Source of the DNA: a virus | Strand: one strand, 5' to 3' | Length of the DNA: 64,000 bases | Virus record (IMG/VR): IMGVR_UViG_3300048909_000109 | Shown: positions 1 through 64,000 of the stretch, in pieces | How the letters are laid out: every line of letters begins with the position of its first letter | How positions within the stretch are numbered: the first letter of the stretch is position 1 | Notes under the pieces: generated by a model | Told to the model about the DNA's origin: nothing | Databases searched by the model: none | What the model saw: only the letters and a program-made list of their open reading frames with translations | Program-made: the position numbers and the translations under genes

Positions 1-2193
1 TACAATACGCAAGTAGGCGGCGCCGGTGACGCTGACCCGGCACTATGCGTCGAGGACCTGCTGACGTTGCCTATCGGCGGCGCAGGCTTCCCCAGCACGT
101 TGATCGATATGACTTCCTTGTTGTCAGGACCGGATGCGCCTACGACCGGCGACAGCGCGTTCCAGACATACTGCCAGGCGATGGGCTTCGGCCTGTCCCC
201 AGCGCTGACAACGCAGGAGCAGGCAATCGACGTTCTCGACAGGTGGGGCAAGATCTGCAACACCGCGGTTATCTGGAACGGTGCCTTGCTCAAGTTCGTT
301 CCTTACGCCCTCGAAACGATCACGGGCAATGGGGTCACCTACATTCCGCCTAATACGGTCAGTGCTCCGATCTACACGCTGACCGATGCGGACTATATCA
401 GCGGCGGCGGTGAAGACGGTGAAGGCGTCGATCCCATCATCATTACTCGCATCAACCCGACGGATCGCAAGAACCGTCTGCAGATGGAGATACTGAACCG
501 AGCCAAGGAATACAATGCAGTTCCTGTGGAATGGGTCGATCAGGCATTGGTCGATCAGTTCGGCTCGCGTCAGGACGCAGTCTTCAACGCTCATGAAGTT
601 TGCGACATGGCCATGGCGACAAGCATGGTCGCCCTCATGGGTCAGCGCAATGCCTATCGAGGCGGGAACACCTACAAGTTTACTGTGGGACCAGCGTTCT
701 CACTCGTAGAGCCAATGGACGTCTTGACTATCATCGATCCGGTGCTCGGCATCATCGATGTCCAAGTGGATCGCATCGAGGAAGACGATCAGAACAACTT
801 CGCTATGGAAGCAAGTCAGGTTCTTGTAGGATCCACAGACTCGAGCGGGTTCGGTGTTCCCGATCAGACTCCCACAGGGAATGATACGGGCGTCGCTTCA
901 GGTCCGGTCAATCCGCCGATCTTCATTGAGCCGACTTCGTTGCTCACCTCGGATGCTGAGGTTTGGGCTGCCGTGTCAGGTGGTGACGGAACGACAGCAA
1001 ATCCGAATTGGGGAGGATGCTTCGTTTGGGTTTCGCAGGACGGTGCGACCTACGCTGAGATTGGTGAGATTACCGAACCCGCCCGCATGGGTAAGACAAC
1101 GAGTGCACTCGCTGCATATGCCGGCGTCAATCCCGACACGGGGCACACTGTCGGTGTCGATCTATCAATGAGCTTGGGTGAGCTGATCAGCGTTGCAGCG
1201 GGTGACGCTGCGACCTATGCAACTCTCAGCTACATCGGCGGCGAGCTCATCTCCTATCAGGATGCACTCTTCACTTCGACCTCACACTATACACTGCAGA
1301 CGGCACTCTACCGTGCGCTGTATGGGACGACTGCGCCACTTCATGCTATCGGTTCCAGCTTTGCTCGACTGGATAATGCGATCTTCAAGTATGTCTTGCC
1401 GCCTCAATACATCAACAAGACGCTCTACTTTAAATTCCAGAGCTACAATATCTTTGGTGGAGCTGTAGAGGACCTATCGACCTGCACGGCCTATACCTAT
1501 ACTCCTTCGGGCTTAGGTTACGGTACCGGTCCAGGCGGTGTGCCGACTGCAACAGGAACGCCGAGTGCTTCAGCGGTGACAGGTTACAACCTCGTCACTT
1601 GGCCGCTGAACGTTACGCAAGACAATATCAAGCTTTACAAGGTCTACCGTGCAAACGGCCTGGGCGCATCCTTCGGTTCTGCGACGCAGATCGGAACAAC
1701 GACGGGCAACAGCTATACGGACTCGACTGCCGCAGCTGGTCAGCCTTATACCTACTTCATCGTAGCCAACAATACGATTGGTGACGCAACGGCAAGCACC
1801 GGTGTGAGCATCACCTCGGCTGCTGCCGCAACTGTGAAGTTTGGGTTCGCCTTCCAGCGTGACATCGCCAACATCACTGTCTCGACTCCGTTTGCCTATT
1901 TCGATACGCCGACGGGTATCAGTTGGAAACTACCTGCGGGTGCAGCTGACTGTCAAGGCAGCATTGGCGGCACAGGGTCTGCAGCACCATCAGCTCAGAC
2001 TGACTTCGACATTCAGTCACCGCCGGGAACATCAATCGGAACCATGCGCTTTGCCGCGGGCTCAGTCAATGCGACCTTTATCAAGGCTGCTGACACAACG
2101 ATCCCGGGTGGACAAAGTGTTCAACTTGTTGCACCAGCTAACTTGAACGGCATGGTCGGCACGATCTATGCCTCGATTGTAGGAACGAAGTAA
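1..2193 (+). CDS. Tail tip / host-specificity protein (5'-truncated), with FN3-like and C-terminal beta domains
   Basis: Frame open from base 1. Phage-tail_3-like central region, FN3-like segment (YKVYRA...YTYFIVANN); precedes tail fibre genes. Confidence 0.85.
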   Translation, partial: YNTQVGGAGDADPALCVEDLLTLPIGGAGFPSTLIDMTSLLSGPDAPTTGDSAFQTYCQAMGFGLSPALTTQEQAIDVLDRWGKICNTAVIWNGALLKFVPYALETITGNGVTYIPPNTVSAPIYTLTDADYISGGGEDGEGVDPIIITRINPTDRKNRLQMEILNRAKEYNAVPVEWVDQALVDQFGSRQDAVFNAHEVCDMAMATSMVALMGQRNAYRGGNTYKFTVGPAFSLVEPMDVLTIIDPVLGIIDVQVDRIEEDDQNNFAMEASQVLVGSTDSSGFGVPDQTPTGNDTGVASGPVNPPIFIEPTSLLTSDAEVWAAVSGGDGTTANPNWGGCFVWVSQDGATYAEIGEITEPARMGKTTSALAAYAGVNPDTGHTVGVDLSMSLGELISVAAGDAATYATLSYIGGELISYQDALFTSTSHYTLQTALYRALYGTTAPLHAIGSSFARLDNAIFKYVLPPQYINKTLYFKFQSYNIFGGAVEDLSTCTAYTYTPSGLGYGTGPGGVPTATGTPSASAVTGYNLVTWPLNVTQDNIKLYKVYRANGLGASFGSATQIGTTTGNSYTDSTAAAGQPYTYFIVANNTIGDATASTGVSITSAAAATVKFGFAFQRDIANITVSTPFAYFDTPTGISWKLPAGAADCQGSIGGTGSAAPSAQTDFDIQSPPGTSIGTMRFAAGSVNATFIKAADTTIPGGQSVQLVAPANLNGMVGTIYASIVGTK

Positions 2194-3764
2194 TGGCTCT
2201 TCCCGATTATGTCTTCACTGAGGGTTGGGACAAGTATGGCCCAGTCAACACCTCGATCTGGGACACTTACAACGTTGCTCTAACGGTCGACGAGTGGCGG
2301 TCAATCGGCGGCGGTGATACTCACTACATCGAAGTGCCGCTCAGCGGAACAGTCACCGGGCATGGTTCCTATCGTCAGAAGGCGTCGAACTCAGGCAACT
2401 CACCGGCACAGGATCTTAAGTCACTTCCGGCCAACTATGCTCGAGTTGTTGGAGGCTTCACCTTCAAGGCAGTTGACTCCTTCAGTCAGAACGGACTTAC
2501 GTTCGTGGACGTTGCTGCCGGCGTCAATCAGCTAACGATCCAGCTCAACATGAGCTCAGGCCATATCGAAATCCGCCGCGGTTGGCGCGGAGGAACGCTC
2601 ATGGCAACATCGCTAGAGAGTTGGTCAGTCAACACTGTCCATGTTCTCGAGTATGACATCACTTTCCATGCCTCAGCCGGGATCGTGAAGATCTGGCTGG
2701 ATGGTGTTGCGACTTCGATCAACCTCACAGGTCAGAACACAATTAGCAACGCCAATCCATACTTCAACGGTATTGACCTCGGCACAATCAACTCTAATAA
2801 CCATGCGGCACAATGGGACCATTTCTATCTGTGGGCCTTCACTGCATCTGGCGGCAGCGAGACTCCCTGTCTGGATAACCCGATCATCGAGACAGCTTCA
2901 GCAAGTGGTGACAATGCCGTTGCTTGGACGATCAACGGTCATGCGTTCTTGTCGCCCAACTACTATTGGGGTCGCTTCCTGTCATCGATCAGTCCGGGCG
3001 GTAACATCGTCTACCTTGTGAAGTGCGTTGCTGATGCAGCCGGCACAATCTCCGCCGTCAACATCATGAGGCCGAATACCACATCCGCGATTGCGAAGCA
3101 TAAGGCCGTCATCTACGCTGACAGCTCAGGATCCCCGGCGGCACTGCTAGCGACCGGTACTGAGGTTGTCGGCGTTACGGCTCAGACTCCTCTAACTCTA
3201 CCGATCACGCTTGCCGGCGTGACTGCAGGTCAGACTCTTTGGGTCGGGTGGATCACCGACACCTCAATCAACTACGTAGGTAACGATGACGGCGGCATCT
3301 GCTGGAGGAAGGCGAACACCTACACCTCAGGTCCGCCCTCACCTGCAGATAGCGGCTTTACGACCAACAGCACGAATGTTGGCTTGATGATCCAGATGAC
3401 TGGTGTAACAACCCACTGGACACAAGAAAGCAATCAGCCTTCTCCACAGAACAACGGCTACAACGTTTCGGGCACTGTTGGTCAGCAAGATATCTACACG
3501 TTCCCGCCGCTCGTCAATACCCCGACCGCGATCCATAGTGTATCGGTCAAGGGGAATGTTGCCAAGTCGGACTCCGGTCTGCGGACGATCAAGTTCCTGT
3601 GCAAGTCAGGAGCTGTTGTCAACTACGGTCAAAACATCAACATCGCTCCTCCGACTTCTTGGGGTATGGAGGGAAGTTTCTGGTCTGTCGATCCGAACAC
3701 CAGTGCTGCATGGGCAGCCGCGGCGCTGAACGCTGCGAAGTTCGGGCTCGAGATTACTTCATAG
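2193..3764 (+). CDS. Virion structural protein, LamG/lectin-like; paralog of 61490-62578 with an insertion
   Basis: 523 aa, TAATG coupling; shares EGWDKY/DGWDYY and DPNTSAAWAAAALNA/NPNTGVGWTAAELNA with 61490-62578. Confidence 0.75.
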   Translation: MALPDYVFTEGWDKYGPVNTSIWDTYNVALTVDEWRSIGGGDTHYIEVPLSGTVTGHGSYRQKASNSGNSPAQDLKSLPANYARVVGGFTFKAVDSFSQNGLTFVDVAAGVNQLTIQLNMSSGHIEIRRGWRGGTLMATSLESWSVNTVHVLEYDITFHASAGIVKIWLDGVATSINLTGQNTISNANPYFNGIDLGTINSNNHAAQWDHFYLWAFTASGGSETPCLDNPIIETASASGDNAVAWTINGHAFLSPNYYWGRFLSSISPGGNIVYLVKCVADAAGTISAVNIMRPNTTSAIAKHKAVIYADSSGSPAALLATGTEVVGVTAQTPLTLPITLAGVTAGQTLWVGWITDTSINYVGNDDGGICWRKANTYTSGPPSPADSGFTTNSTNVGLMIQMTGVTTHWTQESNQPSPQNNGYNVSGTVGQQDIYTFPPLVNTPTAIHSVSVKGNVAKSDSGLRTIKFLCKSGAVVNYGQNINIAPPTSWGMEGSFWSVDPNTSAAWAAAALNAAKFGLEITS

Positions 3765-3774
3765 GAAGAGCTGT

Positions 3775-4227
3775 ATGGCTTCGGGACCCTGGACTTGGCT
3801 TAACAAGGCCCTTGCAAAACCCTTCGACGGAACTGTAGACCTGGACAGCCATGCCTTCAAGTGCGTGTTGCTCGGTTCTGCGCAGGTTCTGGACGCAACC
3901 TTCGTCGGTGCATCGGGCAACGCTCAGTACTCGGACCTCACTGCTGAGCTTGCAACCGCAAACGGCTATACCAACGGCGGACTTGCACTTGCCGGTATCT
4001 CGATCACCTCACCGACCGCCAGTAGCAAGTCATGGAACGCGACTGACCTTTCCTGGACGCTGACAGGTGGTATCACGATCAAATATGCGGCAATCTTCGA
4101 CAACACCTTGGCCAACAAGGATCTGCTTTGTTTCTGTGACTTCAATCCGGGCGGCGCCGCTGTGGTAGCTTCGATCAGCCCACTCGTGATCGTCACTTCT
4201 CAAGGCATTCTTCAGTGGCATACGTAA
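3775..4227 (+). CDS. Minor tail/virion protein
   Basis: 150 aa; [12 protein letters not shown]...[12 protein letters not shown] pattern typical of phage minor tail proteins; AGGAAG RBS. Confidence 0.7.
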
Positions 4228-4237
4228 GGAAGTAAAG

Positions 4238-5140
4238 ATGGGACTTCTTCTTAATCGAGTCAAGGCGAACACCGCGACCACAGGAACGGGCGCAGTCACG
4301 GTCGGCGCTGCTGTTGCTCCCTATCAATCCTGGAGCGCTGGCGGTGCAGTCTCCGGCATGTACTACGACTACCTGATCGAGGACGGCGCATCATGGGAGC
4401 TAGGCGTCGGGCTATACAACGGCACAACGCTCACTAGGCCAGGACCAGGCGTCGATCCGTGGTTCGCATCATCGAGCGGTGCCCTGCTCAACCTCAGCGG
4501 CTCTGCGACCATCGCATGTGTGCCGAATAAGACGACATTGGTCCAAGGCCTATTCATGCCTCCGCCTGCCTCGACGTTCACGCTTGAGAGCGGTGATGCT
4601 ACTCAGCTCGTAGTCGCAGATGACGCCGACGTTGGTTTGACGGTCAACGGTAACACACTCGTTGCGGGTCCGGTGCACCGTATCGCCTACCGCACACTCA
4701 CAACTCCCTCAGGTAACTGGGCGCTTGTTGCTCGCATGGTTGGCCACGTGAACGCTCAGAACTATCGCGGCTTCGGACTCTATGCTCATGACAGTGTAGG
4801 CGGTAGGCTCATCGGCATCAACAGCGAGTTCTCCGATCAAGCTGCGGTCATCCGCTGTGAGCATTATGCAGCCTTGAATGGTGCAAACACCGACTTCCTA
4901 GCCGCACAGCCAAGTCGATCATTCCATGATTGGGTAAAACTCGAGAAGAGCGGAACCAACATCACCTACTCGACATCGAGCGACGGCAAGGTCTGGAACG
5001 ATTGGGCAACGGAGTCTGCCACGGTCTGGATGGCAAACAACCCGAACCGCGTCGGTATCGGCGTATGGGTCCTGTCGGGCGTAACGTGGCCAACCAAATT
5101 CTCTGTTCCTTATTTCTCGCTGACGGGGACCGCTGTCTAG
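4238..5140 (+). CDS. Tail fibre / receptor-binding protein
   Basis: N-terminal anchor [13 protein letters not shown]...[14 protein letters not shown] typical of fibre proteins; C-terminal ConA-like beta sandwich. Confidence 0.75.
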
Positions 5141-5141
5141 T

Positions 5142-5468
5142 ATGGCTGGTTTCGATCCTGTTGGCTCACAGCCCGTTGATGCACTCAGTGCACCACTGGT
5201 AGGAACATACTTCCTTCCAGCGCCAGCGATCATCTTCTTAAGCGGCGCTGCTACGGGAGCTAATGTCAGCGGGATCAAGACAGCGGGTCTACAGCGCGAA
5301 GCACTGTTGGCCACTCAGGGAACAATTCGATCTGCGGGTCTTCAACGTGAGGCCCTACTCGCTAAACAAGGCTTCATCTTCTCAGCCGGATTGGTTCGTG
5401 AAGTCTTGCGTTCAGGAAACTCGGGACCAACCGGTGACAACTGCTCAGTGTGCATCATCTGGGGATAG
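5142..5468 (+). CDS. Small virion protein with three AGL(Q/V)RE(A/V)L repeats
   Basis: 108 aa ORF between fibre and endolysin; internal repeats visible in protein. Confidence 0.6.
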   Translation: MAGFDPVGSQPVDALSAPLVGTYFLPAPAIIFLSGAATGANVSGIKTAGLQREALLATQGTIRSAGLQREALLAKQGFIFSAGLVREVLRSGNSGPTGDNCSVCIIWG

Positions 5469-5476
5469 GAGAAATT

Positions 5477-5980
5477 ATGGGACACGTTTGGGGTAAAGGA
5501 TCGTTGGCTCGCATGGAAGGTTTGCATCCTGACTTGGTCAAGGTGCTGAACCGCTACATCGAAGTCTCGCATATCGACAGCACGATCATCGAGGGCGTTC
5601 GCTCGGATGAGCAGTGCTACATCAACTTCGGCAAAGGACGCACCGCAGCTCAGTGCACCGCTGTGGGATGTCCGGCACAATATGCTCAGCCGCATATGCC
5701 GAAGGTGACTTGGGTCGGTCATCCCTTGTCATCGAACCACAGGAAGAAAGCTGACGGCTACGGTTATGCGGTCGATATGTATCCGTATCCCGTCAGTCTC
5801 GTGCTCGCCGGCAAGCCGAAGGATTGGCAGCCTCTGTTCGACCAGATGGCGAAGGATATGAAGCAGGCAGCTGCGGACGTCGGCGTTCATATCCGTTGGG
5901 GTGCTGACTGGGACGGCGACCGGATTGCTCGTGAGCACGGCGAAACTGACAACCCGCATTTCGAGCTTGTGAAAGGATAG
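5477..5980 (+). CDS. Endolysin, M15 family L-Ala-D-Glu peptidase
   Basis: Motifs EGVRS, SNH...AVD, WGADW, DNPHFEL; AGGAGA RBS before ATG 5477. Confidence 0.9.
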   Translation: MGHVWGKGSLARMEGLHPDLVKVLNRYIEVSHIDSTIIEGVRSDEQCYINFGKGRTAAQCTAVGCPAQYAQPHMPKVTWVGHPLSSNHRKKADGYGYAVDMYPYPVSLVLAGKPKDWQPLFDQMAKDMKQAAADVGVHIRWGADWDGDRIAREHGETDNPHFELVKG

Positions 5981-5985
5981 CGTCT

Positions 5986-6273
5986 ATGACTAAGCTTATC
6001 GACATTTTCAAGAGCGGAACTGGTCAGTATGACAGTGCCCGCATCCTCTTTGTGATAGGAGGTCTAAACGGGATTATCACTCCCGTGGCCTTTCAAGCTT
6101 GGGCTATGTGGCGAGGTCAAGCTTGGGATGCTACCGCTTATTGCTTGGCTTATGGAGGAATGCTGTCTGCTGTCCTTTCTCTTGGCGGTCTCGGGATCGC
6201 GACCAAGGACAAGGGAGTAGCCAGCGCAAAGAACACCACGCCGCCGAGTGATCCTCCGGGCGGTCAGCCCTGA
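5986..6273 (+). CDS. Putative holin (2 TM)
   Basis: 95 aa, two hydrophobic helices, charged C-terminus, directly after endolysin. Confidence 0.6.
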   Translation: MTKLIDIFKSGTGQYDSARILFVIGGLNGIITPVAFQAWAMWRGQAWDATAYCLAYGGMLSAVLSLGGLGIATKDKGVASAKNTTPPSDPPGGQP

Positions 6274-6935
6274 TGGAAACGATGATGTCCAGGCATCAGA
6301 GTACGAGAACCGCCTAGCAATAGGTGGCCAGTGGGGCCCGGGTTGACTTGTCCCTCCGATCCGGGTCCCACGTCGTAGTCGTAAGTGTTGAGGACCTTTT
6401 CCATTTCTACGGAGAGCTGCATAGCGTCGTCGTTCATCCGCAGCTCATACTCCCACTTCTCTTTCTGGTCCCTCAGCGCATCGCCGACAGGATCATACCC
6501 CTCTCGAGGCTTGAACCGACGCAGCATAGTGTTGGTGCGCCTCAGTCGACGTTCGAGCTTGCGCCGATCATTCCGGATCGCTTGACGAGAAGCCTTGAGG
6601 CTGAGGATCATCTTGTCCTTGATGTTCTCTCCCTCGGGGTTATCCGTTGACCCGTCAGGACGCTCAGCCTCGACGACTGTCTTAATCATTTCCTTCAGGA
6701 ACAGTTCGATCCGCTCCGGGGTGATCCGATCCTCGTCGGTCCTGCCTGTGGTGTCATAACGCTTCCGGCGTTCCGGATTGATGAGGACATCATGGGCAAG
6801 CTTAATCTGCTCGAACTTGTCTCGATCACCACCATCACTGTCGGGATGATGCTTCGCGGACAGTTTACGGTATGCCTTGCGGATTTCCGTATTCGAAGCT
6901 TGAACAGAAACGCCGAGGATCTGATACAGGTTCAT
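6264..6935 (-). CDS. J-domain (DnaJ-like) co-chaperone
   Basis: LYQILGV...IRKAYRKLSAKHHPD...YD J-domain with HPD motif, then coiled coil. Confidence 0.9.
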   Translation of the reverse strand: MNLYQILGVSVQASNTEIRKAYRKLSAKHHPDSDGGDRDKFEQIKLAHDVLINPERRKRYDTTGRTDEDRITPERIELFLKEMIKTVVEAERPDGSTDNPEGENIKDKMILSLKASRQAIRNDRRKLERRLRRTNTMLRRFKPREGYDPVGDALRDQKEKWEYELRMNDDAMQLSVEMEKVLNTYDYDVGPGSEGQVNPGPTGHLLLGGSRTLMPGHHRFHQG

Positions 6936-7270
6936 TGGTCAGTAAACCCCTGAGCTTGATTGAAGGCCTTCACTCGGGCCCTGGTATCATCAATCGACTT
7001 CCAGGTTGCAGCGAGCTTGGCGCGGCAGTCATCCCCGACTTCGAATGAGTCTGAAATGAGCTGAGCAATATCCTTGTCGGATTTGACCGGCCGTCGTTCA
7101 AGACGAGCCAGACATTCGCGGAGCGAGGGATCAGGCTCTGCAAAGACCAACTTAGTCTTAACGACGACATCACTTATGGTCTTTGGGTGCTGGTCCCCAC
7201 AGGCGGTCAAGGGTGTCAGTGATGACAGGAGACACAGGAGCTGTAGAGGGCGGAGCAGTCTGGATTGCAT
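6932..7270 (-). CDS. o-spanin (Rz1-like lipoprotein)
   Basis: Signal peptide with lipobox LTAC from ATG 7270; overlaps 3' end of i-spanin gene. Confidence 0.75.
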   Translation of the reverse strand: MQSRLLRPLQLLCLLSSLTPLTACGDQHPKTISDVVVKTKLVFAEPDPSLRECLARLERRPVKSDKDIAQLISDSFEVGDDCRAKLAATWKSIDDTRARVKAFNQAQGFTDQ

Positions 7271-7619
7271 GGGAGATTTCCTTATACTGGGCCGTGCGCT
7301 GTTGGGACGCATGGCGTTCTTCGGTTGCGATGTTCTGGTTCGAGCTATGGATTTCGTTCTCGGTTGTCCGAGTCTTCTCGTTATCCGCGTTTGTCTGGAT
7401 CAGCTGTTTCTTCTGTTCTTCCAGGGTCGCCTTGTCACGCAGCAGCTGAGCGTTCTGCGTCTCGAGGTCCTTGATATGCTGGAAGTGTTGGTTGATGAAA
7501 CGAACGGCGAAGAAGATCCCGATGCCGACAAGGATGCCGAGGATCGCAAGTAGGATCATCTTGACGGTGATCGGCTTGCCGAAGGCCGAGAAGGCAACTT
7601 TCGCTAACAGTCCACCCAT
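7170..7619 (-). CDS. i-spanin (Rz-like)
   Basis: Single N-terminal TM, long coiled coil, Pro-rich C-terminus. Confidence 0.75.
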   Translation of the reverse strand: MGGLLAKVAFSAFGKPITVKMILLAILGILVGIGIFFAVRFINQHFQHIKDLETQNAQLLRDKATLEEQKKQLIQTNADNEKTRTTENEIHSSNQNIATEERHASQQRTAQYKEISHAIQTAPPSTAPVSPVITDTLDRLWGPAPKDHK

Positions 7620-8023
7620 TACTTGTCTCCTTCATAGAGTTCATTGACCCACTTGACCAACTGTGGGTTCGCACGGTAGCCGGCATGCCATACCGTATCG
7701 ATCTTCACTCCAGGAGGACAGGTGCCTTTGGCTTTGAGTTCCTTGAGGATCGAGCGGAGTCGTGAGATGCGGACATCGAAGATCTTGGGCTCGGGACCAC
7801 CATCAACCTGATCGCCATACATCAAGATATGGAAGGTCTGTCGGCTAATGACTGCGGGAGCACGTTTGACGAGGAGGTAGAGCATGGTGGCGAGGGTCTT
7901 CGTCATGCCATGCCTCAAAGCCATTAACGCGCCCAGCTCCTTGTCAGAGCCAGTCAAGGCTTCGAGTTGTTGCTTGAGGAGTTCTACCTGATCCTCAAGC
8001 TGTTCACGCGATAACTCGTCCAT
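7619..8023 (-). CDS. OmpR/CtrA-type winged-helix DNA-binding protein lacking a receiver domain
   Basis: GGPEPKIFDVRISRLR...IDTVWHAGYR resembles the CtrA C-terminus; N-terminal heptad repeat. Confidence 0.8.
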   Translation of the reverse strand: MDELSREQLEDQVELLKQQLEALTGSDKELGALMALRHGMTKTLATMLYLLVKRAPAVISRQTFHILMYGDQVDGGPEPKIFDVRISRLRSILKELKAKGTCPPGVKIDTVWHAGYRANPQLVKWVNELYEGDK

Positions 8024-8058
8024 CGTACCATCACCACCCCAGCCAGATTGATGGTGCT

Positions 8059-8087
8059 ATTTTACTTCCTGGCAACCTTTTGGTCAA
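8059..8087 (-). promoter_or_regulatory. Sigma70-type promoter for wHTH-spanin-J-domain unit
   Basis: TTGACC-17-TAAAAT on minus strand. Confidence 0.65.
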
Positions 8088-8179
8088 CGGGCAGCTTAAT
8101 CGCCTTCGTGATCGACGATAAATGGCACGATCAGCGAGCGTCAGCGCGCAGCGCAGGCGACATCGCTAGGCGTTGTGCG

Positions 8180-8512
8180 TCATGACACGCGATCGACTAG
8201 CGTGATGCGACCTCGGCGATATATTCTGAGGCCACCATTGGCTCGTCCTATGCGCCCTTCGATGGGCACTCCCTTGCGACGCACCATATAGCAGGTGGCA
8301 TGTATCACTTTGAGCCAGGTATCGGGTATGCGGCTATTGCCCCACATTTCTTCGATCAGGTCTTCAGCCCGGGTCCAGTGTTCGGGATGACGACGAAGTA
8401 GTGCCACAACGAGTTTATGCTCTTGGTCAGACAGCTGTATCCTTCGAACGCCTACCCTTACTTCACGCCGATGGTACTCGGGTATAGACATGGATACGGG
8501 AGCAAACATCAA
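8180..8512 (-). CDS. Second Trans_reg_C-like winged-helix protein
   Basis: IQLSDQEHKLVVALL...EDLIEEMWG pattern of OmpR-type effector domains. Confidence 0.6.
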   Translation of the reverse strand: MMFAPVSMSIPEYHRREVRVGVRRIQLSDQEHKLVVALLRRHPEHWTRAEDLIEEMWGNSRIPDTWLKVIHATCYMVRRKGVPIEGRIGRANGGLRIYRRGRITLVDRVS

Positions 8513-8832
8513 GTCTCATCCCATGGTGGGATTGGTACAGTCTGACCCGCGAGGCGATGAGTGCAGTCATTGAGGAACTGGATCTTCCCGTCGGTAACAA
8601 AGCTGTGGCATACTCCAACTACCAGAGTATAAGCTTTCTCTGCTTCGTTCCATCTTTTGTAGGTAACTACGATGGACGGACGAAAGGTTGGCGCATAGGC
8701 ATTTCCGTTGTAGGTCCAGCGATGACCTTGACCAGATCCCACAGGAACGCCATGTGCTCCGTCACATCCCGGACACCAAAAGATGAGCAGTCCGTCAGAC
8801 GCCTGTCGAAGGATTGGTGATATGAGACCCAT
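8509..8832 (-). CDS. DUF6527-like Cys/His-rich protein
   Basis: FWCPGCDGAH, WTYNGN...PTFRPSI, CHSFVTDGKIQFLNDCTH. Confidence 0.6.
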   Translation of the reverse strand: MGLISPILRQASDGLLIFWCPGCDGAHGVPVGSGQGHRWTYNGNAYAPTFRPSIVVTYKRWNEAEKAYTLVVGVCHSFVTDGKIQFLNDCTHRLAGQTVPIPPWDET

Positions 8833-8862
8833 GCTCGATCATAAGCCGAGCCAGCTTAAGAG

Positions 8863-8901
8863 AAAAAGAAAAGGGCCCGCCGAGTTAACGACGGACCCTT
8901 T
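8863..8901 (-). terminator. Intrinsic terminator
   Basis: GC stem with G-U pairs followed by TTTTCTTTTT on minus strand. Confidence 0.7.
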
Positions 8902-8924
8902 GATGTTAGGCCGAGGCCGAAAGC

Positions 8925-9263
8925 TTATTCGTCGTCGTCGTCCGACTTCGAGCGCTTCGACTTCTTGGACGACTTGTCGGCCTTCTTGTCCTTTTTCGAG
9001 GACTTCTTGGCCGGCTTGTCATCGTCGTCGCCGCCGCTACGGATCTGATCGATCACCTCGCGCAGATCGGACTTCGAGTTCCAGCCGTAAGACTTGCCGG
9101 CCTTCTCGATCCCCTTGTTGCGAAGCTGGACGCGCACCGAAGCCGGCTTGATGCCAAGCTCCTCGGCGATGTCCTCGACGCCGAACTTGAACTCGCGCTC
9201 TTCGCTGCGGGTTTCCTTCTCGGCTTTGTCGGCCTTTTTGTTCTTGCCTTTGTCTTTCGCCAT
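8925..9263 (-). CDS. Lys/Asp-rich HTH DNA-binding protein (HTH-Trp family member)
   Basis: EDIAEELGIKPASVRVQLR...YGW; GAGG RBS; upstream TTGACA-18-TAAAAC. Confidence 0.7.
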   Translation of the reverse strand: MAKDKGKNKKADKAEKETRSEEREFKFGVEDIAEELGIKPASVRVQLRNKGIEKAGKSYGWNSKSDLREVIDQIRSGGDDDDKPAKKSSKKDKKADKSSKKSKRSKSDDDDE

Positions 9264-9291
9264 TGTGTCCCTCGTGGGCTTGAGTAGTGCA

Positions 9292-10905
9292 CTATTGCAA
9301 TCGATCATAGAACGCTTCAGTGATCGACTTCTTCCGTTTTACACTTGCTTCTATATCCGTGTCAATAGACTTCCGTACCATCAAGAGAAAAAAGTCGGCT
9401 GGGGCAAATTGTTCAATAAAGTCAAGGCGTGACAGCATCTGGTCGTAGTCGATGTAGGAGTGGCCCATCGAATAGACAAACGCTTTCCTGGCACGGTATA
9501 GATCAACGCCGACGCCACCGGTTCGTTGTTGGCACACCATCCAGTTCAGTTTGCCCTGCTGGAAGTCGAGGAGCATGTTCGTCCGTCGCTTGTCCCGCTT
9601 GATGTCTTTGACCTTGCCCCAGAGCTTTGCACCTCGACCCAGATCCATGCGTTCAAGGATCGAGGCGAGCATGTGAACCTCGTGCGTATACTTGCAGAAG
9701 ACCACGAACGGTTCCGTGCAACCGAACGCCCCGTCAATCTTCTCGCGTATCAGCTTCCGAAGGATCCTGCGCTTAGTCGTGCCGATCCAGTGAACCTCAC
9801 CTTCCTCGTCCTTAATGTATCCACCGGTGATCTGCTGCAGTTTACCGATCTGAGTTATCTTGAGGGGAGTCTTGACCGCTTTGCCTTTGATCTTCACGAC
9901 CATGTTCTTCTCGAGCTTGCGGTACTTACGGTCTTCCTGTGGATCCAGATCGAATAGAACTCTGTGGACATTGGCCGGAGTGATGCCCGCATCTTGCTTG
10001 GAGATACGCATCACATGGGGACTGATCAGCTCAGCGAACTCATCTACTCGATCCTCACGCATCGGTGCCTTGCGCTTAGCGATCTGGTAGGCGAGCATCA
10101 TCTTCTGTCGCTGGATGACGCCCTTCGCTTTGGATATGTCAATGCTCGGTTTGACAAGGAAGTGTTCTTCGAAGTCGCCCCACTTATCACCGAGGACCTC
10201 GACATCAACGAAGCGCATGATTGCCCACAGATCTTTCGGATCTAGATCCATAGGTGTTCCGGTCAACGCGAGTCTGCGCTTAGCGCTTTTCGCTATGTGC
10301 GCTGCGTCCTTCGAGGACTGTGAGGTGCGGTTCTTGAGGCGTTGCGCTTCATCCCATATGAAACGATCCCACTTGCGCCTACGGAGCTTGTCACGGATCG
10401 GCGTGACCTGCTCGGGGTTCAGCAGTAGGATGCGGTGCTTGTTCGGATATTTCTTGCGGTGTGCGTCATAGCTCTCAAGGCTACGGTGCACCGAGTACCA
10501 AGGCAGACGTTCCCGTAGGAACTTTCCCCAGGTGCTTTCTAAATTGGTCAGTGGCCCAACGAGCAGAACGTCGAGGGACACGTTTCTTTCTATTGTTAGG
10601 ACTACGCCCGTAACCCAAGTCTTCCCCGTGCGTTGAGCGAAGAGTGCGGCAAATCCATTTGTAGAGACGATCGCCTCGACGCCTCTTCTCTGGTGACGCC
10701 GTAGCTGCTTTAACCAGGGATACTGCTTGCGAAGGACTTTCCACGATACACGCGACCGCCGCCTGTTCCCTCCACTCAGCGAGAGTCTCGAGTTGAAGTT
10801 CTGAAGGCTTTCCGGTGAGAGGGACTTTGACTTCGAAGCCAAAGAAGAGGCCATCAACGCAACCGATGATGTCCGGTTGGCCACTTTCCTGGAACGCCGA
10901 GCCAT
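9292..10905 (-). CDS. SNF2-family DNA helicase (start uncertain)
   Basis: QRTGKT, WDEAQRLKN, ALTGTP, GGVGVDL, YDQMLSR motifs. Confidence 0.9.
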   Translation of the reverse strand: MARRSRKVANRTSSVALMASSLASKSKSLSPESLQNFNSRLSLSGGNRRRSRVSWKVLRKQYPWLKQLRRHQRRGVEAIVSTNGFAALFAQRTGKTWVTGVVLTIERNVSLDVLLVGPLTNLESTWGKFLRERLPWYSVHRSLESYDAHRKKYPNKHRILLLNPEQVTPIRDKLRRRKWDRFIWDEAQRLKNRTSQSSKDAAHIAKSAKRRLALTGTPMDLDPKDLWAIMRFVDVEVLGDKWGDFEEHFLVKPSIDISKAKGVIQRQKMMLAYQIAKRKAPMREDRVDEFAELISPHVMRISKQDAGITPANVHRVLFDLDPQEDRKYRKLEKNMVVKIKGKAVKTPLKITQIGKLQQITGGYIKDEEGEVHWIGTTKRRILRKLIREKIDGAFGCTEPFVVFCKYTHEVHMLASILERMDLGRGAKLWGKVKDIKRDKRRTNMLLDFQQGKLNWMVCQQRTGGVGVDLYRARKAFVYSMGHSYIDYDQMLSRLDFIEQFAPADFFLLMVRKSIDTDIEASVKRKKSITEAFYDRLQ

Positions 10906-10990
10906 GAACCTTAAACCACTTGCCCCCGCACTCCTTGAGCAGCGCCTTCCTGATGCGTTGCTGGAGCCGGGTTTCTGTTTTCTTGCTCAA
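10481..10990 (-). CDS. VRR-NUC domain nuclease
   Basis: GQPDII...FGFEVKVP...PSELQ...W motif; C-terminal tail overlaps helicase gene. Confidence 0.85.
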   Translation of the reverse strand: MSKKTETRLQQRIRKALLKECGGKWFKVHGSAFQESGQPDIIGCVDGLFFGFEVKVPLTGKPSELQLETLAEWREQAAVACIVESPSQAVSLVKAATASPEKRRRGDRLYKWICRTLRSTHGEDLGYGRSPNNRKKRVPRRSARWATDQFRKHLGKVPTGTSALVLGAP

Positions 10991-11008
10991 GGTTCATGGC
11001 CCGAACGG

Positions 11009-11125
11009 TTAGAAGAGAAGCGCGCCGACGAGAATGCCGGCGAGCCCACAGATGATGCCCGCGAGAACGAGGTGACCGGTTGCCCAAGTCTTCGCTCTGC
11101 TCACATCGTCGTTCCAGTTAGCCAT
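11009..11125 (-). CDS. 38-aa membrane peptide (not in ORF track)
   Basis: MANWNDDVSRAKTWATGHLVLAGIICGLAGILVGALLF, overlapping the upstream stop. Confidence 0.45.
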   Translation of the reverse strand: MANWNDDVSRAKTWATGHLVLAGIICGLAGILVGALLF

Positions 11126-11312
11126 CGGTGGCTCCTTTCATGGCGAACTTAAGTGTCACGGTCCGCATTTGGAAGTCATCTTGTATTTCGTCTTCCGAAT
11201 ACGTGACCGCCTGTGGGATGACTTCGCCAGACTTCAATCCCGCAGTAATTGCTTCGAACTGCTCGGTGAGACGTTCACGGTCAAGACCGAACGGAAACTT
11301 TCTTACGCTCAT
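11118..11312 (-). CDS. Hypothetical protein
   Basis: 64 aa ORF with GGAG RBS, within operon. Confidence 0.55.
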   Translation of the reverse strand: MSVRKFPFGLDRERLTEQFEAITAGLKSGEVIPQAVTYSEDEIQDDFQMRTVTLKFAMKGATDG

Positions 11313-11325
11313 GGTATGCTCCTAG

Positions 11326-11356
11326 AAAAAGGGCGCCGGTATGACCCGACGCCCTT
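11326..11356 (-). terminator. Intrinsic terminator after SSB-like gene
   Basis: GGGCGTCGG/CCGGCGCCC stem plus TTTTT on minus strand. Confidence 0.75.
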
Positions 11357-11371
11357 CCCCGGAAGATGGGA

Positions 11372-12319
11372 TTACTCGTCTTCGAGCAGATCCTCGTCTT
11401 CAAGCGCGTCGATCACTGCCTCGCGCTTTTTGCCGATCTTCTTGTGATCGTCCAGATCGACGTCCAGATCATGTTCGTCGATGAGCTCCTGGAGGTCATC
11501 TTCGTCCATGTCTTCCACGTCGTCGCGGTCGATCTTCTTGGGCTTCTTCTTGCCGCCCTTGCCCGACTTCTTCGAGGACTTCTTGTCATCCTCGTCCTCG
11601 TCGTCATCGTCGTCCTTGGACTTCTTGCCCTTGCCGGACTTCTTGGACTTCGACGATTTCTTGTCGTCCTCGTCGTCATCCCCGTCGCCGTCGTCGAGCA
11701 GGTCGGCTTCCTCGAGCGCCTCGATCACCGCGGCGATCTTCTTCGGCAGCTTCTTGTGATCGTCGAGGTCGACTTCGTCCTCCAGGTCGTGCTCCTCGAG
11801 CAGTTCCTGCAGTTCGTCCTCGTCCATTTCCTCGACGTCCGAGCGGCTGACCTTCTTGGACTTCGACTTCTTGCCGGCGCCCTTCTTGCCCTTGCCGCCC
11901 TTCTCGTCGTCATCGCCGCCCGAGTAGTTGTCGATGCTGTCGAAGTCGGTGAGCTTGGCGCGCTTCCGGCCGTTGTAGGTCTCGTGGGTGAGAACACCGA
12001 CGAACTCCTTGTCGACCAGCTCGGACAGATCGATGTCCATCTCGTCCTCGGGCACTTCCTCGCCGAGGGCAGTCAGGAAAGCGTGAAGCTTCCACAGGCT
12101 GTTCTCCTGCAAGGGGAAGTAGATATACCCCTTGTAGCCCTTGTACTCGCCCTTGTAGATTTCGGCGGTGACCTCGATCTGGTCGTTCTTGTTGGACGAC
12201 ACACCGCTCACGGCCTCAAGGACCTTGAACGGATAATCGCCCTCTGCCGGTGTCTGCCGGCTTTCGACGCCCTTGAAGTTTACCTTCACCGACGACGATT
12301 TGGCTTTCCTACGTGCCAT
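11372..12319 (-). CDS. DUF669-like ssDNA-binding protein with duplicated acidic helical C-terminal module
   Basis: N-terminal OB-like region (GDYPFKV...NSLWKL...DLSELVDKEF); two copies of DVE(E/D)MDED(E/D)LQEL..EHDL..DLDDHKK. Confidence 0.7.
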   Translation of the reverse strand: MARRKAKSSSVKVNFKGVESRQTPAEGDYPFKVLEAVSGVSSNKNDQIEVTAEIYKGEYKGYKGYIYFPLQENSLWKLHAFLTALGEEVPEDEMDIDLSELVDKEFVGVLTHETYNGRKRAKLTDFDSIDNYSGGDDDEKGGKGKKGAGKKSKSKKVSRSDVEEMDEDELQELLEEHDLEDEVDLDDHKKLPKKIAAVIEALEEADLLDDGDGDDDEDDKKSSKSKKSGKGKKSKDDDDDEDEDDKKSSKKSGKGGKKKPKKIDRDDVEDMDEDDLQELIDEHDLDVDLDDHKKIGKKREAVIDALEDEDLLEDE

Positions 12320-12321
12320 GT

Positions 12322-13137
12322 TCAGTCTTTTCCTTTCACGATGTCTATGATCTTCCGGTACGTGGGATCTACGATGAAATCCGGAGCCTCGATCCCCTTG
12401 GGCTTACGGATCTTCGTGGTGTAGACCTCGTTCGGGCCTAACCGCAAACAGAATTGTTTCTTGATAACCTTCTCGGTCTTGCCGTCGACTTTCTTCTTGG
12501 TCACCTTGATGCGAATGAAGGTATTGCCGACGATGTTGACACTGGCGCATAGGTCCTTGTTCACGGACGGCATCAGCTTGGTGCCAACCTCGGGAGCAAG
12601 CTGATCGACGCCATCGTCTTCTTCGTCCCCTGCGTTGAAGACGCGCTCCTGAGCAATGAATACAGAGTTCACTGGGAGTGCGCGGATATCCATGATGACC
12701 TTGATGAGGTCACCACTGATCTTTCCCCAATCCTGACGCGTAAGGACGCCGAAGTCTCCGGCGCGTTTGCCCTTTGGTATTTTCTTGGTTGCGCCCATTT
12801 CTTCTGTGAGCACTCGTTGAAGCTGTGACATCGTATCCAGAACGACGGTCTTATAGACCAGCTTGCCCTTCGACGCCTTCTTGTGGAGCCAGAGGATCTG
12901 CTCTAGCAGGTCTTCACTGGTTTCGATGTCCACCGCATCGATCCCTTCGACATCGCTGATGGACTCTTCGCCGTTGTCCTTGATGTTCAGGTAGAGAATG
13001 GGCTTCGGCCACGACGCGGCGAGTGTCGTCTTGCCGGTACCACTTCGACCGTATAGTGCAGCAGATGAATTCCGTTTGACTTCGCTGATAGGCTTAGCGC
13101 CAGGAGCGCGGTCTTCTTTGCGAACGGTTGTCGCCAT
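12322..13137 (-). CDS. AAA_24 / Sak4-like ATPase (recombination/annealing)
   Basis: GRSGTGKT Walker A, VVLDT Walker B, FIAQE. Confidence 0.8.
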   Translation of the reverse strand: MATTVRKEDRAPGAKPISEVKRNSSAALYGRSGTGKTTLAASWPKPILYLNIKDNGEESISDVEGIDAVDIETSEDLLEQILWLHKKASKGKLVYKTVVLDTMSQLQRVLTEEMGATKKIPKGKRAGDFGVLTRQDWGKISGDLIKVIMDIRALPVNSVFIAQERVFNAGDEEDDGVDQLAPEVGTKLMPSVNKDLCASVNIVGNTFIRIKVTKKKVDGKTEKVIKKQFCLRLGPNEVYTTKIRKPKGIEAPDFIVDPTYRKIIDIVKGKD

Positions 13138-13168
13138 GTGTCGATTTACCTTTCCGGGGTAGGTTGGT

Positions 13169-13197
13169 CGTTCTACAGCAAACCTACCCCGAAGTCA
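13169..13197 (-). promoter_or_regulatory. Promoter with 11-bp inverted repeat
   Basis: TTGACT-17-TAGAAC (minus); arms CGGGGTAGGTT / AACCTACCCCG at 13155-13191. Confidence 0.55.
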
Positions 13198-13201
13198 ACC
13201 C

Positions 13202-14383
13202 CTAGTCCTCGGTCCGGTCCTTGTTTTCACGCTTGTGACTGAGGTCCTCGGACTGATACTCACGCTTGAGCAACCACTCGAGGTCGGAGTCCTTCACCTC
13301 AGCCTCGCACAGGAGCTGATAATCGCACCACGAGCAGTGCCTGCCGATGTTCTGATCGGTTTTCTTGCCGAAGTTATCCTGGATTTCTTTTGCCGTATCG
13401 ACAAAGTCATTCCAGATATTGTCGACCACTCGAGGCTTGACTGGACTAAAGACACGAATGAACCGGTTACGCCTGTTCGCTTCCGCGTCGGCAAGCATCT
13501 TCTTGAAGTCCTTGGGTTTATGACCCTCCTCTTCGATCCACGCATTTACGCGGGACGGTAGCGTATCTATGCGAGCCTGACTGATCTTGCCTGTGGCGGT
13601 CAATTCACCGGGAACATTGCACGGCTTGCTGCTGACATAGTCCCACAGAACGCCGTCGAGTGTGGGAAATCCCATTTCCTCAGCAGCACGGAAGTAGACT
13701 GATCCCTGCACCGACCTCCACCGCTCATGCTCGCTCGGCATACGGTTGAACGTCTTGTGTTCCATAATCCACTTCATCTTACGGGCACGAACGACCGCGT
13801 CGATCTTCCCAGTAAACCAGAGCCCATCGTCCAGTTCGATGCGGAACTCATACTCACTGCTTCGTCCGTCATGAACGATTGGCTTGATCGATCCTTCCCA
13901 ATACTCGAAGTAGTCCTCCATGATGTATTCGATGTCTTTGAGGATGTTCCCATACATTTCTCGTTCCTTGCGGAACATGGGACCGAGTTCCTTCTCGAGC
14001 TTACGAAGAACCTTGCGCCACTTCTTGCCTTCCATGTGAGCCTCGATCACTTCGTGAACGATGGACCCGAACATGAGTGGCCGTGTTTTCTTTTTCTTTT
14101 GGATGCCGAGCACGAACTTGTTATGGAACGCTCGCCGACAGTTCCTGTAGGTTTTCACCTTTGATTGGCTGATGTTGATCTGGCCATCGGCCATCAACAC
14201 CCGGCTGTGATCGTGCTCGGGAGCCTCCTTCCACTCAGGCCCCTTGTTGTGGCCTATTCCAACTCGAGCTGCAGCTGCCGCGGTCGGTGTGAGGATGAAC
14301 TGCGCTTCTCTTTGCTTACGCGCTGCTCGACGATCTTTGATTGTTCCTCTAGCCACTTCTTCAGTCCCTTTCCGGTGCTCCAT
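13202..14383 (-). CDS. PD-(D/E)XK Cas4-like exonuclease (alternative start 14194)
   Basis: ISQSKVKTY..C, GSIVH, GKIDAV, IMEHKT, HCSWCDYQLLC. Confidence 0.85.
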   Translation of the reverse strand: MEHRKGTEEVARGTIKDRRAARKQREAQFILTPTAAAAARVGIGHNKGPEWKEAPEHDHSRVLMADGQINISQSKVKTYRNCRRAFHNKFVLGIQKKKKTRPLMFGSIVHEVIEAHMEGKKWRKVLRKLEKELGPMFRKEREMYGNILKDIEYIMEDYFEYWEGSIKPIVHDGRSSEYEFRIELDDGLWFTGKIDAVVRARKMKWIMEHKTFNRMPSEHERWRSVQGSVYFRAAEEMGFPTLDGVLWDYVSSKPCNVPGELTATGKISQARIDTLPSRVNAWIEEEGHKPKDFKKMLADAEANRRNRFIRVFSPVKPRVVDNIWNDFVDTAKEIQDNFGKKTDQNIGRHCSWCDYQLLCEAEVKDSDLEWLLKREYQSEDLSHKRENKDRTED

Positions 14384-16857
14384 GCGCCGATCTTCGCCTC
14401 AGCCTCAATCGGAACGCTCATTTCAATCTCGAAGTCTTCGAGTAGGTCAGGATGCGACATAATCTCGAGTCCGCGGTTATATACGTGCTCGACCATATCA
14501 ATCCGAACCCACATCAGGATCGCATCGTGAACTGTCCCACAGATGCGGAACCATGCTTTCTTGAACTCACGCCGCATTTGTAACGCAGCCATGAGGTTAA
14601 GCTCATTAGCGAAGCTTTGAACAGGAGAATTGATTGCCTGACGTTGGGCTTCTCTTCTTTCTGGGGTATCTCGACCTCCCATCGCAGCAGGTAGGCGCCG
14701 TTTCCGTCCGGAGAGGGACCGCACATAACCGTTGACCTGAGCAAAACGCCGCTGTTTATCGTGCCATGCTGTGAAACTAGGATAAAGCTCGAAGAAAGCT
14801 TCCCTACTCGCTTGCGCCTCAGCATCATTCACCTCCACTCCGTAGTTGTCGCGAGCGTAGATCTTGAACTTCTTCCACCACATACCGTAGAGGTATCCGA
14901 AGTTGATCGCCTTCGCCTTCTTCCTGGTTTCCTTCCAGTCCATGAAGGGTTCGAGTGCTTTCGTCTCGGCCCACTTCGCCACAGTCTCGACTGCTTCGTC
15001 GCCGCCCATCTTCAGGACGTATTCGATAGCCTCACTGTAACCCATCTTGACGCCACCACTGTGGAGCTTGGCAGTCTTGATGACTTCCTTCTTGTATCCA
15101 CCGCCGCGTTCAATCTCTCGGATCGCAGTCTCCCAGTGGGGATCACCACCATTGACGAACACCCGTAGGAGGTTGAACTCGTTGGCAAGTTCCGCAGCAA
15201 TACGCAGTTCGATCTGCGACAGGTCCATTTCGATGAGAACCCATCCCGGCGGCGCGGTGATTAGGCTGCGGATCCTTGGGTCACGAGGCACCTGCTGAAG
15301 GTTCGGGTTCTCACATGATAGTCGACCGGTGACCGTGCCGTGTAACTTGAAGCTCGGATGCAGTCGACCCTCTAGGTCAATGTAAGGCTTCCAACCCTCA
15401 ATGAAGAATGATAGCTGTTGCTTGTGACCACGATACTTGAGCAGGTCACCGACCATGGGGTGATCGATCTGCTTGAGCACAGACTCTGCTGTGCTGTATC
15501 CGGTCTTCGTCTTCCACTCAGCGAGAGGCTTGATCTTGAGCTGATTGAACAGAAGGTCGGCAAGCTGCTGTGGTGATCCCCAGTTGATCTTGCCTTTGTT
15601 CGCGCCCTTCTTGTCAACGAGGACAGCTTTCTTGGCCCACTTCTCAAGGTTCTTCTCGGCCTTAGCTAATTCTTCACGAAGATAAATCTCGGCATCGTCC
15701 ATCTTGTCGAGGTCAACAGCGACGCCATTGAACTCAGCCTCAATGAACATTTTGATGCAGGGTACCATGATGAGCTTGTAGACTCGACGAGTATCATGAT
15801 CCTCGTTGAGCATCTTGCGAAGCACTGCTCGGAGCTTGCGCGTATAGTAGACGTCATGTGCGGCATACTTGGCGTTCGCCGGCGACCAGGATGTTTTCTC
15901 CTTCCCGTCGATGTTCCAGTCAGGAGCACCGAGAAACTTCTGTGCAAGATATTTCAGGTCATGGCGATCATTCTCGTCCAGCATATAGTGAGCGAGCATG
16001 GTGTCATCATCGACTGTCCACTTGACGCCGAAGCGAACAAGCATCCACAGGCAATCGAACTTCCCGTTGTGGAATACATTCTTGCACTTCCGCAATTTGC
16101 GGGTAACGAGTTTGACAATCTTCTCGAGTTGCTTGCGGGTCCATATACCCGCCGTTTCCATCGGCACAACCCACTGACGTTTCCGACAACCGAACTGCAT
16201 AGCCACGACACGTGGTAGGTTGTTCGACCCGTGAGTTTCTTTGTGCTGACGCAGCAACTCCTTCGACGCACGACCAGACTCGATCAGCTCGTCCTGCATC
16301 GTTGTGAAGGGGTAGAGGCGCGATGTTTCGAGGTCGGTAGCGACTAGACCGGTCAGGTCCTTGAGCATCGCCTTGACTTTGTCCCAGTCATCGACGATCT
16401 GATAGTCGAGGCCTCGTTCTTCAGGTATGCCACCGAACTTCACGCAGTCGGCCAGACGTTTGATGTCGGCCTGGATAACGTCGATCCACTTGTCATCGTG
16501 GAGTGCTTGGTTGGGGTGAAGGATCGGCAGGAATACGCGACCATTCTCTTCGAAAGGTTTGCCGCGTAACTTGGTGATGCCTGTCTTGTCGAGTACCGCC
16601 TGACAGGGAGTGTTGCCCATGAGCACAACGAACCGAGGATCCTTGCGGTCGAGCTTTGACAGGATCTTCGGTCGAGCGTTTTTCACCATCGTCTTGGTGA
16701 TGTTCTTGCCTTCAGGTGGCGACATTTCCAAGACGTTAGCCCACCGGAAATCGTCCTCCTCGAAGCCAGCCTCCAGCATGGCCTCCATCAGGATTTTCTT
16801 GGCACGTGGATTGATGTCGGGACTTTCCCCGACGACCATGACTTCCTTGCGACTCAC
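14254..16857 (-). CDS. polA: Family A DNA polymerase with N-terminal UDG-like domain
   Basis: VVGESP and LPILHP (UDG4-like); DLETS, NGKFD, YAAHD (3'-5' exonuclease); DLSQIELR, KAINFG..YG, VHDAI (polymerase motifs A/B/C). Confidence 0.95.
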   Translation of the reverse strand: MSRKEVMVVGESPDINPRAKKILMEAMLEAGFEEDDFRWANVLEMSPPEGKNITKTMVKNARPKILSKLDRKDPRFVVLMGNTPCQAVLDKTGITKLRGKPFEENGRVFLPILHPNQALHDDKWIDVIQADIKRLADCVKFGGIPEERGLDYQIVDDWDKVKAMLKDLTGLVATDLETSRLYPFTTMQDELIESGRASKELLRQHKETHGSNNLPRVVAMQFGCRKRQWVVPMETAGIWTRKQLEKIVKLVTRKLRKCKNVFHNGKFDCLWMLVRFGVKWTVDDDTMLAHYMLDENDRHDLKYLAQKFLGAPDWNIDGKEKTSWSPANAKYAAHDVYYTRKLRAVLRKMLNEDHDTRRVYKLIMVPCIKMFIEAEFNGVAVDLDKMDDAEIYLREELAKAEKNLEKWAKKAVLVDKKGANKGKINWGSPQQLADLLFNQLKIKPLAEWKTKTGYSTAESVLKQIDHPMVGDLLKYRGHKQQLSFFIEGWKPYIDLEGRLHPSFKLHGTVTGRLSCENPNLQQVPRDPRIRSLITAPPGWVLIEMDLSQIELRIAAELANEFNLLRVFVNGGDPHWETAIREIERGGGYKKEVIKTAKLHSGGVKMGYSEAIEYVLKMGGDEAVETVAKWAETKALEPFMDWKETRKKAKAINFGYLYGMWWKKFKIYARDNYGVEVNDAEAQASREAFFELYPSFTAWHDKQRRFAQVNGYVRSLSGRKRRLPAAMGGRDTPERREAQRQAINSPVQSFANELNLMAALQMRREFKKAWFRICGTVHDAILMWVRIDMVEHVYNRGLEIMSHPDLLEDFEIEMSVPIEAEAKIGAWSTGKGLKKWLEEQSKIVEQRVSKEKRSSSSHRPRQLQLELE

Positions 16858-17360
16858 GGGAGTTCTACGACCTTTCGGGTAAAGTACTCGACAATATAAC
16901 CTGCCGGCGTGACCTCGTAAACTTCCGTTCGTCCAGTGCGTCCCGGATCATGTGGCTTCGTGTAGGAACCCTCAAACATCCCTAAGTGCTGAGTTGATCG
17001 GTAAGGGATTTCAAAGAAGATGCGACGAACCCATAGATCGGAATTGACCACAAGTAGAGAGCACGGAGAGCATGGACTGTGAGTAAGATAGAGGTCAACG
17101 TCAGTACCTGCCGGAAGTAACTCTCCAGCCTTACGGAGCGCGTTGGCCTCAGCATGGATAGCAGGACAATGGCCAGGGACCATGCCAGGACACTCATTAC
17201 CGAGGCAGTGTGGCTGACCAGACGCGGCCCCGTTATATCCAACACTAATTGGATTGTTAGCACACACCACCAGACTGCCAACATTAAGTCGACTGCACGT
17301 AGAACGCTTCGATGCTGCTCGAGCCATGTCCATGAACATATTTTCACGACTATACCTCAT
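16854..17360 (-). CDS. dCMP deaminase
   Basis: SVGYNG, HAEANAL, PCSPC zinc motifs. Confidence 0.92.
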   Translation of the reverse strand: MRYSRENMFMDMARAASKRSTCSRLNVGSLVVCANNPISVGYNGAASGQPHCLGNECPGMVPGHCPAIHAEANALRKAGELLPAGTDVDLYLTHSPCSPCSLLVVNSDLWVRRIFFEIPYRSTQHLGMFEGSYTKPHDPGRTGRTEVYEVTPAGYIVEYFTRKVVELP

Positions 17361-17367
17361 CTGCTAG

Positions 17368-17571
17368 TTATTCCTTCCACGGCGACAAACGCCATTCCTC
17401 GATCCACTCATTGTGCGCCGAACCATTGTGGATCCAGGAGCACTGATAGGTGATGTAGAGTGTGTTGCCCGTTGCAAGTCGAAAGTTTACAGCGCAGATG
17501 GTGACCGGCATATCCCTGTCGTTATCGACCGACATCCGATCACCGATGTCATATAGACAAGATAATTTCAT
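17368..17571 (-). CDS. Hypothetical protein
   Basis: 67 aa, ATGA-coupled within the nucleotide cluster. Confidence 0.5.
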   Translation of the reverse strand: MKLSCLYDIGDRMSVDNDRDMPVTICAVNFRLATGNTLYITYQCSWIHNGSAHNEWIEEWRLSPWKE

Positions 17572-18428
17572 CGGCTAGCTCCATACAGCATGTGGTAGTC
17601 ATTGCGAAAGATATGAAGTGACCCGATCTGCATAACAAACAGACCAGGGACAACATCGTTCCAGTCACTGTTGCAGAGACGACAAGCCTCGAGCATCCAC
17701 AGAACTAGGCGGACGGTAAGGTAGAGGTCGTCCCGGAAATGACGGACAAAGTCACACGAGCGGATGTGGTAGTTGATGTCGAGCTTTCCGTCTCGCATGA
17801 GAAAGTGGTAGCCAATTGTGCAAGGAGCGCGCTTCGACCCGCCGCCAGTGTCTTCGGGAAACCACACTGGAAGATAAGCCTGTCGCGTATATGGATCATT
17901 AGCAAGCAGCGCCACGACATCGCCTAGGTCTCCATAGTCATACATAATACCGTGATGAGGTCGCGGAAGTTCGATCTTTTTGCCCCATACATCCTGAGCG
18001 ACAGTCTCCCAATCGTCCCGGGCGGTTGTGGGAATATCAAACTTGCCAGCATGTTTCGGCCAATACCGCTCCATATAGTTGTGGTTAAACATACCTCGCT
18101 CATCAAGAAAGGATGCAGCTGATTTGCTGAATGGCCAATTCTGCCACTCAAGGCCCGGGTTGATTGGGGCACCACAAACTCGTTCGCGGAAGTGATCCTC
18201 AGCCCACGGCATGTTTGGTCTAATATCCGCAGCGTATAGATCCCGATCTTCGTGGGGTAGCGGAACACAGAAAGCTGTATGGGTCAGTTCGTGCGTAGCC
18301 ATCTCAGGTCGAGCAGCGATGTCAGCTCCCTGCCAACGCGCAGAATGCACAAGGCTGGACTTGTAGCGTAGGCGATGCGACAACTGCTCACAGGCTGCCG
18401 CGAACGTGGGGAATTGATAAGGCCTCAT
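17568..18428 (-). CDS. Thymidylate synthase (ThyA) superfamily enzyme, dCMP hydroxymethylase-like
   Basis: TRQA, RAPC, RSCDFVRHFRDD (Asp at the Asn177-equivalent position), GSLHIF. Confidence 0.85.
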   Translation of the reverse strand: MRPYQFPTFAAACEQLSHRLRYKSSLVHSARWQGADIAARPEMATHELTHTAFCVPLPHEDRDLYAADIRPNMPWAEDHFRERVCGAPINPGLEWQNWPFSKSAASFLDERGMFNHNYMERYWPKHAGKFDIPTTARDDWETVAQDVWGKKIELPRPHHGIMYDYGDLGDVVALLANDPYTRQAYLPVWFPEDTGGGSKRAPCTIGYHFLMRDGKLDINYHIRSCDFVRHFRDDLYLTVRLVLWMLEACRLCNSDWNDVVPGLFVMQIGSLHIFRNDYHMLYGASR

Positions 18429-19258
18429 TCATCGTCTCCATCCGGGTCTACATAGTCGTTGTTATGTCCAGGGTGGTTTGCCCTGAGGTAATCGATCAGC
18501 TCGCGACGGCGACGACCCTTGATGCGTTTGTCAGCATCCATCTTCACCCGAAGCGCCTGTGCGAACTTCTGGATGCCTCGATAGTGCTCCTCACATACGT
18601 AGCGAGCAGACCACTTGATGATCCAGTCATAGAAATACCGATCCTTCTTCTTAATGCGCTCGAGCTCGGCAATCGGATCCTCAAGGTGTGGGATCAGTGT
18701 CACGAAATACATCGGGTGGACTGTAACATTGGCGAAGTGACAAGTCATCCCAAGAAATTCCATGCCCGAGAAATCGAAATCCTTGAGCAGCACATCGCGG
18801 ATAAAGATCAAATCCGCAGGAAACTTCTTCAGCAGCTCAGTCGTGCGATAGAAGACGTCGATTGCATAGGAGGCGTTCTTGCCACCCTTGATCTGCGTCA
18901 GCGTCACTGACTGGATGCACGGACCCATGACCGAGGCCCGCTTCGACTTCTTCTCAGAGTCGTTCTTCACGAAGTGATTGTAGGTGGTGAAGCCCACCGA
19001 ACCATAGGACGTTTTCTTACGCCTCAGATCCCAGAGCTTCAACGCTGCAACGATAGACTCAAGATGCAAGTAGCCTCTAGTGAGGTGTCCGATCTTGTTC
19101 TTTGTGTATCCGCAGTCCTCGAGCACGAGTGGATCGTCGTCATCCCACAGGTCATGGAATGTCACGGTTCTCGGTCGAATAATCTTGCGACATCCCGAGT
19201 AGAGGTCAGCCTCGCGGCGTGACATCCGTAGGACTTCGTCGATCCACTCTTGCTTCAT
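18425..19258 (-). CDS. Divergent second ThyA-fold protein
   Basis: MGPCIQSV (PC motif), YRTTELLKKFPAD aligns with RSxD-x7-D/N; ANVTVH. Confidence 0.6.
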   Translation of the reverse strand: MKQEWIDEVLRMSRREADLYSGCRKIIRPRTVTFHDLWDDDDPLVLEDCGYTKNKIGHLTRGYLHLESIVAALKLWDLRRKKTSYGSVGFTTYNHFVKNDSEKKSKRASVMGPCIQSVTLTQIKGGKNASYAIDVFYRTTELLKKFPADLIFIRDVLLKDFDFSGMEFLGMTCHFANVTVHPMYFVTLIPHLEDPIAELERIKKKDRYFYDWIIKWSARYVCEEHYRGIQKFAQALRVKMDADKRIKGRRRRELIDYLRANHPGHNNDYVDPDGDDE

Positions 19259-19260
19259 GC

Positions 19261-19455
19261 TTATTCCTTCTCGAGGCGAGCCCGGACAAAACAGTCCTTG
19301 GCCTCGAGCAGTTTACGAAGACCCGCTGATTTCTCGGCGCAATCGGGTAGATCGTTATCCATCTGCGTTGCCAGGTCACCGCATGGACCAGACACGAGTT
19401 GAAGATGCTCAGGCAAATGGGTGTAACTGAAATGCCTCATGATTGGACTTGCCAT
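19261..19455 (-). CDS. Small helical-hairpin protein, possible Acb2/Tad1-like anti-defence sponge
   Basis: FSYTHLPEHLQ...AEKSAGLRKLLEAKDCFVRARL. Confidence 0.5.
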   Translation of the reverse strand: MASPIMRHFSYTHLPEHLQLVSGPCGDLATQMDNDLPDCAEKSAGLRKLLEAKDCFVRARLEKE

Positions 19456-19464
19456 AGATCCCTC

Positions 19465-20223
19465 TTACTGATTGGTGCCCATGAACTCTGTCTCCGGCTC
19501 GGGCACACCGAAGACCTCGTCGAAGATTGCGTTGTCGGTGACCAGATCCCTGTGGTCAGGTGCAGTCCAGCCCGGAGGCTTGCCGATGTCATACTTGGCT
19601 ACACGGCCGGTGTCAGCACAGTTGCGCTCGCCGTCGTCCTTGACTTCGACACGAACCTTTGCCATGTTGGCAGTAACGACGCGCTTCCATGCTTCAAAGA
19701 ATACCTTGCGTCCAAATTGGAGGTCGGCCGTTCCGAGCACAACCCAGATGGAGTCACACAAGGCGTCGAGCTGAAGCTCCAGTTCGTTGAGGATGTCGCG
19801 GCGATCCTTGCGTTCTACCGCATCGACGAGTTTCGGGTATTCGTCGCGGTACTCGTGAGTTTCTTCGTCATGGAACTTAGTGCGGAAATCGTGCAGGTCT
19901 TCGGGTAGCATCCGAGGCTTACCAAGATACTCCTGACCGAACTTCGCATGGAACGCGTTCACATCGCCGAGCAGGTCAGGGAAGTCGTGGTCTCGAACGT
20001 GTAGACCCTTGCTGACCATGTCGGCCTGAGCCATGAGCACCGTCTTCATCCAATGAAAACTAGGATCACTCTCACGAGGACCACGATAGTTGGCCGCACT
20101 GACAAGCATATGCCGAACGTCACCCACCTCCTCGACGCGGAACGAGAAGCGAGCAATGACTTCATCCTCAAGGTCTAGGACGTCCACCGACTGCTCGCCA
20201 ACCACTTGACGGTCATCAACCAT
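19465..20223 (-). CDS. MazG-like all-alpha NTP pyrophosphatase (DR2231/dUTPase type) with extra N-terminal domain
   Basis: DVNAFHAKFG, EETHEY, LDALCD, ANMAK, KPPGW.APD. Confidence 0.85.
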   Translation of the reverse strand: MVDDRQVVGEQSVDVLDLEDEVIARFSFRVEEVGDVRHMLVSAANYRGPRESDPSFHWMKTVLMAQADMVSKGLHVRDHDFPDLLGDVNAFHAKFGQEYLGKPRMLPEDLHDFRTKFHDEETHEYRDEYPKLVDAVERKDRRDILNELELQLDALCDSIWVVLGTADLQFGRKVFFEAWKRVVTANMAKVRVEVKDDGERNCADTGRVAKYDIGKPPGWTAPDHRDLVTDNAIFDEVFGVPEPETEFMGTNQ

Positions 20224-20234
20224 ATCTATTCCTT

Positions 20235-20726
20235 TCAGGCTTTGGTATATTCGTTGAAGAAGTGGACGGTCGAGATGAGCCGATCCATGTCATCGCCGAT
20301 GCGATAGACGAAGTGAGCATGCTGAGCAGCCCACAGACGGTACTCGTTCAGCAGAGCCTGTTGGTTCGCCGATAAGAGTTGCTGGTGCCGCTCGGTGTCA
20401 TGCGGCTTGAGTTCGTGGCCTTCATATCCCCGCTCACCCGCGTCGCAGTATATGAGAATAGGATTGCTTTCGTAGAAGAGCATCGTTCGACCAGGCGTGA
20501 TCGGGTTGCCCTCAGGACGGAACTTGCCGTAGATCGCATTGGACACGACTGGGTGGCGAACGAACAACGTTGAGACCCTTTGCTCATAGCGATCAACGCG
20601 AGCATTTATCTCTTCGTCGCTCAGTGGCGGCCCTTCACTTTCTTGGATAATGAGCTCCATATAATCAGCCATGCTCTCAGCAAGTGTGCTCTTGCCAGAG
20701 TTATCCATACCCTCAATCACGATCAT
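20235..20726 (-). CDS. dNMP kinase (thymidylate-kinase-like P-loop)
   Basis: IVIEGMDNSGKST, VRHP. Confidence 0.8.
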   Translation of the reverse strand: MIVIEGMDNSGKSTLAESMADYMELIIQESEGPPLSDEEINARVDRYEQRVSTLFVRHPVVSNAIYGKFRPEGNPITPGRTMLFYESNPILIYCDAGERGYEGHELKPHDTERHQQLLSANQQALLNEYRLWAAQHAHFVYRIGDDMDRLISTVHFFNEYTKA

Positions 20727-20743
20727 TTGGGGAACCCCGCTTG

Positions 20744-20794
20744 TTGACTTGAGTCGACAACCGGTGTTATATTCCCAGAATTCGCCAGTGTCAA
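20744..20794. promoter_or_regulatory. Overlapping divergent sigma70 promoters
   Basis: Plus: TTGACT-18-TATATT. Minus: TTGACA-17-TATAAC. The -10 boxes overlap. Confidence 0.7.
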
Positions 20795-20804
20795 CGGGGG
20801 CATC

Positions 20805-20984
20805 TTGAAACGCCTATCAGATTTCTACTCGGTGGAGGCTGCATCCAAAGCCACCGGGATCAAATATAAGACGCTCCTGCAACGCATCGCCCGAGGCAAG
20901 GTCGAAGCGCAAGAGTTTGGACGCATTAAGCTTGTTCCTGTAGCAGAGGTCGAGCGTCTGAAGAAGGAACAGGCCTCGTGTTAA
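20805..20984 (+). CDS. HTH_17/excisionase-like DNA-binding protein (not in ORF track)
   Basis: TTG start; FYSVEAASKATGIKYKTLLQRIARGKVEA...LVPVAEVERL; overlaps primase GTG. Confidence 0.7.
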   Translation: MKRLSDFYSVEAASKATGIKYKTLLQRIARGKVEAQEFGRIKLVPVAEVERLKKEQASC

Positions 20985-22894
20985 TCACGCGTATTTGGGC
21001 AGAACAACCAGGTAAATTCTTCTGCATATCGACTAAGTCGGGAAGTGGTAACTGGAAAGATCATTTCTTCTCGCCTGATGAGTTTGGTCAAATCCGTAAG
21101 TTTCTGAGGGACAACGATGACAAGGACATCTATTTCTGTCCGCACGGATTTAATCGTCGCGTTCGTCAGAAGGGAGAGGCTGTTCTTCCCAATCTGCTTT
21201 GGGCTGATCTTGACTTTGCTGATCCTAACGGCATGAAACCAAAACCGACGGTGGCTATTGAGTCATCGCCGGGCAGGTTCGTCGGCCTGTGGGTATTGAA
21301 GGATCAGATGACGGAGTCGCTCAATCGGCGACTGACATATCATCTAGACGCGGATCACGGCGGATGGGATTTGACGCAGGTTCTGCGCTTCCCAGGAACG
21401 AGGAACTACAAATATAGCTCACAACCAAAGGTGCGCGTCCTGTGGGATGATGGACCAACGTGGTCAACTAAGCGCATCGAGAAGTATTTGCCTGAAGAGG
21501 ATCCCGAGGAAGAAGGCGAAAACCTTTCAGCTGCCGAGGTATTCGAGCTGTATCAGGGAAAGCTACCTAGGTGGGTTCGGCGTGAACTGCTAGCGAAGAA
21601 GATCACCGGGAGGGCTGATCGATCTGAAATGCTATGGAAATTGGAGAATGCTTGCGTCGAGTCAGGTATGACACTCGAGGAAGCGTTCGCCGTCATCAAG
21701 GGATCAGCTTGGAACAAGTTCAAGGGACGCCGCAACGAGGACGCACAACTGAGGCGTGAGCTGTCGAAGATCGTTGAACACCAATTCAAAGAGAAACCCA
21801 AAGGTGCTGATAAGCGCCATAGGAAGGCAGATGATGAAGAGTCCGAAGAGGAGAAACGTCCTCACGGGTTCATTCGGTTTGAGTCGATGGACGATGTGAA
21901 GCAGGAAGAGCTTGACTTCATCTGGCGTCCTTACCTTGCACGAGGTGAGGTATCAATCCTCGAAGGCGATCCGGGATTGGGGAAGAGCTACCTAGCACAG
22001 ATGGTGGCAGGGTCGATTGCTACAGGACGCAGACTGATTAGTCCTTACAAGGGATCACCGAAGGTTACTGGTCCTGTCGTCTATTTCGATATGGAGAACA
22101 GTGCAGGATCAGTGACCAAGCCTCGCCTGACACAGAATGGGTTCACTGACTTCTCCGGTATGTATAACGTAGTCCAGCAACCGTTCAGCATCGATGACGA
22201 AGACGCGAAGGATTATATCTACGAAGAGTTTGAACGGATCAAGCCTGCACTCGCCGTGTTCGATACACTCAACACCTACATCGGTAAGGCTGACACCCAT
22301 AAGGGATCGGAGGTAGCTCAGGCATTTGGGTTCTTCATGCAGCTAGCTCGTGACTTCAACTGCTCGGTACTTGTGCTGCGTCACCTTGTCAAAGGTGGAG
22401 GGTCAGCGATCTATCGAGGTCAAGGCTCAATCACATTCGCCGGACTCGCTCGCGTCGTTATGTCTGTGGGCGTAGATCCTGATGACACGGACACTCGGGC
22501 AATGGCAATCACCAAGATGAACTTTGCCAAGCCCCCACAGGCATTGACGTTCCGCATCGAAGAACGGAAGAAGGGTGCATCCGAGTTTGTATGGGGTGAC
22601 TTCGTTAACCTCTCATCGCAGGAAATCATGGATGCCGCTGCTGAGGCACGAGCCGAAGGAAAGCAGGGAACTGGGATGCAAGATGCGATGGAATTCCTAG
22701 AGGCTACGATCACCAACGCTGCAACTGACATACAGAAGCTGTATAGGATGGGTGAGAAACGGTCAATCTCTCAGAAGATGATTGATCGTGCAGCCTCGAA
22801 GATGAACGTTACGAAGAAGACGCGAGGAAAAGGTAGGGAGCGCGTCGAAACGTGGGAAATTAAGTCCGATGACGAAGAGGATACCGAAGAATGA
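20978..22894 (+). CDS. Primase-helicase (RepB/AEP-like primase plus AAA_25 helicase)
   Basis: LWADLD, SSPGR, LRFPGTRN; GDPGLGKS Walker A, VFDTL, LRHL. Confidence 0.9.
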   Translation: MLITRIWAEQPGKFFCISTKSGSGNWKDHFFSPDEFGQIRKFLRDNDDKDIYFCPHGFNRRVRQKGEAVLPNLLWADLDFADPNGMKPKPTVAIESSPGRFVGLWVLKDQMTESLNRRLTYHLDADHGGWDLTQVLRFPGTRNYKYSSQPKVRVLWDDGPTWSTKRIEKYLPEEDPEEEGENLSAAEVFELYQGKLPRWVRRELLAKKITGRADRSEMLWKLENACVESGMTLEEAFAVIKGSAWNKFKGRRNEDAQLRRELSKIVEHQFKEKPKGADKRHRKADDEESEEEKRPHGFIRFESMDDVKQEELDFIWRPYLARGEVSILEGDPGLGKSYLAQMVAGSIATGRRLISPYKGSPKVTGPVVYFDMENSAGSVTKPRLTQNGFTDFSGMYNVVQQPFSIDDEDAKDYIYEEFERIKPALAVFDTLNTYIGKADTHKGSEVAQAFGFFMQLARDFNCSVLVLRHLVKGGGSAIYRGQGSITFAGLARVVMSVGVDPDDTDTRAMAITKMNFAKPPQALTFRIEERKKGASEFVWGDFVNLSSQEIMDAAAEARAEGKQGTGMQDAMEFLEATITNAATDIQKLYRMGEKRSISQKMIDRAASKMNVTKKTRGKGRERVETWEIKSDDEEDTEE

Positions 22895-22925
22895 GGGTCC
22901 CGCACTTTCCTGGTGCGAGACCCTC
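22893..22925. terminator. Hairpin at the primase 3' end; U-rich tail on minus strand
   Basis: GAGGGTC(C)CGCAC...GTGCG(A)GACCCTC. Confidence 0.5.
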
Positions 22926-23155
22926 GGCAGAGACTCATTGGGGGTCCTGATCGGTCTTGAGCCCCGCGTCGATCAGGCGGATGTTCGGGGCATCGTCTTC
23001 ATAGTCACCTCCTTATGTGTCGAGCTCCCCGCTCGGGGGACGGTCGATAACGGCACGTTGACCTAAGAGCATAATCGCGCACCGGTCGCCGTTCGTCAAC
23101 CACCGCATTCTGACTTAATCTGCACCAGAAAATGCCAGTAGTGGCAATTAGACGA

Positions 23156-23210
23156 TTGACGCCGGATTGCCAGGTGTTTATAGTGGCAGTTGCGTCAATC
23201 ACGACGCAAT
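23156..23210 (+). promoter_or_regulatory. Early promoter with extended AATCAC-loop hairpin
   Basis: TTGACG-17-TATAGT then TTGCGTC-AATCAC-GACGCAA. Confidence 0.75.
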
Positions 23211-23225
23211 GTGGAGGCACATCAA

Positions 23226-23918
23226 ATGAACGACTTGGCGAAGTTAAACCGCCTGCGCGTTAACGCGGGTAAGAAAGAACTGAAGGCATGGAAAGCCGAT
23301 CAGTCAAAGCTCGACGAAGCGGTGAAGACACTTGAAGATGCGGGCTTCACCGATGCACTGCCCGGCGCGAACCCTGACGCCGAACCCGTGATCGAAGATC
23401 CTGAGGTCGCCGCGGCTCGTCCCGCTGAGGAGCCGGCGCCTAAGAAGGAGCCGACGAAAACGAACGGTAAGCCGTCACTCGCTCGCGGTCTCGACACGGA
23501 AAGCTATGCTCATCATTCTCGCAAGGCAGTCCGCGATATTCGCGAGAAAGAGAAGAAGGAAAAGAAGCAAGAAGCTGCACAGCTCAGTCCCGAGGACAAG
23601 CAGCAGATCAAGGACGAGGCGAAGCGCCGCAAGGGTGACCTCGATCCGAAGACTGCGAAGGGCAAGCGCCAGAAGCAGCACATCGCCGACAAGCAGGCGA
23701 AGCGCAAGGCTGAAGGCAAGACTGCCAAGTCACGGGAGAAGAACGCGGATGAAGTCACAGTCGCCGACATCGCCCGCGAACTCAACATCGACCCGAAGAT
23801 CGCTCGGGCGAAGATGCGCCGCTACGAAGGCAAGGACAATTACCCGAAGCCTGTCAAGGGTGAACGCTGGACGTTCCCGAAGTCGGCGAAGGCGGCAATC
23901 GCCAAGATCCTCAAGTAA
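23226..23918 (+). CDS. Lys-rich protein with C-terminal HTH-Trp domain
   Basis: GGAGG RBS; ADIARELNIDPKIARAKMR...RWTFP. Confidence 0.75.
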   Translation: MNDLAKLNRLRVNAGKKELKAWKADQSKLDEAVKTLEDAGFTDALPGANPDAEPVIEDPEVAAARPAEEPAPKKEPTKTNGKPSLARGLDTESYAHHSRKAVRDIREKEKKEKKQEAAQLSPEDKQQIKDEAKRRKGDLDPKTAKGKRQKQHIADKQAKRKAEGKTAKSREKNADEVTVADIARELNIDPKIARAKMRRYEGKDNYPKPVKGERWTFPKSAKAAIAKILK

Positions 23919-23948
23919 ACGCTCGCAGAATATAGTGGCACTGGCGAG

Positions 23949-23999
23949 TTGATCGCCGGTGACCACTATGCGATAACCTACAGGTTGCAATCACGCAAC
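23949..23999 (+). promoter_or_regulatory. Early promoter with +1 hairpin
   Basis: TTGATC-17-GATAAC-6-GTTGC AATCAC GCAAC. Confidence 0.7.
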
Positions 24000-24010
24000 G
24001 GAGGATAACG

Positions 24011-24871
24011 ATGTCCGATCTTGAAGAAATCGCCAAGGCTAAAGCCAAGATAGCGAAGCTGATGAACATGACCGTCGAGAACGGGTGTTCAGAGGACGAG
24101 CAGGAAACGGCAATGTCCATGGCTGCGGCAATCGCTACCCGTTTGGGTATCGAACTGTCGTCGATCCAAGCCGCCACAGGTGGTACTACGAAGCGCAAGG
24201 CAACGAAGAAAGCCTTCAATCAGGCCTGGAAGATACACCAGGTCCTCGCGTTCCAGGCAGCCGGCGAGCTGTATGGTTGCGAGCTCTACACCTACAATCA
24301 TGGTAAGAGCGGATGCTACTTCATCGGCCGCGAGGAGAACATCGAGCTCGCTGAACAGACTGCGTTCTGGCTCATGCGTCAGGTCGAGTTGCTCTACAAG
24401 CAGAGTCTGCCTCGTGGCATGACGCAGGCTGCTCGAGCTGAGTATCGCCGCACGTTCAAAGCCGCCTGTGCATACCGCGTCAATGAGCGAGCCATAAAGC
24501 TCATGCGGGAAATGCAGTTCAACAACGAAGTGGCTCAGAAGACCACAGGCTCGACAGCGCTCGTGGTTCAGGACTACTTCAAGACCCTGCGCCAGGAGAT
24601 TGCGGACTACTACAAACCGACGCCGGAAGAAGAGGCCCGCTGGGAGCAGCAGCGTCTCGAACGTCAGCGCCGTGAGGAAGAACGCCGCAATGCGCTCACA
24701 CCATACGAACGCGAGCAGGAAGACAAGGCACTTGCAGCTCAGCGCAAGAAGGATGAACGCGCAGCAGCACGACGCAAGGGACCTCGGCCTCGCAGACTGC
24801 CGATGGGAAGCGGATCGAGTGCGGGCTTTGCCGCCGGCGACAGCGTTCAGCTCAGGAAGGAGATACGTTGA
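24011..24871 (+). CDS. DUF2786-domain protein
   Basis: KIAKLMNMT..NGCSEDEQETAMSMA N-terminus; GGAGG RBS. Confidence 0.75.
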   Translation: MSDLEEIAKAKAKIAKLMNMTVENGCSEDEQETAMSMAAAIATRLGIELSSIQAATGGTTKRKATKKAFNQAWKIHQVLAFQAAGELYGCELYTYNHGKSGCYFIGREENIELAEQTAFWLMRQVELLYKQSLPRGMTQAARAEYRRTFKAACAYRVNERAIKLMREMQFNNEVAQKTTGSTALVVQDYFKTLRQEIADYYKPTPEEEARWEQQRLERQRREEERRNALTPYEREQEDKALAAQRKKDERAAARRKGPRPRRLPMGSGSSAGFAAGDSVQLRKEIR

Positions 24872-25065
24872 TGCCAAAGGTCGTCAAGACCATGGCCTTC
24901 ATTGTGGATGATGTCACCTATACGGACATCAAGGAAGCAGAGAAGGCCATCCGCACCGCGATCATTCAAGAGGAGATAGATATCTCTCATGGTGACGCTG
25001 CTCAGGTTGCTGAGCAATGGGATGACATCCAGAACAAAGTCAAGGAAGCGATGAGGGGGCTGTAA
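24868..25065 (+). CDS. Hypothetical protein
   Basis: Coupled ORF, AGGAG RBS. Confidence 0.55.
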   Translation: MMPKVVKTMAFIVDDVTYTDIKEAEKAIRTAIIQEEIDISHGDAAQVAEQWDDIQNKVKEAMRGL

Positions 25066-25469
25066 TGGCTTGGAAGTATATCATGCTGCACGACCTGGAA
25101 CGGGATCGGTTCGTGCCTATCATTTTTCCCGACGACTTGGTCCATTCATTCGTTGCCGGCGCCATGCAGTTGGTGATCGAAGCGAACGATCCGAAGAAGG
25201 ATCTACGACCGCGTCAGCTCGAGCAAATGCTCGAACGAGGAACTGCACCTGTGGTCGGCGCGGGTTTCGTCGAAGGCATGGCAGTCTGTGTAGCAATTGG
25301 TGAGAGTGAAAGCTTAGGCATCAAGTCTCGCCCCGAGGATACCCAACTCATCAACAACCATCCATACGAGAAGGGTATGGTCGGATTGGCAGGCGACACC
25401 ACAGAGTTGTTGATCCTGCAGCGGACCATCGAACTGCTGATGACGCGGATGAAAGAAATAACCGGTTGA
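25065..25469 (+). CDS. Hypothetical protein
   Basis: TAATG coupling, 134 aa. Confidence 0.6.
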   Translation: MAWKYIMLHDLERDRFVPIIFPDDLVHSFVAGAMQLVIEANDPKKDLRPRQLEQMLERGTAPVVGAGFVEGMAVCVAIGESESLGIKSRPEDTQLINNHPYEKGMVGLAGDTTELLILQRTIELLMTRMKEITG

Positions 25470-25516
25470 CTCTTGGCATCCGCACATTCATAATGCCCAT
25501 GTTGCAATCACGCGAC
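25466..25516 (+). promoter_or_regulatory. Early promoter with +1 hairpin
   Basis: TTGACT-17-CATAAT-6-GTTGC AATCAC GCGAC. Confidence 0.8.
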
Positions 25517-25526
25517 GGAGAAAGCT

Positions 25527-26024
25527 ATGACGTTCGTTCTCTATGCCCGAGGTCACCGAGCACCGGATATCTATCCGCGTGACCACATCGTTAAGTTCGA
25601 CGACGCATCCCATGCTAAGGTGTGGCTCGAGCGAATGGAGCATAACCTACCCGAGGGGTTCACTGTCAAATCGCAGCAGATGGATCAGATCCGTGCTGCG
25701 CCGTCGACTGACTGGCAGTTGCCGGACGAACGTCTGCAATGGATCCTTCGCTTCAAGTATGGCACATGGGATGAGGTGCATGTGAAGGATGAGCCCGAGG
25801 TCGCTGATGCCAAGCAATCGAAGGACCGCCCGGGGGCTAAGCGTGTATCACGAGCGCAGCGTCCTGACGGTTTCGTGACGATCACTGAGCTGTGCGCTGC
25901 CTCAGGCGTTGCTGCGAGCGATGCGCGAGCGATATTGCGAGCGAACTTCGAGAAGCCTGAATACGGCTGGGCGTTCGCACCGAAGGAAGTGGCGAAGATC
26001 AAGAAGTTGGTCGGGATTAAGTGA
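25527..26024 (+). CDS. HTH-Trp family protein; full-length paralog of 45768-46490
   Basis: FVLYA...LRFKYGT...ITELCAASGV..SDARAILR...YGW. Confidence 0.7.
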   Translation: MTFVLYARGHRAPDIYPRDHIVKFDDASHAKVWLERMEHNLPEGFTVKSQQMDQIRAAPSTDWQLPDERLQWILRFKYGTWDEVHVKDEPEVADAKQSKDRPGAKRVSRAQRPDGFVTITELCAASGVAASDARAILRANFEKPEYGWAFAPKEVAKIKKLVGIK

Positions 26025-26031
26025 GGAACAT

Positions 26032-26298
26032 ATGAAGACCCGTTGGATAGTTCAGAAGTCTCATAAAGTCGCCGGACCGGGTGAGTACGAAGTGGCAACG
26101 CTCGAAGAACTGCGTCAACTCATGCAGGACAGAGCAGACTCGTATATCTCCACAGATGAGCATCCGCCGCTCGGTGAACTCGAGTTCCGCTATGAGTTGG
26201 ACGATGGTGATGAACCGTTCATCATCCATGTCTACTTCTACAACAAGCACGGCGACCGTTCGCGGTTTGCAAGGCTGGTCCGCGATGACGATGTTTGA
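26032..26298 (+). CDS. Hypothetical protein
   Basis: GAGGA RBS before ATG 26032. Confidence 0.55.
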   Translation: MKTRWIVQKSHKVAGPGEYEVATLEELRQLMQDRADSYISTDEHPPLGELEFRYELDDGDEPFIIHVYFYNKHGDRSRFARLVRDDDV

Positions 26299-26503
26299 TC
26301 CCGAACCAAATGAGTGCGCTGGCTGTCTGCGTAAGATATCCGCGCCTAATGTCTGGTTGTGTGACCCGTGCGTATCGATAGCTGTAGAGGCTGGGTTCGA
26401 AGCCACGCCGTATCATCACCCGGGCAAAGAATGCACTGACTTCCTGTGGAACAAAGCGATGGAGAGACAACGTGCCGAGGCAACGAAGCGTAGTGATGGA
26501 TAA
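26291..26503 (+). CDS. Small Zn-finger-like protein
   Basis: CAGC...CDPC. Confidence 0.5.
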   Translation: MFDPEPNECAGCLRKISAPNVWLCDPCVSIAVEAGFEATPYHHPGKECTDFLWNKAMERQRAEATKRSDG

Positions 26504-26750
26504 GCATGACGCGAAGTCACTCCATGACGCGGCTATAAAACGATCTACCAAGCTGTATAGCCCGTATGAGTCAGTTGCGGGAGAGCTCGCCGGTGTCGAT
26601 CCTGACGTCTACGCAGTTGTCTATCGTGCGCCTCTGGGCGGTGATCGCTACGTAGTCGCAACACGAACCCGCGCTGACAACGCCAAGAAGCTTCGAGACC
26701 TGCTCAATCAAGCTTGGGCTGAAGGTCATTGGTCCTCGGGTCGAGGATAA
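26496..26750 (+). CDS. Hypothetical protein
   Basis: Coupled ORF. Confidence 0.5.
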   Translation: MDKHDAKSLHDAAIKRSTKLYSPYESVAGELAGVDPDVYAVVYRAPLGGDRYVVATRTRADNAKKLRDLLNQAWAEGHWSSGRG

Positions 26751-26765
26751 ATCAGAATTGGACAG

Positions 26766-26816
26766 TTGATTGATAGTCACCAGGATCGTATAATGTCCAG
26801 GTTGCAACGACGCAAC
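26766..26816 (+). promoter_or_regulatory. Early promoter with +1 hairpin
   Basis: TTGATT-17-TATAAT-6-GTTGC AACGAC GCAAC. Confidence 0.8.
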
Positions 26817-26832
26817 ACGAAAGGAATTGACC

Positions 26833-27854
26833 ATGTCCGTGACCTTTACATGCCGCAAGCTGTCTGACCGCGTCGATGATTTCCGGTGCAACGAGACCGG
26901 CGTTCATTATCAGATCGAACGCACTGGCGACGGCTACGTGATCCTCAACTCCGGCAACGTGGTTGCTCACCGCACCGAACGGCCGATGGCTGTCACCTAC
27001 ATCGAACAACAGGCCGAACTCGACTTCCGCACCGCGCAGGCCGAGTCCGCGTTCGCTAACGATTGCGGCGCATGGCCTGTGGGAAGCTGCTAATGACCGT
27101 GCGCGATTATTTCGAGATAGCCTTTCACGACTATCTTGGGTGTCACTCGGACCAATCCGTCCGTGACGCGCTCAGCTCCATGCCGCTCGACAGCACCTGT
27201 GGTGATGATTGCAAGGCCGCAATCGACGCGGGTGCCGTTCTCCAATATCATGTGCGCCGCGGATATGGCGATGATCGTCCTGAGCTGATCTATCCGATTG
27301 CTCAGGCCGTCGCCGACACCTGCTGCGTATTCATCTGTGGGTGATATGATGGAAATCCGCTTCAAGACCCATGCCGTGACGGAAATCAACAAGCTCCCGC
27401 ATGTGAAGGCTCGGCTCGAGACCTTCGACCCTGATGAATTGCGGGTAACGTTCCGCGGTCTGTCGAAGGATCGCGAGGAAGCCGTCGCATACTACACAAC
27501 AGATCCACAGGACGCTTATGACACGGCCGTCCAGATGGAGAAGAACTGGAGGACGCAATGCCATTAGAGCCTTATGAGGAATTGAAGCAGATCCGTTCGC
27601 AGCCGTTGCCCGGCGGACATGGTCGTATTCAACGCCGTCTTGAACGTGAACGGCAGCTGTCCGACCAGATCGTAGAGAGTCTGTTCGTGCAGATGAACGA
27701 CTGCGAGGGTGCTCGTGGTCTATTCGAGCTCTACATGGAACTGCTATGCGGAAAGGATGTCGATGATCCCGGCATCGTCTTGACTGAGCCGTTCCTGTCG
27801 CTCTGGAAAGATTATCATCCAGACGATGATGGTGAAGAAATCACTGGCGAATAA
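26833..27854 (+). other. Run of four small coupled hypothetical CDSs (26833-27093, 27093-27344, ~27346-27567, 27558-27854)
   Basis: Abutting or overlapping ORFs with RBSs downstream of the 26766 promoter. Confidence 0.55.
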
Positions 27855-27857
27855 CGG

Positions 27858-27908
27858 TTGCATCCTGGTAGCCACGCGCATATAATGTCCGTATCGCAAC
27901 AACGCGAT
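27858..27908 (+). promoter_or_regulatory. Early promoter with +1 hairpin
   Basis: TTGCAT-17-TATAAT-6-ATCGC AACAAC GCGAT. Confidence 0.8.
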
Positions 27909-27919
27909 GGAGACTTGAA

Positions 27920-29085
27920 ATGTTTGATGTCCATGCTTACCTCCGTGCCGAATTCCGTCGGTACTATCCCGATGCACCGCGCATCGATGTCCATGAGGGT
28001 GATGAAGTCTGGGACATTGGTGTTCACCTGCCGGGCGGAACGATCCTGAAATGGCATATGGATGTCGGATCCGACGACGAATGCTTCCGCTTCATGGGTG
28101 AATATGGGAACGAGCTGACCGTGCCGTTCGCGCCCGAGATGTCCGCATGAGGAACGATCCCAACATCATGGACCTGTCGTTTCCTATGGACGGGTTGGTC
28201 GTAACGTTCGTGGATCCTTGGTTCGTGAACGCCTACGGAACCTCATTCATGGGCGACAGTCCCGAAGACGTCATCCGACAGGCCGACGCTTACGGCGAAC
28301 TTCACGGCCGTCGCGCTATGACGCTGATCCCATTCCAGATCAAGGAACCGTCGTGAGCATCTTCAGAGACCATGCGTTCGGGTATAACACAACCGAGAAG
28401 CAAGAACGGGAACGTGAGCTTCGCCGGCGCATCAACGAGAACCTGAAGAATATCTATTCGGGCAAGTACCGTCGGGAAGCCGACGCGAAGCGCAAGGACA
28501 AGCGCACGGAACTCGAAAAGGCCACAGCCAACGAAATTGCGATGGGCAACATGGTGCTTGAGCGCCGTGACCTCGACAAGAAGCTCAAGCGACTGTTGCT
28601 GAAGCAGGACTTGAAAGGCGCCGAGCTCGAATACGCTGAAGACCTGCAGATGCGCGTCGATCAACTCGACGAAGAGCTCTCGGGCTACACGCAGGACGAA
28701 TTGCGGCGATTTGTCAGGCTATGGAACAAGTCGCGGAAAGCGAAGTACAGGCTATGACCTTCACCCGTGACGAAATCGCCGTGCTCGCATTCTTCTTTGG
28801 CCTCATGGCCTTAATGTTCGTAGGGAGTCTATCATGAAGTATAAGTTCCTCGCATTCTTGCTCGTGGTGAATGAGGTCTCTGGACTCGCAATCGCCGCAA
28901 CATCGCATAGCCAAAAGGCTTTCGGTCAAACGATCCTCGGAGGTATTGGAACAGTCGTCGGGCTCGGGATCCTGTGGCTGTTCGCTCGTCTAGGCTTCTT
29001 CCGCGGTCTCAAGTTCAAGCACTACGTCTTCCTGCTGTCATGTGTGCTGATCGCTGGAGCTGCAGGGTACTTCATCGGCCGATAG
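27920..29085 (+). other. Run of small CDSs (27920-28150, 28147-28356, 28353-28757 coiled coil, 28754-28837 and 28834-29085 membrane proteins)
   Basis: ATGA/GTGA-coupled ORFs; last two hydrophobic. Confidence 0.55.
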
Positions 29086-29086
29086 A

Positions 29087-29644
29087 TCAGTCGTCGTCCT
29101 CGTTCGACAGCCGCCAATAGCTGCGCTTGTTGTCGCCGAAACCTTCCTGCGTCTTGACTACCCCAATCATACGTGCTGCCTTTCGGAGCGCGCGTTCCGT
29201 ATAGCCGCCGCAGTTTGCAGGCTTCCGGAGCTCGTCCCAGAACATTCCCTTCCGCCCGAGGGTTAAGCGTAGGAAATTAGCTGCGCCATCGACACTGTAA
29301 GTTTCGGCCTCTATCACGCCGAGAAACTCTTCGCTCTGTGGAACTCGCTGTAGCGCTTCCATCACCTTGCGCCTGTGTCGTGCTGTGAACCCGCGTCTGC
29401 CGTGAAGACCTGTGATCGCAGACTTGATGACGTCTCGAAGCACCAAGTTCCACCACCATTGCCGGGGAGGGTTCGTCGTCCATTTTGTCCAGGTAGATCG
29501 GGAAATGTCCAGCATGTAGGCGCACTTTGAGCCATTCTCTTTGAAGAGCTCGAATAGAACATCCGTCAGAGCATTGAACTCGTCTACATCCAGTTTTGGC
29601 TTCCGGATTTTCACTTTGACATTTCGTCTTGTAGATTTTTCCAT
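29087..29644 (-). CDS. Two-domain DNA-binding protein (HTH plus helicase-type winged helix)
   Basis: CAYMLDISRSTWTKW HTH; GYTERALRKAARMIGVVK...YWRL resembles the primase-helicase C-terminus. Confidence 0.6.
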   Translation of the reverse strand: MEKSTRRNVKVKIRKPKLDVDEFNALTDVLFELFKENGSKCAYMLDISRSTWTKWTTNPPRQWWWNLVLRDVIKSAITGLHGRRGFTARHRRKVMEALQRVPQSEEFLGVIEAETYSVDGAANFLRLTLGRKGMFWDELRKPANCGGYTERALRKAARMIGVVKTQEGFGDNKRSYWRLSNEDDD

Positions 29645-30419
29645 CTTGTAGTTTTTCCTAGCGCTATATACACACCAGATTGTCGATTTCGCGGTTTTTC
29701 ACTCAAGAGTAGTGCCGAAATAGGACCAGATTGGCATTTCCGTATGGCATTTTACAGGAAGAGCGCCTTAGTGTCAATACGGAACAAATCTTGAGTAAAA
29801 ACCTACAAAAACTACAATAACTGGACTGTTCGCGCATGGGCAAACCCGTAACAGGATTGGATCTATGCAGACCAGGATCGTGATTTTAGGGGAGAAAAGA
29901 CCAGCTGGACCAGCCGAGAGACGGACCAATATGAGCCACGTAATTACGTGATAGACTAGGTAGAGCTGTATAGCCTGCAACTGTATAGGACGGGTATGGA
30001 CCAGCCAGTACTCTGACCAACTTCTCTACAGCAAGACTTGATCGAGACAAGTTCAGACGAGCGGAATGCTTACAACTAATTACGTGTCGGTTGGTCCAAC
30101 CAGCATGTGAAGTGTTTATAGTGCGGCTGCTGTGGGCAATAATCTGCGTGCTGGCCATATGGATCTATCTGCACCTACACCTTCAACTGTATAGCCAGGG
30201 TAAGCAATAGTTGGTCCAGCCGTAAGATTAGCCAAGCCATGGTTGGCCCAGCCGCTGAACGCTGGCCGTCCCACATGGACATACTACACGTGGCTGGCCC
30301 ACCCGCTGAACGGATTATGGTTAAGCCAAACTTAATGGTAACCAAATATGGTTAAGCCAGCGCAGCGGAATTGTTAACCATATTCCGTCCCAATACGAGA
30401 CAGAGAAAAAAGAAATGGC
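29645..30419. repeat. Non-coding block with short direct repeats and CtrA-type boxes (origin/terminus candidate)
   Basis: TAATTACGTG x2, CTGTATAG x3, TGGCCCA(G/C)CCGCTGAACG x2, TTAACCAT x3. Confidence 0.55.
30320..30335. promoter_or_regulatory. Consensus CtrA box
   Basis: TTAA-GCCAAAC-TTAA; reads TTAA-N7-TTAAC on minus strand. Confidence 0.75.
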
Positions 30420-30473
30420 TTATTGATTTGTTAATAGATTGCGCGCATATTGTGATTGTCGCAATGACGCGAC
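30420..30473 (+). promoter_or_regulatory. Promoter with CtrA-like box and +1 hairpin
   Basis: TTAT-N7-TTAA over TTGATT-17-CATATT-6-GTCGC AATGAC GCGAC. Confidence 0.75.
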
Positions 30474-30490
30474 ATCGAAAGGAAATGAAC

Positions 30491-30775
30491 ATGCCTGCAC
30501 GTAAATCAACGACGTTCCCGATTGTGCTCAAGTCGATCATCAACGACGCGCACAAGGATAACAAGTCGTTCACGTTGAACGACAAACAAATCCGTTCGCG
30601 TTTGCGTTCGAAGGTTGCATCGCACATTCGCAACACTTCATGGGTTGCGAACAATCAACGCGAATATGATGCAATCCGCGCCGCGTTCGACACTACCTAT
30701 GCCGCCAAAATCGCTCGTCCTGCGCGTTCGCGCAAGTCGACGAAAAAGGCGAACGTCGAAACGACTGACGCCTAA
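30491..30775 (+). CDS. Basic DNA-binding protein, divergent HTH-Trp-like
   Basis: AAAGGA RBS; DKQIRSRLR...TSW. Confidence 0.6.
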   Translation: MPARKSTTFPIVLKSIINDAHKDNKSFTLNDKQIRSRLRSKVASHIRNTSWVANNQREYDAIRAAFDTTYAAKIARPARSRKSTKKANVETTDA

Positions 30776-30912
30776 TGCCGTTACGTGTCGCGCATGACTG
30801 TCCGTTGTGCGCGACACAACCTGCCTCTGATGCGCGTTACATGAAATGCCCTGTGCATCCGTCGTGTTCCGTAATGTGACCTTCACTGACGCGCATCTTT
30901 TTCTATCCGTCC

Positions 30913-30944
30913 GTAACGATTTCTTAATCTGTTGCACGTATACT
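30913..30944 (+). promoter_or_regulatory. CtrA-type promoter
   Basis: GTAA-N7-TTAA ending 11 nt before TATACT; no canonical -35. Confidence 0.6.
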
Positions 30945-30972
30945 GTGAACATCGAAACGAAAGGAACTGACC

Positions 30973-31083
30973 ATGATCCGCATTGTTCAAATCGCCGTTC
31001 CGCTCTACGTGTTCTACTGTCTGATCCCGTTGCTGTCGAACTTCTATCACACCATGACCACGCTATCGAACGTCCTGCCTTAA
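30973..31083 (+). CDS. 36-aa hydrophobic peptide (not in ORF track)
   Basis: AAAGGA RBS; MIRIVQIAVPLYVFYCLIPLLSNFYHTMTTLSNVLP. Confidence 0.55.
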   Translation: MIRIVQIAVPLYVFYCLIPLLSNFYHTMTTLSNVLP

Positions 31084-31454
31084 TAAATTAACCCGCCTGC
31101 GTTCATGACCGCCCCGTCCAAAAAACCGGGCCATGAACGTATCCCACGCACCTGGTCCCATCTTATATAGCTTGGAAAATGAGAGTCATGTAATTACGTG
31201 TCACTGGTTGATCCGTGCATGGGATGTCTCGGTTGCCCGCAGCATCCAGTCCTGATAGACTATTACATCATGACGACAGAACGTGTCCACTTCCGACTGA
31301 TCCAGATGCCTTGCTGCAACTTCTTGGCCTGCTGGGTTAATCCCCCGCTTCCCATCCTACTGTCCAGAATGCGGCAAGTCCGTCTATCCGCAGGTCAAGG
31401 GCGGGGTACTCATGGACGACGACACGGCTACCCTTAAGTATGAGGAGAAGAAAC

Positions 31455-31685
31455 ATGCCTCTAGAACGTAAGCACTTCGGCGAGGTGTTCGAAGGGAAGA
31501 ACGTGGGACAAGGTATCCCACAGGTAACTCTCCGGCGCTTGACACTGGAGGAGGAGCAGAGCCTGAACGGAGGATCCCACTGCCTCGGAGAATGTGTGGG
31601 TATCTTTCACGGCGCGGACATAATCGCATTCTGCGCACTCGAGGACCTATTCGACTGCGACGGCAACCGGTTCTACAATGACTGA
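31455..31685 (+). CDS. Hypothetical protein
   Basis: GAGGAG RBS before ATG 31455. Confidence 0.5.
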   Translation: MPLERKHFGEVFEGKNVGQGIPQVTLRRLTLEEEQSLNGGSHCLGECVGIFHGADIIAFCALEDLFDCDGNRFYND

Positions 31686-32181
31686 GCGCAGCGTCTTACA
31701 GCCCTGGGTCATGGAATTACCTTGGCGCCAGCAAGGAGTCTTGATCCTCGCACTTCGTGGACCTGACGGAGTAACGAAGGAAGCCGGCTGCAAACCGCTG
31801 ATCCGATCACTTCGCGGATGCGTCATGAACTCGGCGCAGACTGGACGACCCTTAGCTGTGGGTGAACGTCTCGTCGAAGGCGACGACTTCATGCGGATGG
31901 ACCTGATGAGCAACTGGGCAGATTGGTCCACGACCTGCAAGAAGTTCTTCCGGGACATCGACACCTACAACATCCACTTCTACCAGCACCTGATCCACGC
32001 CGCGATGATCTGCGGTTACCGGTATCCCGACGAGGAAGTAGGCCGGATGTGGGATTGGTTCTACAAGAAGGCTTGCGGCAAGCTGCACATGAAGCCCGAG
32101 ACGCCGCAGGATATGGACTTCCGTCTGCGGGACGGTCCTCGCGAGGAGGACAAGGAAGAGAGATTGGAGCGAAGGCAATGA
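31678..32181 (+). CDS. Conserved phage hypothetical protein
   Basis: SVLQPWV.ELP.RQQGVLILALRGPDG...HFYQHLIHAA pattern. Confidence 0.65.
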   Translation: MTERSVLQPWVMELPWRQQGVLILALRGPDGVTKEAGCKPLIRSLRGCVMNSAQTGRPLAVGERLVEGDDFMRMDLMSNWADWSTTCKKFFRDIDTYNIHFYQHLIHAAMICGYRYPDEEVGRMWDWFYKKACGKLHMKPETPQDMDFRLRDGPREEDKEERLERRQ

Positions 32182-32354
32182 CTAACGCCGAGGTCAAGAA
32201 CTCCACCTTCGTCTTCGATAGTGGAGAGAAGAAGATCGGCGACTGTACTGTAGATGAGCTATATCACATCATCGGCTATCAGCAGGAAACCTTGCTGAAG
32301 GCTCAAGCAGTGCTCCACCAGCAACACAATCTACTGAAGATGCGGAGGCACTAA
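32178..32354 (+). CDS. Hypothetical protein
   Basis: ATGA coupling, 58 aa. Confidence 0.5.
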   Translation: MTNAEVKNSTFVFDSGEKKIGDCTVDELYHIIGYQQETLLKAQAVLHQQHNLLKMRRH

Positions 32355-32776
32355 TGCGTGACATCAGCACAGAGGACCTGATCCAGACGCTCGTCATCAA
32401 GACCGGCGCCGCAGAGCGGGCGCGGTGCGTCTATGCGATCCATCCCACGGCGGCGAACGCTAAGGCAGTCAACGCTCGATCCCGCGAGGAGAAGGATGCA
32501 AGGCGAGCGCTCGACGCACACCTGCGGGAATGTCTACGCCTAGTCAAGGCCACCCAGCACATCAAGATGCCCCGTAGCTTCATAGCTCTCAGTCGGCGTC
32601 TACCTGCCCGCACTGTGGCGGCACTCCGAACTGCCGGGATCACCCAACCAGAGACAATGACCATGGAGGATCTGCTGCGCGTCCCCAACATCGGGGTCCA
32701 GGGAGTTGCCTGCTTGGCGATGAGAGTGTATAGTAATCCGACGCATCCCATCAATTGGCCGGAGCTTGAGAAATGA
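32354..32776 (+). CDS. Protein with RNA polymerase alpha-CTD-like HhH domain
   Basis: LPARTVAALRTAGI...EDLLRVPNIG. Confidence 0.65.
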   Translation: MRDISTEDLIQTLVIKTGAAERARCVYAIHPTAANAKAVNARSREEKDARRALDAHLRECLRLVKATQHIKMPRSFIALSRRLPARTVAALRTAGITQPETMTMEDLLRVPNIGVQGVACLAMRVYSNPTHPINWPELEK

Positions 32777-33751
32777 GCACACTAGCAATTGTGATCGCCG
32801 CGGCAACAGGCGTTTCCATCGGCGTAGGTCTCGCACTTGGCCAGCTCATCAAGCGGCACAAGGAAGACGAGCATATCCTCTCGATGGTCAGGCGCGGGTT
32901 CATCACCCCGAACGAGGCGGAAGAGTGGCGCCGCACCGGCAGTCCACCCAGACGATTGACAAGTGGGGCCCTGAGTCCATACGGAGACGACTAAATGCCG
33001 TTCGTCGCTGTCTATCCTGAGGACGCTCGAGCTTGGCACGAGAACGAGCAGGCGATCAAGGAAATCTTGAAGCACTTCACTTACCGTCCTCGTTGGCACT
33101 TCGAGACTAGCCTAGGAATGTTGAGGGTGACAGCTGAGGTGGTTGATGCCAACAATCCGGATAGGATGATACCACTTATCTTTGACCAACCAATACCTCG
33201 TCATCCGATGAGGGACTTCGACTGGACTCGTTGGCTATTTGAGCAGATCAAGAATATCGAACACCACGAGTTGCAGGAGTTCTTCCGCATCGATGGTAAG
33301 CCGGTATACGAGCCACATCCGGAGTTAGTAGGCAGGTGAGTAAGAAGAAACGAGGCCGGTGCGTCTGCTCAGAGCATAAAGCCATCAAACAGTATGGCGT
33401 CAAGTTCTGCAGCAACTGCAAGAAGATCCTGAAGTATGGAGTGAAACCTCAATGAGCAAGTATGAGCGGCAATGGATCCCCGTCGGCAGCCTCGAGGTTG
33501 GCAACGTCTTCGAACTACCTAGACGCGAGGACACGATCTGCCGCGTCGATCACCACAGCCTAGTCGAGGAGGAAGGCCGAAGTTTCCACATCATCGGCTA
33601 CTCGATCCTGGAAGGCGGACTTCACTGGCCTGTCATCTACCTACCTGTGGATTATCAGGTCGTCCTGCTTCTACCAACCACCACCTATGTCAAGCTCAGC
33701 GGCAAAGAGTGGGTTGATAGTCTGACTGAGCATCATGGAGTGAAAGAATGA
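32773..33751 (+). other. Small coupled CDSs (32773-32994 TM-anchored, 32995-33339, 33336-33455 Cys-rich, 33452-33751)
   Basis: Abutting ORFs with 1-4 nt overlaps. Confidence 0.55.
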
Positions 33752-34170
33752 GATACGAAGAAGAAGTACCGGTTGCGGGTCTAGCGACCTGGGTTATCAA
33801 GTGGATCCTTACCCCACTGATCGTTCTAGCGATCCTCGGAATGGTCGGCTGTCCGAGGTATAACGTCTACTCCCAGGAAATGGAGGGCCGTGCAAAGCTT
33901 GCTGAAGCACAGTCATCCCGTCAGGTCGCCACACTCGAGGCGAAACAGAAGATGGAGTCGGCGCAATTCCTCGCAGAAGCCGAGGTCACTCGAGCGAAGG
34001 GTGCAGCGCAGGCCAACCATATCCTGCAGAACTCACTCGGCGGACCGGATGGCTATCTCCGATACCTGACGATCCAGGCATATGAGAACACCCATGCCCA
34101 GTTGATCTATGTGCCGACAGAAGCTGGCATCCCGATCACTGAAGCGCGTCGAACACCACCAACGAAATGA
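33748..34170 (+). CDS. SPFH/band-7-related membrane protein
   Basis: N-terminal TM, AKLAEA...AEAEVTRAKG.A.AN coiled coil, IYVPTEAGIPI. Confidence 0.7.
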   Translation: MRYEEEVPVAGLATWVIKWILTPLIVLAILGMVGCPRYNVYSQEMEGRAKLAEAQSSRQVATLEAKQKMESAQFLAEAEVTRAKGAAQANHILQNSLGGPDGYLRYLTIQAYENTHAQLIYVPTEAGIPITEARRTPPTK

Positions 34171-34261
34171 CGCAGAATAGTGCAATATGACGCGACTTGC
34201 ATGAATTGACCTAGGACAGTTGCGGTGCGATCATCAAATCTCCATCAACACAAGGAGAAAG

Positions 34262-34486
34262 ATGATGGCCCGCAACTGTCCAAGTTACAAGACTCTATAC
34301 CAAGAAACCAGTGCCGAGAACCGTGAGCTTAAGCGGAAGCTCCGGTCCATCGAAAGTAAGATGGAAGTCCGTGACCTCTATGAAGATGATAAGGACGAAG
34401 AAGTCACCATCACGGCTCGGGCCCGCGAACTCCAGGATCCTCGCCTCGATCTTGAGGGCCGTGCAGTTCTGCTGGTTTGGTTATAG
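34262..34486 (+). CDS. Hypothetical coiled-coil protein
   Basis: AAGGAG RBS; upstream TTGACC-17-GATCAT. Confidence 0.5.
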   Translation: MMARNCPSYKTLYQETSAENRELKRKLRSIESKMEVRDLYEDDKDEEVTITARARELQDPRLDLEGRAVLLVWL

Positions 34487-34551
34487 GGAGTTTAAGAGGA
34501 ATTGACATCAGGTGCCACTTCGACGACAATTTAGCGTTAAGGAGGCACCTG

Positions 34552-34986
34552 ATGTTTGGCAGATCAGAACGAAAGACACCGTTCCAGCGTGAGCAGAACC
34601 AAAAACTCGAGCATCTTCGAGACGACTGCATCGCGCTCTTCATCAACTCGGGTCTGACGCAGAAGCAGATCCACGAACGCGGCGGCCCGACGCCGGCTAC
34701 CATATCAAAGTGGTTATACGGTGAAACTCACTTTCCACGTTACGCCTCGATTGAGGCCTTCTTGCTGGCACTTGGTCACGAACTCGTGCCCGTATCCTCC
34801 GCTGTGGCCCAAGAACTGCGTAACAAGGGCCGCGGCATCTATCTCAACATCGACGTCTCATTCGTAGGCCGGCCTAAGATGCCGAAGAAAGGACCAAAGC
34901 ATGCAACCAAGTCACGCGGCAGCGGCAATGCTCGAGAGACTCGGCATTCCGTCCGAGGATCAAGGCGAGCAGTCGCCCGAAGGTAA
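34552..34986 (+). CDS. XRE-family HTH protein
   Basis: SGLTQKQIHERGGPTPATISKWLYGET..PRYASIEAFL; AGGAGG RBS. Confidence 0.75.
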   Translation: MFGRSERKTPFQREQNQKLEHLRDDCIALFINSGLTQKQIHERGGPTPATISKWLYGETHFPRYASIEAFLLALGHELVPVSSAVAQELRNKGRGIYLNIDVSFVGRPKMPKKGPKHATKSRGSGNARETRHSVRGSRRAVARR

Positions 34987-36563
34987 CACTCAAGCTCACC
35001 TAGTCTTCATGCTGCGCACGATCACGGGATGGGGCAATACAGAGAAGGCTCATCGTTGGCTCGGGTATGCACAGGCTCTCGCTGTCATGCTCGGCCTTGC
35101 GAGGCTCGAGGAAATGAAGGTACTCAACTATGAGAGTTAGCGAAGACCTCAAGCAGGCGCTCGTCACCCTATCGCCGCGCCGGCGTAAAGTCATCGGATG
35201 TGCCATCCGTGATACGCCAACCTTAGTGGCGATGTCCGACCTTGAAGAAAAGGCCTATCAGGAGCTTGGAAAGCTCGTACTCAACTCGGGGCCAATTTCG
35301 TGAGTCGATCACCGGTCGAGCGATACTGCGACAGTTGCGCTTACAAGCGCGGTTGGTTCTGGCCTACTATCGACCGGATCATCACTCGCTGCGGGGTTTG
35401 TGGCGAAGAGAGGGTTTGTAACAGAAGATGAGAGGATACAAGATGAACGACCAGACTATCGCTTTGTTGCGTAAGTCAGCAATTCAGTTTCGTTTCTACG
35501 CGCAGGAACACCTGACGAAGTCCGAGGCTGCAGTCGATGTTAAACAGAAGGAAGCGTCGCGCATCAAGAGCGCGATCAACCTGTCGCTCGCTGAACAGAT
35601 CGAGGATCACCTCCGAGACATCCACAATCAAACGCACCCGCTGAGCCCTGTGGAACAGCCTTTGACAGCGGACAACATGAGTGCGGACGACTGGGCACGT
35701 TCTTTAGGACGTTAACCAAATCCAGAGTTATTCACACATCAATCCCAGAGAAAGTTGTCTGGTTTTTCCAGATTTGTTATTGTTGTTGAGTTGAAAGGAT
35801 GGGGAATGAACCAGAAAACAATAGATGGCCAAATAGCGTGTATAACCCCAAGGATCGATGTTGAGGATGCGGGAAGTTTAATCCTGTTCATCGATCACTT
35901 CCTGCCGATGCTTGACAGCAATGATCCAGATAGTATGGATACGGCAGCTAACGTGTTTCGCGTCAGGCAGAAGATCCATCAATCGATCCCCGAACGTTTC
36001 CGAGTCGAGATACCCGAAGGAGTTAACCCGCATGAGTGAACTCATGATGTGGCGCAAGCGCTGGCAGGCGAAGGTGACACAAGCCTTCTCCGACCCACAC
36101 TACGCCACGGTCCCTACGACCACAGGTCTGAAGCCTCAGAACGTGAACACCTCTATTGTTGGTGAGCACATTTCTGTGGTATTTGTTCAGGGCAGTCAAG
36201 TTCGTCATTATGCCTTCGAGGGACAGGCGAACCGAGACCGCTTCGTCAACCTGTATCGTCAATTCGGTGCCAAGCCGTGCGGCGATCCACTCAAGGGAAC
36301 CGTTCGTGAACAAGCAAACTAGAGGCTTCCAGCCCACCGATGAAGATAACAAGTTTCTGGCCGATATGAAGGCAGCGATGCCCCCTAACATGGCGGACCA
36401 GAGGATCCTGGCCATCGCGTCTCAGTTCGTGGGTCAGTTGATCGCGCTGCAAGACCAGCGAAAGATCACGCCAGACATGGCAATGCAGATTGTGTCGGAG
36501 AATATCGAAATTGGTAACCGTGCCGCGTTAATGACGTTAACCAAGCCCGAAGGTTCGGCATAA
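34901..36563 (+). other. Run of small hypothetical CDSs (34901-35140, 35130-35303, 35300-35431 Zn-finger-like, 35443-35715, 35806-36039, 36032-36322, 36306-36563)
   Basis: Coupled ORFs, several with RBSs. Confidence 0.5.
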
Positions 36564-36570
36564 CCACAGG

Positions 36571-36599
36571 TTGACCTCTTAAACCAGCAGGTGTAGGAT
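36571..36599 (+). promoter_or_regulatory. Promoter giving a predicted leaderless mRNA
   Basis: TTGACC-17-TAGGAT; predicted +1 falls on ATG 36606. Confidence 0.6.
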
Positions 36600-36605
36600 T
36601 AAGGC

Positions 36606-36998
36606 ATGCCCACGACATCACAACAACTCGACGACTTCGCCACGGCAGCCGAGGCTGGTACGGTTTGGACACTCGACCTGCAGCAGCAACTCATGGATCT
36701 GATCCGTGAACCTGCGATGACGTTGCTTGGTCAGACGATCCCGCCGCTCAATCGATCATCCGCGATGGATAATATCTATCGCTGCAAACCTCAAGGATGG
36801 GTTCGTGCAGAACAGGAACTCCCGCCGGGACAAGGAGCCGTCGCAGGCTTCAGTCTGTGGCAACAGAACCCCGGCGAAACGTTCATGGGCCTCAAGATGG
36901 AGGTCGGCATCCAAAAATCTTGTGCGACTCTGGCGTTGGCTATGCTTGCCGCGACCGCAAGGGTTTGGGCTTACATCCTTAGGCAAGCTGGGAGATAG
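36606..36998 (+). CDS. Hypothetical protein
   Basis: 130 aa ORF, no Shine-Dalgarno. Confidence 0.55.
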   Translation: MPTTSQQLDDFATAAEAGTVWTLDLQQQLMDLIREPAMTLLGQTIPPLNRSSAMDNIYRCKPQGWVRAEQELPPGQGAVAGFSLWQQNPGETFMGLKMEVGIQKSCATLALAMLAATARVWAYILRQAGR

Positions 36999-37125
36999 GC
37001 TTATGGAAGGTTTTCGGCGGTTATTCATCCTTCAACCGCAGAGAGGAGGTCGGGACAGAAGTACCGATATTGTGCTCGGGGAAATTCTCCGGGAAGTTCA
37101 ACAACTCAGAAAGGAAGTAAGACAT

Positions 37126-37512
37126 ATGCAACAGCAGATCCAAGACGCACTTGCACAGCTTCAGACCGAGGTTGCCGCGGTGCGCGACACCGAGCAATCG
37201 GCTGTGGCCCTCATCACGGGTCTTCAGACGCAGCTCGCCAATGCCTTGAACAGCTCGAGCGATCCGACGGAAGTCGTCGCTGCTGTCCAGGCGATCACCG
37301 ATCAGCTCGGTCAGGATGCAGCTCCGCTCGCCGCGGCTGTTGCCAACCAGGGCACGGGCGGCGGTGCAGGTGCTCCCACGGGTGGCACCGATGCGGGCAG
37401 CGGTTCGGACACTTCGGGTTCGTCGGGCACCGATACCTCGGGCGCCGGCGGAACGGACACGGGAACCGGAACCGACACGGGTAGCGGCGACGCAACTGAC
37501 CCGACGGCCTAA
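37126..37512 (+). CDS. Helical protein with Gly/Thr/Ser/Asp-rich tail (alternative start 37003)
   Basis: LAQLQTEVAAVRDTEQSAVALITGL...DP coiled coil, then low-complexity tail. Confidence 0.65.
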   Translation: MQQQIQDALAQLQTEVAAVRDTEQSAVALITGLQTQLANALNSSSDPTEVVAAVQAITDQLGQDAAPLAAAVANQGTGGGAGAPTGGTDAGSGSDTSGSSGTDTSGAGGTDTGTGTDTGSGDATDPTA

Positions 37513-37527
37513 GCTGCGATCGACTAC

Positions 37528-37558
37528 GGGGACGGTGCTTCGGTGCCGTCCCCATTTT
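37528..37558 (+). terminator. Terminator with C-UUCG-G tetraloop
   Basis: GGGGACGGTGC TTCG GTGCCGTCCCC ATTTT. Confidence 0.75.
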
Positions 37559-37570
37559 AGTGAGGTCAGT

Positions 37571-37732
37571 ATGGACTATGATGCTTTCTGCCGTCATCTT
37601 GCGAAGGCACTTCGTGAGTTCGGCAACATGCCCGAAGGAGCCCAGCCTCCTCAAAACGCGATCACCCTGTGGAAGGCAATCAATCACGGGCTCGAGCGCG
37701 TAGCTACTGCCCTCGAGAATAAAGGTCATTGA
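37571..37732 (+). CDS. Hypothetical protein
   Basis: GAGG RBS, 53 aa. Confidence 0.45.
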   Translation: MDYDAFCRHLAKALREFGNMPEGAQPPQNAITLWKAINHGLERVATALENKGH

Positions 37733-37757
37733 CATATAGCTCCTGCATAACGATAAT
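37729..37757 (+). promoter_or_regulatory. Sigma70 promoter
   Basis: TTGACA-17-GATAAT. Confidence 0.75.
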
Positions 37758-37783
37758 GAGGAGGTTATCAACAGGAGCCCACC

Positions 37784-37945
37784 ATGAAAACGACCTTGAA
37801 GTTCGAGCGCGACACCAAGAACACCAACGTCTTCAAGAACGACGACGAAGACGCCCCGATCCCTTCGCTCTATATCAGCAAGAAGGCGTTCGGGAAGAAG
37901 GACGCGCCCAAGTCGATCACTGTGGAAATCCCTGAAATCAAGTAG
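37784..37945 (+). CDS. 53-aa small beta-rich protein (not in ORF track)
   Basis: AGGAG RBS; MKTTLKFERDTKNTNVF...PSLYISKKAF...SITVEI. Confidence 0.65.
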   Translation: MKTTLKFERDTKNTNVFKNDDEDAPIPSLYISKKAFGKKDAPKSITVEIPEIK

Positions 37946-37986
37946 CCTCGGCTACCTGTAGAGGGACGTCTACAGAGGAGGCTCAA

Positions 37987-38091
37987 ATGGAGCCATCGTT
38001 AATGTTGTTCCTTGCCGCGATTGTGTTTGGCCTCGGCTTTGCCCTTGGCAGCGCAATCATGAATGGGCTGCTCGGGCTCATCAAGCGGTAA
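37987..38091 (+). CDS. 34-aa membrane peptide
   Basis: GAGGAGG RBS; one TM helix. Confidence 0.55.
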   Translation: MEPSLMLFLAAIVFGLGFALGSAIMNGLLGLIKR

Positions 38092-38142
38092 GTCAGGTGC
38101 GGGATCGGCTGTTCGTGCAGGCTCAGTCGGTCCCGCATTTTC

Positions 38143-39764
38143 ATGGAGTGCACAATGCGAGGCAGACGCCGGATCACGATTGTTCACGGGGCGGGAGCGG
38201 ATGTCAAGGAGTCTTTCACTCGCGGCGGCATCACCTACCATCTTCGGAAGGCCTCACTGTATCCACCGGTGAAGGGTGCAGTCGAGGCAGTTTATACGGT
38301 TTCTGGGGTCCCGGCCCAACCAAGGACAAGAACGGGGAGGATTACTCGTGCCAGGCGTCTCGCGAGTAGAACTGACGGGCAGTAAGCCTTTCATCGAGTT
38401 TCGCACCGACCTTGATCGGTACTTCGTCTGCTTCCCACGGGAGGGCGTCGAGCTGGTCATGGGCTTCGAGTGCAAGCATACAGCTAGGGAGATAGCTGCC
38501 AACGTGTGCGCGGGCACACCGTTCTTCACTGCGATCCCTGTGGTTCCATATAGGACAGAGTATCCTAGACCTTGGCTCGTATATCCCAAGGTAAGAGAAA
38601 TCCGGGATGCGATACACCTCGAGGTAGTTGACACCGGCACGTTAAAACGTTAGAAGGCTCGCGTCGCAATCATGCGACAGAAGGAGCCCCCTATGACGAC
38701 CACTGTAACCGTCAGAGCTCGTGCTCACGGAGCCACCGTCGAAGTCGATGGCGAGACGACCGAAGTCGCCCCGAACCGTGAACACAGCTTCCACATCGCC
38801 GAAGGGACCAAGTCCTTCTCGGTGACGCAGCCTGCCGAAGCGCCTGCATCCGAAGGTTTCGTCGATGAAGCCACCGGAACCGACAGCGCCGAAGTTCCCG
38901 GCCGCACTCAGAACGACGAACTGCTCGGTCAAGGCGGCAAGCGCAAGGCGCCGCAACCACCGACCGGCAATCAGTCGGGGGCAGGAGCCGCAGACCAGCA
39001 GGTCTAACGCACCTTCTACTCGACGAGGGGTCGCGGTCCCCCGCCTCCCAAGCCCACCGCGGCCCCTCACCGTCGGAGCATCCCATGAAAAAGAACAAGA
39101 TCCCCAAGTCAGCGATAACCGAAAAGCAGCTTCGGCGTTTGCTTAGGGAAGCGGCACGAGAGTCGACCCTTAGCTCATGGGCAACGGATAACGACATCAC
39201 GCCGCAAGCAGCCTCAGCCTTCATGCGTAAGGCTCAGACCGCAGGGTTGCAAATACCTGAGGCCCTAGGTTATTATCCTCAGACGATTTACCTGCCGCTC
39301 GACGAGGAACCTATCTCGACGAAGCCGCCGTCACGATCACCACCGCCAAAGAAAAAGAGACGCTAATGCCGCTGCTATTCTATGGTCGACTTGAGCACGG
39401 CGAACCGAGACAGCTCTACTCGAAGGATCTTCGACCGATTGAGAGCGAGGTATTCGACAACTACAAGGTCAAGCACCTTGCGCCGTATCACCAGCGATCA
39501 GACCTCGCGAACCTGTGGTGGTTTAAAGACCGCAATCATACAGCGGTATCCTGGAACGAGTGCCGGATCGACATCACCTTGCACCGCGGAATCATCGCCA
39601 ACGAGACGATGAAGTTCAAGGAGCAAACAATCTTCATCCCGCAACTGATCGGGCACATGGAAGCCTTGGAGATAATGCGGACCGAGTTCCCAGACTACTT
39701 GGTACCGGGCGCAATCGTCTTCAGGTTCAACAATCAAGATGGGGCATATAGATACCATGATTAA
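38143..39764 (+). other. Small hypothetical CDSs (38143-38385, ~38276-38653, 38693-39007, 39085-39366 HTH-like, 39366-39764)
   Basis: Successive plus-strand ORFs, some with RBSs. Confidence 0.5.
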
Positions 39765-40674
39765 GCGTCCCATGAAAGGAGTAGCCCTCGATGAGCTCTC
39801 GCAGGTTCAACTTCCGTGCTACGCATCGCCCAAGATTGATGGCTTCCGTTGCCTCGTCGGCCGTCAACCGCTTACCAGCCGTCTGGGACCCTTTCGCAAT
39901 CCGTTCGTTCGATCAGAGCTATCCAAGCTTTTTGATGGACCAGATCCTCTCCTCGATGGAGAGCTCGTCGTTGGGGATAAGCGGGGTAAAGGGGTTCTGC
40001 AACGCACTTCCTCCGGTGTCACGAATGGAGACGGCAAACCTGACTTCACCCTGTGGGTCTTCGATACCCCACAGCTTGGTTATGGCTTTAGAGACCGTTT
40101 ACAGCTCGCCGAGCAGATCGTTACCGACCTTGGTCATGACCGCATCAGGTTCCTACGACACAAGCTGCTATCCGACGCCGGCGAGCTTGAACGATATGCT
40201 AGCCGCTGTCTTGAACGTGGATATGAAGGCATCATTACACGCTCGATCCATGGGCCATATAAAGAAGGTAAGTCCACCTTAAGAGAGCAGTTCATGCTCA
40301 AGTATAAGCCATTCATCGACGCCGAAGGCCGGATCAAGGGATGGTTCGAGGAACAGGAGAATACCAATGAGGCGAAGCGCGATGCAACGGGCAAGCAAAA
40401 GAGGTCTTCATCCAAAGAAGGCAAGAAGCCTAAGGGAACTCTCGGAGGCTTTATCCTTGAGGATTGCTCGACTAAGGTCGAGGTCCGTGTCGGTGGAGGA
40501 TTTTCTGCTGAGCAACGACGCGAGCTGTGGAAGATCATACAGCGGGATCCTCTGGCGATTAAGAACAAGTTGGTTCGGTATAAAAAGCAGAAGGTGGGCG
40601 AGAAGGATAAGCCTCGCCATCCGAACTTCGTTGAGTTCGTCGACTTCCGGCCAGAGTGGGATTTCACAGAATAA
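39757..40674 (+). CDS. ATP-dependent DNA ligase (minimal phage type)
   Basis: SPKIDGFR (KxDG), DGELV, VFD, EGIITR, LKYKP, C-terminal OB fold. Confidence 0.9.
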   Translation: MIKRPMKGVALDELSQVQLPCYASPKIDGFRCLVGRQPLTSRLGPFRNPFVRSELSKLFDGPDPLLDGELVVGDKRGKGVLQRTSSGVTNGDGKPDFTLWVFDTPQLGYGFRDRLQLAEQIVTDLGHDRIRFLRHKLLSDAGELERYASRCLERGYEGIITRSIHGPYKEGKSTLREQFMLKYKPFIDAEGRIKGWFEEQENTNEAKRDATGKQKRSSSKEGKKPKGTLGGFILEDCSTKVEVRVGGGFSAEQRRELWKIIQRDPLAIKNKLVRYKKQKVGEKDKPRHPNFVEFVDFRPEWDFTE

Positions 40675-40738
40675 TCCAGTTGCTCCCGGGACGTCTTGGT
40701 CGCATAATCAACGCATCGAAACGCAACGGAGAACAAAC

Positions 40739-41895
40739 ATGCGGATGGTGATGATTAGCGACGAGGATGCAGTGCAGGTAGCGTCGATCCTGAACACTCA
40801 CGCAGAAATGCAGGATCAGCGTTCACTCGAGAACCTCGAGCTGATGAGCAGGCTGAATGTCGAGGAGCGACACGATCAGGACGCGCAACTGCTTGTGCTC
40901 GACCTGAAGGATCAGAACGAAACCTTCGACAACGACTGCGACAACCTCCGCCGCATCGCTAAGATCTTCATCTAGGGAGAATACAGTGCAAGCCTCACAA
41001 GCGTTACAGACGGTTCTCGGCCTCGCTCGAGAAATGGGTCAATATATGCAACCCGGAAAGAGCGAGGAGGAACAGAATATAGAGTTCGCCAAGCGCGACG
41101 AAGCGATTAAGCTCTGCGAACAGATCCTCACGGTCGCCGTTCCTATCGCACGGTTCCGTTGCTATGTGACTGTGGAACAGGTCAGTCCGAAAGCGAAGAT
41201 CGGACTCGGTGACTACGCAATCTCCGGCGTCGATATTTCCGCAATCAAGAACGGCCTAATAGGCCTGAGCATGGAATACTGCAACGTCTACATTCAGCTG
41301 TGGGAACACCGCGAAGAGGGCAAGTTCGATATGCTCTGCGGTTACCAGGGACAGACGAAGAACCTCGGCTTCAGGAATTGGCTGAAGGACATCGACCGTC
41401 ATCAAGCCGAGAAGCCCACCAACGCTATTCAGATGAACGGCAATGGCCCGTCGCAGTCGTAAGGAGCGCGAAGCCGCTAAGAAGGCTGATCCCTTTGAGC
41501 GCGTTCGACTGAAGAAGCTAAGAGCAGCAGAACGACGCGCAGAACGTAAACGCCGCAAGGAAGCAGGCGAGGAGGTTTCACCTCGAAAGCGTGAGGCACC
41601 TCGTCAACAAGCGTGGCATGATCCGCTCGGTCTTGAGTGGTTGCATCGCAACGGTATCCGCATGGCGGCAAACAAGATCATGAACGACAGCTATCGTGAG
41701 CCGGCGCCGTTCTGGTTATCCGTGCCAAAGGATCCTCGGCCTCCACAGACGGATTTCTATCCGTGCCGAAGCTTCGAGCGTGGTGATCGGATCTGGTATG
41801 GCTTCCTATTTCGAGCACATCGAGACGAACAGCTCGAGCGATGGGCTAATCCCGAAGCACACAAGGAATTGACGCAAGACGCCCGAGGTCGTTGA
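40739..41895 (+). other. Three hypothetical CDSs (40739-40975, 40986-41462, 41443-41895)
   Basis: Upstream TTGCTC-17-CATAAT promoter (40680-40708); GGAG RBSs. Confidence 0.55.
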
Positions 41896-42005
41896 ACCCG
41901 TCATTGCGTCGTCATCGATCAATGCACGTTGAACACGCGTTCTAAGGCATCCAAAACGTCGATTTTGGGCGCCTTAGGCGCGTTTTCGAGGTCATCGACG
42001 CGTCA

Positions 42006-42392
42006 TCATGCGTTGCGTCGTCGCGTTTTCGCCTTGGACTGATTTTTCGCTATCCGCTGTTGCACCTGTGCGCCTTTATGCCACTTCTCGAAGCGTTGCA
42101 TCTTCTTTTCGACGCGAGTGGCGATCATCTTTCGCTCCCGCTTGCTCAGATTATGCTCACCGACGAAGCGGATCGAGGCTATCACATCAGCCATCTCCTC
42201 GATCATGGCCTTTCGGAGGTCACCGGACCAGTGATCGGTGCCACCTTGGATCATCATGAGCTTTCCTTGCGTCTGGGTGATCTTCCCAAGCGACTTCATG
42301 AGGATCACGAGTGGCAAGACTTCCTGCAGCTCTCCGCATTCTTCAACCATCTTGGCAATACCCGGCCAATCTTTATCCGAAAAGGCAAACAT
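42006..42392 (-). CDS. MazG-like nucleotide pyrophosphohydrolase
   Basis: EECGEL...EEMADV motifs; GGAGG RBS. Confidence 0.75.
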   Translation of the reverse strand: MFAFSDKDWPGIAKMVEECGELQEVLPLVILMKSLGKITQTQGKLMMIQGGTDHWSGDLRKAMIEEMADVIASIRFVGEHNLSKRERKMIATRVEKKMQRFEKWHKGAQVQQRIAKNQSKAKTRRRNA

Positions 42393-42439
42393 GCTTCCTC
42401 CTGTGGCATAGATGACTACATCATATCACGCGCACGAAA

Positions 42440-42476
42440 TCTCTTAAATCCCCGCCTGGTATAACTATAGCCATTG
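42440..42476 (+). promoter_or_regulatory. Late-type promoter motif shared with the portal promoter
   Basis: TCTCTTAA-N11-GTATAA(C)TATAGCCATTG; 28/37 identical to 48734-48770. Confidence 0.65.
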
Positions 42477-42495
42477 TTCGTAACAGTTAGCCGGG

Positions 42496-43017
42496 GTGGG
42501 AAACCGAGACCAGATGGGAAATGATATGCTTATCGTCGAGATGAAGCGACACTTCGAAGTTCGAGCTATCGAATGGTGGAGTGCCTCTTGCCTTCTCGCA
42601 TGGGGATCCATTGTTCTCCTTATGCCAGGCCTGTTCGTTCGTCCAGAGTATCAGGCATTCTTTCAACCTTTAACCAATTGGGCTCCACAACCAGTGTGGG
42701 GCATGTTCGCCTTTGTTATGGGCGGTTCGAGGCTAGTTGCCTTGACAGTGAACGGCTTTTGGTGCCGAACACCTCAAATAAGACTACTGACCTCTTTTCT
42801 GTCTGTATGCGTGTGGTTCTTCATCGCTGCCGGCATGTTTAGGTCAGGTGCCGTCTTAGGCATCATCATTTATGGATGGCACATGCTCGCAGATATCTAC
42901 TCATCCTTCCGCTCGGCAGCTGATGTCGTGGAAGCGGAGGCTACCAGAAGGCTGCGTGAGCTCACTCCTGTTGGGTCCGAGGAGCAGTCCAATGTTCGCA
43001 GCCTTACAGGGCGCTAA
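42496..43017 (+). CDS. Multi-pass membrane protein (holin-like candidate)
   Basis: About four hydrophobic segments. Confidence 0.6.
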   Translation: MGNRDQMGNDMLIVEMKRHFEVRAIEWWSASCLLAWGSIVLLMPGLFVRPEYQAFFQPLTNWAPQPVWGMFAFVMGGSRLVALTVNGFWCRTPQIRLLTSFLSVCVWFFIAAGMFRSGAVLGIIIYGWHMLADIYSSFRSAADVVEAEATRRLRELTPVGSEEQSNVRSLTGR

Positions 43018-43285
43018 TGTCGACTGGAACGTAGTCGCCGGGGCCGTTGCTACATTTGTGGTGACGGCCGTAGCGACGGCCTTTGGCTTTCGCAAGGGGT
43101 TCAAACGACTGCACGAGAAGAAGACCGACCAACTTCACATCGCCGGCGCTACCTTGATGGACAACATGAGCATGACCTTGCTCACAGAAGCCATCCGAGA
43201 AAACACCGAGGTTCAGCGACAGATCTTTGGCTGTATGCTTGAGATTAAAGTCATGCTGAACCTCGGTCTTGGTAAAAAAGGTTGA
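42992..43285 (+). CDS. Single-TM plus coiled-coil protein (holin/antiholin-like)
   Basis: GAGGAG RBS before ATG 42992. Confidence 0.55.
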   Translation: MFAALQGANVDWNVVAGAVATFVVTAVATAFGFRKGFKRLHEKKTDQLHIAGATLMDNMSMTLLTEAIRENTEVQRQIFGCMLEIKVMLNLGLGKKG

Positions 43286-43293
43286 CAATGGTT

Positions 43294-43791
43294 CTAGCGT
43301 CGCTTAGACTGAAGAGGTCGGGGGCGCAAATCTTCCGACAGGAACCGCGGGTGCTTGGGTTCGGCGTTTAGAGCGAGCTCCAAACACATCAGTTGCAGGC
43401 CAGCTTCGTCTGCTACAACCCTTATCTGGGCCCCGCGTTCCTTATGTTTTACTCCCCACGCGCAGACGACGGGGATCTTCTTCCGCACCGCAAACATGAA
43501 GATCGTGCGGATCCACCAATCATTCGCCTTGCCCACAGCATCCTTCATCACCTGTGGAAGGTTTTCTGGTCTCGATGACCTGAACGCGTAGATATTCAAG
43601 ACGAGTACCGCGCCGTAACCCCACTTCTTCGAGTAGCGAATGATCTTTAGGATCGTGGGATCATTCTTCTGGTGATCGGCGGTCGATGGGTTCATCATGA
43701 TCCAGATGATGAGCGGCAGATGCGCCGCCCAACACCTGAACAACCACCACCGGTACTTCTTGTCGGAACTGATACCGGCTTCAGAAATCAT
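43294..43791 (-). CDS. DUF1643 family protein
   Basis: YRWWLFRCW, MMNPSTAD..NDPT, NIYAFRS, CAWG, PKHP. Confidence 0.85.
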   Translation of the reverse strand: MISEAGISSDKKYRWWLFRCWAAHLPLIIWIMMNPSTADHQKNDPTILKIIRYSKKWGYGAVLVLNIYAFRSSRPENLPQVMKDAVGKANDWWIRTIFMFAVRKKIPVVCAWGVKHKERGAQIRVVADEAGLQLMCLELALNAEPKHPRFLSEDLRPRPLQSKRR

Positions 43792-44735
43792 GCGAGTAGT
43801 CCGGGAACAAAGTCTTCCATGATTGCTTCACTCGGGATCGTCTTGCGGTGCTGGATCCAACCAGTGAAGTTTCCATGAAGCTCAGGCCGACGCCATGTCT
43901 TGAAGTCACCGCCGATCAGTTCATCAGGAGTTGCCTGATGCTCAGCAGGCGATGCGTGAACGGGACTGCTGATAACCAACTTCTCATAACGTGCCCGCTC
44001 AGCCTGATGATCCGCTTGACCGTCGAACGGTTTATAGGACAATCTCGCACACCGAGCTGTGGAAAGCATGAGTGCATCGGACTTGGCATACCAATCAAAG
44101 AGACTTACTCCAGAGCATGCTCGCCGAGTTTCCTCACCATCGTCCCATGCACTACGGATAAGTTCTGCAATCTCGTCCTGGTCAACGTAAGGCAGATGCC
44201 ACTCGCCGGGCTGCAGAAGCACAGGAGTTGACTGTGTCATGGCATACTTCATTGACCGAGCAAGCTCATCGAACTCCGGTTGAGCATACTCACTAATCCG
44301 TAATGTCCAGAAATTCTCCCAGTAGGTTGCAGTCACCAGAACATCAATCCAGCCGAACCATTCCAGTGGACGATTGGCGTGTTGCTTGTGCATCCCCTCG
44401 TTAGACCACCGCTCGACGTACTCGCGACAGATAGCCGCAAGGTCTTGCCACTCGTTGCGCCACTTCATCTGCAAGTCGTCAGGTGCAACGATGTCCGATT
44501 GCATGCCCGGCTTGTTCATGCCGAACACGGGGATGAAGATGGGTTCGGTCAACAGGATCCTTGAAGGCACAGCCCGACTTGATCGAGCGTTACGACTAAA
44601 GACCCGATGCGTCATGAGCTCAGCATGGATAGCTCGCCAGTAGCGAAGATGGAACGTCGTGATCCGGATGCCCTGTGGGCTTATACTGTCGGCAACTATC
44701 TTCGCAAATCCTTCGGAGGCCATGGAAAGTGCCAT
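43788..44735 (-). CDS. thyX: Flavin-dependent thymidylate synthase (ThyX-like, phage type); start 44735 or 44723
   Basis: IVADS, IHAELMTHRVFSRNARSSRAVP, HKQHANRPLEWF, STARCARLSY, HASPAEHQA. Confidence 0.8.
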   Translation of the reverse strand: MALSMASEGFAKIVADSISPQGIRITTFHLRYWRAIHAELMTHRVFSRNARSSRAVPSRILLTEPIFIPVFGMNKPGMQSDIVAPDDLQMKWRNEWQDLAAICREYVERWSNEGMHKQHANRPLEWFGWIDVLVTATYWENFWTLRISEYAQPEFDELARSMKYAMTQSTPVLLQPGEWHLPYVDQDEIAELIRSAWDDGEETRRACSGVSLFDWYAKSDALMLSTARCARLSYKPFDGQADHQAERARYEKLVISSPVHASPAEHQATPDELIGGDFKTWRRPELHGNFTGWIQHRKTIPSEAIMEDFVPGLLA

Positions 44736-44935
44736 CGGCCTTTCGCATCCGCTTTGGACATGCGCCGCTCCCACTCCTTCCGGAGCTCGCGATCCTTCCT
44801 CGTTTGTGGTATGTCCTTCCATATCCATTTTCCTTTCTTTGATGCAACTGCTTCACGAAGTCCTTTGAGGCCCGTTGTTCGAGGTGGCCCCATCCAGCCA
44901 CCGGGTGGCGGCTTATCCCGTTTCTCTTTAGCCAT
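44696..44935 (-). CDS. Basic hypothetical protein
   Basis: AGGAG RBS, 79 aa. Confidence 0.5.
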   Translation of the reverse strand: MAKEKRDKPPPGGWMGPPRTTGLKGLREAVASKKGKWIWKDIPQTRKDRELRKEWERRMSKADAKGRWHFPWPPKDLRR

Positions 44936-45026
44936 TGACGGCACTCCTGGTGAATGATACGATGGTGGAACCATTTACGCTGACGAGCGTTGTGGCATTT
45001 GAGGGATCGATCCGAGGAGGAATGAT

Positions 45027-45497
45027 ATGAGTACTTTCAGTGGTGATAACGTCGGTGCCGGCAAGCAGAACTTGTCGTCGGTCGACAAGGACAATCCGAG
45101 CAAGGAGGAAATCGACAACGCCTCCAAGACGTCGGCTGACGGTGGTCCGATCCAGGACGACCCGCGCAACCCGAATGAGCCGAACGCAACTCTGACCGAG
45201 TCTGCGTCGGAAACCGAAGATCGCCACGTCGCTTCGACCGAATTGCCGGTCAAGGATGTGACGGATCCTTCGACGCAGGCCGATACGGCTGTTGCCGATG
45301 ACGCCGGCGAGAACATCGTTCCGGGTGCTGCGGTCGGGCCCGATCCGGCTGGCGTCGTTCGCAACGATCATGGTCGCGTCGCTTATGCCCCTCCGGGCTC
45401 CTATGATGCCGCGATGAACGGTGTCCAGGAAGATGCGGCCGGTTTCGTCGACTCTGTCGGCACGGACAACTCGTCGAAGTCCGGTACTCGCGTCTAG
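45027..45497 (+). CDS. Acidic low-complexity protein in its own transcription unit
   Basis: TTGACG-17-TACGAT (44935-44963), GAGGAGG RBS, terminator 45527-45566. Confidence 0.7.
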   Translation: MSTFSGDNVGAGKQNLSSVDKDNPSKEEIDNASKTSADGGPIQDDPRNPNEPNATLTESASETEDRHVASTELPVKDVTDPSTQADTAVADDAGENIVPGAAVGPDPAGVVRNDHGRVAYAPPGSYDAAMNGVQEDAAGFVDSVGTDNSSKSGTRV

Positions 45498-45526
45498 TAG
45501 TCCCTTCACCCCTGGAGGGACACGGA

Positions 45527-45566
45527 AAGGTCGGTGACCATGCCCCCGGTCGCCGGCCTTTTTGTT
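45527..45566 (+). terminator. Intrinsic terminator
   Basis: AAGGTCGGTGACC/GGTCGCCGGCCTT stem plus TTTTTGTT. Confidence 0.75.
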
Positions 45567-45771
45567 ACCATCTGCGACGATACGGATAGTCCCATCCGGA
45601 CATTGCAGATCCCCACCCCTTAACGCGATATTCGACAAAGCCGTCTCGGTCAGCGGTGACCTTATACCGAATGAGGGTGAGACCTTTGCGCTCGATGACC
45701 TCAAGAACCTTGACGACATAACCCTTACCATATCCCCGGTTGACAATCTCATAGGCTTCTTGCTTGGTCAC
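45565..45771 (-). CDS. Hypothetical protein
   Basis: 68 aa, coupled to the upstream gene. Confidence 0.45.
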   Translation of the reverse strand: MTKQEAYEIVNRGYGKGYVVKVLEVIERKGLTLIRYKVTADRDGFVEYRVKGWGSAMSGWDYPYRRRW

Positions 45772-46490
45772 TTCTTGGCTTTCTTCTTCAGGTTGGCCTC
45801 GATCAGCTTGCGAGCCTCCTTCAACTCTTTGCTGTCCTTAGGCCACATCCAGCCGATGTCGGGCTTCTTCAGTCCCGATGCTCTGAGCGCTACTCGGACT
45901 TCGCGTCCTTCGAGCTTAAGTTCCTTGGCGATGTCGATTGCTGAGATGAAGCCTGATTTATCAACCTTTGCTTTAGGTTCCTTAGGAGTTCGAGCTGCTC
46001 CTCGCTTAGACTTGCTCTTGGTTGCACCGTCACCAAGCGTCTCATTGGTTCCGTCTGTGCGTTCCTCGTTATCATCTTTCTTCGCCGCCTCATGAGTGCC
46101 GTACTTGAAGCGCAGCACCTGTTGCTTCATCTGCTCATCCTGCCAAACCTTCTCGGCCTCCGAGCATTTATAGTCGAGGATCTTCTGCAGGTCGTCACCG
46201 AACATGCTGATCCGGACACCACCTGTGGTCTTGATGCACTTACGCTTGCCGATGGGATCGATCCACTCGAAACCATCGTTGTGAATAAGGGTTGAGATAA
46301 AGTGTTGTGCTGCATACTCGGCCGCGAACTTTAGCACGAGCACTCGCGCATAAGGATCACCTTCTCGCTGCAGGTCAGCATACACTACGAAAGGATCACG
46401 ACCATTAGCGGCGTATGCGGGCTTTAGCTTCGCACCTGAGGACTTCACTTCCTCTTTACCACTCTCATGGGATTTTCTTGTTCGTGCCAT
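45768..46490 (-). CDS. HTH-Trp family protein; paralog of 25527-26024
   Basis: FVVYA...LRFKYGT...IDIAKELKLEGREVRVALR...GWMWP; promoter TTGATC-17-TATTAT (46519-46547, minus). Confidence 0.75.
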   Translation of the reverse strand: MARTRKSHESGKEEVKSSGAKLKPAYAANGRDPFVVYADLQREGDPYARVLVLKFAAEYAAQHFISTLIHNDGFEWIDPIGKRKCIKTTGGVRISMFGDDLQKILDYKCSEAEKVWQDEQMKQQVLRFKYGTHEAAKKDDNEERTDGTNETLGDGATKSKSKRGAARTPKEPKAKVDKSGFISAIDIAKELKLEGREVRVALRASGLKKPDIGWMWPKDSKELKEARKLIEANLKKKAKK

Positions 46491-46553
46491 GTATCACTCC
46501 TCGATGGGGAATGACTACATAATATCTTCAACGCGTCGAAAGATCAACCGTCC

Positions 46554-47084
46554 ATGTCTCGTTTCGTCCGCACCTTCAGATCCAGGAAGATCTTCCTTGA
46601 TTGCCTAGCCGCGGGTGACTCAATCTCGAAAGCAGCGATGGCCGCCGGAGCGACGACTTCAATCATGAAGCGTTGGCGAGCCGACGATGCTAACTTCGCT
46701 GCTGACTGGGACGAAGCAATCGAAGACGGCACCGACTTCATCGAGGACGTTGCAACAGAACGTGCTCTGAAGAAATCCGATCCACTTATGTTGGCCATTC
46801 TCAAGGCTCGACGTCCCGACAAGTTTGACAGGGCGAACAAGCTTGAGCTGAGCGGAGGAATTGATGTTACGGGCGCCCGAGCGAGATTGCTCAATAAGAT
46901 TGCGCGGCTCCAGGCTGAAGGGGCAGTTCCCACAGGCGGCGGTGAAGAAAAGTCTGAAGTACTTGAGGCGGAAGCCCCCAAGGCCGTCAAGCTCCTCCCG
47001 CCGCCCGAACCCGGCAATCTTCATGAGCGGGGACGAAAGCGGCGAGCAGCTGAACAAGGTAATCGACGGAAAGCTGCTTCGTAG
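46554..47084 (+). CDS. terS: Terminase small subunit
   Basis: FLDCLAAGDSISKAA..AG HTH, FAADWDEA, LKARRPDKF; precedes TerL. Confidence 0.85.
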   Translation: MSRFVRTFRSRKIFLDCLAAGDSISKAAMAAGATTSIMKRWRADDANFAADWDEAIEDGTDFIEDVATERALKKSDPLMLAILKARRPDKFDRANKLELSGGIDVTGARARLLNKIARLQAEGAVPTGGGEEKSEVLEAEAPKAVKLLPPPEPGNLHERGRKRRAAEQGNRRKAAS

Positions 47085-48720
47085 TCACCACCTCAAGACT
47101 ATCGACCTTGCGAAGCTTTCCGAAAACTTAACGGATGAAGAAGCCGATGAACTCCTCCACACCTGGGAACTTTGGGCGCGGCCCAATCAACTTGAGCCCG
47201 ACGCGGTTCTCCCAAATGGCGAACATTGGGTCACATGGCTTATTCTGGCAGGTCGCGGTTTCGGAAAGACTCGATGCGGAGCAGAGACAGTTATTAAGTG
47301 GGTTCGCGAAGGGACCTGTCGAAGAATTGCATTGGTTGCTGAGGACTCCGCTGATGCGCGAGACGTTATGGTGGAAGGTGAGTCAGGGATCCTTGCCTGT
47401 TCTCCGCGGGATTTCCGTCCTGAGTACTTCCCTTCTAAGCGACGCCTCGTCTGGCCAAATGGCGCTATTGCTACCCTTTTCTCCGCAGAGGATTTTGACT
47501 CGCTTCGTGGTCCCCAATTCGACGGTGCCTGGTGCGACGAGCTTTGCAAGTGGAGATACGCCCAGGAGGCGTGGGATAACCTTCAGTTCGGACTCCGTCT
47601 TGGCGACCATCCCAAGCAGATCGTTACTACAACGCCTCGACCGCTTAGGCTTCTAAAAGACATCATCCTCCGGAGTGATACAGCCCTCACGAAGGGCTCG
47701 ACGATGGAGAACCTGGTCAATCTTGCACCGCCGTTCCGTAAAGCGGTGGTTGATAAGTACCAAGGAACTCGGATCGGTCGACAGGAGTTGAACGCGGAAA
47801 TTCTCGATGATGTGCCCGGTGCCCTGTGGAACCGGACTATGATCGATGATGACCGCATCACTCCCATCGATAGTGTCACTCCCGTCGTTCTGCCGCACTT
47901 CGTTCGTGTCCTGGTCGCAGTCGATCCAGCGAAGGAGGTTCAACAGAAGCGCTCGGAAAACAAGAAGCAGAGCGATGAGTATAAGGCGACTGCATATGCA
48001 GAGACCGGTATCGTCGTTGTGGGCAAGACTCAAGAGGGTCACGGTTACCTACTCGAGGATCTATCATTCCATGGTACCCCGGAAGAGTGGGGCCGCGTTG
48101 CAGTGCAGGCGTATGACGACTGGGCGGCTGATCAAATTGTCTATGAGGCCAATCAGGGCGGTGAGATGGTTGCCGCTGTTCTTCGTCAGGCCGGTAAGTC
48201 TCTGAAGGAAGAAGGTCACCGCACAGCTGACTTTGTTCCTATGAAGGCTGTTCACGCAACTCGAGGCAAAATCGTTCGTGCCGAGCCAGTGTCTCAGCTC
48301 TATGAACAGCACAAGGTTCACCACGTTGGTTACTTCCCCGAACTTGAGGATCAACTGTGCGAGTATACCGAGGCCGGAAATATGGGTTATTCGCCGGACC
48401 GGATGGACGCCTTGGTGTGGGGCTTCACTGAATTGCTGGTTGGTTCGATTGCACATGAAGGCCTCATGGATTACTATCGCCAGGAGAACGAGGCGATCAA
48501 GAAGCGGCTTTCTGGTCAAGAAACCTATGACCTCTCATCCGCTTCGACGGTGCCGATGTTGCCACCGCCAGTGAATACACCACTAGTGGCATATGGCATG
48601 AGTGGCATTGAGTATCGCATCGACGGCGAGGGGCTCTTCCATGTGAAGGAGGAGGACGTTGCTCCCCTGCAGTCAGCTGGCTTTAAGCGCAACTTCACTG
48701 ATGCTAAAGTGGCACCTTGA
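47023..48720 (+). CDS. terL: Terminase large subunit (start approximate)
   Basis: AGRGFGKT, WCDEL, TTTP, VAVDPA, EANQGG, SPDRMDALVWG. Confidence 0.95.
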   Translation: MSGDESGEQLNKVIDGKLLRSHHLKTIDLAKLSENLTDEEADELLHTWELWARPNQLEPDAVLPNGEHWVTWLILAGRGFGKTRCGAETVIKWVREGTCRRIALVAEDSADARDVMVEGESGILACSPRDFRPEYFPSKRRLVWPNGAIATLFSAEDFDSLRGPQFDGAWCDELCKWRYAQEAWDNLQFGLRLGDHPKQIVTTTPRPLRLLKDIILRSDTALTKGSTMENLVNLAPPFRKAVVDKYQGTRIGRQELNAEILDDVPGALWNRTMIDDDRITPIDSVTPVVLPHFVRVLVAVDPAKEVQQKRSENKKQSDEYKATAYAETGIVVVGKTQEGHGYLLEDLSFHGTPEEWGRVAVQAYDDWAADQIVYEANQGGEMVAAVLRQAGKSLKEEGHRTADFVPMKAVHATRGKIVRAEPVSQLYEQHKVHHVGYFPELEDQLCEYTEAGNMGYSPDRMDALVWGFTELLVGSIAHEGLMDYYRQENEAIKKRLSGQETYDLSSASTVPMLPPPVNTPLVAYGMSGIEYRIDGEGLFHVKEEDVAPLQSAGFKRNFTDAKVAP

Positions 48721-48726
48721 TCCCCG

Positions 48727-48770
48727 GTAACCGTCTCTTAACCAACCTGCCAGTATAAATATAGCCATTG
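48727..48770 (+). promoter_or_regulatory. CtrA-box late promoter upstream of portal
   Basis: GTAA-N7-TTAAC ending about 12 nt before TATAAA. Confidence 0.65.
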
Positions 48771-48803
48771 GTGAGGCGTTTTGCCGCGGGGAACTACTAC
48801 CAA

Positions 48804-50348
48804 ATGACAAGTCAACGTGCAGCTGCAGGAGGAGGCCGCGAAGTCGCGATCAACCCTGGCTACTACTCCTTCGGCTACCAAATGGGGGCTCAGGGACAAG
48901 GCGCACAGTGGTTTGGTCCCGGCCAGCCAATGGCGCCACAGGCTCCCGAAGAAGTCAAGGGCCGTGCGTTCGACTTTCCAAGTAACGTCAATCTCCTCAC
49001 CACTCAGCGTCCAGCATCACCGGTCACTTACGAGACGCTTCGCGCCTTCGCCGACAGCTACGATCTTCTGCGCCTCATCATCGAGACCCGCAAGGATCAG
49101 ATGGAACGGCTTCGTTGGGTCATTCAACTCAAAGACCCGAAAGACAAGCTGACCTCGCAGAAGCGGAACCGCATCAAGGACCTCACCAAGTTCTTCATGA
49201 AGCCGGACGGTGAACACCACTGGAACCAGTGGCTCCGGATGATCCTTGAAGACGTATTTGTCGTGGACGCGCTCACGCTTCATCGCCGTCGCACCCGCGG
49301 CGGTCAGCTAGTCGCGCTCGATCAGATCGATGGTGCGACGATGCGCCGCGTTCTTGACGATTGGGGCCGCACTCCGGAGGATCCGCTCGACACCGCCTAT
49401 CAGCAAATACTGAAAGGCATGCCGGCGGTCAACTATACCAAAGACGAGATTATGTTCCGCCCGCGTAACCTGCGGATCCACAAGATCTACGGTTACTCGC
49501 CGGTCGAGCAGATCATGATGACGATTAACATTGCTCTTCGTCGTCAAGTCTATCAGCTGAACTTCTTCACCGAAGGCAACATGCCGGCCTCACTCATCGG
49601 TGTGCCGGAACAGTGGACGCCCGATCAGATCCGCACGTTCCAAGAATGGTTCGACGGGATCAACGCCGGCAACCTTGCCGAGCGTCGCAAGGCTCGCTTC
49701 GTTCCTTCAGCTGTGGGAAAGACCTACATCCCGACGCAGGAGACCGAGTTGTTCGGGTCCGCCGAGGATTGGCTTGCTCGTGTCTGCTGCTTCGCTTTCA
49801 GCATCAACCCGCAACCCTTCATTAAAATGATGAACCGGGCGACGAGCGAAGTCGCCTCGAACGAAGCGTCTGCAACCGGTCTCGAGCCACTCAAGAACTT
49901 CATCAAGGGCATCGTGGATGATGTCCTCGCAGAAGATTTCGACGCAGAAGACTTCGAGCTGATGTGGCGCGGCGATGACGAGCTCGATCCGGTCAAGCGT
50001 CAGCAGATCACCGAGGCCGATGTCAAGTGCGGTCTATCGACCCTTAATGAAGGGCGCATTTCTCAGGGTAAAGATCCATATGATGACCCGGCCTTCGACA
50101 AGCCAATGTTCATGACGTCCAACGGTCTTGCTCCGCTTCTGCTGGATGCGACTGCACAAGGCGCCAATCCGAGCGACCCAAATGCGAACGATCCAGCGGC
50201 ACAGCCAGGCCCTGGACCTGATAACCTGCCTGAAGATCAAGGCGACAAGGGCAAACTTGCCCAGAAGCTCGCTGCGTTCATCGAGGCAGGCGATGAGGAG
50301 GGTTTGGCTAAGTTCTTACGTGAAATCGAAGAGGAGCAGCGCTCATGA
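48804..50348 (+). CDS. Portal protein
   Basis: LRAFAD.YDLLRLIIETRKDQ, QIDGAT.R, YGYSPVEQ, NE.RI..G.DP; follows TerL. Confidence 0.9.
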   Translation: MTSQRAAAGGGREVAINPGYYSFGYQMGAQGQGAQWFGPGQPMAPQAPEEVKGRAFDFPSNVNLLTTQRPASPVTYETLRAFADSYDLLRLIIETRKDQMERLRWVIQLKDPKDKLTSQKRNRIKDLTKFFMKPDGEHHWNQWLRMILEDVFVVDALTLHRRRTRGGQLVALDQIDGATMRRVLDDWGRTPEDPLDTAYQQILKGMPAVNYTKDEIMFRPRNLRIHKIYGYSPVEQIMMTINIALRRQVYQLNFFTEGNMPASLIGVPEQWTPDQIRTFQEWFDGINAGNLAERRKARFVPSAVGKTYIPTQETELFGSAEDWLARVCCFAFSINPQPFIKMMNRATSEVASNEASATGLEPLKNFIKGIVDDVLAEDFDAEDFELMWRGDDELDPVKRQQITEADVKCGLSTLNEGRISQGKDPYDDPAFDKPMFMTSNGLAPLLLDATAQGANPSDPNANDPAAQPGPGPDNLPEDQGDKGKLAQKLAAFIEAGDEEGLAKFLREIEEEQRS

Positions 50349-52249
50349 GTGGTACGAAGAAGGCGCGGGTGTTCGTCCCGCTGATGAAGGTGGACGAGGA
50401 ACAGCGCCTCGTCTTCGGCAAGATCACGGCTCAGGAAGTCGATCAGTCCGGCGAAATGATGGACTATGAAACGTCCAAGCCGAACTTCGAGTCTTGGTCG
50501 TCTCAGATCGAACAAGGTTCCGGCGGTCTCTCGAAGGGTAACCTTCGCGTCATGCACGGTCTGTCTGTGGCCGGCAAGCTGACTGACATCAGCTATGACG
50601 ATGCCGACCAGTCGATCGAGGTCTGCGCCAAGGTGGTCGACGACGCCGAGTGGAACAAGGTGGTCGAAGGCTGCTATACCGGCTTCAGCGTCGGCGGCAA
50701 GTACGGCAAGAAGTGGAAGGAGACTGTGGACGGTGAGACGATCACCAAGTTCACGGCCGTTCCCAACGAGGTCAGCCTGGTCGACAACCCCTGCGTCAAG
50801 TCGGCAACCTTCGCACTCGTGAAGGCCGACGGTTCGGTCGAAGAGCATGCCTTCACCGATGCGGTCGCTACCATCGATCCGCCCGAAGACACCGATACCG
50901 GTGGCGAAGGATCGGATGGTCCCGAGGCGAAGGTCGAGAAGACTGTCGCCGACGATCACAAGCTGCCTGTGGCCGGTGAGCCGACCGCAACTGCAATCGC
51001 CGAGAAGGCTGGTGAACTTGCCAAGGCCGCCAATGACGGCTCGACCTGGCAGGATCACATCGATGCCGCTCGTGAAGATCTGATGAAGACCTCGGCACTC
51101 AACGCCGCGGTTGGTCAGCAGCAGGAGGCGCGAACGAATGATGCAACGGGTGAAGTCGATCCGCCGGCGCAAGAAGGTGCGTCAAGTGAAGGCGACGATG
51201 ACTCGTCCACCGACGAGAATGCCACCGGTGATAATGTCGAGAAGGTTACACCTGCCGGCGTGAAGCAGGTGTGGACCGCCAGTGATGGTCAGACCTTCGA
51301 GAAGAAGGACGAGGCTGTTGCCCACGAGGAGGAACTGCAGAAGGCTGCGGCGCCGAAGACCGAAGCGGAACAACTCCGTGAACGTCTTGCCAAGGCAACG
51401 AACCCCGAGGAAGCCGAGGAGGTCATCCCGGTGACGGAAGACTTCGAGCGTCTCTCCAAGGTGTTCAACGCACTCTCGACTCCGTTCGCCGACAATGGTG
51501 AACCGAAGCTCGAGAAGGGCATGTATACCATCAACCGTTTCTCGAACGTTCTGTCCGACATGGCTTCGCTGTCGAAGTCCATCAAGGCCGAGGGCGTTCG
51601 AGAAGGCGACGATGGTTCGGACTCCACAGTGTCGCAGGAACTGATCGATGCGGTGAAGTCGCTCGGCAAGTCGTTCATCACCTACGCAACCGAACAGGTG
51701 CAGGAGCTGCTCGCCGGCATGGACGATGAAGTGATCGTCGGTTACTACGACTATTACTACAACGCCGTGCAGACCGATCCTGAGAACGGCCTGGCGAAGG
51801 ACGTCTGCTCGATCATCACCGAGCTGAAGGATCCGAGCCGCGAAACTCGCGAGACGTTGGCCAAGGCCTACGGGATGAGCGATGAAGGCGACGACGAGCC
51901 CGAGGATGCGATGACGCCCGGACTCAAGAAGCGCTTCGACGCACTCGAGGCCGAGAACAAGGACCTCAAGAAGGTCGCCGAGGATGCGGTCGCTGCTGTG
52001 GAGACGCTCACCAAGCGCGTCGAGACGGTCGAGAATACGCCGCTACCTCGGGCACCGAAGAATGTCGCCCTTAAGCCGGGTGACAACTCGTTCTTCGGGA
52101 AGACGGCCAACACCGAAGAGGAACGCATTGCAGTCTTGAATGATATGCTGAAGACGGAAGGCGCTGATGCCCTTGCGACGAAGCTCATCAAGCTGTCTCA
52201 CCAGAACCCGATCCGCATTGGTCTTCCGAGCACCAATAACGGATCGTAA
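50345..52249 (+). CDS. Prohead protease fused to long acidic scaffold
   Basis: KVDEEQRLVFG, RVMHG, YTGFSVGG, EVSLVDNPC; acidic/coiled-coil C-terminus. Confidence 0.85.
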   Translation: MSGTKKARVFVPLMKVDEEQRLVFGKITAQEVDQSGEMMDYETSKPNFESWSSQIEQGSGGLSKGNLRVMHGLSVAGKLTDISYDDADQSIEVCAKVVDDAEWNKVVEGCYTGFSVGGKYGKKWKETVDGETITKFTAVPNEVSLVDNPCVKSATFALVKADGSVEEHAFTDAVATIDPPEDTDTGGEGSDGPEAKVEKTVADDHKLPVAGEPTATAIAEKAGELAKAANDGSTWQDHIDAAREDLMKTSALNAAVGQQQEARTNDATGEVDPPAQEGASSEGDDDSSTDENATGDNVEKVTPAGVKQVWTASDGQTFEKKDEAVAHEEELQKAAAPKTEAEQLRERLAKATNPEEAEEVIPVTEDFERLSKVFNALSTPFADNGEPKLEKGMYTINRFSNVLSDMASLSKSIKAEGVREGDDGSDSTVSQELIDAVKSLGKSFITYATEQVQELLAGMDDEVIVGYYDYYYNAVQTDPENGLAKDVCSIITELKDPSRETRETLAKAYGMSDEGDDEPEDAMTPGLKKRFDALEAENKDLKKVAEDAVAAVETLTKRVETVENTPLPRAPKNVALKPGDNSFFGKTANTEEERIAVLNDMLKTEGADALATKLIKLSHQNPIRIGLPSTNNGS

Positions 52250-52347
52250 CGGAGCAACGAGGCGACCGGGGACGGGAGCCAACTTCACCCTTGCCGGGGA
52301 CGGTAAGGTTTCATCAACCAAAGAAGCACAAATAGATTGGAGTTAGT

Positions 52348-53856
52348 ATGGATACGCTTCCTACCCAACTGGGCCTCGCTGCAGGGACTTCCATGGAAGC
52401 CCTCATGAAGGCACTTGCAACCTCACCGATCCTGACGGGCGAAAACAGCGACCTTCTCAAGTCGACGTTCTCGCAGTCGGGTTCGGCCACGACCGGCCTG
52501 ACGTTCTATGACCTCGAGGCCGGCGCGAAGATGCTCTATCCGATCCTCACGCCTCTGCGGAACGAAATTCCGCGGGTCAGCGGACGGGGCGGTATCCAGG
52601 CGAACTGGAAGGCCGTTACGGGCATCAACACCTCGGGCATCCGCGTTGGTGTCTCGGGTGGTAACCGCGGCGCCGTCATGGCTGTCAGCGTTGCCGACTA
52701 TGCGGCTGCCTACAAGGGCATCGGCATCGAAGACAACGTGGACTTCGAGGCGCAGTATGCCGGTCAGGGCTTCGAAGACATCCGCGCTCTTGCAGCGAAG
52801 GTTGGCCTTCAGGCTCTCATGCTCGCCGAGGAAATTCTGATCCTCGGTGGCAACGGTACGCTGGCTCTCGGCGTCACCCCCACGCCTTCGCTCACGGCGA
52901 ATGCGACGGGCGGCACCATGACCGCAACCACGAAGCACGTTCGGGTCGTCGCTCTGACGCTCGAAGGCTACATCAACTCGTCTGTCGTTGCCGGTATCCC
53001 GACTTCGGTCACCCGGACCAACGCAGACAGTTCGACGGACACCTTCGGCGGCGGATCGGCGAATGTCTCGGTCGACGCTTCTGTGGCAACCACGGGAACG
53101 ACCGGCTCGATCACCGCGACGGTTGCTGCCGTCAAGGGTGCCGTTGCCTATGCGTGGTTCTGGGGCGCTGCCGCCGGTACCGCGACTTTGGGCGCGATCA
53201 CCACGGTGAACGTTGCGACGCTGACGACCGATGCAGGTGCGGGAACGCAGGCTGCTTCGACCGTCACGGCCGACAACAGCCGCAACAACCTCGTCTTCGA
53301 CGGACTGCTGACGCAGATTGCTCAGCCGGGTAGCAACAGCTACTATCGTTCGCTCGACGGTGCATCAATCACCGCGGACGGGGCAGGCGGCATCGTCGAA
53401 ATCGATGCGGCTCTCAAGTCGTTCTGGGACAACTACAAGTTGACCCCGGACACGATCTGGGTCTCGTCGGACCTCGCGTTGCTGATCAGCCAGAAGATCC
53501 TGGCCGGCAATGCGAACGGTGCTTACCGCATCGTGGTCAACATGGAGCAGGGAATGATGGTCGGCGGCGTCATGGTCGCAACCTACCTGAACCGCTTCTC
53601 GATGGCCGGCGCCAACGTCGTGAAGGTTCGGATCCATCCGAACATGCCGCAGGGCATGGTGTTGTTCACCTCGAACAGCATCCCGTATCCGGTCTCCGGC
53701 GTCGGGAACGTCATGCAGATCCGTACTCGTCAGGAGTACTACCAGATCGAATGGCCGCTCCGCACTCGTAAGTACGAGTATGGCGTCTATGCCGACGAGG
53801 TTCTGCAGCATTACTTCCCGCCGTCGATGGGCTTGATCTGCAACATCGGCGCCTAA
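52348..53856 (+). CDS. Major capsid protein with a Thr/Ala-rich insertion domain
   Basis: Position after scaffold, biased codon usage, followed by terminator. Confidence 0.85.
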   Translation: MDTLPTQLGLAAGTSMEALMKALATSPILTGENSDLLKSTFSQSGSATTGLTFYDLEAGAKMLYPILTPLRNEIPRVSGRGGIQANWKAVTGINTSGIRVGVSGGNRGAVMAVSVADYAAAYKGIGIEDNVDFEAQYAGQGFEDIRALAAKVGLQALMLAEEILILGGNGTLALGVTPTPSLTANATGGTMTATTKHVRVVALTLEGYINSSVVAGIPTSVTRTNADSSTDTFGGGSANVSVDASVATTGTTGSITATVAAVKGAVAYAWFWGAAAGTATLGAITTVNVATLTTDAGAGTQAASTVTADNSRNNLVFDGLLTQIAQPGSNSYYRSLDGASITADGAGGIVEIDAALKSFWDNYKLTPDTIWVSSDLALLISQKILAGNANGAYRIVVNMEQGMMVGGVMVATYLNRFSMAGANVVKVRIHPNMPQGMVLFTSNSIPYPVSGVGNVMQIRTRQEYYQIEWPLRTRKYEYGVYADEVLQHYFPPSMGLICNIGA

Positions 53857-53867
53857 CGGGTCGTAAG

Positions 53868-53915
53868 GATCGGGAGGTGTCGCGCCAGATGCCTCCCGAT
53901 CTATTTCCTTTCTTT
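53868..53915 (+). terminator. Terminator after capsid gene
   Basis: GATCGGGAGG...CCTCCCGATC plus TATTTCCTTTCTTT. Confidence 0.75.
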
Positions 53916-53938
53916 GGCGCAAGATGGGACAATTTGAA

Positions 53939-54247
53939 ATGAGCAAAGTGAAGATGCAGGCCCCGAAGGGCACGACCTCAGCGAACATCGAGGGTCACTC
54001 CTATGACGTTCCCAAGAACGGGGTCATCACGGTCGCACAGGAGAACCATATCGAGACGCTGCGGCGTCACGGGTTCACCGATGTCATCGAGGACGGCAAA
54101 GACGCCGACGAGTTCATCGAGGGCTGCGACGACAAGGACGAGCTCGTTGAGTTCATCGAAGAGCGCGGCGGTGAAGCCGACAACAGCATGGGCATGAAGA
54201 AGCTGAAGCGTCTCGCCCGTGAAGCCGCCGGCATCAACGAGGAATAA
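53939..54247 (+). CDS. Small head-associated protein
   Basis: N-terminal module also present at TerL C-terminus; C-terminal HeH-like helices. Confidence 0.65.
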   Translation: MSKVKMQAPKGTTSANIEGHSYDVPKNGVITVAQENHIETLRRHGFTDVIEDGKDADEFIEGCDDKDELVEFIEERGGEADNSMGMKKLKRLAREAAGINEE

Positions 54248-54250
54248 GCC

Positions 54251-55045
54251 ATGAATGAGAGGCTGACGACATTAGCGGCTGTCAAGGATTACCTTGGCAT
54301 TACGGACGGGAACAGCGACAGCTTTCTCGACCGCTTGATCTTGTCGGCCTCTCAATTCGTTCTCAATTGGATTGGTAGGGATAGCTTCCGGCCAATCCAA
54401 TACACCATGAACTTTCGAGGCAATGGTAAATCCTCGATCCTACTTCCTTTTTGGCCCGTAGTCTCCATCACCTCTGTGGGAGTTGCTGGATCCGCTATCG
54501 GTGCTTCCACACTTGGTAGCTATGGCCTACCTAATTCAGGCTATGTCCTGGGTGATCCTCGCTTCGGCAATCAGAGTCTTGATCTATACGGCTACAATTT
54601 TTGGCAGGGAGCCCCGTCGCAGGTGATTTACACCGCCGGCTTCCGCACTTCGCAGACAGGAAACATTCCTGGAACTCCTTTCCAGATCGCACCGACGGAA
54701 GGCGGACAGTGGATCGCCGACGAAGATGTGACGATTGATGGGGTTGATGCAGTCAAGGTTGACTCTGGCCCGACAACCGGTCAGTACTCCGTGGATATCT
54801 CGGGTCTTTATACCTTTGCCGATGCAGATACCGGTAAGGAAGCCGTTATCACTTATGACTATGTTCCGTTTGATGTCTCCTTTTCGGTTTGCGAACTGAT
54901 CGGTGAATGGTATAAGCGGAAAGATCGGATCGGCATCATTTCGAAGACACTTGGTGGACAAGAGACCGTTACCTTCTCACAGAAGGATATGGGTGACTCC
55001 ATCAAGTCGACGCTGCAACCCTACATGAACGTGGTACCGTTCTAA
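54251..55045 (+). CDS. Head-tail adaptor (gp6-like) with inserted beta module
   Basis: LTTLAAVKDYLGI, VIYTAGF, GEWYKRKDRIG. Confidence 0.8.
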   Translation: MNERLTTLAAVKDYLGITDGNSDSFLDRLILSASQFVLNWIGRDSFRPIQYTMNFRGNGKSSILLPFWPVVSITSVGVAGSAIGASTLGSYGLPNSGYVLGDPRFGNQSLDLYGYNFWQGAPSQVIYTAGFRTSQTGNIPGTPFQIAPTEGGQWIADEDVTIDGVDAVKVDSGPTTGQYSVDISGLYTFADADTGKEAVITYDYVPFDVSFSVCELIGEWYKRKDRIGIISKTLGGQETVTFSQKDMGDSIKSTLQPYMNVVPF

Positions 55046-55046
55046 C

Positions 55047-55559
55047 ATGGCGGCGGATGACTTCCTCTATCTCAACATCCTGGGTGAGTCCAACCTCCTA
55101 AGGAATATGGATCAGCTGCCCGACGTTGTTCGGGCACTTTTGCTGGAGAAGGCACAGGATTGGGCGGAAGAGCTCGAGAGTGACGTTGCGGACAACATCC
55201 AGTCACGCTTGAAGCAGAAATCCGGCAAGCTACTTCGCGGTCTTGGTCATGAGGTCAAGGTAACGGGCAAGATGATCCTTGCTCGCGTCTTCATTCGTGG
55301 TGTGGCATATGCTCGCCCACAGGAAGAGGGTGGTCAGACACCCGCGCACATGATCTACCCGAATAAGCACCGAGTGCTCGCGTTCTATGGATATGAGGGC
55401 AAGAAGGTTTTCGCCACTCGTGTTTCGCATCCCGGCGGACACATCCCAGCCCACCATTTCATGAAGGATGCTTTCCGCGAACGTGGCCCTGAGATTGCTC
55501 GTGGCACGAAGAAGGCTGTTCTTGATGGTATTCGTGCTCACATGAGGCGCTCGGCATGA
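55047..55559 (+). CDS. Neck protein (HK97 gp10-like)
   Basis: SGKLLRG, YARPQEEGG, HPG...HHFMKDAF. Confidence 0.7.
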   Translation: MAADDFLYLNILGESNLLRNMDQLPDVVRALLLEKAQDWAEELESDVADNIQSRLKQKSGKLLRGLGHEVKVTGKMILARVFIRGVAYARPQEEGGQTPAHMIYPNKHRVLAFYGYEGKKVFATRVSHPGGHIPAHHFMKDAFRERGPEIARGTKKAVLDGIRAHMRRSA

Positions 55560-56035
55560 TCGACGAAGAAGCAATCCTCGCGAAGCTCTTCGAGCGTGTC
55601 GCAGCGGTCACCTGGTTACGCGCAGGCGATGATCCGAGCACTCCCCGGCAGTTCGTCACGACTGACCGGCGCGTTCGCCTCTTCGCTGATGTTCCGAGCG
55701 ATCAACAGCCAGCATGCTTCCAGGCTGAGTGGGGCACTGACGAGGTGCAGGTATCGAACTTGCCCTACAAGGCGACCATCACTGCCAACTGGATCGTGTT
55801 CCAGTGTGTTGGTAAAGACAAGAAAGCCAAGGGCACAATCGAGAACAACCTTATCCTTGGTGGCATCAGGAAAGCACTGGCACCATTGCCGGCTGATCCG
55901 GGCTACCATGACAAGCGCAACACATTGGGTGGTCTAGTATACCACTGCTTCATCAGCGGTCGTATCTTCAAAGACCCCGGGGACATCGACGATCAGGGGA
56001 TGATTGTTGTTCCCATTAAACTGTTGGTGCCATAA
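55556..56035 (+). CDS. Tail terminator-like protein
   Basis: Synteny between neck and major tail genes. Confidence 0.65.
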   Translation: MIDEEAILAKLFERVAAVTWLRAGDDPSTPRQFVTTDRRVRLFADVPSDQQPACFQAEWGTDEVQVSNLPYKATITANWIVFQCVGKDKKAKGTIENNLILGGIRKALAPLPADPGYHDKRNTLGGLVYHCFISGRIFKDPGDIDDQGMIVVPIKLLVP

Positions 56036-56126
56036 TGAGTTTCACGGGCCCGGGTGCGGGGGACAGCCTCCAAATCTGTGAAAGCCGAATTGTTCGGTTG
56101 GGTTATTTAGGTAAGGAGCTTGAAAG

Positions 56127-56882
56127 ATGAGTCAATTTGTCTTCGGCACCGGGCAGCTCTTTGCGACCCCGGTTGGTGGAGGTGCCCCACTGCGCTTCGG
56201 CGCACTGCAGGATGTGTCGGTCGACTTCTCCGGCGACATCAAGCAGCTCTTCGGTCAGTACCAGTATGCGCTGGACACTGCTCGCGGCAAGACCAAGATC
56301 GAGTGGAAGGCTTCGACGGGTAACATCGATGTCGAGGCGTTCAACCAGATCTTCTTCGGCGAGACGGTCGACACCGGCAATCAGCTGATCCAGGTTATCA
56401 ATGAGCCGGGAGCTGTTCCGGCTATGACGACCTACACGATCACCGTTACCCACGGCGCCGACTTCGTCATGGACCTCGGTGTCTACAAGGCGGCCGATGC
56501 GACTCCGTTCAAGCAGGTTGCTTCGGCTCCTGCCGCGGGTGAGTATACGGTCAGCACCGCTGGTGTCTATACCTTCAACGCCGCGGACGCTTCGACCAAC
56601 GTGCTCATTAACTACCTGTGGGAAGATGCTGCGACGGGCGGATCGCTCGACATCAGCAACCAGCTCATGGGCAACACGCCGAAGTTCCAACTTGTGCTTT
56701 CGCAGATCTATGACGGCAGCACGTTCACTCTGTTGCTCTACAGCAACGTTGCGGACAAGCTGTCTCTGCCGCTCAAGCAGGACGACTATCTCATCGCCGA
56801 ACTGTCGGGTCAGTCGATGGCCGATGCAGCGAACCGCGTTGCTCGGATCACGACCACCTCGATTGCCGGCGGCGGAAACTAA
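56127..56882 (+). CDS. Major tail protein
   Basis: FGALQDVSVDF, KTKIEWKA; AAGGAG RBS; followed by terminator. Confidence 0.85.
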   Translation: MSQFVFGTGQLFATPVGGGAPLRFGALQDVSVDFSGDIKQLFGQYQYALDTARGKTKIEWKASTGNIDVEAFNQIFFGETVDTGNQLIQVINEPGAVPAMTTYTITVTHGADFVMDLGVYKAADATPFKQVASAPAAGEYTVSTAGVYTFNAADASTNVLINYLWEDAATGGSLDISNQLMGNTPKFQLVLSQIYDGSTFTLLLYSNVADKLSLPLKQDDYLIAELSGQSMADAANRVARITTTSIAGGGN

Positions 56883-56911
56883 CGATCTACGGGGGGTGGG
56901 CTTCCGTAGTG

Positions 56912-56953
56912 GGCGGCGTCGGGTAATCCCCTTGCCCGGCGTCGCCTATTTCT
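56912..56953 (+). terminator. Terminator after major tail gene
   Basis: GGCGGCGTCGGG/CCCGGCGTCGCC plus TATTTCT. Confidence 0.65.
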
Positions 56954-56980
56954 AAATCAGCCAGATGGAGGGACAACCGA

Positions 56981-57442
56981 ATGGCTACCGTGACTGTAGG
57001 CGGCGCTGAATACGAAGTGCCCGAAATGAACTTTGCTGCTCTCGAACGCGCATGGCCGTTCGTCGAAGAAGCTATGATGACCACGGATCCCATGAAGGGC
57101 GTATCCGCGGGTATCTCCATTATCGCCGCGGGCTTGCTTGAGGCGCCTCACTTCGACAAGACGAAGTTCAACATCGCCGAAGACGAAATGCTCGGCGAGG
57201 ATCAGACCTTCGACCGGATCGTCATCTTCCTCAAGAAGAAGATCCTGGCGAAGGAGATTGAAGGCATCCGCAAGTCTGTGGACATTATCAATCAGGAGGC
57301 CGGGCTGGAACCCATATCGGGGGAAGCCTTGGCGCCGGGACCGGCGGGGGAGGCACAATCGAGCCTTTCACTGGAGACTGCTCCGACCTCACCGCCGAAC
57401 TCGTCGCCGCCGGCTACTGCGGGGGAGACTGGGAACTCGTAA
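56981..57442 (+). CDS. Tail assembly chaperone G
   Basis: Between major tail and tape measure genes; GGAGG RBS. Confidence 0.8.
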   Translation: MATVTVGGAEYEVPEMNFAALERAWPFVEEAMMTTDPMKGVSAGISIIAAGLLEAPHFDKTKFNIAEDEMLGEDQTFDRIVIFLKKKILAKEIEGIRKSVDIINQEAGLEPISGEALAPGPAGEAQSSLSLETAPTSPPNSSPPATAGETGNS

Positions 57443-57654
57443 GACATCGGTGGACTCTTCCACGCTATTACAAGATGGTTGAGTTCTGGGCTGAGAATGG
57501 TCCACCGGTCTATGTTTCCGCCGCAGCTTATTTGGGTTTGATTAAACCGAAGAAGAAAAGGTCGTCACAAGGAAAACCTGCTAAGGAAGGTCACCGAGGC
57601 GACGACTTGAATGAGTTGTTGAAAATGGCTGGACCTGGCGGGATGTTCCACTAA
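56981..57654 (+). CDS. Tail assembly chaperone GT (-1 frameshift at G GGG GAA, 57319-57325)
   Basis: Slippery heptamer in register; -1 frame open to TAA 57652-57654 overlapping the tape measure ATG; no independent start. Confidence 0.8.
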
Positions 57655-60600
57655 TGGCTGACGAAAACAACGATCTTAATATCAACATCGGGATGAACCC
57701 GTCCGGTGTTGAGTCTGGCAGTCGCCGGTCGAAGGCGGCTGTCAGTTCGGTCACGGACGAGGCCAAACAGCTCGAGCAGGCGTTCAAGCGGATCAAGGCG
57801 GCAATCGATCCGACCTTCGCTGCACAGGAACGCTACAACAAGTTGCTGCAGGATGCCAAGCTTCTGCTCAAGGCAGGAGAAATGGATCGCAAGGAATACA
57901 ATGCGACCATCCGTGCTGCAAAGCAACTGCTCGACGAAGAGTCCGCTGCGCTCATGCGGAACAGTGCTGCCGGTCGTGCAGCTGCGTCGGAGGCAAAGGC
58001 TCGGAAGGCACAGGAAGCATCCGATGCTCGCGCAGCAGCGGCGGCAGTTCGTGCGGCGGCAATGGAGAAGGCCGCTGCTGAACGTGCGGCGGCGAAGGAA
58101 GCTGCGGCTGCTCAGGCGGCTGCTCGAGCCGAGGAACGTGCGGCGATCCGTCAAGCTGCACAGGAGGCCAAGGCCGCAGCCCAACAGAAGGCAGCCGCAG
58201 AACGTGAGGCCGCTGCGCAGGAAAAAGCCGCAGCAAAGGAAGCCGCCGCTGCTATAACCGCAGCGAAACGTCAGCAGGCAGCCGACGAACGTGCAGCGAT
58301 GCAGGAAGCTGCCGCGCAAGAGAAGGCAATTCGTCAGCAGCAGAAGCAGGCGGCTCGTGATGCAGCTCAGGCTGCAAAGACGGCAGCGCAAGAAAAGGCG
58401 CAGGCCGAACGCATGGCTGCGGCCGCTGCTCGTGAAGCTGCGAAGGCTGAAGCTGATGCAGCAAAGGCTGCTGCTGCAGAAGCGCAGGCGGCACAACAGC
58501 TTCGCGCATCGATTGATCCCGCCTATGCTGCGCAGATGCGCTATAATCAAACTGTGCAGACGGCGAAGAAGCTGCTCGATGCCGAGAAGCTCAGTCAGGC
58601 TGAATACACTGCGGTCTTGAAGCAGGCCAAGGCACAGATGGATGTCAACGTCCGCACGATGGGGCGGATGAACAATCTGAACGTCCAGATCGGTTATCAG
58701 ATGCAGGACGTGGTCGCGTCTTGGGCATCCGGTATCAATCCGCTCGTGATCCTTGCACAGCAGGGAGGTCAGACCGCTGCGGCAATGTCGACCATGGGCG
58801 GCACCGTCGGTCGTGTCGCTGCATTCTTCGCGGGTCCTTGGGGTGCGGCGATCATCGGGTTCACGATGGTTCTCGGCTACCTGTGGGAAAGCCTCGATGA
58901 CGGCAAGAAGAAAACCCTTGATCTAAACGATGCCGAGTCTCGTCGCACTGCAACGGTCAAGGATCTGACCAAGGCGCTCGAGGATTATGTCGAGCAGCAG
59001 CGTCAGTCGAACAACGAGGATTTGCAGAACCTCGAGAATACTAACAACCTGAACGCAACGACGCAGGCACAGGCGACCGCTCAAGTTGCTCAGGCACAGG
59101 CGAAGGTAAATCAGCTTCAGCAAGAATATGACGATATGCGGGCCGGTAAGAACACGGTCTACAATCTTGCGCCTCAAGCTGCACAGCTCGCTATGCTCGG
59201 CGTTCAGTATGGTCGTCTTGTTCTAGCGCAACGTGAGCTTAGTCGCGAGCAGGTTCTGCTCAAGACGTCGACCGATGCACTGACGGAGTCGCGTACCGCT
59301 CTGCTCAAGAAGACTGCTGACGAGGAGCCTTCGGAGAAGGAACACCAGAAGCGGTTGCAGGCGATCACTGACGCCTATCGCAATAGTCAACAGACACTTG
59401 CTGACTTTGATCGTGCTGCGCTGCTGCGCCGTCAGGAGAACGAACGCTATAACCGCGTCAAGGAGCAAGAGGCGCAAGCTCGCCGCGATGCAGCATCGGC
59501 TGCTCGTGAAGAAGAAAAGGCAACATTCCACACCCGGCAGCAGGCAATCGGTGTTGCGGGTCGCGAGCTTCAGAAGGCCGGCTACTCAGTAGGTGAGAAC
59601 AACCAGTTCGGCGGTGTTACAGCTAACCACCCCGGAATGGGCAATACAGCTCATGCTCAGTTCGCCATTGATGTTAACATTCCTGGCGCTGGAACGGAAG
59701 CTGCCAACGCATCGGCGAAGATGCAGATGGATAAGATGGTCGCTGCCTATCAGGCTCGCGGCTTCAGGATCCTGTGGAACGGGAAAGTCTATCAACCGTT
59801 CGGTGGTGGACCGTCCTACGATATTCCTGCGAACGTCAACCAACACAAAGACCACGTTCACATCGAGGCTCCTCAGTCCATCGTCGGTAAGCCGGCTGGA
59901 TCGAAGTTAGCCAATCAGTTGATCGCTGACGACAAGGCGGTCGAGAGTGCTGAGCATAAGCGCCAACGCGAAGCACTCGAGGGTGAGGTCGAAACGCTCG
60001 AAGCGAAGAAGGAGCTGTATAAGGACGACCTCTACGCTCAGCTGCAGATCCAGGACGAGATTGAAGCAAAGACCGCCGCATTCTACGGCGCTCAGTCGAA
60101 GCAAGCTCAGGAAGAGCACAAGAAAACACTTGACCTCGAGTACCGGATCGGGCAAGAACAAGTCAAGATCGCACAGGAAACGATCCAGAAGAAACTCGAC
60201 ATCGCAACTCAAGGAGCGAACGCCGAGAACGAGGTTCAGAACCAGGCCATTCAGCAGCAGAGTCAGCTTGCCGACTTCGCAGCAACGAACGGTCTTGTCA
60301 GTGACCACAAGGCACTTCAAGAAAAGAAGCGGATCCTCGCCGAAGAGACGACGGATCAGATGCGCTTCGAGGATACGATCTATGGCCTGAAGAAGCAGGC
60401 AGTCGAGGATCAACTCGCACTTGACAACCTGACCGCTGATGCTCGCCGGCAGTTGCTCAATCAACTCGAGGTGATGGAAGCTGAGCATCAAGCGAAGATG
60501 CGCGGCATCCAGGCTCAGGCTGCAACGCAGACACAAGCGCTGAACATCCAGACTGCTCAGCTGTCAATGGACACATGGCGAGGCATGTTCCAGACTGTGG

Positions 60601-61490
60601 GTCAGTCGCTGAACAACACCTTCCAAGGACTATGGACACGGTCGATGACGGTCTGGCAAGGCCTCATCAATCTCGGCGATCAAATCGTCTACAAGTTCGC
60701 GGACATGGGTGAGAAGGTCCTTGTCGACTGGTTGACGAAGCAGGCCGTTCGACTTGGTCTTGTTCACATTCAGCAGGCACAGGAAACTGCGGCAGTTGCT
60801 GCGGGAGAGTCTGCACGGACGGGTATCACTGCAGCGGGCACCGCGAGCCGCGAAGGAATTGGCGCTGCTGCCGTTGGAATTCACGTAGCCCAGCAGGCAG
60901 CAAAAACTGGAGCATCGGTCACATCCGAAGCGGTGCAGACTGGCGCAAAGGTAACGGGTGAGGCCACTCGCGGCACTGTGGGTGCAGCAGGCGCTGTCGC
61001 AGAAATCGGCACTCGCGCTGCAACGTCGGCAGCCGGCGCGTTCTCGTCGACCGTCGTTATCCCGTTCATCGGTCCTGTCGCTGCGCCTGTCGCTGCTGCA
61101 GCCGCCCTCGCGGCAGTGCTTGGGTTCGCTGCGTTGGTGTCAGCACGTGGCGGTCAGGCTGAGGTTCCGTTCGACGGCCAGCTCTCCATGTTGCACAAGA
61201 AGGAAATGGTGTTGCCAGCTTGGGCCGCGGAGCCGCTGCGTCAGCAGATGCGTTCAGGCCCATCATCCGGCGGCATCTTTGGTTCTGCGGCTGCGGCCGG
61301 CGCGTCGTCCCGCACGACTAACAATGGTGGTGACACTCATCTTCACTATGGCCCACAGTATGGATCCGCACCTCGTGAAATGAATATGGACCAACTGCTT
61401 CGACGCGACGGTGGTCGTCTGTTGCGTTGGTTAAAGAAGCAACAGCGTGACGGCGCCTTTGTCGGCGGCGCATCTGGAGGAAGCAAGTAA
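57654..61490 (+). CDS. Tape measure protein with embedded peptidase-like domain
   Basis: 1278 aa, Ala-rich helical; QMQDVVAS.ASG.NPL..LAQQGGQ lambda-type motif; AH...AID...HKDHVH. Confidence 0.95.
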   Translation: MADENNDLNINIGMNPSGVESGSRRSKAAVSSVTDEAKQLEQAFKRIKAAIDPTFAAQERYNKLLQDAKLLLKAGEMDRKEYNATIRAAKQLLDEESAALMRNSAAGRAAASEAKARKAQEASDARAAAAAVRAAAMEKAAAERAAAKEAAAAQAAARAEERAAIRQAAQEAKAAAQQKAAAEREAAAQEKAAAKEAAAAITAAKRQQAADERAAMQEAAAQEKAIRQQQKQAARDAAQAAKTAAQEKAQAERMAAAAAREAAKAEADAAKAAAAEAQAAQQLRASIDPAYAAQMRYNQTVQTAKKLLDAEKLSQAEYTAVLKQAKAQMDVNVRTMGRMNNLNVQIGYQMQDVVASWASGINPLVILAQQGGQTAAAMSTMGGTVGRVAAFFAGPWGAAIIGFTMVLGYLWESLDDGKKKTLDLNDAESRRTATVKDLTKALEDYVEQQRQSNNEDLQNLENTNNLNATTQAQATAQVAQAQAKVNQLQQEYDDMRAGKNTVYNLAPQAAQLAMLGVQYGRLVLAQRELSREQVLLKTSTDALTESRTALLKKTADEEPSEKEHQKRLQAITDAYRNSQQTLADFDRAALLRRQENERYNRVKEQEAQARRDAASAAREEEKATFHTRQQAIGVAGRELQKAGYSVGENNQFGGVTANHPGMGNTAHAQFAIDVNIPGAGTEAANASAKMQMDKMVAAYQARGFRILWNGKVYQPFGGGPSYDIPANVNQHKDHVHIEAPQSIVGKPAGSKLANQLIADDKAVESAEHKRQREALEGEVETLEAKKELYKDDLYAQLQIQDEIEAKTAAFYGAQSKQAQEEHKKTLDLEYRIGQEQVKIAQETIQKKLDIATQGANAENEVQNQAIQQQSQLADFAATNGLVSDHKALQEKKRILAEETTDQMRFEDTIYGLKKQAVEDQLALDNLTADARRQLLNQLEVMEAEHQAKMRGIQAQAATQTQALNIQTAQLSMDTWRGMFQTVGQSLNNTFQGLWTRSMTVWQGLINLGDQIVYKFADMGEKVLVDWLTKQAVRLGLVHIQQAQETAAVAAGESARTGITAAGTASREGIGAAAVGIHVAQQAAKTGASVTSEAVQTGAKVTGEATRGTVGAAGAVAEIGTRAATSAAGAFSSTVVIPFIGPVAAPVAAAAALAAVLGFAALVSARGGQAEVPFDGQLSMLHKKEMVLPAWAAEPLRQQMRSGPSSGGIFGSAAAAGASSRTTNNGGDTHLHYGPQYGSAPREMNMDQLLRRDGGRLLRWLKKQQRDGAFVGGASGGSK

Positions 61491-62578
61491 TGGCTGTTTA
61501 TCGGATTGACGGTTGGGACTACTATCCGAGTGCCGGCAGTGTGCAGGTTCAGGCCGAAGCGGACGGATGGTATAACGGCGCGTCAGGCTTGCAGACCTTC
61601 ACAGGTCGTTTCGGTAAAGGCCTTGCAATGGGCTTCACCGGATCGGTCTTCAACCAAACAGCACAGGAAGCAATCGGTAAGCGTTGGACCACTCAGACGA
61701 CGATCATCGGTCAAGCGATCTTCTGGCCTTCCGGCGGCGGATCGGGTTTCCAGTTCGGGATCAACGATGCGGAAGGTGGAGCTGGAACTCAGTTCTACCT
61801 TCAATTCGAGACACTTGGTGTTATTCGGGTCTATCGCCAGAATGCGGGTGCAGGACCGGTACTCGTTGCTACATCGGCGGCGAAGTCTTGGCATGCCGAC
61901 GAGTGGAACTACATCGAGTGCAAGTTCAAGATCGCATATCCCGGCTCAGGCCTTGTGGAAGTTCGGGTCAACAAGGTGACCGTCATTTCTTATGTCGGGC
62001 CTACGGGTAACACGACTGCTCCTGTGCTAGGCGAAGCATATGGATGGGACTCCATTTGGTGGAGCGGCTCACTCAGCTTCAATGACGATACGAACCAACT
62101 TCGTTGGGATGATCGCTACATCAGCGATGATACGGGCCTGAACAATACCGACTACCTGGGCAATGTTCGCGTCAACCTGCAGAAGACCGTAGGCGTCGGC
62201 GATGTCACTCAGATGAGCGTCTTCGGCGCAGCGGCCAACTGGGATGCCGTCAATGAGCCTGAGCTCACCGAGGTCGAGTATGTCTACGACTCCGTCATGG
62301 GTCACTATGATCTGTATGCAATGGATCCGAACGTAACGGCGCAGAACATCCTAGCCGTGCAGCTCACGGGCGCACATCGTCAGGACGACTCCACTCAGCT
62401 CAAGTCTCATCTGGTGATGAAGACTCATGCAACCGAATACGAAGGAGCAGACCACTTCCTTGCACAGACCTATCACTACTACCGCGATGTTTGGGAACTC
62501 AATCCGAACACCGGCGTAGGCTGGACCGCCGCCGAGCTGAACGCTATTCAGGCCGGGCAGAAGGTTCTAGCGGGTTAA
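61490..62578 (+). CDS. Virion structural protein, LamG-like
   Basis: Follows tape measure; paralog of 2193-3764. Confidence 0.75.
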   Translation: MAVYRIDGWDYYPSAGSVQVQAEADGWYNGASGLQTFTGRFGKGLAMGFTGSVFNQTAQEAIGKRWTTQTTIIGQAIFWPSGGGSGFQFGINDAEGGAGTQFYLQFETLGVIRVYRQNAGAGPVLVATSAAKSWHADEWNYIECKFKIAYPGSGLVEVRVNKVTVISYVGPTGNTTAPVLGEAYGWDSIWWSGSLSFNDDTNQLRWDDRYISDDTGLNNTDYLGNVRVNLQKTVGVGDVTQMSVFGAAANWDAVNEPELTEVEYVYDSVMGHYDLYAMDPNVTAQNILAVQLTGAHRQDDSTQLKSHLVMKTHATEYEGADHFLAQTYHYYRDVWELNPNTGVGWTAAELNAIQAGQKVLAG

Positions 62579-62582
62579 TGTC

Positions 62583-63716
62583 GTGGCAGCTATCCATGTC
62601 CGCCTTCTCACAACCACAGCCGTCGGAGGCTATACCGCCAACCTTCGTGCGCGGATCATCGCGCTTGAGGCAGTCGCGCTCAACGCAGCGCCGATGCGGG
62701 CTCGTCAGCTGTGGGATGAAGCCGCTGTTGGTAACTACCCCAACATGCGGGCTCGGCAACTCTGGCAGGAAGATCTGTCGGGTGCATCAATCAACCCATC
62801 CGGCTACCCGAACATGCGGACGCGTGTTTGTGTCGTCGAGGAACTCATGGAAGTCCTGGAGGAAGTAATGGCGACCGACGTATTCCCCGGCATCGATCCC
62901 GCGACGGGCGACACTGCCGTGCTGAAGGGTCTTGCCTTCGATGTGCAGAAGCGTCCGGGCTTCAGCAACAAGATTGTCGAGCATACCAGCGGCGAAGAGA
63001 CAGCGACATCCTATTGGGAAAACCCGAAGTGGGATTATACGCTCACCTATGACTATCTGCCTGATCGACCGGTCTCGGTCGGAGAGACGGATCTTCATCA
63101 GATCATGGGCTTCTTCCTGCAGATGAATGGTCGCTTCAAAGCATGGCTGTTCGAGGATCCTGACGACCACATCGTCACTGCGGGCTTCCAGAAGACGTTC
63201 GATGGTGTCACGCCCGACTTTAACCTCGTGCGAGGTATGGGCGGTTTCTATGAACCCGTCGGACAGCTCAATGATACTCAGCCGCTCGACATTTGGTTGG
63301 AGACCGACGAAAATCATAACGTGCCCGCAATGCCCGGGCCCTACACGATCACGCTCCCGCACACTCCGACTGTAGAGCCTGTGCTCACGATTGGGGGAAC
63401 GCCGCTCGTCAAGGTTGTCGGTGCGCCGGGTGCGATGCAGTATAGCGTCGCCGGACTCGTCTACACGTTCAACGCTGCACAGCAGGGAGCGACGGTCGTC
63501 TTCCACTATCAGTACTTGGTCGATCCCGCCGACTACACCTACACCGCTCCGAACGTGATCGCGTTCGACACAGCACCGGCGGATGGAGCAATCGCAACAG
63601 CAAGTTTCCAATACTACTTCGTCTGTCGGTTCAAGGACGATCAAATTGAGTTCAACAAGTTCATGGATAAGCTCTGGGAGCTACAGGAACTTAACTTCCG
63701 GAGTGTCATTCAGTGA
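62583..63716 (+). CDS. DUF2460-like distal tail protein with in-frame repeat extension (internal start 62868)
   Basis: FDVQKRPGFS, FFLQMNGRFKAWLFEDPDD, FQYYFVCRF; GGAGG-N4-ATG at 62868. Confidence 0.8.
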   Translation: MAAIHVRLLTTTAVGGYTANLRARIIALEAVALNAAPMRARQLWDEAAVGNYPNMRARQLWQEDLSGASINPSGYPNMRTRVCVVEELMEVLEEVMATDVFPGIDPATGDTAVLKGLAFDVQKRPGFSNKIVEHTSGEETATSYWENPKWDYTLTYDYLPDRPVSVGETDLHQIMGFFLQMNGRFKAWLFEDPDDHIVTAGFQKTFDGVTPDFNLVRGMGGFYEPVGQLNDTQPLDIWLETDENHNVPAMPGPYTITLPHTPTVEPVLTIGGTPLVKVVGAPGAMQYSVAGLVYTFNAAQQGATVVFHYQYLVDPADYTYTAPNVIAFDTAPADGAIATASFQYYFVCRFKDDQIEFNKFMDKLWELQELNFRSVIQ

Positions 63717-64000
63717 GGACTGTTCAGCCAGAGCCCGGGCATACCGAAGCGGAGGTGAAGGCGATCATCGCTTCTCGCCAATTCGTCTTTACGGATTGCT
63801 TCACGATCACTGCACCGAACGGCGACAAGATCCGTTGCTGCTCGTCTCAGAAAGACGTCATCGTCACTCCGATTGGCGGGGGCGTCAAGCAGACCTGGTC
63901 GTCGAAAGGCATCAAGGTCAGCGGAGTCAAGACTGTTAGTCAAGCCGGCGTCGATGTCGATGAACAAGAATGTCAGATCGACTTCACGCCCGATCAACGC
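63713..64000 (+). CDS. DUF2163-like tail hub protein (3'-truncated)
   Basis: GTGA overlap; FVFTDCFTIT.PNG...GVDVDE; frame open to window end. Confidence 0.7.
   Translation, partial: MRTVQPEPGHTEAEVKAIIASRQFVFTDCFTITAPNGDKIRCCSSQKDVIVTPIGGGVKQTWSSKGIKVSGVKTVSQAGVDVDEQECQIDFTPDQR

Follow-up and report, generated by a model that had tools for sequence, protein, structure and literature searches.

Does a phage gene that encodes a CtrA-like DNA-binding domain with no receiver in front of it provide a stand-in for the host cell-cycle regulator, one that works without phosphorylation? The question is raised by a minus-strand ORF in the viral sequence studied here, a stretch of 64,000 nt (IMG/VR virus record IMGVR_UViG_3300048909_000109) that we refer to as the window. 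The window makes up most of a ∼65.8-kb phage genome, and its nearest record is an IMG/VR contig encoding an identical protein. A preliminary description of the sequence saw in the gene product a CtrA-like protein fused to a zipper, noted CtrA-type boxes at the promoters of the same genome, and proposed that the phage may encode a constitutively dimeric activator or competitor for CtrA sites. The features that bear on this proposal are collected in Table 1.

Table 1. Regulator gene, domains of its product, neighbouring genes and regulatory elements in the window
Feature	Position	Strand	Evidence and remarks
CDS of the CtrA-type winged-helix protein	7619..8023	-	ORF, Trans_reg_C, at least 120 close homologues, AlphaFold2 model
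N-terminal amphipathic helix, residues 6-24, with heptad-spaced L9/V13/L16/L20/L23	7952..8008	-	Model and column statistics, 32 members
OmpR/PhoB-type winged helix-turn-helix, residues 40-117, without N-terminal β-platform	7673..7906	-	Pfam, model, Foldseek
Recognition helix, residues 81-99, after the conserved DGGPEPK loop	7727..7783	-	Alignment with named CtrA; KIFDVRISRLR here
Family-specific C-terminal helix, residues 120-133; invariant P120, L122, W125	7625..7666	-	Family conservation, model
σ70-type promoter TTGACC-17-TAAAAT, directly upstream of the regulator gene	8059..8087	-	Promoter scan, 10/12 matches
Rz-like i-spanin gene; its ATG overlaps the regulator stop (TAATG)	7170..7619	-	PHROG Rz-like spanin, E 3e-6
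Overlapped o-spanin gene, lipobox LTAC	6932..7312	-	PHROG Rz1-like, E 4.8e-4
J-domain (DnaJ-like) gene, last in the unit	6264..6935	-	HPD in translation; kept in 5/5 relatives
M15-type peptidase endolysin-like ORF	5450-5980	+	End of plus-strand late operon
95-aa membrane (holin-like) ORF	5986-6273	+	End of plus-strand late operon
DUF6527 gene	8509-8832	-	Window
Second receiver-less winged-helix gene, weaker	8180-8512	-	Trans_reg_C only 19.4 bits; best NCBIfam model MtrA
Half-site cluster: three AWTATGGTTAA copies (two direct, one inverted), including the single perfect TTAA-N7-TTAA	30314..30384	.	Site counts
Early promoter of the first rightward gene, -35 TTGATT 30423-28, -10 CATATT 30446-51	30420..30451	+	Overlapped by a 7/8 box TTAT-N7-TTAA (30420-34)

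The ORF was confirmed as a receiver-less CtrA-type winged-helix CDS, which starts with ATG and encodes 134 aa, and both strings quoted in the preliminary description are present in it: LEDQVELLKQQLEAL at residues 9-23 and GGPEPKIFDVRISRLR ... IDTVWHAGYR at residues 75-117. The claim that the receiver is missing was borne out. Pfam family PF00486 (Trans_reg_C) matched residues 40-117 over profile positions 6-76 of 77, with 32.8 bits against a cut-off of 26.2 (E 7.6e-8), while Response_reg (PF00072) gave no match in the 134-aa protein, the receiver and its phospho-accepting Asp both being absent.

An AlphaFold2 model was built from an alignment of 32 family members (mean pLDDT 85). It begins with a helix at residues 6-24 and a short helix at 27-34, followed by a winged helix (α1 42-54, α2 61-69, α3 81-99, hairpin 108-118) in which the α1-α2-α3 helices and the C-terminal β-hairpin wing of the OmpR/PhoB type are present. 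The four-stranded N-terminal β-platform is missing: residues 1-39 are modelled as two helices, and the platform segment is deleted in the alignment with CtrA. A Foldseek search with the model returned OmpR-family DNA-binding domains only, with probability 1.00 to the SaeR, ArlR, PhoB and CtrA domains; ToxR structures were among the fold matches, and the highest sequence identity (30-34%) was that of CtrA entries. Sequence searches of the PDB, both single and profile, produced only SaeR, ToxR, PcoR and ArlR domains, hence no CtrA structure on which contacts could be mapped. Throughout the family the recognition helix and the wing are the most conserved parts of the protein.

Clustering with generic OmpR domains had been set as the outcome that would count against a CtrA lineage. 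This comparison was run, and NCBIfam models, the family profile, hhalign and the domain tree favoured CtrA. The CtrA model NF045991 ranks top among NCBIfam models for the 134-aa protein (23.7 bits, followed by RpaB with 20.0 and OmpR with 16.2), a score that misses the equivalog cut-off of 350 bits and comes from model positions 154-219 only. Of all NCBIfam models it also matches the most family members (28 of 32), with a best E-value of 4.7e-9 vs 4.7e-7 for RpaB. A profile made from the phage family only gave 28-49 bits to 15 CtrA proteins (a tool-derived set, with one member named Rickettsia CtrA by NCBI) vs 2-34 bits to 23 other regulators of the OmpR family, drawn from five non-alphaproteobacterial genomes. 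Alignment of the phage family with the CtrA alignment by hhalign had a probability of 97.7% and an E-value of 1.8e-12. The maximum-likelihood tree of the domain, inferred from 74 columns only and with an outgroup lacking the alphaproteobacterial CtrA paralogues (CenR, PhoB, ChvI, PetR and others), sets the generic regulators apart from CtrA, CtrA-like and receiver-less proteins taken together (SH-aLRT 99). Within the latter, the receiver-less proteins form a group (SH-aLRT 86) that stands beside CtrA (SH-aLRT 93) and not inside it.

Motifs point in the same direction. PExKI(I/F)DV, I(C/S)(K/R)LR and, in the wing, I(D/E)TVW are common to the phage family and CtrA and absent from the generic consensus, and distant relatives such as DGGPEPKILDVVVCKVRRK...IETVWGVGY bridge the phage-family and CtrA forms. 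The CtrA pattern given in the preliminary description agrees with the consensus of the 15 tool-derived CtrA proteins, which includes IETVWGRGY. Judged from sequence, the assignment of the DNA-binding domain as CtrA-type rather than generic holds, with five tests in agreement and a small margin for the window protein alone.

The positions at which a domain of this fold contacts bases are known for PhoB from structures of its complexes with DNA. At the PhoB-type contact positions the phage protein has I81, V84 and R88, vs I, V and K in CtrA, and the wing Trp (W112) is common to both. Two positions of the recognition helix differ from CtrA, namely 85 (R/H vs F) and 87 (S/G/A/T vs C). The α2-α3 loop is two residues longer than in CtrA, yet it is invariant (DGGPEPK), which suggests a conserved protein contact.

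The part of the protein described as a zipper has real heptad spacing across the 32 family members, but its extent is modest. Positions 9, 13, 16, 20 and 23 are strongly hydrophobic (spacing 4-3-4-3), and position 13 is V, I or N, with Asn in seven of the 32. An Asn pattern of this kind is typical of dimeric zippers, but the helix spans only about two heptads, when a leucine zipper was defined here by at least three heptads with hydrophobic a/d positions together with self-association. A homodimer prediction made with two copies and the family alignment scored 0.13, the mark being 0.42, and weighs neither for nor against pairing. As the helix is this short, dimerisation is reasonable to infer but does not count as a result. 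The helix was also considered as a relic of receiver helix α5, where both MAFFT and hhalign align it; homology was not regarded as shown.

CtrA-type sites in the window come down to one cluster (30314-30434). The single perfect TTAA-N7-TTAA box lies at 30321-30335, with 0.10 expected in the window, and all three copies of TTAACCAT fall within 65 bp (30317-30381), with 0.68 expected in the whole window. Random placement equalled the observed clustering of TTAA in 50 of 5000 trials. An 846-bp gap separates divergent modules here, and within it the AWTATGGTTAA copies precede the first rightward gene by ∼110-175 bp. Thus, of the claim that CtrA-type boxes occur at the promoters of this genome, the perfect box and the TTAACCAT cluster stand, but boxes with one mismatch are at chance level (seven found vs 6.15 expected). 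TTAA placed 11-12 nt before a strict −10 was found four times vs 0.5 expected, a suggestive excess with too few cases to build on.

The homologous position in the relative G004, which also has the TTATTGATTTATTAA-N11-CATATT of the early promoter, carries a denser array: 13 TTAA in ∼170 bp, the half-sites being spaced mostly by 13 bp vs the 11 bp of the CtrA full site. There are 16 TTAA in 200 bp at this position in G006, a TTAACCAT cluster is present in G014, and Brevundimonas phage Polewnik has an array with a similar arrangement of two direct copies and one inverted copy. Among nine related genomes that have the gene and are complete or nearly so, only four showed TTAA/TTAACCAT arrays. The genomes G002, G003, G005, G012 and G013 have the gene and no array, and we found no difference in the recognition helices of the relatives that matches the presence or absence of the array. 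In Polewnik (L083) three TTAA/TTAACCAT clusters were observed (298-372, 3768-3869 and 7471-7539), which include three perfect TTAA-N7-TTAA boxes. Arrays of this type in phage gaps were shown to be bound by host CtrA (PMC9437464), and so cannot be claimed as an obligatory target of the phage protein; either host CtrA or the phage protein may read them, or both may.

Several other elements are conserved around these sites and elsewhere. A near-identical leader, ACATCGAAA(C/G)GCAAT(A/G)ACGCG, follows the early −10 in six genomes (30446-30480 and the homologous sites of G002-G006), and the CATCGAAA leader also occurs after a second promoter (30913-30960). Five of six genomes retain, in their large intergenic gap, the element CTGTATRG-N-AYGGGTAG (29966-30000) with GG(N)CCAGCC repeats nearby. 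It is distinct from the TTAACCAT cluster and may serve as an origin or in packaging. The sequence CCCACAGG (often TCCCACAGG) has 8-17 copies per genome in six related genomes vs roughly two expected. Its copies are on both strands and mostly inside genes (e.g. at 871, 8738, 19144, 31517 and 46929, and on the minus strand at 11210, 21439 and 58880); the word could act as a signal in modification, restriction or recombination, or reflect shared codon bias. There are two near-identical promoter-like elements, TCTCTTAA-N12-TATAA(A/C)TATAGCCATTG, one ahead of the portal gene (48727-48765) and one ahead of a gene near 42496 (42436-42475). The portal copy is without counterpart in the relatives, in which terL and the portal gene are contiguous.

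A search for a binding-site word common to all six genomes brought up only codon-like words and YCCCACAGG, the latter scattered inside genes, and no candidate was retained. Upstream regions of terS, the portal gene and the primase gene have ordinary σ70 promoters or a promoter lacking a −35, with no shared TTAA element. The 63-bp divergent region before the small terminase gene (terS, 46491-46553) contains a −10-like hexamer and no recognisable −35 in six of six genomes, which suggests an activator-dependent late promoter.

The context of the regulator gene is conserved. The element TTGAC(C/T/G)-17-TAxxAT, along with flanking bases, precedes the orthologue in all five related complete genomes. 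The order of the regulator and J-domain genes is retained in all five, and an i-spanin gene was detected by tblastn beside the regulator gene in four (G005 gave no match). The minus-strand unit of regulator, spanin and J-domain genes is convergent with the plus-strand endolysin and holin genes, and the lysis genes are thus split between two transcription units. A listed minus-strand ORF at 5342-5722 overlaps the endolysin gene and is probably spurious. Farther upstream of the regulator there is a strong terminator (8901-8870), and two window-only genes lie between this terminator and the regulator promoter. One of them, the second winged-helix gene, had no tblastn match in the five related genomes, so that together with the DUF6527 gene it looks like a window-specific insertion.

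Close homologues of the 134-aa protein fall into at least 120 clusters (121 were counted), with at least 56% identity, a uniform length of ∼130 aa and, in many cases, a location on 60-67-kb contigs. A library of 1.84 billion representatives gave 92 matching clusters. Of 89 more distant clusters, 88 have Trans_reg_C, and Response_reg was found in none of these 88. The contexts that we examined in the clade were phage DNA in four out of four cases: a gene adjoining a phage lysozyme gene behind GTA-type tail genes, one grouped with CI-like repressor and GapR genes in a temperate early operon, one at the end of a ThyX/GapR nucleotide module and one after a primase gene. Searches with family patterns against 185,579 bacterial and archaeal species genomes yielded no close copy, only generic response regulators at 33-35% identity, and therefore neither prophage copies nor a clue to the host.

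The DNA polymerase of the phage is closest to those of the Brevundimonas phages Polewnik and Strzyga (56% identity); a megablast search with 6 kb around the gene gave no match to cultured phages. Related proteins occur in cultured phages of Roseobacter, Paracoccus, Rhodobacter, Sinorhizobium and Brevundimonas, hosts that are all Alphaproteobacteria, the class that has CtrA. From these hosts and from the GapR neighbours, the clade appears to be restricted to alphaproteobacterial phages.

What does the protein do? The explanation that we place first, at about even odds, is that it is a phage transcription factor, a phosphorylation-independent winged helix of CtrA lineage that would read CtrA-like half-sites. 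With the receiver absent, its activity can neither depend on Asp phosphorylation nor be gated by the host CckA-ChpT-CtrA phosphorelay. The N-terminal helix would pair two subunits, and since the CtrA-like contact positions are kept (I81, V84 and R88, with W112 in the wing), the protein would be expected to read TTAAC-type half-sites. It would then act on the phage TTAACCAT array and box-bearing promoters where these are present, on host sites controlled by CtrA, or on both, independently of the state of the host cell cycle. Candidate phage targets are the arrays that precede the first early gene of the window, of G004, of G006 and of Polewnik. Half-site reading is weakened, as far as sequence can tell, by the five gene-bearing genomes without arrays and by the features unlike CtrA, that is, helix positions 85 and 87 and the length of the loop.

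The same observations can be arranged differently. The gene is universal in this phage group and the arrays are not; in other phages such arrays are bound by host CtrA (PMC9437464). It is possible, if rather unlikely, that the protein is a phage-specific regulator with a specificity that has drifted from CtrA boxes, that the arrays belong to host CtrA and that the CtrA ancestry is only historical. Such a regulator might, as one possibility, activate late structural promoters lacking a −35 or serve an early-to-late switch, which would fit the wider clade, whose members close early or replication modules and are directly followed by late or lysis genes, as well as the −10 without recognisable −35 at the small terminase promoter of all six genomes. 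Still, promoter positions have no motif common to the six genomes, and the residues expected to contact bases stay CtrA-like. Another reading places the target in the host. The recognition helix and the α2-α3 loop are very strongly conserved though the regulatory regions of the phages differ completely, which agrees with a target that is itself conserved and not part of the phage genome; the gene is under a consensus host-type promoter without operator-like sites, and the clade is seemingly limited to alphaproteobacterial phages. The protein might then be mainly a mimic or competitor of CtrA at the chromosomal origin and CtrA-regulon promoters, the phage sites being incidental, and might stop host replication or division or change pilus and flagellum expression. 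We consider this decidedly unlikely: it is pure inference, and a domain without the β-platform may not reproduce the tandem binding of CtrA.

Translational coupling to the i-spanin gene and the conserved gene order could also be taken for the mark of a role away from DNA, with the protein as a structural or regulatory partner of the co-transcribed spanins or of the J-domain protein. An intact winged-helix fold, with the recognition helix and wing as its most conserved parts, and the clade members that do not neighbour lysis genes speak against such a role, which we find very improbable. Returning to the DNA-binding, CtrA-lineage factor, a wider version is that the large phage-restricted clade comprises constitutive stand-ins for phosphorylated CtrA, which would occupy the host origin, CtrA-regulon promoters and, where present, phage arrays, and so would free the phage from CckA-ChpT-CtrA or freeze the host cell cycle. 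We hold this version to be unlikely. If true, it would be a phage counter-strategy to 'lytic deferment' as published for host CtrA. A phage CtrA-type domain free of phosphorylation could take over the host programme or override the host signal.

How do these proteins compare with known systems? CtrA itself (NF045991) is the nearest named relative of the phage domain, with 30-34% identity. In both, the pattern Y-G...(D/G)xPExKI(I/F)DVxI(C/S)(K/R)LR covers the loop and the recognition helix, and the wing has I(D/E)TVWxxGY. In contrast to CtrA, the phage protein has no receiver, no Asp51 and no β-platform, has gained an N-terminal amphipathic helix and a C-terminal helix, and is phage-encoded. 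Stand-alone OmpR-type regulators such as ToxR/CadC and SARP work free of phosphorylation by other means of oligomerisation or activation. These, however, have membrane anchors or BTAD domains and keep the β-platform, and they show no specific sequence relationship to the window protein.

As for phages, the novelty of the protein had been overstated in the preliminary description. Gene product 37 of roseophage RDJL-phi-1 (151 aa) is annotated as ctrA, RDJL-phi-2 has a 'transcriptional regulator CtrA', and both Hynes et al. (2016) and Fogg (2019) describe the RDJL-phi-1 version as lacking the receiver (PMC6363796, PMC5026251); thus, the kind is already known. Like the window protein, gp37 is a phage-encoded CtrA-type domain without receiver, but it is far closer to CtrA (85.7 bits on the CtrA model), begins directly with the domain where the window protein has its N-terminal helix, and has a C-terminal extension. 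Its gene is located between GafA-like and rcc01866-like genes. BLASTP aligns the two proteins in the domain only (30% identity over 80 residues, E 1e-6).

Other cultured phages have counterparts too, with identity of at most 32% and lengths from 151 to 279 aa. The 'CzcR-like response regulator' of Roseobacter phage RDJL3 and Paracoccus phage vB_PmaS-R3 matches the window protein directly (in the literature on roseophage CzcR we found nothing relevant), and HTH proteins of Rhodobacter capsulatus phages of the RcSalem group match the clade member P0198. Gene 00670 of Polewnik (47312-47767) encodes a helix plus winged helix as in the window protein (family profile 33.5 bits, positions 5-124); it is a divergent homologue near spanin genes and is annotated only as 'helix-like DNA-binding protein'. 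Since this cultured member exists, in a phage growing on B. pondensis LVF1, the idea is directly testable.

The 'lytic deferment' model of Mascolo et al. (2022) was based on clusters of host-CtrA sites in phages of Alphaproteobacteria (PMC9437464). In Brevundimonas phage Delta, as in the window, the site cluster occupies a large gap that separates divergent modules and lies just ahead of a small first gene. That paper reports no CtrA-like gene encoded by phages, whereas here array and gene co-occur, in some genomes only. Receiver-less CtrA-type genes are not a curiosity of a single roseophage; they make a large conserved clade with a defined architecture. What is new in comparison with the systems above is this architecture, a helix followed by a platform-less CtrA-type winged helix and a C-terminal helix, and also the size and phage restriction of the clade, the conservation of the promoter and of the link to the spanin genes, the co-occurrence with CtrA-site arrays in part of the genomes and the presence of a cultured member.

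Follow-up and report, generated by a model that had tools for sequence, protein, structure and literature searches.

A phage gene cassette with two ThyA-fold proteins of predicted cytosine type and a probable role in deoxycytidine replacement

What would a phage do with two different ThyA-fold proteins encoded side by side, both apparently carrying the Asp of cytosine-specific enzymes? The question is raised by a minus-strand operon that runs from 20726 to ~14254 in the window, by which we mean the whole stretch of 64,000 nt analysed here. We consider it probable (about 0.6) that this cassette is a pre-replicative deoxycytidine-replacement module making a C5-modified dCTP. The phage itself was found only in root and soil metagenomes, in contigs of Illumina type. 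The relevant genes are as follows.

20235..20726, minus strand: putative P-loop dNMP-kinase-like protein, 163 aa, first cassette gene (phrog_761 thymidylate kinase, E 3e-7)
19465..20223, minus strand: putative all-alpha (MazG/PRA-PH-like) NTP pyrophosphohydrolase, 252 aa (phrog_671, E 1.7e-17)
19261..19455, minus strand: accessory ORF, 64 aa (phrog_1761, E 3e-30)
18425..19258, minus strand: TS2, predicted ThyA-fold protein, 277 aa (AlphaFold model; phrog_34294, unknown function)
17568..18428, minus strand: TS1, divergent ThyA-family enzyme, 286 aa (PF00303; phrog_160, E 1e-29)
17368..17571, minus strand: ORF between TS1 and the deaminase, 67 aa
16854..17360, minus strand: dCMP/dCTP-type zinc deaminase, 168 aa (PF00383, E 8e-18; phrog_174, E 1e-31)
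14254..16857, minus strand: family A DNA polymerase, PolA (DNA_pol_A, E 3e-72)
43788..44828, minus strand: ThyX-like flavin-dependent thymidylate synthase homologue, 346 aa (PF02511, E 2e-9; phrog_85, E 5e-83)

TS1 is a member of the ThyA/dCMP-hydroxymethylase superfamily by fold and catalytic residues. It passed the PF00303 cut-off (29.4 bits against 24.3), and its model matched ThyA structures with Z ~15.8, aligned up to residue 267 of 313 in human TS. The protein carries the motifs APC and RSCDFVRHFRDD, and its residues C203, R223, S224, D226 and H272 are invariant and align with ThyA Cys146, Arg166, Ser167, Asp169 and His207. In E. coli ThyA, Asn177 confers dUMP specificity. MAFFT alignments with E. 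coli ThyA, T4 gp42, RB69 gp48 and PaMx74 ThyA placed D234 of TS1 (codon 17729-17727; that of Cys203 is 17822-17820) in the N177/D179 column, this Asp is invariant among 26 TS1 family members, and the best PDB sequence match, 1njc, is the N229D mutant of L. casei TS, with D234 falling on the mutant Asp. The N177D exchange switches ThyA to dCMP (PMC8670742; bioRxiv 10.1101/2024.12.05.627091). Moreover, TS1, T4 gp42 and RB69 gp48 have dCMP-type substitutions in common, namely Thr for H147 and a hydrophobic residue for Q165. Equivalents of WxxW and Tyr94 are kept by TS1 in one alignment, which suggests folate use.

In ThyA, the last ~45 residues form a C-terminal lid that shuts on the folate so that hydride can be transferred. 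TS1 lacks these residues and ends shortly after the strand equivalent to that of H207. TS1 is very unlikely to be a thymidylate synthase ThyA proper, having Asp at the N177 position, no lid, and scores far below every cut-off of the NCBIfam thymidylate synthase models (best 23.7 bits, cut-off 174). Nor does it appear to be an orthologue of T4 gp42, which it matched in BLASTP (E 7e-9) across 193 aa with 24% identity: in the tree TS1 falls in a clade apart (95/94 support; the deep branches are long and poorly resolved), and Arg200, invariant in its family, stands at the L143 position, where gp42-type dCMP hydroxymethylases have an acidic residue, Asp or Glu (PMC13326640). L143 and D169 are regarded as diagnostic positions in this superfamily (PMC13326640).

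For TS2, Pfam, NCBIfam and PDB profile searches gave no ThyA signal at the sequence level, and its assignment comes from the AlphaFold (AF2) model (pLDDT 93.5), which clearly predicts a ThyA fold. All significant matches of the model by Foldseek and VIA in the PDB and AFDB were ThyA-superfamily proteins, with a Foldseek E of 3e-6 to 9iqu and VIA Z scores of 13.3 to AfhB, 13.0 to MilA and ~10.5-11 to ThyA and T4 dCH. TS2 carries the motifs GPC and RTTELLKKFPAD, with Cys114 (codon 18919-18917), Arg138-Thr-Thr-Glu141 and Asp149 (codon 18814-18812). Because C114, R138 and D149 do not vary among 64 relatives with identities down to 22%, the motif is not a chance resemblance; K55 and Y63 are invariant in the family as well, and Glu141, at the D169 position, nearly so. 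D149 is probably the equivalent of N177, judging from a local hhalign match, motif spacing and strand-then-helix context rather than from a residue-level superposition: hhalign paired GPC with APC, RTTE with RSCD and FPAD with FRDD of TS1 in a weak local match, the spacing (from Arg +3 to Asp/Glu, and from there +8 to Asp/Asn) is identical in TS2 and ThyA, and the strand-then-helix context is alike in the two models. Between helix 54-63 and helix 66-81 of the TS2 model, the order of secondary structure leaves no room for ThyA ~67-110 (the W80/W83 and Y94 region), and TS2 seems to be without the folate-binding insert; the model ends in a C-terminal helical extension.

A sequence-only reading had already proposed a ThyA fold with Asp at the specificity position for both proteins, and its ORFs, PC motifs and Asp codons were as described. 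One of its views did not hold: TS2, taken there to be degenerate, is better conserved than any other cassette gene, with a median identity across related loci of 75%, compared with 71% for PolA and 57% for TS1. Nor are the two genes recent tandem paralogues, since hhalign of TS2 against the TS1 family gave E 0.016. The TS2 family is phage-only and not previously characterised, and the MetaGPA publications contain no description of it (PMC8670742; bioRxiv 10.1101/2024.12.05.627091).

The TS2 and TS1 genes overlap by 4 nt (ATGA) in this phage and are translationally coupled. The same order, TS2 then TS1, occurs in 57/58 IMG/VR loci, and 26 of the 57 pair loci have the 4-nt overlap. The pair is also carried by cultured phages whose hosts are Proteobacteria, Actinobacteria and Clostridium; they include Brevundimonas phages Strzyga and Polewnik, Serratia phage Serbin, Pseudomonas phage PMBT14, Yersinia phage P744 and Clostridium phage P21. 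We found no DNA-modification data for the cultured relatives in the literature. The cassette is widely conserved among phages. In one locus TS2 is represented by a tandem pair of paralogues, and no natural TS2-TS1 fusion occurs among the matches listed (150 of 222 representatives).

The flanking genes bear out the dCMP deaminase, MazG-type NTPase and dNMP kinase named by the sequence-only reading, the kinase more weakly than the others. The deaminase matched the dCMP deaminase 2hvv of the PDB (E 9e-16) and is present in 55/58 loci; PolA, which also has a 3'-5' exonuclease domain (E 2e-16) and an N-terminal UDG-superfamily domain (E 6e-10), adjoins it in 52/58 and is presumed to incorporate the modified dNTP. 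The kinase and NTPase assignments are weak ones. The kinase gene, present in 50/58 related loci and fused to the NTPase gene in 7, gave weak dTMP-kinase P-loop matches in Pfam and NCBIfam. For the pyrophosphohydrolase we propose a dCTPase role; its PRA-PH match (E 0.047) was below threshold, counterparts in relatives match dUTPase_2, and no pairwise similarity to T4 gp56 was found. The 64-aa ORF (3/58 related loci) lies outside the conserved core, and the 67-aa ORF has no family match in Pfam, PHROG or NCBIfam and BLASTP counterparts in ~14/58 loci, chiefly closer relatives. The ThyX-like protein, with a THR...S...SSR motif in place of RHR and 40 bits against TIGR02170 (below cut-off), is likely a separate dTMP source.

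These genes parallel a known replacement pathway. Phage T4 uses the dCTPase/dUTPase gp56, the dCMP hydroxymethylase gp42, the dNMP kinase gp1 and the deaminase cd in exchanging dC for 5hmC. All four roles have a match in the cassette, as had been suggested, and TS1 resembles gp42 in its RS-D...D motif, in Thr at the H147 position, and in D234 and C203 as equivalents of Asp179 and Cys148. The differences are that the glucosyltransferases of T4 are absent here, that TS2 is an extra, obligatory ThyA-fold partner, and that a PolA rather than a family B polymerase is found, in a siphovirus-type genome of ~64 kb.

From folds, active-site residues, gene order and conservation we infer substrates, product, order of steps and a DNA modification as follows. 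The NTP pyrophosphatase would convert dCTP to dCMP, and the catalytic Cys of TS1, working with TS2, would attack C6 of dCMP while the Asp reads the N3/N4 face of cytosine and the one-carbon unit of methylene-tetrahydrofolate is placed at C5, the product being 5-hydroxymethyl-dCMP rather than 5-methyl-dCMP. The P-loop kinase would then phosphorylate the modified dCMP, host NDP kinase would complete the triphosphate, and the adjacent PolA would incorporate it; thymidylate would come from the deaminase and the ThyX-like enzyme. TS2 would be a second cytosine-type enzyme, putatively catalytic and co-translated with TS1, that would either join TS1 in a complex or carry out an additional step, at the nucleotide level, on the product of TS1. 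The Asp at the N177 position, the TS2 invariants, the recurrence of the pair, the kinase-NTPase fusions and the separate ThyX-like gene argue for this pathway. In addition, Asp177 ThyA, PRA-PH, dCMP deaminase and PolA co-occur on contigs that were experimentally cytosine-modified (MetaGPA; PMC8670742; bioRxiv 10.1101/2024.12.05.627091).

The lack of the hydride-transfer lid in TS1 and the polar Arg that occupies its L143 position, the 'water gate', favour 5-hydroxymethyl-dCMP over 5-methyl-dCMP, and 5hmC is our leading guess for the modified base. This is a weak inference because TS1 lies outside the gp42 clade and has Arg instead of Asp/Glu at the gate, and the L143 rule itself is not clean, because PaMx74 ThyA has Asn there. 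It is also countered by published assays in which the product of 5/7 Asp177 ThyA homologues linked to a deaminase was 5mdCMP and not 5hmdCMP (bioRxiv 10.1101/2024.12.05.627091).

Structural neighbours also bear on the pathway. The flavin-dependent dCMP 5-hydroxylases AfhB of phage HY126 (PDB 9iqu/9iqc) and RB69 gp48 (PMC13326640) are, like TS1 and TS2, short ThyA folds without the lid and with Asp at the N177 position; AfhB is the best structural match of TS2, and it is the PDB match most identical to TS1 in sequence (20%, structure-based alignment); this identity, and the Phe that TS1 and RB69 gp48 both have at the Y209 position, count against our pathway. However, 5-hydroxy-dCMP synthases have Asn at the D169 position (PMC13326640), where TS1 has Asp226 and TS2 Glu141, and RB69 gp48 lacks the WxxW that TS1 shows in one alignment. 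No arabinosyl or glycosyl transferases were found in the window: among ~50 of its larger ORFs (many ORFs have no assignment), Pfam gave no glycosyltransferase, methyltransferase, carbamoyltransferase or other DNA-level transferase, and the earlier remark that no glycosyltransferase is visible stands. The second-best structural match of TS2, the CMP hydroxymethylase MilA (PDB 5b6e, 5jnh), has a ThyA fold, is specific for cytosine and has Asp in place of N177 (PMC13326640), but it is a 318-aa bacterial antibiotic-pathway enzyme that acts on CMP and is 5% identical to TS2.

ThyA-fold proteins are obligate dimers whose subunits share their active sites, and TS1 and TS2 might form an obligate heterodimer that catalyses a single reaction, neither protein being active alone. 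The stop/start overlap, seen also across phyla, and the near-universal co-occurrence of the two proteins fit this arrangement, as do the trans-acting Arg182 of TS1 (R126 equivalent, with Gln at the R127 position), the equivalent TS2 loop without a conserved basic residue, and the C-terminal segment missing from TS1 beside the helical extension on TS2. On the other hand, fusions are lacking among the matches listed, tandem TS2 paralogues would fit self-association of TS2 equally well, and the full catalytic triads in both proteins would be needless for a purely structural partner; we regard the heterodimer as possible, though on balance doubtful.

Alternatively, TS1 could make 5-methyl-dCMP as in phages Xp12 and PaMx74, which have a dCMP methyltransferase with a 5mC-selective deaminase (bioRxiv 10.1101/2024.12.05.627091); 5mC would then replace all C, the deaminase would derive dTTP from part of the 5mdCTP, and TS2 would be an accessory. 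The cassette matches the published gene neighbourhood, in which an NTP-PPase, an Asp177 ThyA and a deaminase lie together in association with cytosine-modified phage DNA; the PaMx74 order is NTPase-thyA-cd, and PaMx74 cd shares 30% identity with the deaminase of the window. The 5mdCMP made by most tested homologues and the preference of linked deaminases for 5mC/5hmC (bioRxiv 10.1101/2024.12.05.627091) point the same way. Nevertheless, PaMx74 ThyA is near-canonical and full-length, keeps the lid that TS1 lacks, and falls together with E. coli ThyA in the tree (98/97 support), away from the TS1 clade, and no TS2-like gene lies upstream of it. A DHFR gene stands beside it; the window has none, and its ThyX-like gene makes it unnecessary to obtain T through a deaminase. 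We hold this explanation to be unlikely. Ordinary salvage, with TS1 as a divergent dTMP-making thymidylate synthase, TS2 as a decaying duplicate and canonical DNA, agrees with the GenBank label of TS1 homologues ('thymidylate synthase') and the PF00303 score, but is very improbable given the invariant Asp, the absent lid, the NCBIfam scores, the ThyX-like gene already in the window, and the conservation of TS2 and its catalytic residues.

Within deoxycytidine replacement, TS1 and TS2 could also constitute a two-component nucleotide-level system for a cytosine derivative that is none of 5mC, 5hmC and 5hoC; the TS2 Cys might, for instance, re-activate 5-hydroxymethyl-dCMP so that the hydroxyl is swapped for another nucleophile. 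We think this improbable, but if it were true, an undescribed DNA base would be present in thousands of siphophages, and its carriers would include cultured phages of Gordonia, Mycobacterium, Serratia, Pseudomonas and Clostridium.

The ~64-kb window is apparently the whole genome of a siphovirus-type phage and encodes terminase, portal, tail genes, ligase and primase. In the public sequencing runs searched, root and soil metagenomes, stored as contigs, were the only sources of near-identical DNA, and the phage was not found in MetaGPA-type selection libraries when public runs were searched for experimental read-outs. The nearest cultured relatives have Brevundimonas as host. On the minus strand, a small protein at 7619-8023 with a winged-helix Trans_reg_C domain (E 8e-8) is reminiscent of the CtrA-type regulators known in alphaproteobacterial phages (PMC9437464), and a phage-encoded DnaJ (J-domain) protein is found at 6264-6935 (PF00226, E 1.6e-19). 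The two ThyA-fold genes, TS1 and TS2, belong to one minus-strand gene string that spans 20726 to about 13200, and a search within it for minus-strand terminator-like sites found none.

Genes of the minus-strand string
20235-20726, minus strand, P-loop kinase, first gene of the string
19465-20223, minus strand, all-alpha MazG/PRA-PH-like NTP pyrophosphatase
19261-19455, minus strand, 64-aa ORF inside the cassette (phrog_1761)
18425-19258, minus strand, TS2
17568-18428, minus strand, TS1
Between TS1 and the deaminase, minus strand, 67-aa ORF
16854-17360, minus strand, dCMP-family deaminase
14254-16857, minus strand, family A DNA polymerase (PolA) with an N-terminal UDG-superfamily domain (PF03167, E 6e-10)
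End of the string, after PolA, minus strand, PD-(D/E)XK nuclease, then AAA_24 ATPase

The stop codon of TS2 and the start codon of TS1 overlap as ATGA, and GGAGA is present close upstream of the TS1 ATG. The 64-aa ORF does not count among the core genes of the cassette, since only 3 of the 58 related loci carry it. Pairwise comparison of the cassette NTPase with T4 gp56 gave no similarity. The PolA-UDG fusion recurs in two distant cassette relatives (L005 and L006).

The sequence-only reading had described two ThyA-fold enzymes with a dCMP-type Asp; its quoted motifs and both Asp codons were exact when the sequence was re-read, and the description holds, for TS1 from alignments and for TS2 from an AlphaFold model and residue spacing, with the equivalence of TS2 D149 being putative. 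TS1 passes the Pfam gathering score of PF00303, and its top PDB sequence match is the L. casei N229D mutant (1njc), with D234 opposite the mutant Asp. When TS1 was aligned by MAFFT with E. coli ThyA, T4 gp42, RB69 gp48 and PaMx74 ThyA, its C203, R223, S224, D226, D234 and H272 shared columns with C146, R166, S167, D169, N177 and H207 of the E. coli enzyme, and these TS1 residues are invariant across 26 relatives. TS1 has Thr at H147 and a hydrophobic residue at Q165, as dCMP-acting homologues do, and a Phe at the Y209 position in common with RB69 gp48; it does not carry D169N, the mark of 5-hydroxy-dCMP synthases. At the L143 position, which is Leu in canonical ThyA and Asp/Glu in gp42-type hydroxymethylases (PMC13326640), TS1 has an invariant Arg. 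One alignment (A3) keeps equivalents of WxxW and Tyr94, which serve folate/substrate binding, and their retention in TS1 is tentative because a second alignment (A4) aligns the segment differently. We rejected TS1 as a thymidylate synthase proper, because it has Asp at 177, scores far under every NCBIfam equivalog cut-off and lacks the last ~45 residues of ThyA, i.e. the lid.

In a maximum-likelihood tree, TS1 homologues from proteobacterial, actinobacterial and clostridial phages formed one clade (95/94 support), apart from E. coli ThyA plus PaMx74 ThyA (98/97), from T4 plus Aes508 gp42 (98/97) and from RB69 gp48, which places TS1, on this phylogeny, in a lineage without any characterised member. 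Deep nodes of the tree are weak and its branches are long; hence, with TS1 in a clade of its own, assignment of its product by phylogeny was dropped.

Matches of TS2 to curated families and to PDB sequences were nil (Pfam, NCBIfam, phmmer and a PDB search with a 64-sequence profile), so the fold call rests on the AlphaFold model. Built from a diverse alignment (pLDDT 93.5, pTM 0.90), this model matched solely ThyA-superfamily structures, in agreement with AFDB clusters, and confirmed TS2 as a ThyA-fold protein. Foldseek against the dCMP hydroxylase AfhB of phage HY126 gave E 3e-6, and VIA Z was 13.3 for AfhB, 13.0 for MilA and about 10.5-11 for ThyA and T4 dCH. In the model, a strand starts at Cys114, the strand after it ends with Arg138-Thr-Thr-Glu141, and the helix that comes next has Asp149 in its first turn; this strand/helix setting of Cys, Arg and Asp is the same in TS1 and E. 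coli ThyA. Moreover, the three proteins share the spacing from Arg of +3 to Asp/Glu and +8 to Asp/Asn; spacing and setting together make D149 the putative counterpart of N177. The model shows a reduced ThyA fold to which a helical extension is added at the C-terminus, and judging by secondary-structure order TS2 would have no space for the ThyA segment bearing W80, W83 and Y94. A recent duplication of TS1 was rejected as its origin (hhalign E 0.016).

TS2 had also been called degenerate, which was not borne out, for it has the top median identity of the compared cassette genes and invariant catalytic-type residues. K55, Y63, C114, R138 and D149 are invariant across 64 relatives with identity as low as 22%. 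Median identity to the window protein in 17 closer loci is 75% for TS2, 71% for PolA, 57% for TS1 and 53% for the deaminase, and in 36 more distant loci TS2 is again highest, at 51%. By ESM Atlas rows the family is essentially phage-only. The most conserved cassette gene is one without described function, Pfam family or characterised homologue.

The tandem pair recurs well beyond the window. Among IMG/VR loci gathered with a 16-sequence subset of the 64-sequence TS2 alignment, TS2 then TS1 on the same strand were found in 57 of 58, the sole exception being a truncated locus, and the 4-nt overlap was found in 26 by longest-ORF calls. Of these loci, 55 carry the deaminase, 52 PolA, 50 the kinase and 49 the NTPase. 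Kinase and all-alpha NTPase form a single ORF in seven (L033, L034, L038, L066, L067, L069 and L070), a predicted Rosetta-stone link between both activities; a natural TS2-TS1 fusion was not seen among the matches listed (150 of 222 representative matches). In one locus, tandem TS2 paralogues (L068:5926-6774 and 6771-7532, the second with 35% identity to window TS2) lie directly upstream of TS1, giving three ThyA-fold genes in a row. One subclade (L047, L050-L054, L056, L063 and L071) carries an ORF of ~115 aa directly downstream of TS1, which often precedes a 3′-5′ exonuclease-like ORF.

The cassette order is also annotated in Brevundimonas phages Strzyga and Polewnik (~60% identity), a Desulfofustis phage, Manatee Spring viromes and Yersinia phage P744, and two records of this set label the TS2 homologue ‘pyrimidine hmase synthase’. 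As to presence of the genes, tblastn finds homologues of both in Serratia and Pseudomonas phages. Distant metagenomic representatives (22-35% identity) keep the cassette context, hhalign identifies the gene upstream of thyA in Clostridium phage P21 as a TS2 homologue (probability 98.7%), and ‘hypothetical’ genes upstream in Streptomyces phage KimJongPhill and Gordonia phage SheckWes match TS2 more weakly (66% and 27%). At 90% clustering there are 932 relatives of TS2 and >4000 of TS1, from soil, root, sewage and gut metagenomes and many cultured phages.

In MetaGPA studies, co-localisation of Asp177 ThyA homologues, PRA-PH NTPases, dCMP-family deaminases and PolA was specific to experimentally cytosine-modified contigs (PMC8670742; bioRxiv 10.1101/2024.12.05.627091), and by this analogy we read the operon as a T4-like dC replacement pathway at nucleotide level, with a probability of about 0.6. 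Of the T4-like set in a siphovirus proposed from sequence, the gene complement stands, and the chemistry we infer from sequence and analogy. The NTPase would deplete dCTP and form dCMP, TS1 with TS2 would modify C5 of dCMP, the kinase and then host NDK would bring the modified dCMP up to triphosphate, and the adjacent PolA would incorporate it. The deaminase and a ThyX-like enzyme would provide dTMP.

43788-44828, minus strand, ThyX-like protein of 346 aa with an N-terminal extension (phrog_85, E 5e-83)

Its motif is THR..S....SSR where the canonical motif has RHR, and its score is under the NCBIfam thyX cut-off; the protein may thus be a divergent flavin-dependent enzyme acting on pyrimidines instead of an ordinary dTMP synthase. 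With this gene present, thymidylate supply is probably independent of TS1 and TS2.

As for the C5 step, capture of the exocyclic methylene by water on TS1 is favoured because the lid is missing, the residue at L143 is polar and the folate motif appears retained, and we infer 5hmdCMP as the likely product. The ThyA C-terminal lid is required for hydride transfer, which makes Xp12/PaMx74-type methylation the less likely route; that route, or another chemistry at C5, may nevertheless operate. Since its Cys, Arg and Asp are invariant, TS2 itself probably binds and attacks a cytosine nucleotide, and tight translational coupling with near-universal pairing argues that it would act in complex with TS1 or carry out a consecutive step. 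A glycosyltransferase had not been visible in the window, and Pfam likewise finds neither a GT2 nor a radical SAM gene there; in a distant relative, both follow directly after PolA (L006:10924-12538), which hints that some lineages may decorate the modified base further on DNA.

Replacing pyrimidines before replication is a major means of phage counter-defence and supplies enzymes for epigenetic sequencing; T4, Xp12 and RB69 already provide examples of the pathway type. The neighbourhood has been tied statistically and experimentally to modified cytosine (PMC8670742; bioRxiv 10.1101/2024.12.05.627091). In the literature searched, neither the TS2 family nor the obligatory link of TS2 to the TS1 lineage is described, and DNA-modification data were not found for the cultured carriers (Brevundimonas phages, Serbin, Tlacuache, PMBT14, P744, Muddy, FF47-type and Clostridium phages). 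In published screens, T4 gp1 (dNMP kinase) was co-expressed with the ThyA homologue that Pfam can detect and, by their descriptions, without neighbouring genes. The cassette is very common, widespread and strongly conserved, with cultured phage carriers, and if TS2 is needed for TS1 activity or alters its product, such screens would miss or misassign the modification.

Follow-up and report, generated by a model that had tools for sequence, protein, structure and literature searches.

A conserved, covarying hairpin at the predicted transcript start of a class of phage promoters

At least seven small-gene transcripts of a soil/root phage, analysed here in a 64-kb stretch of its DNA (the window), are predicted to open with a common short hairpin that directly follows a sigma70-like promoter. 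Comparative analysis of the sequences indicates that this hairpin is conserved and covarying in dozens of related and in some unrelated phages, at a fixed position relative to the promoter. We propose, as the explanation we somewhat favour, that the element acts on RNA, combining a 5' protective hairpin with a recognition loop and affecting mRNA stability or translation.

Promoter-hairpin cassettes of the window

Both strands of the 64-kb window were searched strictly for an AAYNAC hexaloop closed by any 5-bp stem, G-U pairs included. Exactly six matches were returned, at 23192, 23984, 25501, 26801, 27893 and 30458, all on the + strand and all 3' of a TTGAYN-17-NANNNT promoter. These are the six hairpins listed in an earlier note on this DNA, and all are present in the window as described there; likewise, the 17-nt promoter spacer followed by exactly 6 nt to the stem holds for five of them, the 5-bp core of the extended variant at 23190 being 7 nt away. 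The motif GCAAYNACGC occurs seven times in the window as compared to 1.19 ± 1.04 times after shuffling, and none of 100 shuffles reached seven; its occurrences at 40512 and 59055, with neither promoter nor paired stem nearby, are read from the ORF positions as probable chance matches within genes. When, as an unbiased check, promoter-like sites were collected that had a 5-bp stem and 6-nt loop of any sequence at an offset of 5-7, the loops were nearly all AAYNAC. Some sigma70-like promoters in the window lack the hairpin (20744, 34502, 37729 and, on the minus strand, 29777), so the hairpin marks a promoter subclass.

A covariance model trained on 48 distinct copies (see below) ranked the six known hairpins of the window first (19.5-24.5 bits), and the next match was a seventh copy beyond the range covered by the earlier note (Table 1). 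The 3'-terminal U of its loop makes A1-U6 pairing possible, which would give 6 bp closed by the tetraloop AUCA (-7.2 kcal/mol).

Table 1. Promoter-hairpin cassettes in the 64-kb window.
Cassette	Span	Strand	-35	-10	Hairpin	Hairpin sequence	Downstream gene	Remarks
1 (extended variant)	23156-23208	+	TTGACG 23156-61	TATAGT 23179-84	23191-23208	TGCGTC-AATCAC-GACGCA	230-aa Lys-rich HTH-Trp gene 23226-23918	6-bp stem; -9.1 kcal/mol, z -4.0; second apex pair T-A replacing G-C, a compensatory change
2	23949-23999	+	TTGATC 23949-54	GATAAC 23972-77	23984-23999	GTTGC-AATCAC-GCAAC	DUF2786/DUF7168 gene 24011-24871	GGAG adjoins hairpin
3	25466-25516	+	TTGACT 25466-71	CATAAT 25489-94	25501-25516	GTTGC-AATCAC-GCGAC	HTH-Trp gene 25527-26024	one U-G pair; GGAG adjoins hairpin
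4	26766-26816	+	TTGATT 26766-71	TATAAT 26789-94	26801-26816	GTTGC-AACGAC-GCAAC	ORF 26833-27093	
5	27858-27908	+	TTGCAT 27858-63	TATAAT 27881-86	27893-27908	ATCGC-AACAAC-GCGAT	ORF 27920-28150	GGAG adjoins hairpin
6	30423-30473	+	TTGATT 30423-28	CATATT 30446-51	30458-30473	GTCGC-AATGAC-GCGAC	ORF 30485-30775	top model score, 24.5 bits
7 (new)	38628-38678	+	TTGACA 38628-33	TAGAAG (-10-like) 38651-56	38663-38678	GTCGC-AATCAT-GCGAC	ORF 38693-39007	TTGACA-17-TAGAAG-6 nt-hairpin; GGAG 38682-85, N7, ATG 38693

Covariation and position in related and unrelated phages

In related phages, 71 promoter-linked copies (48 distinct) were collected from 12 IMG/VR contigs. A genome has 7-11 of them, each heading a short operon that has a promoter to itself, and they are clustered 3' of the primase and strongly strand-biased (11 forward vs 1 reverse in G007, 8 vs 0 in G012). 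The apex GC-AAYNAC-GC is near-invariant across the 48 distinct copies, and the stem comprises 5-11 bp. Pairing was found in 85.4% of cells as compared to 64.4 ± 1.9% after shuffling, double changes in 56 cells vs 18.4 ± 4, and the covariation score was 0.522 vs 0.154; none of 500 shuffles matched these values, and slid controls were 15-39% paired. A separate test of the outer three pairs gave 75.7% vs 47.4% paired, with no shuffle out of 10000 as high. At pair 3, C-G (23), U-A (14) and G-C (5) were counted, and at pair 4 G-C (41), U-A (5) and A-U (1). Thus, the compensatory stem changes around a conserved loop noticed earlier within the window are borne out among its relatives. An example is the position of cassette 2, which in relatives is the second promoter after the primase, with a similar upstream flank and a homologous downstream gene: the outer stem reads ATC/GAT in G004 and G002, GTC/GAC in G008 and GTT/AAC in G012 and G013.

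The stem starts 6 nt past the -10 box, at the usual +1 position, with a purine in 42 of the 48 distinct copies; the stem base is therefore predicted, purely from promoter geometry, to coincide with +1. In a 'long' class of copies (n = 27) the invariant apex is found 11-17 nt after the -10 box, and in 24 of these an extra helix extends back toward it, with a stem-base mode of 5-6 nt, whereas about three quarters lack such an extension when the 3' flank is shuffled. Since the space left by a shifted apex is taken up by helix, it is the stem base and not the apex that has a fixed place relative to the promoter. Cassettes before homologues of the cassette 6 gene belong in most relatives to this class, with 8-10 bp, e.g., ATCGAAAC-GC-AATNAC-GC-GxTCGAT. 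In about a third of the copies the pairing can extend further, to the discriminator or -10 region, which is untranscribed; this might be noise or might matter only for read-through RNA. At the promoter orthologous to that of cassette 1, before the 230-aa gene, 12 genomes (11 of them relatives) retain a hairpin at the 6-nt distance from the -10 box, with the loops AATCAC, AATGAC, GATCCT, AATAAT, ATCAAT, AATTCAA, AAAAAC, GATAAT, AATT and AACGAC; structure outlives sequence here, since hairpin and position are kept and the loop drifts. Downstream, the Shine-Dalgarno sequence lies within 0-14 nt 3' of the hairpin, the median predicted 5' UTR is 29 nt, and the contact of GGAG with the 3' arm that the earlier note had seen in three cassettes recurs in 26 of 44 standard hairpins.

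The exact 16-mer at promoter spacing, TTGA-N30-32-ATCGCAAYNACGCGAT, was detected in 26 IMG/VR stretches from 20 contigs as compared to one for the reversed control, and was essentially absent in bacterial genomes. For 12 of the 20 contigs no protein in common with the window could be detected in the fetched stretches; unrelated carriers include a P22-like phage, an HK97-like phage and one contig of 44% GC. The cassette drives the terminase-portal operon of one unrelated phage, so the label 'early' given to these promoters in the earlier note is an assumption. No Rfam family matches the hairpin, in line with the note's remark that the motif was not recognised as a described one.

RNA element or DNA operator

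Since the structure is conserved, covaries and lies on the sense strand with its base at the predicted +1, it is best read as an RNA element at the transcript 5' end, as the earlier note had proposed; recognition by a protein, the other half of that proposal, is what we infer from the apex. We propose that the cassettes are promoters of the host type (sigma70-like), with transcripts that would start with the hairpin. Because the stem begins at the predicted +1, the mRNA would have no single-stranded 5' tail, and the paired end would shield the short phage mRNAs from 5'-end-dependent decay of the RNase E/RppH or RNase J type. Moreover, the hairpin would keep the adjoining ribosome-binding site free of upstream sequence. 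The constrained apex may serve as the address for a trans-acting factor, of phage or host, which would co-regulate stability or translation across all tagged transcripts. Points against a protective hairpin are that a plain stabiliser requires no conserved loop, that about a third of the copies can pair beyond the predicted +1, and that the hairpins of the window are just moderately stable (-4.4 to -9.1 kcal/mol; z-scores -1.8 to -4.6).

Alternatively, a duplex-DNA site just past the -10 box might be formed by GCAAYNACGC or by the entire 16-bp inverted repeat, and through it a phage repressor would shut the promoter class jointly. A candidate repressor would be one of the MerR/BldC/excisionase-like HTH-Trp proteins encoded right behind three cassettes, and HTH-Trp genes directly follow cassettes not only in the window but also in the unrelated contig L128 and in the distant relative G010, where two such genes are each preceded by promoter and +1 hairpin. 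The model of the HTH-Trp domain (pLDDT 81) resembles small DNA-binding winged helices, with BldC, RacA, the MerR family and the RdfS excisionase as best, weak structural matches (E 0.2-1, TM about 0.5). Furthermore, G-U pairs (6) are not commoner than A-C mismatches (9), so the strand-specific signature of RNA is absent, and in G003 several stems have an internal mismatch with GCAAYNACGC intact, a pattern that shows a sequence constraint beyond structure, the apex there being more constrained than the pairing. Nevertheless, we regard an operator as unlikely: a duplex site requires neither complementary flanks nor their covariation, and it explains neither the gap-filling extra helix in copies whose apex is displaced by 5-8 bp from the -10 box nor the hairpin retained at the cassette 1 promoter despite sequence drift. 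The AAYNAC centre is also asymmetric, unlike a dimer operator. Brevundimonas phage Strzyga, a relative, has HTH-Trp proteins but not the hairpin, which also speaks against an operator. Together with the DNA-binding-like predicted fold, this makes these proteins, which the earlier note had wished to test, weak candidates for reading the loop.

Comparison with known phage and mRNA elements

The nascent hairpin could also recruit an N-like phage protein, or act on RNA polymerase in the manner of put, so that terminators are read through. Lambdoid nut sites consist of boxA and boxB bound by N and Nus factors, and HK022 has put RNA; their function is read from RNA, which for the promoter hairpin is the mode of action we propose. 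Shared features are a short covarying stem with a conserved A-rich loop on nascent RNA soon after the promoter and several copies per genome, and the cassette 1 product is very basic and has an Arg-rich helix that an aromatic residue follows. However, the conserved domain of this protein is modelled as MerR-type winged-helix-like and not as an arginine-rich peptide, and a search for an N-type protein found none. The boxB/nut-like role suggested in the earlier note also founders on the site itself, which has the hexaloop AAYNAC instead of a GNRA-like pentaloop, lies at the predicted +1 instead of tens to hundreds of nt downstream, leaves no space for an upstream boxA and is followed by nothing conserved except the Shine-Dalgarno sequence. 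With 7-11 copies, one per short operon, there are few terminators to override: a scan of 20-40 kb turned up a single strong intrinsic terminator, at 37528, and none between cassettes that was convincing. Antitermination is thus quite unlikely.

The ompA 5' UTR reportedly begins with a 5'-terminal stabilising stem-loop (Emory, Bouvet and Belasco, 1992), and engineered 5' hairpins are used for tuning mRNA half-life. These resemble the element in lying at the very mRNA start, with no unpaired 5' nucleotides and shortly before the ribosome-binding site, but they work by structure alone, with any stable stem, whereas here dozens of phages conserve a specific apex, suggestive of an additional reader. 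A short hairpin with a sequence-specific loop adjoining the ribosome-binding site, suited to repression by a bound protein, is likewise found in phage translational operators such as the T4 gene 43 operator (5-bp stem and 8-nt loop by the Shine-Dalgarno sequence), the RegA/RegB targets and the MS2/PP7 coat-protein hairpins. Each of those, however, is a lone autoregulatory site, or in the case of RegA an unstructured one, with no tie to the start of the transcript; for the promoter hairpin no cognate protein is known.

The promoter-early stem-loops (PeSLs) of T4-type phages, for which a role as recombination homology has been proposed (Arbiol et al., 2010, PMC2839356; Comeau et al., 2014, PMC4122927), are also repeated intergenic units of a strong sigma70-type promoter and a stem-loop, more conserved than the small variable genes of unknown function among which they lie. 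The PeSL stem-loop is a G-run/C-run terminator with an unconserved loop and no set place relative to the promoter, five subclasses being distinguished (PMC2839356, PMC4122927), whereas the stem described here lies at the predicted +1, has no U-tract, keeps loop and closing pairs near-invariant and is directly followed by a ribosome-binding site; identity with PeSLs was rejected on the type of stem-loop, the fixed position and the conserved loop. The cassette is more conserved than the surrounding genes: the 36-nt unit of cassette 5 is 94-97% identical in G007, G008 and G014, where the flanking genes are not alignable at the DNA level, near-identical units occur in unrelated phages, and the genes behind cassettes are highly variable (83 downstream proteins in 48 clusters, many of them singletons) and patchily present among relatives. 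With the PeSL precedent, this would fit a unit kept mainly as short recombination homology for shuffling small accessory genes, with a small role of the hairpin in expression, but such a reading is very unlikely, since homology-driven exchange favours identity and not compensatory change, and the covariation, the variable stem length on a fixed base and the loop drift with pairing kept at the cassette 1 promoter point to selection on structure. As a side effect, such shuffling is compatible with a protective hairpin and recognition loop.

Promoter-hairpin cassettes in the window and in related phages

The observation of the earlier note, that hairpins with a conserved apex follow sigma70-like promoters, is confirmed and extended here: the six hairpins that it listed are present at their coordinates, each 6 nt past a TTGAYN-17-NANNNT promoter, and a search of both strands over all 64 kb for a 5-bp stem (G-U allowed) with an AAYNAC hexaloop returned exactly these six. 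The sequence GCAAYNACGC occurred seven times in the window as compared to 1.2 expected, and two surplus matches, which were found without promoter or paired stem, look like coding coincidences. A covariance model derived from 48 distinct hairpin copies ranked the six first in the window (19.5-24.5 bits), and its next match was a seventh cassette. The folding energies of the window hairpins ranged from -4.4 to -9.1 kcal/mol, and no such hairpin followed the other good window promoters at 20744, 34502, 37729 and 29777 (minus strand). The window is phage DNA encoding a family A DNA polymerase, a helicase, a primase-helicase, a terminase and a portal protein, with a block of small plus-strand genes 3' of the primase (see table below). 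The runs listed for window positions 23100-30600 were DNA runs of root and soil metagenomes, with no RNA run among them.

Primase-based searches of IMG/VR yielded about 20 related contigs, 14 of which were fetched whole. The motif was clustered and strand-biased 3' of the primase in relatives whose primase is at least about 56% identical (strand counts of 11 vs 1 in contig G007, 9 vs 1 in G008 and 8 vs 0 in G012), one clear copy was present in the 36% relative G010, and none in contigs G015 and G016. Using a promoter weight matrix trained on standard copies, i.e., those with the apex at the usual distance from the -10 box, 71 promoter-linked copies were gathered in 12 relatives, 48 of them distinct, at 7-11 per genome with seven in the window, and with the promoter consensus G-TTGA(C/T)-N17-TAT(T/A)(G/A)T. 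The closest cultured relatives are the Brevundimonas phages Strzyga and Polewnik (primase identity 54%); Strzyga, the one of the two that was read, has the gene order of the window and carries no copy of the GCAAYNACGC hairpin. Its syntenic promoters (L046, ON529867, 16800-22000) have the form TTGACC-17-TATGAT-GTCTTC-ATCAAC, in which the initial ATCA(A/C)C is conserved. After the one that precedes a small annotated ORF (16900-17133) comes ATCGAC-N15-GTCGAT, an element whose loop contains the Shine-Dalgarno sequence and which ends at the ATG. The cassette was not found in any cultured phage.

Features of the window and of other contigs
Feature	Location	Elements	Remarks
Family A DNA polymerase gene	window 14254-16857, minus
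Primase-helicase gene	window 20978-22894
HTH-Trp domain	window 23715-23918 and 25860-26024; contig L094 16122-16340; unrelated contig L128 5666-6007	VA.LAREL.IDPKIARRRMR ... RYEY/RWTF ... helix
Intrinsic terminator	window 37528-37553	11-bp GC stem, UUCG loop, U-run	only strong one in 20-40 kb; immediately precedes the promoter at 37729, which has no hairpin
Seventh cassette	window 38663-38678	TTGACA-17-TAGAAG-6 nt-GTCGC-AATCAT-GCGAC-N3-GGAG-N7-ATG	next covariance-model match after the six
Candidate decayed or half cassette	window 40686-40740	TTGCTC-17-CATAAT-caacgc, then ATCGAAACGCAACGGAG, then ATG
Small ORFs	window 30485-30775, 37784-37945, 39085-39366		found only in hairpin-bearing genomes
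Small ATP-dependent ligase-like gene	window 39739-40674	ligase adenylation and OB domains	found only in hairpin-bearing genomes

Stem covariation, apex conservation and position of the stem base

Among the 48 distinct copies, 85.4% of the stem cells were paired as compared to 64.4 ± 1.9% in column shuffles, double-change cells numbered 56 as compared to 18.4 ± 4, and the covariation score was 0.522 as compared to 0.154, with none of 500 shuffles matching the observed values; sliding the partner by 1-3 columns as a control left 15-39% paired. The conserved, covarying structure described in the earlier note is thus supported. The pair closing the loop was invariably C-G, whereas pair 4 was G-C in 41 copies, U-A in five, A-U in one and G-U in one, and pair 3 was C-G in 23, U-A in 14, G-C in five and G-U in three, with three mismatches. 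The two outer pairs were formed in two thirds of the copies, the rest being mostly long-class copies with an A-A/A-A internal loop. The second promoter past the primase has similar upstream flanks and homologous downstream genes in the window and in relatives, and its hairpin has the outer pairs GTT/AAC in the window and ATC/GAT or GTC/GAC in relatives.

In all 48 distinct copies the loop was 6 nt long and read AAYNAC; further variants were AATCAT, AATGTC and AATAAT, and no pentaloop occurred. Loop positions 1, 2, 5 and 6 were invariant, position 3 was U in 44 and C in four, and position 4 could be any base, although this invariance arises partly by construction because the copies were collected by apex search. 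When 5-bp stems closing a 6-nt loop were sought after promoter-like sites with the loop unconditioned, almost all of the loops were AAYNAC, which argues that the apex is under sequence selection too.

The position of the stem relative to the promoter bears on whether the element acts as RNA or as duplex DNA. In 27 long copies the apex lies 11-17 nt past the -10 box instead of 9, and in 24 of these extra complementarity on both sides lengthens the helix toward the -10 box (e.g., ATCGA-AAC-GC-AATNAC-GC-GAA-TTGAT), the stem base having its mode 5-6 nt past the -10 box, as compared to 5-7 nt in the standard class. The stem base was set by a strict helix-extension rule with a shuffled control, in which shuffling the 3' flank left about three quarters of the long copies without helix extension; this replaced minimum-free-energy folding from the -10 box onward, in which weak G-U pairs with the Shine-Dalgarno sequence blur the stem base. 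Since the helix grows when the apex shifts, the stem base appears fixed relative to the promoter while the apex floats, and the predicted transcript start, as judged from promoter geometry, would coincide with the stem base. Moreover, at the first cassette, before a gene for a 230-aa protein, a hairpin 6 nt past the -10 box is kept in 12 genomes while loop and stem change in sequence (loops AATCAC, AATGAC, GATCCT, AATAAT, ATCAAT, AATTCAA, AAAAAC, GATAAT, AATT). Furthermore, 42 of 48 copies begin their stem with a purine, very frequently the A of ATC, and the hairpin-less promoters of Strzyga likewise carry ATC at this position. All three observations are explained by a transcript with a paired 5' end, whereas a DNA operator, that is, a duplex site bound by a regulator, accounts for none of them. 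Two findings count against a pure RNA reading, namely that G-U pairs do not outnumber A-C mismatches (6 vs 9) and that several stems of the related contig G003 have an internal mismatch with the apex intact. Taken together, we regard a DNA operator as unlikely. The comparison of the two classes offers a purely sequence-based way to distinguish RNA hairpins from operators: as the apex moves the stem grows, while its base stays at the predicted +1.

On balance we lean towards a promoter-coupled 5'-terminal RNA hairpin that would protect and insulate the start of the mRNA and present a sequence-specific apex to a reader: the paired 5' end would shield and insulate the start of the mRNA, and the apex would be read by a trans-acting factor. 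With regard to translation, GGAG adjoins the hairpin in 26 of 44 standard copies, start codons lie 6-27 nt past the 5-bp hairpin and the median length of the predicted 5' UTR is 29 nt. In several cassettes of related contigs (G002, fetched as L036-L039, oriented positions 77, 1610, 61133 and 62641; G008, 40446; G012, 23329; G007, 16098), the untranscribed -10 box and discriminator (e.g., TATTGTGTTTTT) can base-pair with the GGAG/start-codon region after the hairpin, G-U pairs being numerous. Read-through RNA from an upstream promoter could form a longer hairpin burying the ribosome-binding site, which RNA begun at the cassette's own promoter could not; the complementarity may be due to chance.

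Comparison with described systems

The earlier note named a boxB/nut-like antitermination signal as one example of what the element might be. Lambdoid boxB is a 5-bp stem around a GNRA-like pentaloop (GAAAA/GAAGA/GACAA type), preceded by a CGCTCTTA-like boxA a few nt 5' on the transcript. In nut systems a gene 3' of nutL encodes a small N-type protein that carries an arginine-rich motif at its N terminus, and downstream terminators have to be read through. Here, by contrast, the loop is an AAYNAC hexaloop, the stem begins at the predicted +1 with no transcribed sequence before it for a boxA, and only the Shine-Dalgarno sequence is conserved downstream. The suggestion therefore fails on loop type, boxA and position. 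The first downstream gene encodes a basic protein, the conserved part of which is modelled as a winged helix that resembles MerR, BldC and RacA weakly. No convincing intrinsic terminator lay between the cassettes at 23-31 kb in a simple scan, in which Rho-dependent sites are not scorable. Nut-like antitermination is quite unlikely.

The nearest described kind is the promoter-early stem-loop (PeSL) cassettes of T4-type phages, in which repeated sigma70 promoters with a stem-loop stand amid variable small genes, the stem-loop being a transcription terminator or attenuator for upstream transcription, with a G-run/C-run stem, a variable place in or near the promoter and a loop that is not conserved (PMC2839356, PMC4122927). 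The present cassettes share with PeSL the intergenic sigma70-like promoter and the many repeats; they differ in having no U-tract, GGAG or another Shine-Dalgarno sequence after the stem, 5-bp stems of mixed sequence and a position fixed at +1. PeSL units are also associated with variable ORFan genes and with indel junctions. The genes behind the present cassettes are very variable, and the relatives are too diverged for mapping of indel junctions. A recombination cassette with little role in expression is very improbable beside the clear structural selection on the hairpin.

With respect to function, 5'-terminal stabiliser hairpins and phage translational operators beside the Shine-Dalgarno sequence are known classes, and by analogy these would be the closest counterparts. 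In ompA-type stabilisers the stem starts 0-2 nt from the 5' end of the mRNA and acts through structure, not loop sequence. At the first cassette the structure is kept while the loop drifts, whereas at the others the loop is near-invariant. N4-type virion-RNAP promoters are DNA hairpins with a 3-nt loop upstream of +1, used by a giant virion RNA polymerase without sigma70 boxes. They were excluded, as the hairpins here have 6-nt loops and follow canonical -35/-10 boxes; none of the window proteins scanned was recognised as an RNA polymerase, and the largest ORF (1278 aa) lies in the tail region. The operator of Caulobacter SciP, GCGNC-N5-GNCGC with half-site GCGAC 60-90 bp upstream of the start (PMC4287350), was rejected because the 3' arm fits GCGNC in 5 of 48 copies and both arms in 2 of 48, and the arrangement here is everted (GNCGC-N6-GCGNC) and at +1. 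A sigma70-dependent pause element was rejected by inspection, the loop keeping C where the -10-like element needs T. A permissive Rfam 15 search of 22900-31000 gave three chance-level matches (E above 2), none at a hairpin, and the motif was not found described in the literature, in line with the earlier note, which did not recognise it as a described motif.

Occurrence in unrelated phages and candidate readers

The pattern TTGA-N30-32-ATCGCAAYNACGCGAT matched 26 IMG/VR stretches from 20 contigs, as compared to one with the 16-mer reversed. Twelve of these contigs have no detectable protein in common with the window, as judged from the fetched stretches, and the unrelated carriers include a group with P22-type portal, the HK97-like contig L128 and contig L121 (44% GC). 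Contig L128 carries three copies around its packaging genes, and one drives a terS-terL-portal-protease operon. The element thus extends beyond one lineage and is not strictly 'early', the label of early promoters being an assumption. Phage DSL-LC05, the closest isolate to the P22-like carriers, had no cassette in the 30 kb read of its 37.6-kb genome. In 185,579 bacterial and archaeal species genomes the promoter-spaced pattern matched twice against about 1.6 expected by our own estimate, so that this count infers no host and gives no evidence for host use. The sole host-gene context seen was in a Sulfuricella MAG contig (L142, CAZGOY010000007.1, about 3791-3841, minus strand), where the exact 16-mer ATCGCAATAACGCGAT lies 6 nt past TTGAAC-17-TAACAT before a peroxiredoxin (AhpC-like) gene, probably by chance. 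A metagenome scan found 68 stretches with ATCGCAAYNACGCGATGGAG, about half of them cassettes and the remainder, judging from flanking sequence only, looking like coding coincidences in conserved host genes; in none of the 68 did a contig start at the stem base.

The compact combination of a promoter, a hairpin of 16 nt and a ribosome-binding site is common to phages without detectably shared genes. In a more speculative and rather doubtful proposal, the apex GC-AAYNAC-GC on its 5'-terminal stem would be a portable address label, by which a conserved trans-acting factor, either of the host or a small phage protein, reads the first transcript nucleotides, unrelated phages having acquired or converged on the 16-mer for a privileged mRNA fate, e.g., escape from RNA decay, whether induced by the phage or due to the host, or priority in ribosome loading. 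If so, phage gene expression would include a new RNA-protein recognition module of wide occurrence. The early regions of phages abound in tiny genes whose mode of expression is in question, and a hairpin that stabilises or tags mRNAs would explain post-transcriptional co-regulation of a whole accessory gene block and provide a natural insulated expression cassette for synthetic biology in Alphaproteobacteria-type hosts; a specific reader, if it exists, would be a new RNA-binding activity.

Three window cassettes sit before genes of the Lys/Arg-rich HTH-Trp family, and a cassette of the unrelated L128 likewise precedes a gene with this domain. G010 has four copies, one directly behind its cassette and another behind a promoter with the +1 hairpin GCATCA-AACGAAA-TGATGC. 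The domain had no Pfam or PHROG match; its confident model (pLDDT 81) is strand-helix-helix-strand-helix, with weak best structural matches (E 0.2-1) to winged helices, namely BldC, RacA and MerR-family DNA-binding domains and an excisionase. If anything, this family keeps the operator alternative alive, and as HTH-Trp also occurs in the hairpin-less Strzyga, an HTH-Trp protein as hairpin reader is a lead only. The ORFs restricted to hairpin-bearing genomes by tblastn, which is insensitive for short proteins, showed no telling family. The ligase-like gene among them occurs in hairpin-bearing relatives and was undetected by tblastn in Strzyga, G010, G015 and G016.

The element at window 40686-40740 that looks like a decayed or half cassette begins like the long-class hairpins (ATCGAAAC-GC), without loop and 3' arm, and similar half elements are present in the related contigs G003, G007, G008, G011 and G014.
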